Of a stretch of 32,113 nucleotides of DNA, positions 1-32,113 are shown one piece after another. The notes under the pieces were generated by a model. It had not been told where the DNA came from. It was given only the letters and a program-made list of their open reading frames with translations, and did not search any database. Where the stretch lies: contig JACZSH010000003.1 of assembly GCA_022574315.1 (NCBI GenBank), forward strand, positions 1 through 32,113. Direction: 5' to 3'. Numbering within the stretch: position 1 is the stretch's first letter; each line of letters begins with the position of its first letter. Source of the stretch: Chloroflexota bacterium. GTDB taxonomy: Bacteria > Chloroflexota > Dehalococcoidia > Dehalococcoidales > RBG-16-60-22. Both the position numbers and the translations under genes were made by a program.

Positions 1-341
1 GTCATTGCCCGGTTGCCGTGCTTGGCTACCCTGAGGCCGGCGCCGGCGGCGATAAAGGCGGCGGCGGTGGAGATATTGATGCTGGAGCAGTTGTCCCCCC
101 CCGTCCCGCAGGTATCCACCAGCGGCGGTGCCGCCTTCACCGGGACGGCTTTTTCACGCATCACGCTGGCCAACCCGGCAATCTCCTCCACCGTCTCCCC
201 TTTTATCCGCAGCGCGGTGACCAGGGCGGCAATCTGGGCCGGCGTTGCCTCCCCGCCCATTATCTCCGCCATCACCCCGGCCGCCTCCTCAAAGCTGAGG
301 GAATCGCCGCTAACCAGGCTGTTGATGGCTTCTTTAATCAT
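1..341 (-). CDS. trpD: Anthranilate phosphoribosyltransferase (5' part; runs off the window edge)
   Basis: Not in the ORF track. Manual translation from ATG 341 gives [12 protein letters not shown]...[13 protein letters not shown]...DTCGTGGD...NISTAAAF...VAKHGNRAM, carrying the TrpD DTCGTGGD and KHGN motifs. It overlaps the trpG stop. Confidence 0.96.
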
Positions 342-912
342 CTTGAGTCTCCTTGTTGAGAAAGTTTTTTAACAAATCTTTTCCCACGTCGGTTAATATC
401 GATTCCGGGTGGAACTGGACTCCCTCCACGTTAAACCGGCGGTGGCGCAGTCCCATTATCAGGCCGTTTTCCGTCCAGGCGCTCACCTCCAGGCAGTCGG
501 GCAGGCCGTCACGCATCACCGCCAGGGAATGGTAGCGGATGGCCGGGAAAGGGTTGGCCAGTCCCGTAAATACCCCTAACCCATCGTGGTGGATGAGTGA
601 TGACTTGCCGTGCTTGATTTCACCGGCGTGCCCCACCGTGCCCCCGTAGCTGTGGCCGATGCACTGGTGTCCCAGGCACACCCCCAGTATGGGGAGTCGC
701 CCGCCGAAGTGGCCGATTACCTGGTTGGAAATGCCCGCCTGCTGCGGGGTGCCCGGCCCCGGAGAAATAACGATGCGCTCCGGTGCCAGCTCTTCCATCT
801 CGGCCAGGCTCATTTTGTCGTTCCGGGCCACGACCACTTCCTCTCCCAGTTCGCTCAGGTACTGGAAAAGGTTGTAGGTGAAACTGTCGTAGTTATCGAT
901 TAACAGCAGCAT
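334..912 (-). CDS. trpG: Anthranilate synthase component II (glutamine amidotransferase)
   Basis: Motifs [24 protein letters not shown] and GVQFHPES; lies between trpE and trpD. Confidence 0.96.
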
Positions 913-2335
913 GGTTAGCCTCCGCCTGCTTGATTGCGGTCAGTAGCGCCTGGGCTTTGTTCAAGGTTTCCTGGTATTCGTTCTCCGGCACGCTGTCGGC
1001 AACGATGCCACCCCCCGCCTGGACGTAGGCGACTCCGTCCTTGATGACGATGGTGCGGATGGTGATGGCCGTGTCCAGGTTGCCGGAGAAGTCGAAGTAG
1101 CCCACCGCCCCCGCGTAAGGCCCTCTTTTCTCCGGTTCCAGTTCGGCGATAATCTCCATCGCCCGTATCTTGGGGGCGCCGGAGACCGTACCGGCCGGGA
1201 AACAGGCCCGCAGGGCGTCGAACTGGGTCAGCCCCGCCCGGAGCTTGCCCTGGACGTGGGATACCAGGTGCATGACGTGGGAGTAGCGCTCGATGTCCAT
1301 GAACTGGGTCACCTCCACCGTGCCCGGCTCGCTGATTCGGCCGATGTCGTTGCGTCCCAGGTCAACCAGCATGAGGTGCTCGGCGCGTTCCTTCTCGTCG
1401 TTGATTAGCTCTTCGGCCAGCCTGTCGTCTTTGTCCGCATCCTGGCTGCGGGGCCGGGTGCCGGCAATGGGGTGGTTGGAGACCACGCCGTCTTCCACTC
1501 GCACCAGCAGTTCCGGTGACGCCCCGACGATGTGGGTGTCGCCCAGGTGCAGGAAATACATGTAGGGTGACGGGTTTATCGAGCGTAACGCGCGATATAT
1601 GGCAAAGGGACTGGCCTTAGTTTGCTTGGACAGTCGCTGGGAGAGCACCACCTGGATGATATCGCCGGCGTAGATGTAGTCTTTGGCCTGCCTTACGTTG
1701 GCTTCAAACTCTGCCTGGGAAAGATTTGATAATACTGGAGACTCAGTAGAAGCCGATGGCGAAACCTCGGCAGGAATCGGCTGCCTTAGCCTCTCCACCA
1801 GGCGGTCGATTTTATCGGTGGCCTCCCGGTATGCCGTCTCGATATCGCCGTCTAGGTGAGCGTGGGCGACGATTTTAATCTTGTGGGTGAGGTGGTCGAA
1901 GACCAGCAGCGTGTCCGCCAGCATCAGTACCGATTCGGGAAGACCGAGCGCATCGCGCTCCGGCGAGGGTAATTTCTCAAAATAGCCGGCCACTTCGTAG
2001 CCGAGGTAGCCGACCATGCCGCCGTGGAACCGGGGCAGGCCGGGAACCGGCACCGGCTGAAATCGCTGGAACTCTTTTTCTATCAGGAGCAGGGGGTCGA
2101 CTTTATTATTCCCACCCGTTTCCAGTACCATCGAGGGTTCGGTGCCGATGAAGCTGTAGCGGGCGAGCCGTTCGCCGCCCTCCACGCTCTCCAGCAGGAA
2201 CGAGTAGTCGCCGCGGGCAATCTTGAGGTAGGCGGATACCGGCGTTTCCATGTCGGCCATTATCTCGCGGTACACCGGTACCAGGTTGCCCTGTTTCTTC
2301 AGTTGTCGTACTTCTTCAAGCGTCGGGTAATACAT
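893..2335 (-). CDS. trpE: Anthranilate synthase component I
   Basis: Motifs LLESVEGG, NPSPYMY, PIAGTRPR, EHLMLVDLGRND and SGAPKIRAM. Start moved to ATG 2335 (MYYPTL) behind a GGAGAGG RBS, because the longer ORF runs into the T-box terminator. Confidence 0.96.
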   Translation of the reverse strand: MYYPTLEEVRQLKKQGNLVPVYREIMADMETPVSAYLKIARGDYSFLLESVEGGERLARYSFIGTEPSMVLETGGNNKVDPLLLIEKEFQRFQPVPVPGLPRFHGGMVGYLGYEVAGYFEKLPSPERDALGLPESVLMLADTLLVFDHLTHKIKIVAHAHLDGDIETAYREATDKIDRLVERLRQPIPAEVSPSASTESPVLSNLSQAEFEANVRQAKDYIYAGDIIQVVLSQRLSKQTKASPFAIYRALRSINPSPYMYFLHLGDTHIVGASPELLVRVEDGVVSNHPIAGTRPRSQDADKDDRLAEELINDEKERAEHLMLVDLGRNDIGRISEPGTVEVTQFMDIERYSHVMHLVSHVQGKLRAGLTQFDALRACFPAGTVSGAPKIRAMEIIAELEPEKRGPYAGAVGYFDFSGNLDTAITIRTIVIKDGVAYVQAGGGIVADSVPENEYQETLNKAQALLTAIKQAEANHAAVNR

Positions 2336-2354
2336 TTTCCCCTCTCCGCGGGTA

Positions 2355-2662
2355 ATAAAAAAGCCTCTCACCCTAAAAGGGGCGAGAGGCTTGCTTTCGC
2401 GGTGCCACCCTTCTTGGTCGTCCTCGGGAACGGTGAAGACGGCCATCTCTGCAGGTACGGAGGCAGGCTTTTCAGGTACTTACCTCGATACCCCGGGATA
2501 CGATAACGCTTCCCCTGCGTCAAGGCCTACTCGTCAGCCAGCCGGCAACTTTCGGCTTGCGGCTCCCGGGTCCATTTGGCTCCGGCGCTGGCGTCGGCTC
2601 ACACCTTACCCGACTCTCTGTGCCCCGCTTTGAAGCTTACTACTCCCGTTCGCTGCCTTTAC
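2355..2662 (-). ncRNA. Trp-specific T-box riboswitch leader
   Basis: The minus strand shows AGTA, CAGAGAG and GGTGTGAG stem-I motifs, a specifier AAA-TGG-ACCC (Trp codon at 2572-2574), the T-box AAGGGTGGCACCGCG (2398-2412) and a terminator directly before trpE. Confidence 0.93.
2357..2392 (-). terminator. Intrinsic terminator (attenuator) of the trp T-box
   Basis: AAGCCTCTCGCCCC-TTTT-AGGGTGAGAGGCTT hairpin running into a T-tract on the minus strand. Confidence 0.9.
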
Positions 2663-2674
2663 ATATAATAGATA

Positions 2675-2703
2675 ATTCTAACAATATTTCAGTGGTTTGT
2701 CAA
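2675..2703 (-). promoter_or_regulatory. Sigma70-type promoter of the trp leader
   Basis: TTGACA (2703-2698), 17-bp spacer, TAGAAT (2680-2675), just upstream of the T-box. Confidence 0.8.
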
Positions 2704-2811
2704 ATGAGGATGGTGATGTCATTGCGAGCCGAAAGGCTTACACCCGCCAGGCGAACGGAGATAGCCAGGAAAGCTGCTTTGGCTGGGTGGGGCAAATAAT
2801 CAGCCCCGCTT

Positions 2812-3156
2812 TTACTGTATAGCCAGCTTGGCGCTGACAAGACGATTAACGCTGATATTAGCTTCTGCTGCCTGTATTGCCAGACGTCTATGCACGTCTG
2901 GCGGTATGCGAACTGTAAATGTGCCTGAATACTGCCTTGTAGCGAGTGGTTCAGGAACGGGTTCATTATTCGCTTGCATATCTGGAATGACTTCTGCCAC
3001 AAGGTTGAGAATACCCTGCATAGCTGTATACTGGGTATCAGCTAGCCAACTTAGACTGGGAAACTCTGCACACAATCCTACATATTCTTTATCTTCTTCC
3101 GACCAGGTAACCCGATAAGTATAGCGGTCATTCTTTATTGCTAATTTAGTTACCAT
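2812..3156 (-). CDS. hicB: HicB-family antitoxin
   Basis: YTYRVTWSEED..YVGLCAEFPSLSWLA N-terminal domain plus the RHH-like YSGTFTVRIPPDVHRRLA...SVNRLV. Start set at ATG 3156, overlapping the hicA end. Confidence 0.88.
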   Translation of the reverse strand: MVTKLAIKNDRYTYRVTWSEEDKEYVGLCAEFPSLSWLADTQYTAMQGILNLVAEVIPDMQANNEPVPEPLATRQYSGTFTVRIPPDVHRRLAIQAAEANISVNRLVSAKLAIQ

Positions 3157-3397
3157 TTTGCACCTCCAGTTTTTCAATGGCTTTTAACACTTGTCTAACT
3201 TGGTATGCTTTTGCCTTGCCATTATCGTCCTGTATATTAATTCTAGGGTCACCAATCCAGGGAGTTTTATATATAATATGGCTTCCTTTTTGACGACCTT
3301 CCCCAAAGTAATAATCACAGATTTTACAGAGGTCAGCGAAACTAACATTTTTCGGATTCTTTCCTAGTTGCTTAACTGCGCTATCTGTGGAATCCAT
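3146..3397 (-). CDS. hicA: HicA-family toxin
   Basis: 83 aa with NPKNVSFADL, RQKGSH and GKAKAYQVRQV; directly upstream of hicB; low GC. Confidence 0.85.
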   Translation of the reverse strand: MDSTDSAVKQLGKNPKNVSFADLCKICDYYFGEGRQKGSHIIYKTPWIGDPRINIQDDNGKAKAYQVRQVLKAIEKLEVQNGN

Positions 3398-3408
3398 CTC
3401 TCTACAAG

Positions 3409-3438
3409 AATGGTATCATTAATGATACCATTTGTCAA
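3409..3438 (-). promoter_or_regulatory. hicAB promoter with a perfect 24-bp palindromic operator
   Basis: AATGGTATCATTAATGATACCATT (3409-3432) is a perfect palindrome. It covers the spacer and -10 of TTGACA (3438-3433)-17 bp-TACCAT (3415-3410). Confidence 0.8.
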
Positions 3439-3531
3439 ATGGGTATTGCTAAAAGAAATGATTATAATATCAAACTACCAGTGAGCGGAACAAATCCGGG
3501 AAATCTTATTTCCCCCTTCTCCCCCCACCCC

Positions 3532-3702
3532 TCAAAAATCCCCCAGCGGAGCCTGTCCCATGGACTCCAGGAAAGAGGTGTCGTTGTGCCGGGTGAGAAT
3601 GAACTGCCCGTTTTCGTTCAATTCGATGTCCATCCGACCCCGGAATAGCTCGGCCGCGTTCCACTCGGTTTCCCCGTGTCTTATCAACAGGATTTCGGTC
3701 AT
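3532..3702 (-). pseudogene. Histidine phosphatase (PGM/CobC family) with a large in-frame internal deletion, 56 aa
   Basis: Manual translation: MTEILLIRHGETEWNAAELFRGRMDIELNENGQFILTRHNDTSFLESMGQAPLGDF*. The RHG N-terminus is joined directly to the typical NDTS C-terminus; TAATG overlap with the upstream gene. Confidence 0.8.
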
Positions 3703-4133
3703 TACCGGTAGTCCCCCGGCGACTTTATCTCCGGTGTCAGCCCGTTCTCTTTGAACGCCGATATTACCACCGATTTTAGTTCCTCGTGTTCAGGACTGAA
3801 AAACAGGTGGCTGTGGCAGCGGCAGTCGCTGGCGCCGAAACCGGGAATGGGCCGGCAGCAGGAGCCGATTGCCCCGGCGATGGCACACTCGACCCTGTCC
3901 CTGGTCTCGCCGATGATGATATCGGTAACGATTGCTTTTTGCAGCAGGTAGTCGATATGCCAGTGAATCTTTTTGGCGGGGCTTAAATGGCGTCTCAACC
4001 GGGCCGGAATCCCGTTCAACGCCGAGCCCACGTAAGCATAATAACCACATGAGAAAGAAAGGGCGGGCAGGCGACCCGCTTTTACGGTTCGCCTCTTCGC
4101 CAGTCTGGCCAGGAGAACGTAGCCTCCGGTCAC
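3702..4133 (-). CDS. GIY-YIG/Uri superfamily nuclease (DUF123 type)
   Basis: GYYAYVGSA, RLRRH, HWHIDYLL and GFGASDCRCHSHL motifs. GTG start at 4133 overlaps the upstream TGA. Confidence 0.85.
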   Translation of the reverse strand: MTGGYVLLARLAKRRTVKAGRLPALSFSCGYYAYVGSALNGIPARLRRHLSPAKKIHWHIDYLLQKAIVTDIIIGETRDRVECAIAGAIGSCCRPIPGFGASDCRCHSHLFFSPEHEELKSVVISAFKENGLTPEIKSPGDYR

Positions 4134-4387
4134 TCGGTAGAGTCCGTTTTCTCGACTTCGATAGTGCATTCGGTGACCAGCGCCGCGAAGGCGCCGATGG
4201 CGGCCAGTACCGGCGCCGCCAGTATCCCCAGTGCTGCTACGGGTGCGCCAATCGACAGTGGAATCTCAATCAAGGTCCGGCCCTCGTGCACCAGGCGCAC
4301 CTTCCTGATGTTGCCTTCGTGCAGGAGCTGTTTCACTTTATCGACCACCTGGCTTCCCGATACGGTAAATTTTTCCGTCTTCGCCAT
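4130..4387 (-). CDS. DUF4342-like small protein
   Basis: VDKVKQLLHEGNIRKVR...IEIPL...LAAIGAFAALVTECTIEVEK pattern. Confidence 0.8.
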   Translation of the reverse strand: MAKTEKFTVSGSQVVDKVKQLLHEGNIRKVRLVHEGRTLIEIPLSIGAPVAALGILAAPVLAAIGAFAALVTECTIEVEKTDSTE

Positions 4388-4520
4388 AGTAAACCTCTTG
4401 GTATAATCAGAACCAACCCAGCCTTATCGGCTTTCGGTAAACGCGCCAGGTGAATTGTATTTTAGCTTTATACTACATCAATGACCCTTTGTCAATGGTA
4501 TCGGATATTTATTAGCTCCT

Positions 4521-4862
4521 TCACTCCAGGTCTTTCTTCTTTTCTTCGTACTCCTCTTTGTTTATCTCGCCCCGGGCATATCGCTTTCTAAGCACCTCAA
4601 GGGCTGAATCAGGTTGTACAGAACTGGCATCAGTACCTCTGGGCTGGCCTGCTCCGCGCACCAGGGCGACCACCCCCCATATGATAAGCCCCAGAAAAAG
4701 GATCCAGAAAATGGGCATTAACCACATCCAGCCGAAGCCGCCCATCATCCCCCAGCCTCCGTAATGACCTCCCCAGATTAGTCCGAAGACGCCGGGCAGG
4801 ACAACCAGGATGGCGATGACTATGCCCCCGATAATCAATGCTGTCTTCATATTTTTATTCAT
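4521..4862 (-). CDS. Membrane protein with C-terminal SHOCT domain
   Basis: Two hydrophobic segments, a GWGMMGG stretch and C-terminal ALEVLRKRYARGEINKEEYEEKK. Confidence 0.85.
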   Translation of the reverse strand: MNKNMKTALIIGGIVIAILVVLPGVFGLIWGGHYGGWGMMGGFGWMWLMPIFWILFLGLIIWGVVALVRGAGQPRGTDASSVQPDSALEVLRKRYARGEINKEEYEEKKKDLE

Positions 4863-4920
4863 TAGTTGTCTCCTTATGGCGCAGATTGATAAATTTGCTA
4901 TCTCGGTGATTGTTTCCAGG

Positions 4921-5241
4921 TCAACCGAGACTCACCACCTTATCTGATTTAATAATCATCTCTACTAACTCTGACATGGTAGAGACCGGACATACCCCGG
5001 CCGCCTGGTGTCTTGCTTCCAGGCAGGTACCACAGGCCAGGAGGTTGCCGCCGCCATTTAGAAACTTTTCCAGCACGCCGGCAATATCGAAAGCCTTGTT
5101 TTTGATGTTTACTATTTCCACGCCGCTACCGAGCAGGAAGAGGCTGGTCTCGTTGCCGCCGCTAAGCGCTTCGTTACCCAGGCGCAGCCCATTCCAGGCG
5201 GTCTCCGGGTCGCTGGTGTTCATAATAATACCCAGCTTCAC
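4921..5241 (-). CDS. DsrE/DsrF-like sulfur-relay family protein
   Basis: DPETAWNGLRLG, FLLGSGVE, ACGTCLEAR and CPVSTMSEL motifs. Confidence 0.85.
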   Translation of the reverse strand: MKLGIIMNTSDPETAWNGLRLGNEALSGGNETSLFLLGSGVEIVNIKNKAFDIAGVLEKFLNGGGNLLACGTCLEARHQAAGVCPVSTMSELVEMIIKSDKVVSLG

Positions 5242-5243
5242 TG

Positions 5244-5771
5244 TTATTTGACCTCCAGTGAGGTATTCAGGTTGACCGGCGTGCTAAGCGCGTAGACGGC
5301 CGGGCATCTCTCGTAGGCAAGCCTTTCTATCTCTTCCAGTTTCTCCCTGGGAGCTTCGCTCTCCACCTCAAGGGTAATATGTATCTTCTCTATGACTGGT
5401 TCTTGAGATAAACCAAAGGCACGGGAGAAGTTCAGATTGCTCTCCAGCCTGGCGGTAAGCTTTTTTAGCTCTACCCCCATCGTGCTCGCCACGGTAGCAA
5501 AAGTAGTCGTGTAGCAGGAGACCAGGCCGAAGAAGCAGTAGTGTAAAGGGCCAGGCCTGGTGCCGCCACCGCCCAGGTTTGTCGGCTGGTCAGACTCCAT
5601 TATGATTTTGCCACCCTCAAAGTTAATCTCGGCCCGGAACTGGGGACCACCTTCCTCTAAAAGCCACTCTCCTTCAATCTTTTGAGAACGCTTGACCTTG
5701 GATTTATCAGTCTCTGCCTCCTTGATGATCCGGGCTAACCGGCCCGCATTGACGTTGTTCAAGATTGTCAT
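5244..5771 (-). CDS. OsmC/Ohr-like protein
   Basis: DQPTNLGGGGTRPGP..Y..GLVSC and a distal RCP: the two-Cys OsmC pattern. Confidence 0.85.
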   Translation of the reverse strand: MTILNNVNAGRLARIIKEAETDKSKVKRSQKIEGEWLLEEGGPQFRAEINFEGGKIIMESDQPTNLGGGGTRPGPLHYCFFGLVSCYTTTFATVASTMGVELKKLTARLESNLNFSRAFGLSQEPVIEKIHITLEVESEAPREKLEEIERLAYERCPAVYALSTPVNLNTSLEVK

Positions 5772-5791
5772 TATCGTACCTCCTGGTTATT

Positions 5792-6115
5792 CTAATTTGT
5801 CCTTCCCTGAATGAGAGCTGCATCCTGCCTGATTTGCTCAAACAGGATTTCCCGCAACATGTCAAACACTTCGAGGAGGCGGGGATTGGTTATCCGGTAG
5901 TAGACTGCGTTTCCCTCTTTCCTTGAGACCAGGATGCGGCGTTCCTTCATCATGGTTAAGTGCTGAGACAGGTTGGCCGGAGTAATACGGAGTCTCTCTC
6001 CAATTTCGCCGGCACTCATTTCTTGCTCGCGTAGAATATTAATCAGTTCCAGTCGCTTCGGATGAGAGAACACCTTACACATTTCGGCATGGTAGGTGTA
6101 AAGCTGGTTTTCCAT
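5792..6115 (-). CDS. ArsR/SmtB family transcriptional regulator
   Basis: AEMCKVFSHPKRLELIN...NLSQHL...RKEGNAVYYRI winged HTH. Confidence 0.9.
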   Translation of the reverse strand: MENQLYTYHAEMCKVFSHPKRLELINILREQEMSAGEIGERLRITPANLSQHLTMMKERRILVSRKEGNAVYYRITNPRLLEVFDMLREILFEQIRQDAALIQGRTN

Positions 6116-6160
6116 ACTAACTCCTCCCTTGATTCTGCCGGATGATTTGTAATTTTAGAA

Positions 6161-6214
6161 ATTTAGAAATAGCTTAATAAGAAAAGTATATCATACCAAA
6201 TCTTAACCTGTCAA
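6161..6214 (-). promoter_or_regulatory. arsR-operon promoter and possible operator
   Basis: TTGACA (6214-6209), 18-bp spacer, extended -10 TGaTATACT (-10 at 6190-6185). An imperfect inverted repeat ATTTAG-N6-CTTAAT (6161-6178) lies just downstream. Confidence 0.55.
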
Positions 6215-6293
6215 CGGCGTTGGCTACCCGGTGTTGACCCTGTTGAAAAATTGACTGACCATGATATACTGTAAGGCATAGCGGGGGGCTAAT

Positions 6294-7232
6294 TTGGCCG
6301 GTAAAGACTTGCTTTCCATATCCGACCTCAATCCTGAGGACATCAGGCTACTCATTTCCAATGCCGTGGACATGAAATCCGGGGGCTGGACGTCTTCGCT
6401 GGGCGGTAAAACGCTGGCACTGGTTTTTGAAAAGCCGTCGCTGAGGACCCGACTAAGCTTTGAGATTGCCATGCAGCAGCTGGGTGGCCAGGCTATTTAC
6501 CTGTCTCCCGACGAAGTGGGACTGGGTCATCGGGAGTCAGTCCCGGACGTGGCCCGCGTGCTGAGCCGGTATGCGGACGCCATCTCCGTCAGCACCTTTT
6601 CCCATGGGACCCTGGAGACTCTGGCGGCTTACGCCAGCGTGCCGGTGATAAACGCCCTTTCTGACCTGGAGCATCCCTGCCAGGCACTGGCTGATTTCCT
6701 GACCATTTATGAGAAAAAAGGCGAGTTGGCCGGCTTGGCCGTGGCTTATGTCGGCGATGGTAACAACGTGGCGAACAGCCTTTTACTGGTGGCTTCGCAA
6801 ATCGGGGTCGATTTCAGGATTGCCGCCCCTGGCGGCTATCAGCTTCAGGAGGATATATTGCGTAAAGCCCGGGAATACGCCGTCGGGAGCGGTGCCCATA
6901 TTCTATGTACTGAGGAACCCCGCCTGGCAGTCACCGAGGCGGATGTGGTTTATACCGATGCCTGGGCGAGCATGGGTCAGGAGGCTGAAGCCGAACCGCG
7001 GCGGCAGGTTTTTGCTGGTTACCAGGTAAACGAAGAGCTTCTAGCTCTGGCCCGGGCGGATGCCATATTCATGCATCCCCTGCCGGCTCATCGTGGTGAA
7101 GAAGTGTCCGAGAATATTCTGGACTGTCGGCAATCGGTTGTCTTTGACCAGGCGGAGAACCAGTTGCACCTGCAAAAAGCGTTGCTGGCCGGGATGCTCG
7201 GCAGCTTGGAAATACCGCTGGCTAATTATTAA
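6294..7232 (+). CDS. argF: Ornithine carbamoyltransferase homologue with atypical active-site residues
   Basis: FEKPSLRTR, HPCQ, GDGNNV, DAWASMG and HxLP motifs identify the OTCase family. See the finding on the R-to-S and R-to-Q changes. Confidence 0.85.
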   Translation: MAGKDLLSISDLNPEDIRLLISNAVDMKSGGWTSSLGGKTLALVFEKPSLRTRLSFEIAMQQLGGQAIYLSPDEVGLGHRESVPDVARVLSRYADAISVSTFSHGTLETLAAYASVPVINALSDLEHPCQALADFLTIYEKKGELAGLAVAYVGDGNNVANSLLLVASQIGVDFRIAAPGGYQLQEDILRKAREYAVGSGAHILCTEEPRLAVTEADVVYTDAWASMGQEAEAEPRRQVFAGYQVNEELLALARADAIFMHPLPAHRGEEVSENILDCRQSVVFDQAENQLHLQKALLAGMLGSLEIPLANY

Positions 7233-7244
7233 CGGGAGGATAGT

Positions 7245-7916
7245 ATGTATACGTTAAAGACTGTCCTGAGACGCGGCTGGTATCCGTCTTTGATAACGGC
7301 ACTGGCGGTAGCCGGCTATATTTATGGCTGGTCGATTACGCTGGTAGCGCCGACGCTGATTCTTATCCTGTTTGTCGGCCTGATAGTAACCGCCATCAGG
7401 GCACGGGAAAAACAGCTGGAACTCTCTGCAATCAAGTTTCGACAGCTGGCGGAATATTTTAACCACCGGTTCATGGGTGACTCATCTTTATCCATCTTCG
7501 TTATCATTGATGGCCTGTATAATGTAGACAATCCCAAGCTCTGGGAATGGGCCAGGGCCTGTGACGCGTCCCAGCGTATCTTCAACAGCTGGTGTGACAG
7601 CTTTATCAGCCGGGTTGACAGTGACGTCGGTGTCCGGCGGTTTGCCAATTACCTCTATACCTATTTAACCGAACTCTGGTTGATAACCACCCGTTACTAT
7701 GATTTCATCGAGCAGTTTTATGAGGTTGCCGGGAAAGTCGAAGTCCCGGTCGAGACTATCACCCAGTACAACAAATTTGTCATGGAATACAACGCGTTTG
7801 TCCAGGATTTCAGAGATAACATCACCGAATTGAGAAATACTGCCCGGACCAGTATTGAAGCCCCCAGCGTGAAGCTGGCACAAGAACTGTCGAAAGCTAA
7901 GTCCTCACCTTCTTAG
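7245..7916 (+). CDS. Hypothetical protein with two N-terminal TM helices and a helical soluble domain
   Basis: 223-aa ORF with GGGAGG RBS, in the argF-der run; no family recognised. Confidence 0.75.
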   Translation: MYTLKTVLRRGWYPSLITALAVAGYIYGWSITLVAPTLILILFVGLIVTAIRAREKQLELSAIKFRQLAEYFNHRFMGDSSLSIFVIIDGLYNVDNPKLWEWARACDASQRIFNSWCDSFISRVDSDVGVRRFANYLYTYLTELWLITTRYYDFIEQFYEVAGKVEVPVETITQYNKFVMEYNAFVQDFRDNITELRNTARTSIEAPSVKLAQELSKAKSSPS

Positions 7917-7940
7917 CCATGACTGGAGCCGGAGGTCGGG

Positions 7941-8315
7941 ATGGGTTTTTTGCGGAGAGTGGCTTTGCCCTGTGGGATAGTCGGCGGGACCTGGGGGGTG
8001 CTGGCTCCAATCGTGTTGCCGGTGACAGTGCTGCTCATGGGTGAGGAAGAAATCAGTTCCCTGTCAGGTATGGCCGGGGCAGTCCGGCTGTGGTTGAGTT
8101 TCGTAGCCCTGATGGGTGCGCTGGGAATCCTGGCGGTAATCTTGATTAGGAGAAATAATAAATTGGGGAAACCTTTGCTCTGGACAAGTGCCATAGCCAT
8201 ACTGCTGGCCAGTTTCGTTGACATCGCCATCGGGCTGTTTTTCCTGCCCGCTGCCGTCCTGTTGGCGGTGGCTGCCTTTGGTCTGTTCAGGGAAGAATTA
8301 GGAAGTAAAGCGTGA
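7941..8315 (+). CDS. Hypothetical membrane protein (about 4 TM)
   Basis: GGAGG RBS; hydrophobic; GTGA overlap with der. Confidence 0.7.
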   Translation: MGFLRRVALPCGIVGGTWGVLAPIVLPVTVLLMGEEEISSLSGMAGAVRLWLSFVALMGALGILAVILIRRNNKLGKPLLWTSAIAILLASFVDIAIGLFFLPAAVLLAVAAFGLFREELGSKA

Positions 8316-9625
8316 GCAAAACATTAGTGGCTATTGTTGGCCGCCAGAATGTGGGCAAGTCCACCCTGCTTAATCGTGTGGCCGGAAAACGCCTGGCCAT
8401 TGTCGAAGATTTACCCGGGACTACCCGCGACCGCGTCTTTGCCGGTGTCTCCTGGCGTGGTTTTGAATTCACCCTGATTGATACCGGCGGCCTGGAGCCT
8501 GGGGCGCAGTCGGTCATGGCCATGGACGTCAAAGAACAGGTGGAGGCGGCTATTGACGAGGCCGACGTAATCATCTTCCTGGTGGACGTTAAAAGCGGGG
8601 TGATACCGTCTGACTTTGAGGTCAGTGACATGCTCCGCCGGGTGAGTAAACCGGTGATACTGGTGGCCAATAAAGCGGATAACCCCCGACTTGAGACCGC
8701 GGCGGTCGAGTTCTATGAACTGGGACTGGGAGAGCCGATGGTAGTCAGTGCCCATCACGGACTCGGTTTCCCTGAGCTGCTGGACAGGGTAGTTTCCCTG
8801 CTGCCCCCGGCGCCGCCCGCGGAGGCCGAATCGGGAATCCTGAAAATTGCCATCGCCGGTCGGCCCAACGTCGGCAAGTCGATGCTGCTCAATGCCCTGG
8901 TGGGAGAGAAGCGGGCAATCGTCCATGAAGTTCCGGGAACCACCCGCGATGCCGTGGATACCCTCTTCGAGTTTGACGGCCATGAGATGCTGCTTATCGA
9001 TACCGCCGGTATCAGGCGGCGGGGTCGACTGGGCAGAGGCATCGAGTTTTACAGCGTCATCCGCAGCCTGCGGGCGATTGACCGGGCGGACGTCGTCCTG
9101 CTGGTCATGGATGCCAGCGAACTGGTGACGGCCCAGGATATGCATGTCGCCGGCTATATCCAGCAGGCGGTCAAGGGAGTGGTCCTCGTTGTCAATAAGT
9201 GGGACCTGGTTACCGAAAAAAATCAGGACGAATGGAATACCGCCATCAGGGGGCAGTTTAAATTTATGGCCTACGCGCCGGTGCTCTATCTTTCCGCCAA
9301 ATTCGGGCAGGGCGTGGCGCAGATTTTACCCCAGGCGAGCCAGATATATCAGGAGCGCATGAAAAGACTGCCCACGGCTCAGGTCAATAATGTTATCCAG
9401 CAGGCGGTAGCCGGGCATAACCTGCCGCGAATCGGCCGCAAGCGACTTAAGATTCTCTATGTCACTCAGACGGAAGTCAGTCCGCCGACATTTGTTTTTT
9501 TCGTCAATGATGCTAAAATAATACACTTCTCTTATCAGCGCTACCTGGAGAACAAACTGCGGGAGGCGTTTGGTTTTGCCGGAACGCCGATTCGCTTGAC
9601 CTTTAAATCGAGAGGGGAATCATGA
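8312..9625 (+). CDS. der: Ribosome biogenesis GTPase Der (EngA)
   Basis: Two tandem G domains (GRQNVGKS/DTGG/NKAD and GRPNVGKS/DTAG/NKWD) plus a KH-like C-terminus. Confidence 0.97.
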   Translation: MSKTLVAIVGRQNVGKSTLLNRVAGKRLAIVEDLPGTTRDRVFAGVSWRGFEFTLIDTGGLEPGAQSVMAMDVKEQVEAAIDEADVIIFLVDVKSGVIPSDFEVSDMLRRVSKPVILVANKADNPRLETAAVEFYELGLGEPMVVSAHHGLGFPELLDRVVSLLPPAPPAEAESGILKIAIAGRPNVGKSMLLNALVGEKRAIVHEVPGTTRDAVDTLFEFDGHEMLLIDTAGIRRRGRLGRGIEFYSVIRSLRAIDRADVVLLVMDASELVTAQDMHVAGYIQQAVKGVVLVVNKWDLVTEKNQDEWNTAIRGQFKFMAYAPVLYLSAKFGQGVAQILPQASQIYQERMKRLPTAQVNNVIQQAVAGHNLPRIGRKRLKILYVTQTEVSPPTFVFFVNDAKIIHFSYQRYLENKLREAFGFAGTPIRLTFKSRGES

Positions 9626-10290
9626 TAATTGCCAAGTTCGCCGCCGTGATAATAGGCGGTTATATCCTGGGTTCTATCCCGTTCGGAGTGATTATCAGCC
9701 GCTGGAGTGCCCGCGTCGACGTCAGGGATTTCGGCAGCGGTAAAACCGGGGCCACCAACGTGCTGAGGGTTGCCGGTAAAAAAGCAGCCCTCACCGCGGT
9801 CCTGCTTGATTTTTTTAAGGGGACGCTGGCGGTGTTTCTGGCCGGTCTGCTCTTTCGCGGGGACTACCTGTCCTGGGGGCTGGCGAGTGGCGCCCAGGTG
9901 TTGGCCGGCATGGCGGCGGTAGGCGGGCACAAGTGGCCGGTGTTCCTCAGTTTTCGGGGGGGTCGGGGAGTGGCCACTTATTTCGGCGGTTTACTGGCTT
10001 TATATCCCCCGGCGGCCATGGTTGGCGGCGGGATATTATTTCTCAGCACCGGTTTGACCAGATATGTCTCACTGGGCTCTATCGCCGGGGCAATAGGTGC
10101 CCTGGCACTACTCCTGCCACTGACACTCTTTTACGGAACCCCCTTTGAATACCTGGTCTATGCCCTGAGCGGAGCGATTTTTATTATTGTCGTGCATCGT
10201 GACAATATCGCCCGACTACGGGCGGGTAAAGAACGTAAGATTGGGGAAAAGGTGGCATTGAAGGATTCTCTGTCGTCCCCTCACTCCTGA
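9622..10290 (+). CDS. plsY: Glycerol-3-phosphate acyltransferase PlsY
   Basis: YILGSIPFG, GSGKTGATNVLR, FRGGRGVAT and HRDNIARL motifs; der-plsY-gpsA order. Confidence 0.95.
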   Translation: MIIAKFAAVIIGGYILGSIPFGVIISRWSARVDVRDFGSGKTGATNVLRVAGKKAALTAVLLDFFKGTLAVFLAGLLFRGDYLSWGLASGAQVLAGMAAVGGHKWPVFLSFRGGRGVATYFGGLLALYPPAAMVGGGILFLSTGLTRYVSLGSIAGAIGALALLLPLTLFYGTPFEYLVYALSGAIFIIVVHRDNIARLRAGKERKIGEKVALKDSLSSPHS

Positions 10291-10332
10291 AACTGGATGC
10301 AGGGGGCATTTTGCCGGGAAGAAGGGTAGGAT

Positions 10333-11379
10333 ATGCTTAAAATTGCCATTATTGGCACCACCAGCTGGGGAATAGCTCTGGCGGTGATTACTGCCCAGAA
10401 AGGAATGGAGGTCCGGCTGTGGGCACGGACCGAGCAGGAGGTGGCGGCGCTGAGAGAGAAGGGCCCCGACCCCGATCTCTCCCCGGAAATTGTTTTTCCT
10501 CCCCGGCTGCTCATCACCAGTAATATGAGCGAGGCTCTGGACGAAGCCAGGGCAGTAATTCTGGCGGTTCCCTCGCAGTCAATGCGGCAGAACGTGAAAC
10601 TGGTGGCGGCTTATCTTGGCAAATCGATGATGATTGCCAGCGCCGCCAAAGGCCTGGAGATTGGCACCGGCAAACGTATGTCGCAGATAATCGCCGAAGA
10701 GATAAACCCTCGTTTTCGGTCCAATATCTGCGTCCTCTCCGGGCCAAACCTGGCCCGTGAGGTGCTCAACGGCCAGCCGGCGGCCACGGTAGTGGCTGCC
10801 GAGAATATGACTATCGCCCGGAAAGTACAGCGGATATTGACCACGCCTAATCTCTGTGTCTTTACCAATACGGACGTGGTCGGTGTTGAACTGGGCGGCG
10901 CTCTGAAAAATATCATTGCTATCGGTGCCGGTATCACTGACGGGCTTGGCTACGGTGACAATGCCCGCGCCGCTTTTATCACCCGTGGGCTGACTGAAAT
11001 AACCGCCCTCGGAGTCGCTTTGGGGGCACACCCCCTCACCTTTTCCGGGCTGGCTGGCCTGGGGGATATCGTGGCCACCTGCACCAGTGTTTTGAGTCGC
11101 AACCACTACGTAGGCGTTGAGTTATCCAAAGGGCGGGCTCTCACCGAGATAGTCGGCTCGATGAACCAGGTCGCCGAAGGTGTCAGCACCACTCTGGTCG
11201 CCCGGAATTTAGCGCAGAACCTCGGACTGGAGATGCCCATTACCGAGAAGGTCTACGAGGTGCTCTACGAAAATGCCGACCCGCGCCAGGTGGCGGTGGC
11301 GATGATAGGGGCCAATGCCGGGCATGAATTAACCGGGCGCAAGTGGAAGTTGTTTTCTTTCTTCCAGCGGCGTAAATAA
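10333..11379 (+). CDS. gpsA: NAD(P)H-dependent glycerol-3-phosphate dehydrogenase
   Basis: IIGTTSWG, AKGLE, LSGPNLA, GGALKN, GLGD..ATC and SRN motifs. Confidence 0.96.
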   Translation: MLKIAIIGTTSWGIALAVITAQKGMEVRLWARTEQEVAALREKGPDPDLSPEIVFPPRLLITSNMSEALDEARAVILAVPSQSMRQNVKLVAAYLGKSMMIASAAKGLEIGTGKRMSQIIAEEINPRFRSNICVLSGPNLAREVLNGQPAATVVAAENMTIARKVQRILTTPNLCVFTNTDVVGVELGGALKNIIAIGAGITDGLGYGDNARAAFITRGLTEITALGVALGAHPLTFSGLAGLGDIVATCTSVLSRNHYVGVELSKGRALTEIVGSMNQVAEGVSTTLVARNLAQNLGLEMPITEKVYEVLYENADPRQVAVAMIGANAGHELTGRKWKLFSFFQRRK

Positions 11380-11440
11380 TCCGCCACGGATTGACCTGTC
11401 TTCAGGGTTCTCTAAGTCAGGTTGCCGCCATTCAGGAATC

Positions 11441-12520
11441 TTATTTACCCTTCTTCTTTTTTACCGGCGCCAGCGTGCTGGCCAGTTCCTGGAACAGTTT
11501 GCGTTGCTCCTTGGTCAGCGATTCCGGAGTTGCTACGAAGAGTTTTACGATCTGGTCACCCCGCCCGTTTCGCGTCAGGTGAGCGATGCCCTGATTTTTC
11601 AAACGGAAAGTTCTGTCTGTCTGGCTGCCCGCCGGAATATTAAGTTTGACGGTATTCTGCAGGGTGGGCACTTCCACCTCGGTACCCAGGGCGGCCTGGG
11701 CGAAGTTAATCGGCAGTTCGTAGAGGATATCGTCACCGTGCCGGATAAAAAACTCGTGCTCCTGCACCGATAGGGTAACGTATAGGTCACCGCTAGAACC
11801 ACTCCTCGCCCCGGCGTTACCTTCGCCGCTCAGCCGTATTCGGGAACCGCTCTCCACCCCGGCGGGAATCCTGACCGCAATATGGCGTGGCTGCTTCTCC
11901 CTGCCCGTGCCCCGGCATTGTGCGCAGGTATCGGTGATTACCTTCCCTTCTCCCTGGCACTGGTCGCACAGGGTGGTATTGACGAATCTGCCAAAAAGGC
12001 TCTGCTGCACGCGCCGGACCTGCCCCGCGCCGTTGCATCGAGGACAGCGAGTGGGCTGAGTGCCCGGTTTGGCCCCGCTGCCGTGGCACCGGGAGCACAC
12101 TTCAGTCCGCTTTAGCTTTACCTCTTTCTCGCAACCGAAAGCCGCTTCCTCGAAGGTGATGGTGAACTCGTAATGCAGGTCAGCGCCCTGCTGGGGAGCA
12201 CGACGTCCGGCGTAATTTATACCGCCGAAGAAAGCGTCGAAAATGTCACCGAAACCGCCAAAGTCAAAACCCTCGAAATCCCGCGTGTAGGAACCGGCGG
12301 CACCGCTGTGTCCGTAACGGTCATAGGCGGCACGCTTGTTGGCGTCAGAAAGTACTTCGTAGGCTTCGTTTACTTCCTTGAATTTTTCCTCGGCCCCGTC
12401 ATTACGGTTTCGGTCGGGATGGTACTGGAAAGCAAGCTTGCGAAAGGCTTTCTTTAGCTCATCATCACTGGCATTCCGGGACACTCCCAGGACGTCGTAA
12501 TAGTCATGTTTGGTCACCAT
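11441..12520 (-). CDS. dnaJ: Chaperone DnaJ
   Basis: J domain with HPD, G/F-rich region and four CxxCxGxG repeats. Confidence 0.97.
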
Positions 12521-12610
12521 GAAAATATCCTTTTCAGCTCATCATCGCTGACATTCCGGGACACTCCCGGGACGTCGTAATAGTCATGTTTGGTCACCAT
12601 GAAAATATCC
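12456..12610. repeat. Tandem direct duplication (80-bp period) of the dnaJ start region
   Basis: 12456-12530 and 12536-12610 match over 75 bp with 3 mismatches. Confidence 0.95.
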
Positions 12611-12713
12611 CTTTTTCATAACCCATCCCCTGGGAAACGGCGCTACCCACCACCCTGATACGGAGACCGGTGGCACCGGAAACATTCCAGAAGGCAATAA
12701 TACCTCTAGTATG

Positions 12714-12742
12714 ATACTAGCAAGACAGGTGTCTACTGTCAA
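12714..12742 (-). promoter_or_regulatory. Putative dnaJ promoter
   Basis: TTGACA (12742-12737), 17-bp spacer, TAGTAT (12719-12714). The -10 sits in the palindrome CTAGTATGATACTAG. Confidence 0.6.
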
Positions 12743-12812
12743 GGCACAAAAAGGTCCACCGTGGCCGTCCGGACGCCCCGAAAATATTGGCCAAAAAGGT
12801 GACAGAATGCTA

Positions 12813-12841
12813 TTGACGAAATAGAACATATGTGCTAATTT
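12813..12841 (+). promoter_or_regulatory. Promoter of the virion module with an overlapping LexA-type (SOS) box
   Basis: TTGACG (12813-12818), 17-bp spacer, -10 TAATTT (12836-12841) with an extended TG. AGAACATATGTGCT (12823-12836) is one mismatch from AGAAC-N4-GTTCT. Confidence 0.65.
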
Positions 12842-12869
12842 GGCATTGTCAGTTACTTTGAGGTGGGCC

Positions 12870-13196
12870 ATGGAGCCAGCGTGGTACGAATTGGACGAAT
12901 GTGATGCCGAGCTCCGGAGCGAGGAAAATCAGGACCCGAACCGGCTCGATTTGCCGCCGGAATTCTGCCAGTACCGGGACGAAGGCTGTGACCTTGCCCG
13001 TTCCTGTCTCAATTGCCCATTCCCGCACTGTGTTTATGAGTTGCCCGGTGGCCGGCAGCGCTGGTTAAAAAAGAGGCGTGATTCGGAAATAAACCGGCTC
13101 TTCGCCGGTGAAGGTAAAGAGGTTAATGAGCTGGCCAGGATGTACGGTATCAGCCAGAGGACAGTACAGCGGGCGTTAACCAACGCCGCTAAATAG
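12870..13196 (+). CDS. Cys-rich domain plus C-terminal HTH (Mor-like) putative transcriptional regulator
   Basis: C-x6-C-x5-C-x2-C-x4-C followed by RRDSEINRLF..G..VNELARMYGISQRTVQRAL. Start set at ATG 12870 after GAGGTG. Confidence 0.65.
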   Translation: MEPAWYELDECDAELRSEENQDPNRLDLPPEFCQYRDEGCDLARSCLNCPFPHCVYELPGGRQRWLKKRRDSEINRLFAGEGKEVNELARMYGISQRTVQRALTNAAK

Positions 13197-13244
13197 CGCC
13201 AGAGAGCGGGATAAATATTTCGCCTAAAGGAGACTTGTCTGGAA

Positions 13245-14630
13245 ATGAATGATTCGATTTCGGCACAGCTGGCACGGCGTGACCTGACCAGAATCAAGGG
13301 CTACCGGGATTTTCTTGACTTTTATCATGGCCAGCAGTGGGCAGGCCGGGCAAGATGGGGGGAAAGGCATCTGGTTTTTAACTACGCCCGGGTCTTCATT
13401 GACAAGATTACCTCGTATCTCATGTCCGGGGTTAGTTTTGCGGTGGATGCCTCGACCGATTCTGACCAAGCCAGAGAAACGGCGCGGCGGGCAGAATCAG
13501 CCCTTCACCGCGTTTATGATGAAAACAACCTGGAACTGCTGGACCTGGAGACGGAAATCGATTGCGCCGTACTGGGTGACGCCTGTTACAAGATTATCTG
13601 GGATACCGCTGAGAAAAAGGTGAGGGTAACCGCGCCTGATGTCCAGGGTATCTATGCCTGGTGGTCGGGTGATGACACTTCCCGCATATGGCGGGTCGCT
13701 TCCCGGTACAGCCTCTCTGCCGAGGAGACCGAATTCCTTTACCGGGTGAAACCCAGGGGCAAGACAGCTGTCATCGTTGAGCTGTGGACGGCCAGCGACT
13801 TTGAACTCTATCTGGACAACGTCCTGGTAGAGAAAAAGCCCAATCCTTACGGTTTTATTCCCTTTATCATCTATCCCAACCTGCGCGAGCCGAAGAAATT
13901 CTGGGGAATATCCGATTTGCCCGCCATAATGGAATCACAGCGGGAGTTGAATCGGGCGATGAGCCAGCTTTCCCGTATCCTGGAGTTGTCCGGTAATCCC
14001 ATTGCCGTCCTGGAAAACGTGGAAGAATCCGAAGATATTGCTATCCGGCCGGGCGCCGTCTGGAATATCCCCGAGGACGCCAAAGCCTACCTGCTCGACC
14101 TGCTGCAGGGCGGCGGCATCAACCTTCATATCAGTTATATCGACTTGCTTTACCGCACTTTGCACGACATCTCGGAGTCACCCCGCTCCGCTTTCGGCGG
14201 CACGGAGAGAGACCTCTCCGGGGTGGCCCTCCAGATTGAGCTTTACCCCCTGTTGCAGAAGGTGAGGCGAAAGCGGATTATCCGTACCGCCGCTTACAAA
14301 CGGCGTAACGAGATGATTCTCCGCCTCCTGGAAAAATATCAGGGGGAAAATTTTGGGGACAACCGACTGCGTATCGTCTGGGCTCCGGTGCTGCCTCACG
14401 ATGTCACCAGTCAGGTCAATAACGAACAGACGCTGGTCCAGGCCGGTATCCATTCCCGGCGCCGGGCAATGGACGAGATTGGTGTCCAGGATCCCGAGGC
14501 TGAGTTTAAAAGATGGCTTGAGGAGAGAGAGACCATTCTCCGTATGAATAAGGAACTTAACGTCCGGTCCACCCGCAGCGAGGTGAGAGGGAGAGCTTCA
14601 TCGTCTCCGGTGGCCGGCGTTGAGGAATAA
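13245..14630 (+). CDS. Phage portal protein (SPP1 Gp6-like)
   Basis: 461 aa; DFYHGQQW, FNYARVFIDK, NPYGFIPF, GISDL and SGVAL motifs typical of SPP1-type portals; first gene of the head module. Confidence 0.85.
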   Translation: MNDSISAQLARRDLTRIKGYRDFLDFYHGQQWAGRARWGERHLVFNYARVFIDKITSYLMSGVSFAVDASTDSDQARETARRAESALHRVYDENNLELLDLETEIDCAVLGDACYKIIWDTAEKKVRVTAPDVQGIYAWWSGDDTSRIWRVASRYSLSAEETEFLYRVKPRGKTAVIVELWTASDFELYLDNVLVEKKPNPYGFIPFIIYPNLREPKKFWGISDLPAIMESQRELNRAMSQLSRILELSGNPIAVLENVEESEDIAIRPGAVWNIPEDAKAYLLDLLQGGGINLHISYIDLLYRTLHDISESPRSAFGGTERDLSGVALQIELYPLLQKVRRKRIIRTAAYKRRNEMILRLLEKYQGENFGDNRLRIVWAPVLPHDVTSQVNNEQTLVQAGIHSRRRAMDEIGVQDPEAEFKRWLEERETILRMNKELNVRSTRSEVRGRASSSPVAGVEE

Positions 14631-14647
14631 TCAGTGGAGGAACCTTT

Positions 14648-15136
14648 ATGGCGGATAACGAACAGGCATTGACCGATGAGTTGACGGCAGTCCGGGACAG
14701 GGTGGCTGAACTGGAACAGGAGCGGGAAATCCTCACCCGGGAGCTTGAGTCCGGGGCCCTCCGCATTACCGGGCTTGAGCAGACGGTGGCCGACCGGGAT
14801 GGTGAACTGGTCATACTCAAGGAAACGGTGGTGACGTCGGACCGGAAATTAACCGGGGTCAGCAGTTCCCTGGCTCAGGCGGTGGAGAGCTATCGGGAGC
14901 AGGTGGCGGTGGCTAACCCGGACGTGCCGGTCGAACTGATTGCCGGCGATACTATCGGCGCCGTCAACGAATCTCTGGAAAACGCCCGCACCCTGGTGGA
15001 TAAGGTGAAACAGGGCATTGAAGCCGAGGCATCCCGGGTGAAAGTGCCCGCCGGCGCTCCGCAACGCGCGCCGCTCGACCTGTCGGGGCTGTCTCCGCGG
15101 GAAAAAATACAATATGCGATTGGAGGTAACAGGTAA
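14648..15136 (+). CDS. Putative capsid scaffolding protein
   Basis: Acidic coiled coil between portal and capsid, with a short C-terminal helix LSPREKIQYAI. Confidence 0.7.
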   Translation: MADNEQALTDELTAVRDRVAELEQEREILTRELESGALRITGLEQTVADRDGELVILKETVVTSDRKLTGVSSSLAQAVESYREQVAVANPDVPVELIAGDTIGAVNESLENARTLVDKVKQGIEAEASRVKVPAGAPQRAPLDLSGLSPREKIQYAIGGNR

Positions 15137-16057
15137 ATGGCTTTAACACTGGCGGAAGCAAACAAACTGTCAAATGACATCCTGCTGCAGGGTGTGGTGG
15201 AGACCATCATCAAGGACTCTCCCATCCTGCAGCGGCTGCCCTTTATCGAGATTGTCGGTAACGGGCTGACCTATAACCAGGAAAAGACCCTGCCCAGCAT
15301 CGATTTCTACGATGTCGGTGATACCTGGGTCGAATCAACCCCTACTTTTGAGCAGAAAACGGCTAATCTGAAGATTATGGGCGGCGATGCGGATGTGGAT
15401 AACTTTCTGAAGTCCACCCGGAGCAACGTCCAGGACCTGGAAGCCGCCGTCGTCGAACTGAAGGCAAAGGCGGTCAAAGACAAGTTCGAAGAGGTCTTTA
15501 TCTACGGTGACGCCACGCCCAATCCCAAGGAGTTCGACGGCTTGAGAAAACTGATTGATACCACCTCGGCCGGTAACCAGGTAATCGCCATGGGGGCAAC
15601 CGGTGCCACGCTCACTCTGGTTAAGCTGGATGAGCTCATTGACGCCGTCAAGGGTGGTAAGCCCGATATGCTGCTCATGAGCCGGCGCACCCGCCGCAAG
15701 ATTAATGCCCTGGTCAGGGCCAGCGGCGGCATGGTGGACAGCGACCGGGACCAGTGGGGCAACTTTGTCCAGTTATGGGACGGTGTTCCCATCGGTGTTA
15801 ACGACTGGATACTGGATACCCACGCCCTCAGCGGCAGCCTGGAGACCGGGACTACCGGCGGCACCTGCTCCATAATCTATGCCATCCAGACCGGAGAGTG
15901 GGCGCTTTGTGGGTTGACCAGTCCCGGGCACCTGACGGTGGAGCCAATCGGCTCTATGGAAAGTAAAGATGCCACCCGCACCAGGGTCAAGTGGTACGTG
16001 TCCCTGGCGCTCTTCAGCGCGGTTAAGGCGGCCGCTTTAATCGGCGTTCAGGACTAA
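15137..16057 (+). CDS. Major capsid protein (HK97-like fold)
   Basis: 306 aa; MALTLAEA, GVVETII..SPILQRLPF, GGDADVDNF and EFDGLRKL patterns of phage capsid proteins; GGAGGT RBS. Confidence 0.85.
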   Translation: MALTLAEANKLSNDILLQGVVETIIKDSPILQRLPFIEIVGNGLTYNQEKTLPSIDFYDVGDTWVESTPTFEQKTANLKIMGGDADVDNFLKSTRSNVQDLEAAVVELKAKAVKDKFEEVFIYGDATPNPKEFDGLRKLIDTTSAGNQVIAMGATGATLTLVKLDELIDAVKGGKPDMLLMSRRTRRKINALVRASGGMVDSDRDQWGNFVQLWDGVPIGVNDWILDTHALSGSLETGTTGGTCSIIYAIQTGEWALCGLTSPGHLTVEPIGSMESKDATRTRVKWYVSLALFSAVKAAALIGVQD

Positions 16058-16080
16058 AGAAATAAAGGAGGCAGAAAAAA

Positions 16081-16482
16081 ATGGCTTTTTCAGATCCGGG
16101 AAAAGGAAGAATTATCGAGCAGGGGGAAGGACTGGTCAGGGTTACCCTGGCCGAGGCCTGCAAAGCCGGTGACATTCTCGGTTACAGCTCCGGGTGGAAG
16201 CGGGCGCTGGCCACTACCGGCACGGCTGTTCAGGGTCGGCTGGTAGCCGGCGAGGCTGGCGCCAGTGGTGATGTCATCACCGCTTACCGCCGTGCCGTGA
16301 TCAGCGGTTACTCGGGAGGCACTGCCGGCAACGCCGTCTATGTCGCCGAGGGTACGGATAACGGCCAGGTTACGGAGACCCAGCCCACCACTACCGGCGA
16401 CTGCGATACGCTCATCGGCTATATGGCGTCGGCGACCGTGGCCGCTCTGGAGCCCGGCTCGAGGACTGACTCGACCGCTTAG
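16081..16482 (+). CDS. Putative capsid decoration/cement protein
   Basis: Small Gly/Ala/Thr-rich beta protein directly after the capsid gene; strong AAGGAGG RBS. Confidence 0.55.
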   Translation: MAFSDPGKGRIIEQGEGLVRVTLAEACKAGDILGYSSGWKRALATTGTAVQGRLVAGEAGASGDVITAYRRAVISGYSGGTAGNAVYVAEGTDNGQVTETQPTTTGDCDTLIGYMASATVAALEPGSRTDSTA

Positions 16483-16494
16483 TATTTCGAAAAA

Positions 16495-16521
16495 ACGGGG
16501 GAGGGGAACCCCCTCCCCCGT
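16495..16521. terminator. Perfect 12-bp GC-rich hairpin inside the virion operon
   Basis: ACGGGGGAGGGG-AAC-CCCCTCCCCCGT; a T-tract follows only on the minus strand. Confidence 0.55.
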
Positions 16522-16536
16522 ATCTGGAGGAAGAAA

Positions 16537-16878
16537 ATGACCGAGATTTACGTAACCCAGCCGGGAACGCACCGGACCGGCGTGACGGCGGTAGATTCCG
16601 CCGACCCGTCAGATACCAGCGGCGCGGTTGACACCAAAGGTTACCAAGAGTGCCGGTTTGACATAACTGTTTCCGGCACCGATTTTACCAGCCTTGAAGT
16701 CCAGGCCCTGTTCTGGAACTCGCGACAGGAAAAATGGATGGGCGGTGGTAAAAGGACGTTGACCTCGACCGGGCAACATGCCCTGGTGGTCGATTCAAGA
16801 GGGGCGATTATATTCCTGAAGGTAAACGCTTTCGTGGGGACGAGCTTCTCCCTGTCAGCGGATTATGCCTTGAGTTAG
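16537..16878 (+). CDS. Hypothetical virion-associated beta-rich protein
   Basis: 113 aa; GGAGG RBS; inside the structural operon. Confidence 0.6.
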   Translation: MTEIYVTQPGTHRTGVTAVDSADPSDTSGAVDTKGYQECRFDITVSGTDFTSLEVQALFWNSRQEKWMGGGKRTLTSTGQHALVVDSRGAIIFLKVNAFVGTSFSLSADYALS

Positions 16879-16889
16879 GAGGTAATACC

Positions 16890-17507
16890 ATGTTGAAACT
16901 GGCGGGAGAAGTGATTGAAGGACAGCTCGCCGACCATCTGGCTGAGCTTGACGCCCATACGCGTAATGCGGAAGAGTTTATTAAAGTAAATCAGTACGAG
17001 CTGGGCGGTTACCACAGTACTTTTTCAACGACTGCGGTGGCTGCGGATAGAATACACGCTATTCCTTTCCACGTTAACCGGAAAAGAACCTACCAGTATG
17101 CCGCCATTTATGTAACCGTGGCCGGTAGTGCCGGCAAGAAAGCCAGGTTGGGGATATACGCCGATGACGGTACGATTCTGCCGGGCGCGCTCATCGAGGA
17201 CTGGGGGGAAGTCGCTATCGACTCAACGGGGTTAAAAGCAATCGATATAACCGATAGACAGCTTGATAAAGGGCTTTACTGGGTGGTAATGCACACTGAA
17301 GATGCCTTTACCTTGCGCATTCGGACCGCCGCTTCCTTCAGCCCTCTGGGTATCCGGTCTACGGGTGGTGCCGCTTTGGGTGGCGTCGAAGGCGGGTATT
17401 TTAAGGATACTGCCTATGCGGTATTACCTGACCCGCTGACGGGCCTGGCGGCTTTAAGCTCGTTGCCGTTCATAAATATAGCCCTGATGGTAAAAAGTAA
17501 TGATTAG
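16890..17507 (+). CDS. Putative head-fibre/spike or receptor-binding protein
   Basis: Short helical stalk followed by a beta domain with ARLGIYADDG..PGALI, a pattern I associate with phage fibre proteins; GGAGGT RBS; lower GC than neighbours. Confidence 0.5.
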   Translation: MLKLAGEVIEGQLADHLAELDAHTRNAEEFIKVNQYELGGYHSTFSTTAVAADRIHAIPFHVNRKRTYQYAAIYVTVAGSAGKKARLGIYADDGTILPGALIEDWGEVAIDSTGLKAIDITDRQLDKGLYWVVMHTEDAFTLRIRTAASFSPLGIRSTGGAALGGVEGGYFKDTAYAVLPDPLTGLAALSSLPFINIALMVKSND

Positions 17508-17518
17508 GAGGCTACCCT

Positions 17519-17713
17519 ATGCCAGTAATAAGATATGCCCAAATATTCAAAGACGGCCAGCTAATCGACAGCCAACCTTACGAGGTGTCTGACGAGGAAC
17601 TGGCGCTGGAGAATGCCGATCAGGTAATCAAACGACTTTCCGCAAAAGCGGATAACGAGATGACCACCCCTGAAATGGCACAGTTCTTGAAAGCGCTGGC
17701 GCGGGCAAGATAA
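17519..17713 (+). CDS. Small hypothetical protein (possible fibre partner or chaperone)
   Basis: 64 aa; GGAGG RBS; follows the fibre-like gene. Confidence 0.5.
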   Translation: MPVIRYAQIFKDGQLIDSQPYEVSDEELALENADQVIKRLSAKADNEMTTPEMAQFLKALARAR

Positions 17714-17729
17714 AGACGAGGAGGTAACG

Positions 17730-18362
17730 ATGAACCTGACTGATATGAGGGCCATAGTCCGGCGTGACCTTCATGATGAAGACGCCGGCAACTACCGCTG
17801 GACGGATAATGAGATGGACAGGCATATCGCCCACGCCGTAAAGGGCTTCTCCGAATACCTGCCCTGGGAGCAGAAAACCACTATCGCCACCACCTCCGGC
17901 TCCCGGGAGATTGATATCTCCGCGGTAACAGGCAGGGTAATGGTCGAGGCGGCCGAGTATCCGGTGGATAATTTCCCCCGGCGCTACCAGCGGTTCTCCT
18001 TATGGGGTGACACCCTGAACCTGCTTGGGGACGAGATACCGGACGGCTCCAACGCTTATATCTACTACGGCAAACTGCATACCCTTGACGGCGCCACTTC
18101 CACTATCCCCGCCCGGCATGAGGACCTGATTGCCGCCGCCGCCGCCGGTTATGCCGCTATCGAGTGGGCGGTCTACGCCGTCAACCGGGTCAACGTCGGT
18201 GGCAGCGTCACCCCGGAGATGTTTTTAAGCTGGGGCAGGGAGAAGCTGGCCTATTTCCGGCAGGAGATGCAGCGACTCGGCCGGAGACACCGGGTCAGGG
18301 TCCGCTCCCTCTATAAACCTTACTACCCGGTCGTGTCTGAATCAACCGATTACGGTCCCTGA
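17730..18362 (+). CDS. Putative head-tail adaptor/connector protein
   Basis: MNLTDMRAIVRRDLHD....RWTDNEMDRHI N-terminal helices, a beta insert and IPARHEDLI..AA, resembling phage adaptor proteins. Confidence 0.65.
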   Translation: MNLTDMRAIVRRDLHDEDAGNYRWTDNEMDRHIAHAVKGFSEYLPWEQKTTIATTSGSREIDISAVTGRVMVEAAEYPVDNFPRRYQRFSLWGDTLNLLGDEIPDGSNAYIYYGKLHTLDGATSTIPARHEDLIAAAAAGYAAIEWAVYAVNRVNVGGSVTPEMFLSWGREKLAYFRQEMQRLGRRHRVRVRSLYKPYYPVVSESTDYGP

Positions 18363-18365
18363 TTT

Positions 18366-18530
18366 TGAGGATTAAAAGGGATGAAACCCCTATTCCAGAC
18401 CCTCCTCTTTTCTTGAAGAAGAGATAACTTGAAGGAGCGTCTAAGAGGGGCGAAGCCCCTCTTCTACACCTCTCCCCCTTCCCCTTGCCAGGGGGAAGGG
18501 GGATTAAGGGGGACAGGGTCACTAAAATAA
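18366..18530 (+). repeat. REP-like double-hairpin repeat (one degenerate and one intact copy)
   Basis: AAGAGGGGCGAAGCCCCTCTT (18443-18463), then TCCCCCTTCCCC-N7-GGGGAAGGGGGA (18473-18503) and a G-rich tail. Confidence 0.8.
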
Positions 18531-18551
18531 CAACCAAAGAGGTAAAGTAGT

Positions 18552-18860
18552 ATGACCATAGAAAAAAGATTATCCAAGGAAGCCTTCGCTCTGGTGGGCA
18601 ACCCCGAAGACACCACCACCTGGCATTTACCCCACCACAAAAAGAATATCCCGGGCGCCGTTAAAGGCAAAATCGACCTGGAAAAGACGGTCGACTGGCA
18701 CCTGATGGCAATGGCGGTCGGTGAGCTTTCTCTCGGCGTCAATCGCCGGCGGAAAATCGAAGCCGACCCGGCGCAAATCCTGGTCGCCGCGGCTCACCTG
18801 GCCTCCCATTACCGTCAGGCCGGACACCCGCTCCCCGATGTACTGGCGGCTCTGGTATAG
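18552..18860 (+). CDS. Hypothetical protein with WHLPHH and HLASHY motifs (phage head-associated domain-like)
   Basis: 102 aa; GAGGT RBS; motif pattern recalled from phage head-module proteins, not verified. Confidence 0.55.
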   Translation: MTIEKRLSKEAFALVGNPEDTTTWHLPHHKKNIPGAVKGKIDLEKTVDWHLMAMAVGELSLGVNRRRKIEADPAQILVAAAHLASHYRQAGHPLPDVLAALV

Positions 18861-18936
18861 ACGGCGCTGTCGGGCACCCGTCTCCTGACTTCCTTACCTG
18901 GTGAAGGAATCGGAGAGAACCGTCAAAGGAGTAACT

Positions 18937-19227
18937 ATGCTGGAAAAATTATATCAAAAGCTGTGGACGAGGCTGGGTGGCCGACCCTGGACCTATATCC
19001 TGCGGGATACCTGGCATAAGCTTGAGGGACTCTGGATTATCGGCCTTGTCGCCGTCGGCGCCCTGCTCGGACACTGGCTCTGGGAGCTGGTATTCTGGTT
19101 CCTCCTCGTCTTTGCCCTGGGCTATATCGCCGGTCACCTTTTCTGGGGGACCCGGTATATCCCTTACCAGCCGGGCGATGCTGATACCGGGGCCAGGCAG
19201 GCTCTGGGAAAAGGAGTGGTGAAGTAA
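18937..19227 (+). CDS. Small two-TM membrane protein (holin-like)
   Basis: ATG 18937 after AAGGAG; basic amphipathic N-terminus, two TM helices and a polar C-tail; TAATG coupling to the next gene. Confidence 0.5.
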   Translation: MLEKLYQKLWTRLGGRPWTYILRDTWHKLEGLWIIGLVAVGALLGHWLWELVFWFLLVFALGYIAGHLFWGTRYIPYQPGDADTGARQALGKGVVK

Positions 19228-21233
19228 TGCGAAACTTAACCTCAACTTTGCTCACTGCCCAGAAACAGCCGTCGGCGCTGCCTTTTCTTAAAATAGAGGC
19301 GAGCAATAAGATTGCCGGCGTGGTCCGCTACGACTGGACACGGCTTTACACCGGCGCCGAGGACGACTCTTTCCACGGTATGGCCATGCCCGGCGACGGC
19401 TCCATGGTCAGGGTCAGGACAACCCCGCCCGCCGATTCCCGGAAGCTCTACCGCCAGCGAGTTGTTGACCCCGGCCCCGCCAGTGATTTTTCCCAGTGGA
19501 CTTATACCAATCAGTATAATGCCGCCGTAGTTGCCTGTGCCGCTCTGGACGCTGAAGTCTCCATCTTCTGGATAGACAGCGCCACCCGGAAAATTCAGCG
19601 CATCGTCAGCACTGACTACGGAGCTACCTGGGGCAGCCCGGAAACGGTCGATTATTCCCCCTCCACTTCCATTTTTGGCCTGACCGCGGCTTATAAGCCC
19701 AATGGTGACCTGGCTATCTTCTTTGCTGACCAGGCTAACCTCTATGTAAAAAAGCACCTCTCCGGGCAGTGGCAATCAAAGTCAGCCTGGGACAAGACCA
19801 CCGGCAACCTGTCCGGTGTCACCGTGGTCTATGACGCCGATTGGAACCTGCTGGTCACCGGGCAAGACACGTCGGGTAATTTCAAGTTGTGGAGCCTGGT
19901 TTACGGTGATGGCGGCGATGTCGCCGCCGGCAGCTGGTCGGCTTTGCCGGAGCTTGCCTCGGCTCCGTCCGATGGCGAATTTGAGTACTGCCGGCCTTTC
20001 CTGGCTAAACCTGACGTTTATCGCGGTTGCTTTGTCGAAAAGTTCACCGGCACTGACGCCTATGACCGCCCTTTCTGGTCGCACTCCGTTCTCGGGGCCG
20101 GCTTCGTGGCTAACCTGTGGCGGGAACCGGTGCCCTTTAATCTCTCCTCGGCGTACGGTCTGGCTATCGCTCACTACGGCAATTACAGCTGGCTGTCCAG
20201 TCCGGCCGGGGTCTGGCGGGCCGTTCTTACCGTGCAGTCCCTTGACCTGACCGCGGATGTATTGGCGGCCAGGCAGGAGACGGAAGAGACGTTGGGAAAA
20301 CTGACCGTGGAACTGAACAATGACGAAGGCCAGTACGCTTCTCCGGGACAGGGGAGCTTGTCTGTCCTCGATACCGGTTGTCAGCTTGATTTCAGTCCCG
20401 GTTACCGTACTGTTGTCGGCGACGAAGTAAGCGCCGGCCTCACCTTCAGCCTTGAAGCCGGCGAGCATACCAGCTCCGGCGGCAGTGCCCGCCTTATTCT
20501 TCACGCCCGCGATGGTTGGGGCGCCATCGCCGACTGGAAAGCCAGGCACCAGTTCCGCTGGAATAAAGACTCCGACCAGGCGAGCGTGAAGGATATCCTT
20601 GCCTTTGTCCTGGCCAGGCTGGGCTTACAGTTGACCGTCAAATCCCAGTCGTCGGTCATTACCGATTATTATCCTGATTTCACCTTCGGGCCGGGTATCA
20701 CCGGAGAAACGGTCATTCGAAAACTCCTCTCTTTCGTCCCGGATGTCCTCTTTATCGAGGGTAATCAAGCCTGCCTGGTCAATCCTCTATCGTCGGATAG
20801 CTCGGTCTACAGCTATGGCGCCGGGCATCAGGTTCTGGAAGGCAGGTATCGGTGGGGAGCCTGGGGGATTAACCGGGTCCAGGTGGCAGGTTATGACACC
20901 GGCGGCGATGAGGTTATCATCGCCGACAGTTTTGCCTGGGACGAGATAGACAAACTGTATGACCGGTTGCGGCAGATTGAAGACTTGAATATCGGTACCG
21001 TGGCCGAGGCACAGCAGAGAGGTGCCGCTCACCTGAGAGGGGCGGAGATAGCCTCGGTCGGTGGCCATATTTTGGTTCCGGTCAACTGCGGCCAGCAGAT
21101 GTATGACGTAATTGATATTACGGATAGCCGTGCCGGACTTGGTGCCGAGAAAAAACGGGTGGTCGGATTGGTTACGGTTTACCGTCCCCGCCGCGGTGAA
21201 TACCGGCAGTGGCTGCGGCTGGGGGCAGTCTAG
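19227..21233 (+). CDS. Large tail-tip-like protein: N-terminal beta-propeller (Asp-box) plus C-terminal baseplate-hub-like region
   Basis: 668 aa; Asp-box STDYGATW; the C-terminal half has a hub-like pattern (LTVELNN..G, SVKDIL..VL, PVNCGQQMYDVIDITD). The fold is inferred. Confidence 0.55.
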   Translation: MRNLTSTLLTAQKQPSALPFLKIEASNKIAGVVRYDWTRLYTGAEDDSFHGMAMPGDGSMVRVRTTPPADSRKLYRQRVVDPGPASDFSQWTYTNQYNAAVVACAALDAEVSIFWIDSATRKIQRIVSTDYGATWGSPETVDYSPSTSIFGLTAAYKPNGDLAIFFADQANLYVKKHLSGQWQSKSAWDKTTGNLSGVTVVYDADWNLLVTGQDTSGNFKLWSLVYGDGGDVAAGSWSALPELASAPSDGEFEYCRPFLAKPDVYRGCFVEKFTGTDAYDRPFWSHSVLGAGFVANLWREPVPFNLSSAYGLAIAHYGNYSWLSSPAGVWRAVLTVQSLDLTADVLAARQETEETLGKLTVELNNDEGQYASPGQGSLSVLDTGCQLDFSPGYRTVVGDEVSAGLTFSLEAGEHTSSGGSARLILHARDGWGAIADWKARHQFRWNKDSDQASVKDILAFVLARLGLQLTVKSQSSVITDYYPDFTFGPGITGETVIRKLLSFVPDVLFIEGNQACLVNPLSSDSSVYSYGAGHQVLEGRYRWGAWGINRVQVAGYDTGGDEVIIADSFAWDEIDKLYDRLRQIEDLNIGTVAEAQQRGAAHLRGAEIASVGGHILVPVNCGQQMYDVIDITDSRAGLGAEKKRVVGLVTVYRPRRGEYRQWLRLGAV

Positions 21234-21314
21234 AGGGTTGTCTCCCTTTGCGTCTTTATAAGCAGAGTTTCCTCTGAGAAGTGTTCTGAGCGGGCGGATT
21301 TCCCGGAGGCCGGT

Positions 21315-21515
21315 GGAGGGAGTTTTAGAGGGACGCCGTCCCTCTAACATAGCTATTTCCCTTTTCCCTTACTAAGGTCTTGCCTCAAATGTCATTCTGA
21401 GGAACGAAGTGACGAAGAATCTGTGGGTGGGGCTGGGGGTTCAAAGATAGTCCCCACCATTTCCCCTCTCACCTTGCCAAAAGGAAGGGGATACCGGGGA
21501 TGGGGTTAATAAGAT
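21315..21515 (+). repeat. REP-like repeat cluster with a nested second element type
   Basis: Hairpin TTAGAGGGACGCCGTCCCTCTAA (21325-21347); GTCATTCTGAGGAACGAAGTGACGAAGAATCT (21391-21422); TTCCCCTCTCACCTTGCCAAAAGGAAGGGGATACCGGGGATGGGGTT (21461-21507). Confidence 0.75.
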
Positions 21516-21534
21516 ATCAGGGAGTGTAAAGAAA

Positions 21535-21747
21535 ATGAGACTGCGAAAAGCGATTTTAAGGAGTTTCAATTCCGGAAATTATACCGCTACCATTCAGATT
21601 GCCGGCAGCTATAAAGTATATCTGGAAGATATTTCCGTGGCGCGGAACCTGCCTGCCGCCGAAATGACCACCGGTAGAAAAGCGGCGGTTGTCTTTTTTG
21701 ATGACTATAGTCCCAAAGAGGCGGTGGTCATCGCTGTCTATACGTAG
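21535..21747 (+). CDS. Small beta-rich protein, possible OB-fold spike component
   Basis: 70 aa; GGGAG RBS; strand pattern (YTATIQI..G, V.VARNL, GRKAAVVFFD, AVVIAVY) reminiscent of gpV/gp5 OB domains. Confidence 0.5.
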   Translation: MRLRKAILRSFNSGNYTATIQIAGSYKVYLEDISVARNLPAAEMTTGRKAAVVFFDDYSPKEAVVIAVYT

Positions 21748-21798
21748 CTGGGAACGCTAAGCCGAAAAACGAATCTGGTTTATCCTGGTGCTGACGGC

Positions 21799-22194
21799 TT
21801 AGTCGTGCTCTCGTGCCATGCCTCGGGCGATGCTCTTTAGCATGGTCAGGATGCCGAGTGTCGCGCGCTGCACCTCTACCGACTCTTCGGCTAACATCTT
21901 GGCCACAAACGGGTCCAGGTGCCGTCCGCTGTAACTTGAGCTTCTTTCTTCGGCAACGCCTGAACTATGCGGAGACAGGAAGCCGGCCAGCGTAAAAAGC
22001 TCGTCTTCGTCAAAACCCAGCGGTTTAGCGATGCGGCGAAGAATATGGGCCGAGGGGAAACGTTCGGCCCGCTCGATACGACCCAGGTGTGACGACGATA
22101 CCCCTGACGTAGACGAAAGCTCTTGCAGTGTCAGTGGTATCGAGATTCTCTGCTGCTTGAGTATTCTACCCAGGTTATGATTTTCCCTTGTCAT
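21799..22194 (-). CDS. XRE-family HTH transcriptional regulator
   Basis: LGRILKQQR...LTLQELS..SGVSSSHLGRIERAERFPSAHILRRIA; GGGAG RBS. Confidence 0.9.
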   Translation of the reverse strand: MTRENHNLGRILKQQRISIPLTLQELSSTSGVSSSHLGRIERAERFPSAHILRRIAKPLGFDEDELFTLAGFLSPHSSGVAEERSSSYSGRHLDPFVAKMLAEESVEVQRATLGILTMLKSIARGMAREHD

Positions 22195-22224
22195 CTTGGT
22201 ACTCCCTGCTGCCTTTTTCTATCC

Positions 22225-22284
22225 TTTGTCAGATGGCAAATCACCATGCTCGTTAATTATAATTCGCCAAATGGCAAATGTCAA
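22225..22284 (-). promoter_or_regulatory. Consensus xre promoter with two palindromic operator copies
   Basis: TTGACA (22284-22279), 17-bp spacer, TATAAT (22261-22256). TTCGCCA-AA-TGGCAAA (22263-22278) and TTTGTCA-GA-TGGCAAA (22225-22240). Confidence 0.75.
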
Positions 22285-22416
22285 TACTTTTCAGACTGAT
22301 TGACAGCCAGCTGTCCACCGCTTTTCTTTTATCATAGCCCGGCCGGACCACATTCCCCATTAAAATGAGGTATAAATTTCATTAAAAATTACCCGGCCTT
22401 TCACATTTTTTCTTTC

Positions 22417-22445
22417 TTGACAGGGTGACCGTTACTGACTAAAAT
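22417..22445 (+). promoter_or_regulatory. Promoter upstream of yqeY
   Basis: TTGACA (22417-22422), 17-bp spacer, TAAAAT (22440-22445). Confidence 0.75.
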
Positions 22446-22583
22446 GGGAGTGAATCGGTCAGCCAACCATTCTCAAACCAACCTGCCGGGTGGATGTTCA
22501 CCTTGAGGCGTAATCGAAAAAGGGCGGCCGGGAAACGTGGCACGGCGCGAGCCATGCGGAGACAGTAAGTAATTGAGGTGTAT

Positions 22584-23039
22584 ATGGCTGAAGCAGACCT
22601 GAAACAGAAATTTTCCGCTGACCTGAAACAGGCAATGAGAGACGGTGATAAGATGAAGCGCGGCACTCTCCGGATGTTAATTTCTGCTATCAACAATGCC
22701 GAAATTGCCCGCCGTGATGTTTTGCCGGAGGCCGATATTCTCGGTATTATCGCCAAAGAAGTCAGGCTGCATAAAGAAAGCATCGAGGCTTTTCAGCAGG
22801 GTAACCGCCCGGACCTGGTGGCCCAGGAAGAAGCGGAGCTGAGTGTTCTCCAGGCGTACCTGCCCCAACAGCTCAGTCGGGAAGAGGTTGTGGCCGCGGC
22901 TCGCCTGGTTATTGCCGAACTGGGCGCCCAGGGCCCCGCGGACAAAGGAAAAGTCATGCCCAGGGTTATCGCTCAGCTTAAAGGTCGAGCCGACGGACGC
23001 CAGATTAATGAGGTAGTCACTGAGTTACTTGCTTCGTAA
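22584..23039 (+). CDS. yqeY: GatB/YqeY domain protein
   Basis: DLKQAMRDGDK, ESIEAFQQGNRPDLVAQEEAEL, YLPQQLS and KGRADG motifs. Confidence 0.92.
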   Translation: MAEADLKQKFSADLKQAMRDGDKMKRGTLRMLISAINNAEIARRDVLPEADILGIIAKEVRLHKESIEAFQQGNRPDLVAQEEAELSVLQAYLPQQLSREEVVAAARLVIAELGAQGPADKGKVMPRVIAQLKGRADGRQINEVVTELLAS

Positions 23040-23075
23040 TGATATGATAATGAAATCAGGGTATTTCACCATGCG

Positions 23076-23098
23076 GAGGGGCACCGGCCCCTCTTTTT
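23076..23098 (+). terminator. Intrinsic terminator between yqeY and purL
   Basis: GAGGGGC-ACCG-GCCCCTC-TTTTT. Confidence 0.7.
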
Positions 23099-23126
23099 AT
23101 TCCGTGCCAGGCGGGGGGACGGTTTT

Positions 23127-26039
23127 TTGATACACCGGGTTGAAGTTCGACTAAAAAGTCACCTGCCGGATGCCCGGGGACAGGGCCTGGTCAGGGACAT
23201 GCATGACCTTGGTATCAACACCGTTACCGATGTCCGGGTGGCTGATATCTACTGGCTGGACGCTGACCTGTCTCCCGGTGAACTGGACCTGGTTGGCCGC
23301 GGCCTCCTCGCCGACCCGGTCACTCAGGAATACCGGTGTTTTACTTCGGCGGCGGATAATGGGAAAAGCTCGCCTTCTCAAGGAGAGGGGGATACCGGGG
23401 GTGAGGTTGCTAACAAATACGAGGTTACTAACCACTCCCATACCGTCGAGGTGGCTTACAACGCCGGTGTTAGTGACCCCGTTGCAGAATCCATCCTGAA
23501 GGCGATTCGTGACCTGGGTATCAATGGTGCCCGTGCCGTCAGGACGTCCCGGCGCTATTTCATCACCGGGCAGCTGGATGACGGGCAAATGGAGGCTGTT
23601 TGCAGTCGTCTGCTGGTGAATCCCATCATCCAGCACACTGTTGAAAAAGAACACGTCGGCTTCCCGGAAAACCCTGAATATAACTTTAAGCTGGAGACAG
23701 TAGACATCCTGGGGGCGGATAAGGCCGGACTTTCCGGACGCTTCGGCTTTGCCGATGACGAGCTTCAGGCTATCATTGCCTACTATCGACAGCAGGGCAG
23801 GAATCCCACCGACGTCGAACTGGAGACGCTGGCGCAGACCTGGTCCGAGCACTGCGTCCACAAGACATTCAAGGGAAAGTTTATTTCCAACGGGCGGACT
23901 ATCGATAATCTGCTCAAGAGTACCATCATCAAGGCCACCCGTGAGCTGGATAAACCGTGGTGTCTCTCCGTTTTCGTGGATAATGCCGGGGTGATTGACT
24001 TTGACGGCCGCTGGGCGCTCTGTTTCAAGGTCGAGACCCATAACCATCCCTCGGCGTTGGAACCTTACGGCGGTGCCGCTACCGGTATCGGCGGCGTAAT
24101 TCGTGACCCTCTGGGCACCGGCCTCGGTGCCAAACCGATTTTGAATACGGATGTTTTCTGTTTCGGCCCGCCTGACCTGCCTTATGAGAAATTACCCGCC
24201 GGGGTGTTGCATCCCCGCCGGGTTTTTAAGGGCGTCCGGGCCGGCGTGGCTGACTACGGTAACCGACTCGGTATCCCCACCCTCAATGGCGCCGTGCTCT
24301 TCGATGAGAGATACGTGGCTAACCCGCTGGTTTACTGCGGGACGCTGGGCTTGATGCCGTTTAGCCTCGCTCTCCAGGGAAAACAGAAGGCCGGCGACCT
24401 GGTGGTGGTCGCCGGCGGCCGCACCGGGCGGGACGGTATTCACGGTGTTACCTTCGCTTCCGTGCCCCTTACCGAGATGTCGACCGATGCCTCTTCCAGC
24501 TCGGTCCAGATCGGCAATCCCATCGTTGAAAAGAAGCTTATCGACGTCCTCCTCCAGGCTCGCGACCGCGGCCTGTATTCGAGGATAACCGATTGTGGCG
24601 GCGGCGGTCTTTCTTCGGCAGTGGGGGAAATGGGAGAAGAGACCGGCGTGCGCGTCGACCTTGAAAAAGTGCCCCTGAAGTACTCCGGCCTGTCTTATTC
24701 TGAAATCTGGATATCGGAATCTCAGGAAAGAATGATAATGGCCGTCCCTCCGGAGTGTATCGAGGAGCTGCTGGCTCTCTTTACCGGTGAAGATGTGGAA
24801 GCCACCGTTATCGGCGAGTTTACCGACGACCGGCGTTTGCAGCTGTTCTATCAGGGCAACCGGGTCGGCGATATCGAGATGGAATTTCTGCATAACGGTC
24901 TTCCCCAGCTCGTCAGTGAAGCAACCTGGGAGAAACCGTCCTACGCTGAGCCTGATTTTGCCTCGCCCGCTGACCTGGGCGAGTCTCTGCGCCGTGTTCT
25001 CGGTGCCTGGAACGTCTGCAGCAAGGAGTGGGTGATTCGGCAGTACGACCACGAGGTGCAGGGCGGCAACGTCCTCAAGCCGCTGGTGGGCCGGGACGAA
25101 GACGGCCCCGGCGATGCCGCCGTCATCCGGCCGTTGCTCGATTCATCCCGGGGCGTTATTGTCGCCAACGGCATCAACACCCGCTACGGCGATATTGACC
25201 CCTACTGGATGGCGGCCTCGGCCATTGACGAGGCGCTGCGCCAGGTAATCGCCGTCGGCGGTAACCTGCGCCGGGTGGCTTTGCTGGACAATTTCTGCTG
25301 GGGCAACACCGACCGACCCGAGATGCTGGGGGCGCTGGTGCGTGCCGCCCAGGCCTGTCACGATATGTCGCTGGCTTACCAGACCCCTTTTATCTCCGGC
25401 AAAGACAGTCTGAATAACGAGTTCGAGTCTGACGGTCGGAAAATAGCCATTCCCCACACCCTCCTCATCTCGGCGCTCGGCGTTATGGAGGACGTAAACC
25501 GTGCCCTGTCCATGGATTTCAAACAGGCCGGCAACCTGGTCTATATTATCGGCGCCACCGGCCATGAGCTGGGCGGCTCCGAGTACCTGGCGCTGCACGG
25601 GATTACCGGTAACAGCGTCCCCAGGGTAAATCCGGACGAGGCGAAAAAACTGATGGATTGCCTGAGCGCCGCCACCGAAAAAGGACTGGTCAGGTCATGC
25701 CACGACTGCTCTGAAGGCGGCATCGGCGTGGCCATAGCCGAGATGGCTTTTGCCGGTGGCCTGGGCGCTAACGTACAGTTGAAATCGGTGCCCCTCGCTG
25801 AGCCGGTTGATAGGGACGACTTTATCCTCTTCTCCGAGTCGAACAGCCGCTTCCTGGCCGAAGTGGCCCCGGAGAAACAGGCCGAGTTTGAGCGTGCCAT
25901 GAGCAACACCAGCTTCGCCGCTATCGGCCGGGTGACGGATGATGGGCGGCTGGTAATCCACGGCGTGGAGGGCGCTAAAGTGGTCGACCTGCCCATTGAC
26001 GAACTGAAAGAAGCCTGGCAGAGGCCGCTGAGGTGGTAG
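23127..26039 (+). CDS. purL: Phosphoribosylformylglycinamidine synthase PurL with N-terminal PurS-like domains
   Basis: QTWSEHCVHK, KVETHNHPS, DCGGGGLSS, SESQERM, QYDHEV and SGKDS motifs; two PurS-like repeats (LLADPV, LLVNPI); TTG start. Confidence 0.96.
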   Translation: MIHRVEVRLKSHLPDARGQGLVRDMHDLGINTVTDVRVADIYWLDADLSPGELDLVGRGLLADPVTQEYRCFTSAADNGKSSPSQGEGDTGGEVANKYEVTNHSHTVEVAYNAGVSDPVAESILKAIRDLGINGARAVRTSRRYFITGQLDDGQMEAVCSRLLVNPIIQHTVEKEHVGFPENPEYNFKLETVDILGADKAGLSGRFGFADDELQAIIAYYRQQGRNPTDVELETLAQTWSEHCVHKTFKGKFISNGRTIDNLLKSTIIKATRELDKPWCLSVFVDNAGVIDFDGRWALCFKVETHNHPSALEPYGGAATGIGGVIRDPLGTGLGAKPILNTDVFCFGPPDLPYEKLPAGVLHPRRVFKGVRAGVADYGNRLGIPTLNGAVLFDERYVANPLVYCGTLGLMPFSLALQGKQKAGDLVVVAGGRTGRDGIHGVTFASVPLTEMSTDASSSSVQIGNPIVEKKLIDVLLQARDRGLYSRITDCGGGGLSSAVGEMGEETGVRVDLEKVPLKYSGLSYSEIWISESQERMIMAVPPECIEELLALFTGEDVEATVIGEFTDDRRLQLFYQGNRVGDIEMEFLHNGLPQLVSEATWEKPSYAEPDFASPADLGESLRRVLGAWNVCSKEWVIRQYDHEVQGGNVLKPLVGRDEDGPGDAAVIRPLLDSSRGVIVANGINTRYGDIDPYWMAASAIDEALRQVIAVGGNLRRVALLDNFCWGNTDRPEMLGALVRAAQACHDMSLAYQTPFISGKDSLNNEFESDGRKIAIPHTLLISALGVMEDVNRALSMDFKQAGNLVYIIGATGHELGGSEYLALHGITGNSVPRVNPDEAKKLMDCLSAATEKGLVRSCHDCSEGGIGVAIAEMAFAGGLGANVQLKSVPLAEPVDRDDFILFSESNSRFLAEVAPEKQAEFERAMSNTSFAAIGRVTDDGRLVIHGVEGAKVVDLPIDELKEAWQRPLRW
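23369..23416 (+). repeat. REP-like element inserted in frame within purL
   Basis: CAAGGAGAGGGGGATACCGGGGGTGAGGTT closely matches the intergenic copies at 28010-28036 and 21480-21507. Confidence 0.8.
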
Positions 26040-26042
26040 CCG

Positions 26043-26807
26043 ATGGTTAAGACAATCATACTGCGCGCCCCGGGGACAAACTGCCACGAAGAGACCGCTT
26101 TTGCTTTCCAGCAGGCGGGCGCCTCGGTAGACCTGCTGCACGTTAACCGCTTGCTTCGCCGTGAACGCCGCCTGTCCGACTACCAGATTATGGTCATCCC
26201 CGGCGGGTTTACCTACGGTGACGATATCGCCGCCGGTAAAATACTGGCCAACGAACTTAGATTGAAGCTCGGCGATGATATATTGAGGTTTATCGAAGAC
26301 GGCGGCCTGATTATGGGCATCTGCAACGGCTTCCAGGTACTGGTGAAAGCGGGCATTCTCCCCGAGCCGTCCCCGGAGGTAACGGCTGGTATGACTCTGG
26401 CCGGCAACGACTCCGGAAAATTCGAGTGCCGCTGGGTATACATGACGGCGAACCAAGATAGCCCCTGCGTTTTCACCCGGGGCATCGACCGTATTTACCT
26501 GCCGGTCGCCCACGGCGAGGGAAAAGTAGTGGCCGATTCGGAAACAGTGCCCGGATTAAACGTCGTCCTGCGCTATTCTGACCAGAGTGGCGACTGCCGG
26601 GCCGGCTACCCCCATAACCCTAACGGCTCCGTGGACAATATTGCCGCCATCTGTGATGCTTCCGGGCGCGTTTTCGCTTTGATGCCCCACCCCGAGCGTC
26701 ACATCCGCGGCACCCAGCACCCCCGCTGGACCCGGGAAGGCGCTAAGGAGTACGGGGACGGCTTTCAGATTTTCCGTAACGCCGTCGAATATGCTCGGCA
26801 TCTCTAG
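26043..26807 (+). CDS. purQ: FGAM synthase glutaminase subunit PurQ
   Basis: PGTNC, PGGFTYGD, GICNGFQ, AHGEG, NPNGS and MPHPER motifs. Confidence 0.96.
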   Translation: MVKTIILRAPGTNCHEETAFAFQQAGASVDLLHVNRLLRRERRLSDYQIMVIPGGFTYGDDIAAGKILANELRLKLGDDILRFIEDGGLIMGICNGFQVLVKAGILPEPSPEVTAGMTLAGNDSGKFECRWVYMTANQDSPCVFTRGIDRIYLPVAHGEGKVVADSETVPGLNVVLRYSDQSGDCRAGYPHNPNGSVDNIAAICDASGRVFALMPHPERHIRGTQHPRWTREGAKEYGDGFQIFRNAVEYARHL

Positions 26808-26989
26808 ATAATACCGTTTCACTTCCCTGATATGTTTCACCTAGCTACCATGTACATGACTTAATCTTTATTTGGGGTATTGACTATTCCATAAATAGGA
26901 CTATAATAATCTCACTCGACGTAAAACAACCTAACAACATGTTTGATTGACGAGAGCAGGCGCTTTGCTTGGATAGGTCGAGGGTGATA

Positions 26990-27898
26990 ATGTCTATACA
27001 AGAATTGAATCGTGCTACATATGCAACATATGCACTGAAAACCTATTATAACTACATTAAAGCATGGGCTGTGTGTATTGAAAGACTATATGGTTCGGGT
27101 GATGATGAGGGAAATACATTCGTAGACAAATTCAAAACTACTGCTGCCTTTAGTCGTGTTGAAGGGGGAGCTTCAATCTCTGAAGAATTCAGTAATGCAT
27201 ACAGTAGAGGTCGATTAACTCTCAAAGCTATAGAACAGCTGCCTATTGAAGAATATCCCAAACTTGCTCTTTCTGCAAATTTCTGGCTCCCAGTACAATC
27301 ATATTATGCTATTCATGGCGTGGGTTTAGCTGCAATGATAATATTAGGTAGAGGTTCGCCTCAGACCCACCGCAGTTTTCGTGCAGATTTTGGAGACCTA
27401 GTTAACAGGTTTTATCCCGAGCCACTCTGTGGACGTTGTGTGGGAGGTCCAGGGCCAAAAAACTTTTCATTTCAAAAGTTAAGTACTTCTATAGATAAAG
27501 TTACTAGACAAAACCAACTTGCTGACCCTACTTTCGTTGAAGAAATTGAAAACTTTATTGGAAAATCCTTGTCCACAACTCGCGAAAAATTCTTACAAGT
27601 TAGGTTTGATGAAAAGCGCGTTGAGAGAAGGAAAAAAAGACTATCATATAAAGAAAAGAATGAATGTTGTAAGAGAGAGCATAGTACATCAATCTGCGAC
27701 CTAATATATCGTATGCGTGTCCGCTCCAATTACGATAGTCCTGACATGTATTTATTTGCTTCAGATGACGCAGAGAATGCCATAAAACACTATAGAGACC
27801 TTCGATACTTAACTCAAATATTAATTACTGGTTTAGATATTTTAATAGAAAGACGTATTGGGCGACTAAAAATGGCCGACTTAACGAGTAGATTCTAA
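26990..27898 (+). CDS. Low-GC hypothetical protein, possibly HEPN-like
   Basis: AT-rich ORF with its own promoter (TTGACT 26880-26885, TATAAT 26902-26907). QSYYAIH and YRMRVRSNY resemble HEPN motifs. Start set at ATG 26990. Confidence 0.6.
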   Translation: MSIQELNRATYATYALKTYYNYIKAWAVCIERLYGSGDDEGNTFVDKFKTTAAFSRVEGGASISEEFSNAYSRGRLTLKAIEQLPIEEYPKLALSANFWLPVQSYYAIHGVGLAAMIILGRGSPQTHRSFRADFGDLVNRFYPEPLCGRCVGGPGPKNFSFQKLSTSIDKVTRQNQLADPTFVEEIENFIGKSLSTTREKFLQVRFDEKRVERRKKRLSYKEKNECCKREHSTSICDLIYRMRVRSNYDSPDMYLFASDDAENAIKHYRDLRYLTQILITGLDILIERRIGRLKMADLTSRF

Positions 27899-27960
27899 TA
27901 ACAGTCTGCTCGTTGGTTTTACAGGTTATCCTGATTGGAGGAGAAAAGGCGGAGGTATTT

Positions 27961-28073
27961 ATTGAAAGGCGGAGCCTCTCTTCTTTAATATACCTCCCCC
28001 TCTCCTTAGCAAGGAGAGGGGGACACAGGGGGTGAGATTTTCTGGGATACAGGGGGTGAGGGTCATCAATAAC
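27961..28073 (+). repeat. REP-like repeat between convergent genes
   Basis: Perfect 13-bp stem TCCCCCTCTCCTT-AGC-AAGGAGAGGGGGA (27995-28023) followed by a duplicated ACAGGGGGTGAG tail. Confidence 0.8.
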
Positions 28074-29684
28074 CTACCCCACCGCCTTTTCCATCCCCCG
28101 CTCCAGCTGCCCCGCCTTCACCCCGGAATCAATTATCCCCCAGGGCAGCGCCTGCCCCGTATCCCACCTCTGGTGGGCGTAGTAATCGGCATCCAGCCGG
28201 CATTTCTCCACTGCCTTCCGCCATCCCGCCAGCGTCACCTCTTCGATACTTTCCAGCACCCCGGCCACGCTCCGGTCGCCCCGCGCCAGTACCGCCTGCA
28301 CCTGGCTCCAGGCCGGGCTTTCGCTCTTGACTTTGATTCCTTTGGCGGGCAGGACGCTTTTCAACCGGGAAATACGCCGGTTCAGTGTCTGGAGGCTTGC
28401 CATCGGCAGCCACTGGAAAGGAGTGCCCGCCTTGGGCACGAACGGCGCCACGTTCAGCGTCAGGCGTGTCCCGCTCTGTTTCCGTTCCAGGACTGCCCGG
28501 CTTTCCAGCGTCAGCCGGATTATTTCCTCGATGTCCTCGTCCGTTTCCGAAGGCAGCCCGACCATGAAATAAAGCTTGAGCTGTTTGATTCCCAGCCCCG
28601 CCGCCTTCTCCACCACCCGCCGGACGTCTTCCTCGCCGATGTCTTTCTTGATAACCTGCCGCAGTCGCTCTGAACCGGCCTCCGGGGCGATGGTAATTGT
28701 CCGCGCCCCGCCCCGGGCTATCGCCTCCAGTATCCGGTCGGAGAGACGGTTCACCCGCAGCGAGCTGATGGCGAATTTGGCTCCCATCCGCAGCAAACCG
28801 GTCAGCAGTTCTTCCAGTTGCGGGTGGTCGGATACCGCCGGCCCTACCAGCCCCAACCGAGGGCGGTACTTGAGTCCTTCGGCGGCCGTCTCCAGCAGAC
28901 GGCCCACGGAACGGAAGCGCGCCGGACTGAAAACGGTGCTTACCAGGCAGAACCGGCAGCTCCAGTTGCAGCCGCGCTGCACTTCGATTAAGTACAAATC
29001 ACCCAGCTCGGTGTCCGGCGTCAGGATTACGGAAGTCACCGGGAAATCGTCCAGGTTGGCTACCCGTTGTCGAACCACCGTCCGCCCGTTATACCGGGGG
29101 ACGTAGACGCCGGGTAGTGAAGCCAGCGTTTTCAGAAGCTCGTCCCGCCGTCCGCCGATGCCTTCCTCAAGTACCGGCAGCATCTTTGGCAATATCGCTT
29201 CCGCTTCCCCGATGCACAAGCAGTCGAAAAATGGCGACAGCGGCATCGGGTTCGCCGCCACGCAGGGCCCGCCGGCAATGACCAGCGGGTGGCGCTCGTC
29301 CCGGTCGACGGCGCGCAGAGGTATCCGGCTGGCTTTGAGTATCGACACTACGTTGAAATAGTCGAGTTCGTACGAGATGGAAAAAGCAATCACGGCGAAA
29401 TCGGTCAACCGCCGCCTCGATTCTACGGACAGGACGGCCGGTTTTTTCTCCCCGTTGCCGCCTTCCTGGAAAGCTCTCTCGCACACCACGCTGTCCTCCC
29501 TGTTCAGGAGGCGGTAAACCGCGTGGATGCCCAGGTTGGACATGCCCAGGTAGTAGCTGTTGGGGTAGATAAGGACAATTGGTAACCGGCCGCCCCAGTC
29601 CTTGCGGCAGGCGCCCTCTTCCCGGGGAAGCTCGCCCTGGCGGTACCTGGACCGCCGGGTGATTCTGGTTTTATGCCGAATCAT
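28074..29684 (-). CDS. B12-binding-like radical SAM protein
   Basis: YPNSYYLGMSNLG, RGCNWSCRFC (CxxxCxxC), APEAGSERLR, YFMVGLP and FVPKAGTPFQW motifs. Confidence 0.9.
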   Translation of the reverse strand: MIRHKTRITRRSRYRQGELPREEGACRKDWGGRLPIVLIYPNSYYLGMSNLGIHAVYRLLNREDSVVCERAFQEGGNGEKKPAVLSVESRRRLTDFAVIAFSISYELDYFNVVSILKASRIPLRAVDRDERHPLVIAGGPCVAANPMPLSPFFDCLCIGEAEAILPKMLPVLEEGIGGRRDELLKTLASLPGVYVPRYNGRTVVRQRVANLDDFPVTSVILTPDTELGDLYLIEVQRGCNWSCRFCLVSTVFSPARFRSVGRLLETAAEGLKYRPRLGLVGPAVSDHPQLEELLTGLLRMGAKFAISSLRVNRLSDRILEAIARGGARTITIAPEAGSERLRQVIKKDIGEEDVRRVVEKAAGLGIKQLKLYFMVGLPSETDEDIEEIIRLTLESRAVLERKQSGTRLTLNVAPFVPKAGTPFQWLPMASLQTLNRRISRLKSVLPAKGIKVKSESPAWSQVQAVLARGDRSVAGVLESIEEVTLAGWRKAVEKCRLDADYYAHQRWDTGQALPWGIIDSGVKAGQLERGMEKAVG

Positions 29685-30225
29685 GGGTTTGCTGGGATTT
29701 CCAGTTTCCTTTAAGGAAGCGGGAGTTTATGGTGATAACCTTGTCGGCGACCCTTCTCAGTTGCTGGGAAGTGGTTTCGCGCCCGAACAAGGCTACCTCA
29801 ACGTGCTTGCCGTTGTCTTTCATTGCCTGCAGGGCGCCGACGAAGTCGTTGTCTCCGGCGACGAGAATAGCCACATCGTAGTTATTCTTGAAGCCGTGGG
29901 TCAGCATGTCCGTGGTCAGTTGTACGTCAATGCCTTTTTCCACCGGCGGTACCGAAGGCCAGTGTGAATAGACCAGCCGTCCCAGGCGTAGCTCACTGTA
30001 AGGAATGGCGTTTACGCCGGCGAAAAAAGTCTGCTGGTGTCGGTAGCGCTCCGGTTCTTCTTTCATACCCACCTTGGCGTTGTAGTAGTAAATCCGGATA
30101 AGTTTGCGCCTGCCCAGCAGCTTGCGGCAGAACCGGCCGATGTCAAGGTCGGTCCTGCCAAAAGTATGTTTCAGTGAATGGTAGAGATTGCTTCCGTCGA
30201 TGAATATCATTACCCTCTCCGCCAT
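29671..30225 (-). CDS. NYN domain (LabA/DUF88, PIN-like) protein
   Basis: FIDGSNLY, EKGIDV and AGDNDF acidic motifs; AAGGAGGT RBS. Confidence 0.9.
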   Translation of the reverse strand: MAERVMIFIDGSNLYHSLKHTFGRTDLDIGRFCRKLLGRRKLIRIYYYNAKVGMKEEPERYRHQQTFFAGVNAIPYSELRLGRLVYSHWPSVPPVEKGIDVQLTTDMLTHGFKNNYDVAILVAGDNDFVGALQAMKDNGKHVEVALFGRETTSQQLRRVADKVITINSRFLKGNWKSQQTHDSA

Positions 30226-30359
30226 TTAGCTTACCTCCTTGTCAAGATCGGTCAATGGTTACTCCCATTATAATCCCTTTACCACAAAATTTCGACTACC
30301 CTTTACGGAAGCGGCTGGCCGGGGTGTTTAAGAGGGGTTAGGATTCCCTCAACCTCCGT

Positions 30360-30389
30360 TTGCCACTCATTGCACCTGAATGCTATAAT
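30360..30389 (+). promoter_or_regulatory. Putative gatCA promoter
   Basis: TTGCCA (30360-30365), 18-bp spacer, extended -10 TGcTATAAT (-10 at 30384-30389). Confidence 0.6.
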
Positions 30390-30420
30390 TGGCGCAAGCA
30401 GCATCTCTGGGGGACAGACT

Positions 30421-30708
30421 ATGAAGCTCAGCCGCGAAGAAGTATTGCGTATCGCCCGCCTCGCCCGCCTTGGCCTCGGTGACGACGAGGTGAGCAAACT
30501 CGGCGAACAGCTGTCCAGTATCCTGGAGAACTTCGAGGTACTGAAACAGGTGGACACGGAGAACGTGCCGCCCACTGCCCAGTCGCTCGCGCTCCGTAGC
30601 GTGATGCGTCCTGACGAAGTGACTCCCTCCTTGCCGCCGGACGAAGTCCTGGCCAATGCCCCCCGGAAAGAGGCTGATTGCTTCCGGGTTCGCGCCGTAC
30701 TTGAATAA
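30421..30708 (+). CDS. gatC: Asp/Glu-tRNA amidotransferase subunit C
   Basis: MKLSREEVLRIARLARL...VDTENVPPT...LANAP...FRVRAVLE. Confidence 0.95.
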   Translation: MKLSREEVLRIARLARLGLGDDEVSKLGEQLSSILENFEVLKQVDTENVPPTAQSLALRSVMRPDEVTPSLPPDEVLANAPRKEADCFRVRAVLE

Positions 30709-30732
30709 TATTGACCGGAACATGGGGCAAGT

Positions 30733-32113
30733 TTGACGCTTAACCTTAACTATCTGACCATCCATGAGGCACATGGCCTGTTGAAAAGCCGGCAGCTGTC
30801 CTCCGTCGAGCTGACTAAAGCCTGCCTGGAACGCATCTCGCAGGTCGATGCACAGGTGCGGGCTTTCATTACCGTCACTGAGGAGCCGGCGCTGCAGCAG
30901 GCCCGGCAGGCTGATGAGCGTAACGCCGCCGGCGACAATAATCCCCTCTCCGGCATCCCGGTGCTGGTCAAGGACGTCATCTGCACCCGGGGTGTGCGCA
31001 CCACCTGCGGCTCAAAAATCCTGGAAAACTTTGTTCCCCCCTACAACGCCACCGTCATCGAAAAACTGAACGACTGCGGCGCCGTCATTATCGGCAAGGC
31101 TAACATGGACGAGTTTGCCATGGGTTCTTCCACGGAAAACTCGGCTTTCTTCACCACCCAGAACCCCTGGGACGCCGGCCGCGTGCCCGGCGGTAGCAGT
31201 GGCGGCTCGGCGGCGGCGGTGGCGGCCGGTGAGACCGTCTTTGCCCTCGGCTCGGACACCGGCGGCAGCATCCGCCAGCCCGCCGGATTCTGCAGCGTCG
31301 TCGGCCTGAAACCAACCTATGGCCGGGTAAGCCGCTTCGGCCTGGTTGCCTTCGCCAGCTCCCTTGACCAGATTGGGCCTTTGACTCAGGACGTCACCGA
31401 TTCGGCGCTGGTTTTGAACGCTATCGCCGGCTATGACCGCCGCGATTCCACTTCGATGCCCCACCCCACCCCCGATTACACCCGGTGTTTGTCGGGTGAT
31501 ATTAAAGGGATGCGTATCGGTATCCCCGGCGAGTATTTTGTAGCCGGGATGTCGCCGGAGGTGGCCGCGGCGGTGAAAACCGCCATCGGCAAGCTTGAGG
31601 AGCTTGGTGCCCGCGTCGACTGGGATGTCTCGCTCCCTTCCACTCCTTACGCCCTCGCCGTCTATTACATTATTGCCCCCTCGGAAGCCTCGGCCAATCT
31701 GGCCCGCTATGACGGTGTCAAGTACGGCTTTTCTTATTCGGCGGACACTATGTGGGACTCTATGGAAAAGACCCGCCGCTACGGCTTCGGTGCTGAGGTC
31801 AAGCGGCGCATCATGCTCGGCACCTATGCCCTCTCCGCTGGTTACTATGACGCCTATTACCTCAAGGCGCAGAAAGTCCGCACCCTTATCCGGCGTGAGT
31901 TCGACAGCGCCTTTGAGAAATACGATGCCCTGGTCACCCCCACCTCACCCACCGTTCCTTTTAAGATTGGAGAAAAGGTGGACGACCCTCTGCAGATGTA
32001 TCTGGCCGACGTCTGCACCCTGCCCGTGAATATTGCCGGCCTCCCCGCCGTTTCCATTCCTGCCGGCTTTGTGGATGGCCTGCCCGTTGGCCTCCAGATT
32101 ATCGGTAAACCCT
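30733..32113 (+). CDS. gatA: Asp/Glu-tRNA amidotransferase subunit A (3' end just outside the window)
   Basis: Not in the ORF track because it has no stop in the window. Manual frame from TTG 30733 contains [42 protein letters not shown] and [11 protein letters not shown]. Confidence 0.96.

Follow-up and report, generated by a model that had tools for sequence, protein, structure and literature searches.

A conserved LexA-type SOS box in the predicted promoter of a virion gene cluster of Dehalococcoidales

Introduction

The palindrome GAAC-N4-GTTC (Cheo/DinR box) is the Gram-positive-type SOS box of Firmicutes, Actinobacteria, and Dehalococcoides. It is already known that LexA boxes can precede phage genes, and two described systems are of particular relevance here. 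In GIL01, a temperate tectivirus of Bacillus thuringiensis, host LexA acts at the promoter P1 and keeps the phage in lysogeny together with the phage corepressor gp7 (PMC4551915, PMC6182141). In the gene transfer agent RcGTA, the role of LexA is indirect: it represses cckA and is needed for production, as stated in a paper that cites Kuchinski et al. 2016 (PMC6363796).

We analyzed a stretch of 32,113 nucleotides (the window), which is contig C147 of the MAG G000 (1.39 Mb in 155 contigs, 82.7% complete, 55.6% G+C). It contains a cluster of virion genes preceded by a promoter with a LexA-type box. While the boxes of GIL01 are located downstream of the transcription start, the box described here lies between the –35 and the –10 region. 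In full-text searches without supplements, none of the papers listed connected Dehalococcoidia to virion genes under LexA control or to gene transfer agents.

Results

The box overlaps the core elements of a predicted promoter

Read directly from the sequence, the promoter of the cluster consists of a –35 hexamer TTGACG (12813–12818), a 17-nt spacer (12819–12835), and a –10 hexamer TAATTT (12836–12841), all on the plus strand. The spacer is occupied by AGAACATATGTGCT at 12823–12836, the final T of which is at the same time the first T of the –10 hexamer. Seven of its eight core bases agree with GAAC-N4-GTTC, and the single mismatch results in GTGC. The first gene starts with an ATG at 12870, 28 nt past the –10 region, and has a ribosome-binding site (GAGGTG) at 12860–12865. 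An earlier reading of this DNA from the sequence alone (the sequence-only reading) had described a box with one mismatch in the spacer of a TTGACG-17-TAATTT promoter, touching the –10 region just ahead of the first module gene, and the coordinates confirm both the position and the mismatch. Counted from the predicted transcription start, the predicted operator covers about –25 to –12, and it overlaps the core promoter elements; promoter and start site are predictions only, and the promoter is conserved (see below). If up to one mismatch is allowed, AGAACANNTGTTCT has one match in the window compared to 0.05 expected, and at least one match occurred in 5 of 100 shuffled sequences.

The hexamer TAATTT agrees with TATAAT at only three of six positions, which is why the promoter is missing from the list of a simple consensus scan. 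T1, A2, and T6 are present, and a TG is located one base upstream. We nevertheless kept the promoter call because of its conservation in orthologues: these three bases of the hexamer, which are the same in 93 of 93 orthologous promoters, and the upstream TG are invariant or nearly so. By sequence reading, the TG is part of TGTG (12831–12834), a TRTG-type extended –10 (–16) element provided by the right half of the box. Further upstream, GACAGAA (12801–12807, plus strand) represents the local copy of a conserved GACAAAA element, 22 nt away from the box.

On the minus strand, TTGACA-17-TAGTAT at 12714–12742 resembles a divergent promoter. It points towards dnaJ, shows 10 of 12 consensus matches and a TG before the –10 region, and would leave dnaJ with a leader of about 190 nt (12521–12713). 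TGTCAAG recurs in relatives upstream of the module promoter, at variable distance. We also considered control of dnaJ by the box and rejected it, since 303 nt separate the box from the start of dnaJ and some 80 nt from the divergent promoter.

The box matches the LexA motif of the clade

The genome encodes a canonical LexA with the domains LexA_DNA_bind and Peptidase_S24 (C77:632-1288), and its gene carries AGAACAACCGTTCT directly after a TTGACA-17-TATTAT promoter. RecA is encoded on contig C154 (E 7e-136). Both a LexA with an S24 autoprotease domain and RecA are therefore available in this genome, while LexA cleavage itself is inferred. In relatives, an exact GAAC-N4-GTTC box is present in 29 of 30 lexA promoters of one set and in 77 of 80 of another, with ATAGAACAnnTGTTCK as the consensus of these operators. 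The lexA promoters of L015, which belongs to the same genus, and of L218 contain a GCAC/GTGC half-site variant, as found in the candidate box.

Scoring the site with a LexA matrix was one of the checks proposed by the sequence-only reading, and the site stands up to it. Our matrix was derived from the lexA operators of 28 other genomes; the genome's own operator was excluded, as was the L015 variant, since its inclusion favored the GTGC form. With this matrix, the candidate ranks between second and fourth among all positions of the 1.39-Mb genome in eight of eight parameter settings. The own lexA operator comes first in all eight and is the only site consistently above the candidate (17.7 bits compared to 14.7 bits). 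The competing sites of the 14-mer scans lie inside long ORFs, as judged by crude ORF calls and verified for C87:775 and C120:9233; in one 18-mer setting, a site listed as intergenic (C5:22831) scores above the candidate. The match between the box and the clade LexA motif exceeds chance.

In relatives, perfect boxes also precede IMS-family (imuB-like) genes and a DUF6504 gene that is followed by a gene with PHP and DNA_pol3_alpha domains (DnaE2-like). In contrast to the candidate with its 14.7 bits, the best upstream scores of recA and uvrA in G000 are only –2.2 and –3.3 bits, so that both genes lack a box. The SOS regulon is thus atypical and the function of LexA in this clade inferred, which counts against control by LexA. 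So does the lack of a LexA match in three MAGs that carry the portal gene of the cluster (G006, G020, and G040, which are 87, 81, and 90% complete).

The box is conserved upstream of orthologous clusters

Conservation in orthologous promoters was the second check put forward by the sequence-only reading. In one set, all 30 loci have the box, about 320–560 nt ahead of the portal gene; in a second set, 77 of 80 do. The three loci without it end at contig borders and offer only 188–421 nt of upstream sequence; every orthologous cluster that could be assessed is preceded by the box. The two sets overlap and together contain 93 distinct complete promoters. Related genomes are not independent samples, and all counts given here should be read accordingly.

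Across the 93 promoters, TTGAC is found without exception, 17–19 nt from the –10 region. Positions 9–14 of the box reach 1.85 bits per column and the GACAAAA element 1.20, compared to 0.24 further upstream and 0.32 downstream of the –10 region. The dS values between the compared genomes range from 0.2 to 3.2 or are saturated. At such distances, unconstrained DNA is randomized, which indicates that the box is held by selection.

Such selection might in principle act on the promoter alone, without any repressor, if the 14-mer were conserved only for its spacer and its extended –10 element. Indeed, TRTGn and the first –10 base, a T, fall within the right half of the box. But the spacer of σ70 promoters is not sequence-specific, and the left half (AGAACA, positions 1–6), which is located in the spacer, nevertheless shows 1.94 bits per column, whereas the five columns just upstream of it, between the –35 region and the box, show 0.73. 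Moreover, the site forms a palindrome that corresponds to the lexA operator consensus, and the 14-mer recurs in another promoter, the –35 region of which is different. An explanation by promoter needs only is hardly credible in the face of these observations.

The mismatch at position 12 is conserved

The sole mismatch of the box to the LexA consensus, G12834, corresponds to position 12 of the 14-mer. Among the 93 promoters, 81 have a G at this position, seven an A, five a T, and none a C. In lexA operators, by comparison, the equivalent position is a T in 106 of 110 cases and a G in only 2. The consensus of the extended –10 element is TRTG, and the position-12 G together with the preceding T provides its TG: TGTGcTAATTT fits TRTGn. 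Promoters lacking the G have better –10 hexamers (4.3 compared to 3.6 matches; permutation p 5e-5, not corrected for kinship). As far as can be told from such comparisons, the conserved G is the TG of an extended –10 element. It probably also lowers the affinity for LexA, for which no affinity data exist. Operator and extended –10 element would then represent a compact case of one base under two constraints.

Since the deviation is conserved, LexA may bind only weakly, or the site may be recognized by a different protein. We therefore considered a dedicated repressor other than LexA, for which the half-sites AGAACA and AGCACA would be merely SOS-like. The difference at position 12, which extends to most of the terS promoters described below, shows that the two classes of sites deviate systematically from each other, and a possible candidate adjoins the cluster: an XRE-type HTH gene (21799–22194, minus strand; HTH_31, HTH_3) is preceded by a promoter that matches the consensus at 12 of 12 positions (22284–22256). 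A homologue of this gene is present in only 10 of 80 loci, however, and no XRE gene was found near the cluster in the complete region of the genome G039, whereas the box is universal. The remaining features of the site also point to LexA. The preferences in the flanks and the center (ATAGAACA, T at position 9) are the same as in lexA operators, and the G at position 12 is fully accounted for by the extended –10 TG. The perfect form, GTTC, occurs in five module promoters, and the imperfect half is on the other side in the module promoter of L106 and in the class-level relative G421; a mismatch that can reside in either half fits a symmetric LexA dimer. A dedicated repressor, be it the XRE protein or an unidentified factor, is therefore unlikely in our view, though it cannot be dismissed.

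The promoter precedes a cluster of virion genes

The first gene (12870–13196, plus strand) encodes a putative late activator of 108 amino acids, which is rich in Cys at its N-terminus and has a Mor/C-like HTH domain at its C-terminus. Its match to Pfam Mor (E 4e-4, 20.8 bits) remains below the cut-off of 24.9 bits, and phrog_836 (“late transcriptional activator”) is matched with E 7.4e-7. All 80 loci contain this gene. Ahead of the HTH domain, its product has a conserved Cys cluster, C-x6-C-x5-C-x2-C-x4-C, which is also found in the homologues of G039 and G027; it could bind metal or sense redox.

All further genes up to position 21747 have the same orientation. The portal gene (13245–14630) is identified by SPP1_portal (E 3.3e-26) and phrog_64 (E 1.8e-42), and the major capsid gene (15137–16057) by phrog_212 (E 2.1e-70) as well as Phage_capsid, GP7, and SU10_MCP; for the capsid protein, no phage relative with more than 40% identity was found. 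Between these two lies a scaffold-like gene (14648–15136), which matches no family and was assigned by its position and its coiled-coil-like sequence. Downstream, four small genes (16081–17713) precede a head-tail adaptor gene (17730–18362; SU10_adaptor, E 8e-8). Only the third of these small genes (16890–17507) matches PHROGs, namely phrog_25864 (E 5e-10) and, weakly, phrog_21562 (“tail protein,” E 1.8e-5); the other three (16081–16482, 16537–16878, and 17519–17713) gave no PHROGs match. The distal part (18552–21747) comprises genes for proteins of 102, 108, 668 (19227–21233), and 70 amino acids (21535–21747), for which searches of Pfam and PHROGs returned nothing. Of 80 loci, many of them truncated by contig ends, 44 contain the 668-aa gene and 40 the 70-aa gene.

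The cluster is flanked by host genes, with DnaJ on the left and YqeY, followed by radical SAM and NYN genes, on the right. In G039, G027, and G045, the left neighbor is not dnaJ but a gene for a secreted protein of 590–812 amino acids with Ig/TIG domains. No tRNA was found in the window. A hairpin-like element of about 33 nt (ATTCT...AGAAT) is located at 21389–21423, in the gap before the 70-aa gene; it matches many metagenome contigs with unrelated flanks and looks like a dispersed short repeat. At the other end of the window (2812–3397, minus strand), an 83-aa ORF without a Pfam match overlaps a gene for an antitoxin of the HicB family (E 1.2e-14), and the two may form a toxin-antitoxin pair.

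A second boxed promoter precedes the terminase genes

An identical-type box is located upstream of terS-terL in G039, G027, G045, and G025. All of another 13 usable loci have it too, ten of them with scores of at least 14.7 bits. One locus (L123) was left out of this count because of a coordinate artefact; relatives with a boxed terS promoter include L177 and L178. In G000, AGAACATAAGTGCT occupies C66:2985-2998 on the minus strand and is followed by terS (2766–2455) and terL (988–2). About 1.4 kb separate these two genes in G000, where an opposite-strand ORF of 122 amino acids lies in the gap, whereas they overlap in G039. A small conserved ORF (MRLL.LAVE...) is located between the box and terS.

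In G039, which is 100% complete, AGAACNNNNGTDCT occurs only at the lexA operator, the module promoter, and the terS promoter. The last of these sites is found 4.7 kb upstream and is followed by terS (phrog_1889, E 6.9e-9) and by a putative terL encoding 459 amino acids, with a weak match to phrog_5909 (E 1e-4). Neither of the putative TerS and TerL proteins of G039 has a sequence match in Pfam or PDB, and because of the weak PHROGs match the TerL label rests partly on position and size.

In G027, a third identical box, followed by a –10 region TATTAT, is present at C2:1428734-1428747 (L280). No ORF of at least 60 amino acids starts within about 700 nt downstream, and this box might control a small gene or RNA.

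The terS promoters consist of the box and an extended –10 element without a TTGAC –35 region. They share with the module promoters the GACAAAA element, which is located 22–23 nt upstream of the box and centered near –45. The Mor-like protein encoded by the first gene might bind there, or the element could be UP-like; its function as a binding site is a guess. One could accordingly imagine that LexA is only a minor modulator and that the real switch is the Mor-like activator or some other signal acting at GACAAAA, in which case DNA damage alone would be insufficient. The fixed distance of the element in both promoters and the Mor-like HTH domain of the first gene product are compatible with this idea, and gene transfer agents are known for layered control, with LexA acting indirectly in RcGTA (PMC6363796). 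Against it, the gene for the activator is located downstream of a promoter with a LexA box, so that LexA would still gate the cascade. The –35 region of the module promoter is good, with TTGAC in all 93 cases, and an activator should not be needed there. We regard a merely modulating LexA as improbable.

The cluster is maintained within the order

Of 61 relatives, 44 carry the portal gene, in most cases as a single copy, and it also occurs in 182 stretches of a collection of species-representative genomes. For the first gene, portal, and capsid, dN/dS amounts to 0.04–0.22 in 20 of 24 comparisons, the other four being saturated. Judged from these comparisons, and without a test of tree congruence, the cluster is inherited vertically under purifying selection. 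Portal, capsid, adaptor, and terS/terL are all present, the flanks of the cluster are host genes, and several genes of the cluster have no assigned family. In the regions examined, we found no replication or integration genes, and the terminase and head genes occupy separate chromosomal loci.

The sequence-only reading had taken control by LexA as a sign of domestication. LexA control by itself does not justify this conclusion, as GIL01 provides a counterexample (PMC4551915). Domestication is supported on other grounds: the single copy in 44 of 61 relatives, the low dN/dS, the host flanks, and the separate terminase locus.

In a wider sample, the portal gene was detected in 46 of 401 genomes of the phylum, of which 20 upstream regions were examined. 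Beyond the order, the box is present at one order-level locus and recognizable at 3 of 10 class-level loci, while the other seven class-level relatives have no box of at least 9 bits within 1 kb upstream of the portal gene, which counts against the LexA reading. Among four phylum-level relatives, one has a perfect box, 170 nt ahead of its portal gene. An in-frame stop interrupts the portal gene in three genomes of one genus, and their box is degenerate (AGAACAAATGAGCG), a joint decay that fits the LexA reading; in two congeners without portal stops, the box is retained with one or two changes. A stop or truncation of the portal gene was noted in six complete or near-complete genomes of family f10 (G127, G333, G115, G208, G045, and G154), three of which have a degenerate box, and the cluster seems to be decaying in this family.

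Discussion

The box matches the genome's own LexA site, sits within a promoter, and is conserved throughout the order, from which it follows that DNA damage probably switches particle production on. That host LexA directly represses the module was the central claim of the sequence-only reading; it is supported by the genome-wide rank of the site, its conservation, and the presence of lexA and recA, while binding, repression, and damage induction are inferred. In the absence of binding or expression data, we assign a probability of about 0.75 to direct repression of the particle operon by host LexA through this box.

Under such direct repression, a LexA dimer would occupy the box in the undamaged cell and, by overlapping the extended –10 element, block RNA polymerase. 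Upon DNA damage, activated RecA would induce self-cleavage of LexA, and the operon would be transcribed: the σ70-type promoter would drive the gene for the Mor-like regulator and then those for portal, scaffold, capsid, adaptor, and tail-like proteins. The terS promoter, which shares the box and the extended –10 element but lacks a –35 region, probably also needs the Mor-like product at GACAAAA. Its activation would establish a LexA-gated feed-forward cascade, in which the activator step is as much an inference as the production of particles.

The same reading had also assumed that no CI-type switch exists. The arrangement resembles that of GIL01 in this respect. Because of the XRE-type HTH gene that adjoins the cluster, with homologues in 10 of 80 loci, the absence of another switch remains unproven.

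More tentatively, and with less than even odds in our own estimate, one can envisage an order-wide GTA-like particle system of the streamlined Dehalococcoidales with both operons wired to the SOS response. LexA would control lexA, an error-prone polymerase cassette, and the particle genes, but not recA and uvrA. Damage would lead to DNA packaging and release, as a population-level form of repair or gene exchange, and the operator would be fused to the extended –10 element such that one base serves the polymerase and tunes the affinity. What sets this system apart is an order-wide domesticated particle cluster in reduced genomes, with a conserved SOS operator in front of both operons. Its hosts are uncultured and organohalide-respiring bacteria, a group with almost no genetic tools. 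If the prediction holds, mitomycin C or UV would be a simple, testable trigger for particle production, a directly SOS-repressed system would be added to the known gene-transfer-agent-like elements, and an SOS regulon would have retained virion genes while dropping recA and uvrA.

The locus shares with GIL01 that phage-type genes without a CI-like repressor are held silent by host LexA and that an imperfect box is part of the control, both of which are predictions here. GIL01 is an autonomously replicating linear prophage, whereas the present genes are chromosomal, vertically inherited, and distributed over two loci. With gene transfer agents of the RcGTA type they have in common a small domesticated head-tail cluster that is conserved order-wide, evolves under purifying selection, and is spread over separate loci, as well as a dedicated activator, which is putative here. 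Unlike in RcGTA, each of the two structural promoters itself contains a LexA box, from which repression is predicted; that the present system packages host DNA has not been shown. As for Mor and C of phage Mu, a small HTH protein is encoded first, and its putative target, the terS promoter, combines a –10 region with a weak or absent –35 region and an upstream element near –45. The extra Cys-rich N-terminus and the Pfam Mor score below the cut-off distinguish the protein from Mor and C.

With the Cheo/DinR SOS system, finally, the locus has in common the palindrome with its AT-rich center, the position in the core promoter, a LexA with an S24 domain, and the occurrence of the motif before lexA and error-prone polymerase genes of the clade. 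It differs from this system in that recA and uvrA have no box, that the best targets after lexA are the two virion-cluster operons, and that the module box has a conserved one-base deviation which doubles as an extended –10 element.

What the first reader, a model, noticed from the sequence alone, without database searches (positions are those of the whole stretch)
12870..21747. Candidate domesticated gene-transfer-agent-like particle system in a Dehalococcoidia-like chromosome
Seen: 13 intact co-oriented genes, most with clear RBSs, covering portal, scaffold, capsid, decoration, adaptor and tail-tip-like proteins in ~9 kb between dnaJ and xre-yqeY-purL. No integrase, att repeats, replication genes, terminase, tail tube, tape measure or endolysin is recognisable. 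There are no frameshifts, composition looks host-like, and host REP-like repeats sit only in intergenic gaps. Established: GTAs such as RcGTA are host-regulated structural clusters lacking replication and integration genes, often with accessory genes at other loci. Inference: this is a vertically inherited, host-controlled particle (a GTA or another capsid-based device) rather than a decaying prophage. I know of no characterised GTA in Chloroflexota, but cannot exclude a prior description.
Basis: partly seen in the sequence, partly recalled or inferred. Interest (0 to 1): 0.92.

Follow-up and report, generated by a model that had tools for sequence, protein, structure and literature searches.

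The report
Domesticated phage-like particle genes in Dehalococcoidia
A 9-kb set of virus head and short-tail genes in this sediment bacterium has been inherited with the host chromosome across a whole bacterial class and kept intact by selection, so it looks like a tamed virus particle, possibly a new gene transfer agent, not a dying prophage.

Summary
13 co-oriented intact genes (12870-21747) lie between dnaJ and xre-yqeY-purL: Mor-like regulator, portal, scaffold-like protein, major capsid protein (MCP), variable cassette, SU10-type adaptor, two-TM membrane protein, a 668-aa beta-propeller plus gp27-like tail hub, and a small conserved protein.

- **Distribution:** single-copy MCP orthologues occur in 165 of 219 genomes of the order and 175 of 301 of the class.
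- **Vertical descent:** the MCP tree shares 12 of 27 splits with an EngA tree (shuffled maximum 3).
- **Conservation:** MCP changes more slowly than EngA.
- **Selection:** dN/dS is 0.09-0.32, and dS equals that of flanking housekeeping genes.
- **No close phage:** none is closer than 40% (MCP).

One correction: a terminase exists. A divergent TerS-TerL pair that Pfam scans missed lies on another contig (C66). It co-occurs with MCP and portal in 25 of 25 closed or near-closed genomes. In 16 of those 25 the three genes are 45 kb to more than 600 kb apart, or on different contigs. No particle could carry its own gene set, which is the hallmark of a GTA.

Particle production, packaged DNA and transfer are untested, and losses by deletion are frequent. 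I found no prior description.

The parts
12870..13196 (+). g1: Mor-like regulator with a Cys-rich middle and a C-terminal HTH; candidate activator of the operon
   Evidence: phrog_836 late transcriptional activator 8.8e-7. Pfam Mor 4.8e-4, below its cut-off. ATG 12870 follows GAGGTGG. It lies directly upstream of the portal in 13 loci, even where the portal is separated from the MCP.
13245..14630 (+). g2: portal protein
   Evidence: SPP1_portal 3.3e-26 and phrog_64 1.8e-42. dN/dS 0.09 against G002. Present in 25 of 25 closed or near-closed MCP-positive genomes.
14648..15136 (+). g3: scaffold-like protein (inferred)
   Evidence: 162 aa, net charge -10, coiled-coil-like sequence, sited between portal and MCP. 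Orthologues at 46-83% identity in all 12 fetched order loci, most of them partial matches. No family match.
15137..16057 (+). g4: major capsid protein (HK97-type)
   Evidence: phrog_212 2.1e-70; GP7, Phage_capsid and SU10_MCP over their cut-offs. Identity is 94% in the genus, 82-90% in the family, 67-83% in the order, 55-70% in the class. dN/dS 0.135.
16081..17713 (+). g5-g8: variable cassette (133, 113, 205, 64 aa); candidate adhesion or receptor-binding module
   Evidence: Replaced by non-homologous cassettes in relatives: type B includes a Laminin_G_3 lectin-like protein (3.1e-11), type C a 554-615-aa protein, and L022 has none. g7 matches phrog_21562 tail protein at 1.8e-5. hhalign probability between types is below 1%.
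17730..18362 (+). g9: head-to-tail adaptor of the SU10 type
   Evidence: PF24175 SU10_adaptor 8e-8, 33.4 bits over the cut-off of 27. Found in 11 of 12 fetched order loci (the twelfth ends at a contig end) and 12 of 18 further loci, 23 of 30 in all.
18552..18860 (+). g10: small conserved protein of unknown role
   Evidence: No family match. Homologues in 39 of 80 IMG/VR loci and several genome loci.
18937..19227 (+). g11: small membrane protein with two TM segments; holin-like (inferred)
   Evidence: Hydrophobic stretch with a 19-residue KD maximum of 2.13. 24 of 26 homologues reach 1.6 or more. SD plus ATG at 18937.
19227..21233 (+). g12: tail-tip protein, N-terminal beta-propeller plus C-terminal gp27 / Mu gp44 / gpD-like hub
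   Evidence: AF2 model pLDDT 91.5, pTM 0.86. Foldseek PDB: 7b5h_AJ 2.5e-18, 3d37_A and Mu gp44 (1wru) TMt 0.74, plus VgrG, T4 gp27 and the 80alpha baseplate. BFVD hits 'Tail protein' and 'Phage protein D'. No sequence-level match to Pfam or PDB.
21468..21507 (.). Host-wide REP-like repeat inside the g12-g13 intergenic gap
   Evidence: Three related copies in the window. About 14 places on 10 contigs of the genome.
21535..21747 (+). g13: small conserved beta-rich protein that always follows g12
   Evidence: tblastn match in 10 of 12 fetched order loci; clustered in 14 of the 30 fetched genome loci plus the window. 34-80% identity. dN/dS 0.08 against G018. No family match.
21799..22194 (-). xre-type HTH gene; conserved neighbour and possible regulator (speculative)
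   Evidence: HTH_31 3e-9 and HTH_3. Orthologues at 58-78% identity lie near the cluster in L014, L018, L019, L021 and L126.

Best explanation
The cluster is the main locus of an ancient, chromosomally fixed, phage-derived particle system of the class Dehalococcoidia. It encodes a head plus a very short tail of podovirus-like layout, with no tube and no tape measure.

Proposed mechanism:
1. The Mor-like g1 switches on the operon (inferred).
2. Portal, scaffold-like g3 and MCP build a procapsid (inferred from family membership).
3. A divergent TerS-TerL pair encoded elsewhere fills it with DNA. In this genome the pair is on contig C66. The ATPase and nuclease motifs are invariant across seven distant orthologues. 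Conservation is shown; activity is inferred.
4. The SU10-type adaptor and the g12 hub close the portal and form the tail tip. The g12 beta-propeller and the lineage-variable lectin-like cassette act as adhesins (folds and families shown, roles inferred).
5. The two-TM g11 opens the membrane of hosts that lack peptidoglycan genes, so no endolysin is needed (inferred).

Because TerL, portal and MCP modules lie tens to hundreds of kb apart in many genomes, a particle cannot carry its own gene set. Whatever DNA it packages is mostly host DNA, so it would work like a gene transfer agent.

My confidence is about 0.9 that this is a vertically inherited element under purifying selection. It is about 0.6 that it is a DNA-packaging, GTA-like particle, and that is the figure given here.
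For: **Breadth**
- MCP is found in 31 of 41 relatives, 165 of 219 genomes in the order and 175 of 301 in the class, nearly always as one copy.
- 20 further genomes outside the class carry it at 47-56% identity.

**Co-divergence**
- MCP and EngA trees of 30 genomes share 12 of 27 splits, against a shuffled mean of 0.2 and maximum of 3 in 2000 shuffles.
- Mantel r is 0.66, reached by 0 of 2000 permutations.
- MCP distance is smaller than EngA distance in 80% of 435 pairs.

**Selection (window against G002)**
- dN/dS: portal 0.09, MCP 0.135, g5 0.09, g1 0.23, g3 0.31, adaptor 0.32. Flanking genes give 0.15-0.22.
- dS is 0.19-0.33 in the cluster and 0.18-0.35 in the flanks.

**Synteny**: the core gene order is kept in 11 of 12 loci, and the twelfth ends at a contig end. 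yqeY, xre or dnaJ flanks are shared.

**Terminase**
- Found by clustering ORFs of the 30 fetched genome loci plus the window.
- TerL: Walker A ARQGGKNE, Walker B LLE(I/V)DE, nuclease DLAGE / DATGVG / GHDD. Terminase_6C 6.3e-5; phrog_5909 7.6e-6.
- TerS: phrog_1889 6.6e-9.
- TerL is present in 183 of 219 genomes of the order. The 2x2 table with MCP is: both 150, MCP only 15, TerL only 33, neither 21.

**Dispersal**
- All three genes (TerL, portal, MCP) occur in 25 of 25 closed or near-closed MCP-positive genomes.
- In 16 of those 25 at least one gene is more than 40 kb from the others, or on another contig.
- Examples: about 675 kb in G106; 45-86 kb in six genomes of genus g122 (with MCP positions).

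**No phage source**
- The best INPHARED MCP hit is 40.1% identical and the best portal hit 25.5%.
- The 80 IMG/VR loci kept are 2.2-12.7 kb, with a median of 80% covered by the same genes in the same order.

**Host cell wall**: no PBP transpeptidase and no FtsW/RodA family in 5 of 5 genomes; the controls ring in 10 of 14.
Against: - No expression, particle or packaging data exist.
- The system is dispensable. 54 of 219 genomes in the order and 126 of 301 in the class gave no MCP match, and whole families lack it (f59 0 of 20, f60 0 of 9, f64 0 of 7).
- Two MCP-negative genomes hold deletion remnants. In each, the portal N-terminus abuts the g12 C-terminus (G167 and G033).
- 33 genomes keep TerL without a detectable MCP. 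Some genomes carry 3-8 TerL copies or fragments. TerS-TerL may therefore have a life of its own.
- Several copies contain in-frame stops or are in pieces: G356 portal and TerL, G312 portal, and TerL of G357, G498, G763 and G651.
- In the window's own genome TerL is cut by a contig end after about 330 codons and has no canonical start codon. A complete TerL is therefore not shown for this organism.
- No tail fibre is identified with confidence. The g7 fold failed (pLDDT 51).
- An MCP more conserved than EngA is unusual, even for a GTA, and might point to another role.
- Capsid size is unknown.
Confidence: 0.6

Rival explanations
1. A domesticated particle whose selected function is not gene transfer. 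Options include a PBSX-like killer particle that adsorbs to and harms competitors, a defence device triggered by infection (an assembly decoy or abortive packaging of host DNA), or an export vehicle for DNA or protein.
For: All the evidence for domestication applies equally here. The variable lectin-like cassette and the beta-propeller hub would fit an adsorption or killing role subject to diversifying exchange. The very strong conservation of MCP is not required by a GTA model.
Against: Conserved TerS and TerL with intact nuclease and ATPase motifs argue that DNA is packaged. No toxin, effector or defence-family domain was seen in the cluster; the PADLOC library was not searched. PBSX-type particles also package host DNA, so the boundary with a GTA is functional only.
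Confidence: 0.27
2. An ordinary defective prophage, either recently acquired or slowly decaying, or part of an active temperate phage whose remaining genes lie off the contig.
For: The gene content is purely phage-like. Several lineages show deletions and in-frame stops. IMG/VR files such contigs as viral.
Against: - Class-wide single-copy distribution.
- Congruence with the EngA tree.
- dS equal to that of flanking genes and dN/dS 0.09-0.32.
- No integrase, att site or tRNA.
- Modules up to hundreds of kb apart yet conserved.
- No phage closer than 40% identity.
Confidence: 0.03
3. A helper-dependent satellite, in the manner of capsid-forming PICIs. It would make its own heads and borrow tails or other functions from an infecting phage.
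For: The cluster has head genes plus TerS and TerL but only a minimal tail. Extra TerS-TerL pairs occur in some genomes.
Against: No integrase, primase/replication or excision genes are present in the window. The modules are dispersed and inherited vertically. An extra TerS-TerL pair in G073 sits among housekeeping genes (sufC, sufB, plsX). The cluster has its own adaptor and tail hub.
Confidence: 0.05
4. A capsid-based compartment that carries protein or RNA instead of DNA.
For: MCP conservation is unusually high. 15 genomes of the order have MCP without a detected TerL, though most of these are fragmented MAGs 85-91% complete and one is 99% complete.
Against: Portal, adaptor, TerS and TerL are conserved together with MCP in 25 of 25 closed or near-closed genomes. 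No cargo-targeting or enzyme gene lies in the cluster.
Confidence: 0.05

Closest known systems
RcGTA of Rhodobacter capsulatus and its alphaproteobacterial relatives (features recalled from general knowledge, not from a call)
   Same: A phage-derived head-tail gene cluster fixed in the chromosome, without integration or replication genes. It is inherited vertically across a large clade under purifying selection, with further parts of the system at other loci, so particles cannot carry their own gene set.
   Different: RcGTA keeps its terminase in the main cluster and has a siphovirus-type tail with tube and tape measure. Here TerS-TerL is often unlinked. No tube or tape measure is recognisable, the adaptor is of the SU10 (podovirus) type, and the tail tip is a propeller-hub fusion. 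The host phylum (Chloroflexota) differs, and the hosts lack peptidoglycan genes. Function is demonstrated for RcGTA but not here.
PBSX of Bacillus subtilis (defective prophage and killer particle; recalled)
   Same: A chromosomally fixed phage-like particle that packages host DNA and cannot propagate itself.
   Different: PBSX has a contractile tail, is a single contiguous element confined to a narrow host group, and is SOS-induced. The present system has a minimal tail, is class-wide and is dispersed.
Other independent GTAs: BaGTA (Bartonella), VSH-1 (Brachyspira), Dd1 (Desulfovibrio), VTA (Methanococcus) (recalled)
   Same: Independent domestications of tailed-phage structural modules.
   Different: None is from Chloroflexota, and as far as I recall none is podovirus-like. 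No sequence comparison was run here.
Phage SU10 (Kuravirus) structural module
   Same: Pfam families built on SU10 match the MCP (SU10_MCP 8.7e-8) and the adaptor (SU10_adaptor 8e-8), both over their cut-offs.
   Different: No nozzle, needle or fibre homologues were found. SU10 is a free lytic phage (recalled). Identity to any phage MCP in INPHARED is at most 40%.
Capsid-forming PICIs (recalled)
   Same: Chromosomal elements that encode their own capsid, portal and small terminase but lack a full tail.
   Different: cf-PICIs have integrase, regulation and replication modules, are mobile and are patchily distributed. None of that is seen here.

Membership tests
Gene transfer agent (functional class) | Phage-like structural genes in the chromosome without integration or replication genes | tested here: met
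   Pfam and PHROG scans of all window ORFs found portal, MCP, adaptor and hub, but no integrase, replication gene or att/tRNA.
Gene transfer agent (functional class) | Vertical inheritance with the host and purifying selection | tested here: met
   12 of 27 splits shared with the EngA tree (shuffled maximum 3). Mantel r 0.66. dN/dS 0.09-0.32, with dS equal to that of the flanks.
Gene transfer agent (functional class) | Particles cannot transmit their own gene set (genes dispersed or exceeding head capacity) | tested here: met
   Dispersal is shown: in 16 of 25 closed or near-closed genomes TerL, portal and MCP are more than 40 kb apart or on different contigs. Head capacity itself is unknown.
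Gene transfer agent (functional class) | Particles package more or less random host DNA of fixed size | not testable with these tools
   This needs DNase-protected DNA from particle fractions. Only conserved TerS and TerL motifs are shown.
Gene transfer agent (functional class) | Delivery of packaged DNA to recipient cells | not testable with these tools
   No data.
Gene transfer agent (functional class) | Production under host regulatory control | not tested
   There are only candidate regulators (g1 Mor-like; the xre neighbour). No RNA holder was listed.
RcGTA-type (alphaproteobacterial) GTA | Siphovirus-type tail genes (tube, tape measure) and terminase inside the head-tail cluster (recalled definition) | tested here: not met
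   No tube or tape-measure family was found, and there is no long helical ORF in the cluster. The terminase is on another contig.
Functional or recently integrated Caudoviricetes prophage | A contiguous genome with integrase, replication, lysis and complete morphogenesis genes; patchy distribution | tested here: not met
   (no such genes). (class-wide). (dispersed).
SU10-like podovirus structural module | SU10_MCP and SU10_adaptor families | tested here: met
   32.4 bits against a cut-off of 24.1, and 33.4 bits against 27.
SU10-like podovirus structural module | Nozzle, tail needle and fibres of the SU10 type (recalled) | tested here: not met
   No Pfam or PHROG match. The protein in the nozzle position folds as a gp27-like hub with an N-terminal propeller.
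Large terminase (TerL) | N-terminal Walker A/B ATPase plus C-terminal RNase H-like nuclease | tested here: met
   Motifs are invariant in alignment A1. Terminase_6C 6.3e-5, over its cut-off in one member; phrog_5909 7.6e-6. The six-frame Pfam TerL searches were false negatives.
Encapsulin nanocompartment | An HK97-fold shell without portal or terminase, plus a cargo enzyme (recalled) | tested here: not met
   Portal, adaptor, TerS and TerL are present.
Capsid-forming PICI | Integrase, regulatory and replication modules beside the capsid genes (recalled) | tested here: not met
   None in the window.

The most novel reading that the evidence does not exclude
This would be a further independent gene transfer agent lineage. 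It would be the first in Chloroflexota and the first with a podovirus-like minimal tail. It is as old as the class Dehalococcoidia, and it operates in wall-less hosts, where a holin-like protein alone may release it.

Its swappable lectin-like cassette would set recipient range. It could then be a main route of gene flow in subsurface and marine-sediment Dehalococcoidia, for example for dehalogenase islands.
Probability: 0.42. Interest if true: 0.92.

Novelty: new variant of a known kind. Interest (0 to 1): 0.85.

Why it matters
Only a handful of independent domestications of tailed phages into gene transfer agents are known (recalled). None is from Chloroflexota, a phylum that dominates many sediments and aquifers and includes the organohalide respirers used in bioremediation.

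A class-wide particle system kept by selection would add a new and very old case. It has an unusual architecture: no tube, a propeller-hub tail tip, an unlinked divergent terminase and an exchangeable adhesin cassette.

It makes a concrete question testable. Carriers include closed genomes in a family whose named relatives are titled Dehalogenimonas, so particle fractions, proteomes and viromes can be examined directly.

It also carries two practical warnings. IMG/VR holds at least 212 fragments of this host locus as 'viral' contigs. Pfam terminase models miss this TerL family in six-frame genome scans.

Tried and rejected
**1. Terminase-free particle.** For a while I read the system this way. 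Six-frame searches with PF03237, PF03354, PF04466, PF17289 and PF20441 found nothing linked to the cluster in up to 25 genomes. Clustering the ORFs of the fetched loci then revealed a divergent TerL and TerS. The reading was dropped, and the Pfam blanks were false negatives.

**2. Expression.** The look-up of sequencing runs listed no RNA holder. Read laying on X20, X21, X24 and X5 gave only 30-60-nt repeat pieces in the two RNA runs, and X20 is probably DNA. This is no evidence either way.

**3. Fold of g7.** The model has pLDDT 51.2, too poor for a fold search. Its role as a fibre rests only on a weak PHROG match.

**4. g12 by sequence.** There was no Pfam match, no PHROG match below 0.075, and no PDB match by profile at E up to 1. 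The ESM Atlas search on residues 1-335 scored at most 0.79, which is uninformative.

**5. Homology between the three cassette types.** hhalign probabilities were below 1%.

**6. purL as a host marker beyond the order.** Identity falls from 61% to about 37% outside the order. It was therefore not used for the tree, and EngA was used instead.

**7. Literature.** Seven full-text searches found no description of this system. The terms combined gene transfer agent or GTA-like with Dehalococcoidia, Chloroflexi or Chloroflexota. They also paired Dehalococcoidales, Dehalococcoidia, Dehalogenimonas or Dehalococcoides with capsid, portal, terminase or prophage.
- The preprint 10.64898/2026.09.15.751708 (outline and searched passages seen) describes a different element, IME1. 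It has 0 occurrences of 'gene transfer agent', 'GTA', 'terminase' or 'portal'.
- Its supplements could not be seen and might list tailed-virus contigs.
- Subscription-journal papers are not covered by these searches.

**9. Not done.**
- No PADLOC scan.
- No multi-marker species tree.
- No class-wide 2x2 table of TerL against MCP.

Full report
**What is in the window**

Between dnaJ (11441-12520, minus strand) and an xre-type gene (21799-22194, minus strand) lie 13 + strand ORFs without internal stops. yqeY, purL and purQ follow the xre gene. 12 of the 13 ORFs have a Shine-Dalgarno-like motif, and the gaps from g1 to g9 are 0-54 nt.

Family scans give the following:
- g1: a Mor-like regulator (phrog_836 8.8e-7; Pfam Mor below its cut-off).
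- g2: a portal (SPP1_portal 3.3e-26).
- g4: an HK97-type major capsid protein (phrog_212 2.1e-70).
- g9: an SU10-type adaptor (33.4 bits against a cut-off of 27).

The other genes:
- g3 is an acidic coiled-coil protein in the scaffold position.
- g11 has two hydrophobic segments, kept in 24 of 26 homologues.
- g12 has no sequence-level match. It folds with high confidence (pLDDT 91.5, pTM 0.86) into an N-terminal beta-propeller and a C-terminal domain.
- That C-terminal domain matches tail and baseplate hub proteins: the Anabaena CIS baseplate at 2.5e-18, Mu gp44 and a Neisseria tail protein at TM 0.74, plus VgrG, T4 gp27 and the 80alpha baseplate. BFVD returns 'Tail protein' and 'Phage protein D'.

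The rest of the window is host housekeeping: trpE/G-like, OTCase, EngA, PlsY, GpsA, DnaJ, YqeY, PurL/Q, a radical SAM enzyme and an amidase. There is no integrase, replication gene or tRNA. GC content resembles that of the flanks. One REP-like 40-nt element, which recurs at about 14 places on 10 contigs of the genome, sits in the g12-g13 gap.

**Distribution and inheritance**

The window is contig C147 of a MAG of 1.39 Mb, 82.7% complete. Source names for near-identical MCPs read 'Dehalococcoidales bacterium'.

| Level | Genomes with MCP |
|---|---|
| Nearest relatives | 31 of 41 |
| Other genomes of the family | 22 of 24 |
| Order (at least 85% complete) | 165 of 219 |
| Class | 175 of 301 |
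| Phylum, at E <= 1e-20 | 41 of 301 |

The MCP is almost always single-copy. The class tally includes the unpublished genome G434, on which nothing rests. In the phylum sample, 20 of the positive genomes lie outside the class, at 47-56% identity.

Identity to the window falls with rank:

| Rank | MCP | EngA |
|---|---|---|
| Genus | 94% | 92% |
| Family | 82-90% | 64-74% |
| Order | 67-83% | 54-66% |
| Class | 55-70% | 49-58% |

Trees of the two proteins for 30 genomes share 12 of 27 splits, whereas 2000 label shuffles gave a mean of 0.2 and at most 3. Mantel r is 0.66 (0 of 2000 permutations as high). The MCP distance is the smaller one in 80% of 435 pairs. Median terminal branches are 0.11 for MCP and 0.36 for EngA. 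These are single-gene quick trees, and some placements differ, for example the f10 pair.

Against the congeneric genome G002, dS of the cluster genes (0.19-0.33) equals that of the flanks and purL (0.18-0.35). dN/dS is 0.09-0.32 in the cluster and 0.15-0.22 in the flanks.

In 12 fetched loci from at least eight families the core order is g1, portal, g3, MCP, a variable stretch, adaptor, g10 or g11, g12, g13. This order is kept in 11 of the 12; the twelfth ends at a contig end. yqeY lies to the right in five loci, and dnaJ-gpsA-plsY-der to the left in three.

**No phage source**

In 50,697 phage records the best MCP match is 40.1% identical and the best portal match 25.5%. IMG/VR holds 212 contigs with relatives. 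The 80 kept are 2.2-12.7 kb long and 81-91% identical. A median of 80% of each is covered by the same genes in the same order. They are pieces of this host locus, not phage genomes.

**The terminase**

Pfam terminase families found nothing linked to the cluster in six-frame searches of up to 25 genomes. For a time I read the system as terminase-free, and that was wrong.

Clustering all ORFs of the 30 fetched genome loci plus the window exposed two families next to the cluster in several genomes.
- A 445-490-aa family carries Walker A (ARQGGKNE), Walker B (LLE(I/V)DE) and RNase H-type nuclease motifs (DLAGE, DATGVG, GHDD). All are invariant in seven sequences spanning the order, the class and another class.
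- Its family matches are weak but consistent: Terminase_6C 6.3e-5, and phrog_5909 7.6e-6.
- A 110-160-aa family upstream of it matches small terminases (phrog_1889 6.6e-9).

In the window's own genome both lie on contig C66. TerL is cut by the contig end after about 330 codons, and no canonical start codon is visible.

TerL is present in 183 of 219 genomes of the order. The 2x2 table with MCP reads: both 150, MCP only 15, TerL only 33, neither 21. Kin are not independent, so I give no weight to the Fisher p-value.

**Dispersal**

In 25 closed or near-closed MCP-positive genomes, TerL and portal were each found in 25 of 25.

- In 16 of the 25, at least one of the three genes lies more than 40 kb from the others (14 genomes) or on another contig (2 genomes).
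- TerL is about 675 kb from portal-MCP in G106 and about 605 kb in G075.
- A TerL-portal pair lies 45-86 kb from the MCP-adaptor-hub module in all six genomes of genus g122.
- The separation is 170 kb in G252 and more than 600 kb in G279 and G304.
- In nine genomes the genes lie within about 25 kb of one another.
- Class-level loci show the same break-up directly.

Modules that stay conserved while scattered cannot belong to an excisable or self-packaging element. This is the strongest argument for domestication. It is also the reason to expect that any DNA packaged is mainly host DNA.

**Losses and oddities**

The system is not essential. Whole families lack the MCP.
- In G167 and G033 the locus is a deletion remnant. 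The first ~290 residues of the portal abut the C-terminal 71 or 419 residues of g12, while g1, g13, TerS and TerL remain.
- Some genomes have 3-8 TerL copies or fragments. One extra TerS-TerL pair sits among sufC, sufB and plsX.
- Several copies hold in-frame stops.

The stretch between MCP and adaptor comes in three non-homologous forms (hhalign probability below 1%), and is absent in L022.

| Type | Proteins | IMG/VR loci (of 80) |
|---|---|---|
| A (the window) | 113, 205 and 64 aa, plus g5 | 15 |
| B | 154, ~224 and ~75 aa | 38 |
| C | 168 aa plus 554-615 aa | 25 |

- The 224-aa protein of type B is a Laminin_G_3 lectin-like protein (3.1e-11).
- Loci were counted by the first gene of each type.
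- The types do not follow the phylogeny. Family f1 holds all three, and the clade G027/G031/G040 holds B, A and A.

**How it most likely works**

Shown:
- Gene families and folds.
- Conserved catalytic motifs.
- Selection, and co-divergence with the host.
- Dispersal of the modules.
- Absence of PBP transpeptidase and FtsW/RodA families in 5 of 5 genomes, with controls ringing in 10 of 14.

Inferred:
1. g1 activates the operon.
2. Portal, g3 and MCP form procapsids.
3. TerS and TerL package DNA.
4. The adaptor and a g12 hub close the portal and form a stub tail.
5. The propeller and the lectin-like cassette bind a surface.
6. g11 acts as a holin, which is enough in a host without a wall.

What happens at a recipient cell is unknown.

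I put about 0.9 on a vertically inherited element kept by selection, and about 0.6 on a DNA-packaging, GTA-like particle. A domesticated particle with another role (PBSX-like killing, defence or export) gets 0.27. A decaying or active prophage gets 0.03, a helper-dependent satellite 0.05, and a non-DNA compartment 0.05.

**Comparison and novelty**

The system works like a GTA in every respect that sequence can test (see the membership rows). It is not a member of the RcGTA family: it has no tube or tape measure, the terminase is unlinked, and the adaptor is of the podovirus type.

Seven full-text searches found no description. The one recent preprint on Dehalococcoides mobile elements concerns a different element and does not mention terminase, portal or GTA in its main text. 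I could not see its supplements. Subscription journals are not covered.

I rate the finding a new variant of a known kind, with interest 0.85.

Noticed in passing
window 12453-12612: An 80-nt tandem duplication (94% identical) of the 5' end of dnaJ and its upstream bases, at the junction between dnaJ and the cluster. It is possibly a scar of the rearrangement that placed the cluster next to dnaJ in this family. The 95-aa ORF at 12584-12871(-) overlaps the second copy (12533-12612).
   Followed up: partly
window 16081-17713; L013, L014, L016-L019, L021-L024; IMG/VR L025-L104: The cassette between MCP and adaptor exists in three mutually non-homologous types, and one locus has none. The types do not follow the MCP or EngA phylogeny, so they have been exchanged between lineages or are an old polymorphism. 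Type B holds a Laminin_G_3 lectin-like protein.
   Followed up: partly
L126 (G167:C2) and L127 (G033:C1): MCP-negative genomes keep deletion remnants in which the portal N-terminus abuts the g12 C-terminus. TerS and TerL remain open, and this holds in all three closed 1.4-1.5-Mb genomes of genus g32. TerL may be retained for a reason of its own.
   Followed up: partly
G246, G312, G158, G080, G209, G073, G074; L128, L129: There are multiple copies or fragments of this TerL family, up to 8 in one genome. One extra TerS-TerL pair lies among sufC, sufB, a radical SAM gene and plsX.
   Followed up: partly
L013, L014, L016-L021, L116, L118, L119; own genome contig C51: A large Ig/TIG-domain protein (520-850 aa, sometimes two copies) is transcribed divergently from g1 in 11 loci. 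It stays with g1 through an inversion in G033. It could be part of the system, or the surface structure it binds. In the window's genome the nearest homologue (30-37%) is on another contig.
   Followed up: no
Pfam TerL families, run six-frame over whole genomes, miss this terminase family entirely although it is present in 183 of 219 genomes. A blank from those models is not evidence of absence.
   Followed up: yes
window 23127-26039 and L131-L160: PurL identity to the window drops abruptly from about 61% inside the order to about 37% outside it, and the match then starts near residue 220. The order seems to carry a different (PurS-fused, long) form or a xenologue. A REP-like copy at 23369-23408 lies inside the long ORF as called from TTG 23127, so the true start is probably downstream of it.
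   Followed up: no
G763, G651, G357, G498; G312, G356, G252: Single in-frame TGA, TAA or TAG codons, or splits, occur inside otherwise well-conserved TerL or portal matches. They could be pseudogenes, frameshifts or sequencing errors. This was not resolved.
   Followed up: no
window 26969-27898 and 3000-4500: Two low-GC patches (0.39 at 27-28 kb and 0.47 at 3-4 kb). The first holds a 309-aa ORF with no Pfam match. The second holds HicB-like and DUF123 genes. They look like small islands of foreign DNA unrelated to the cluster.
   Followed up: no
window 21389-21422: A ~34-nt stretch in the g12-g13 gap is matched by many unrelated contigs in DNA and RNA runs. It looks like a second dispersed repeat.
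   Followed up: no
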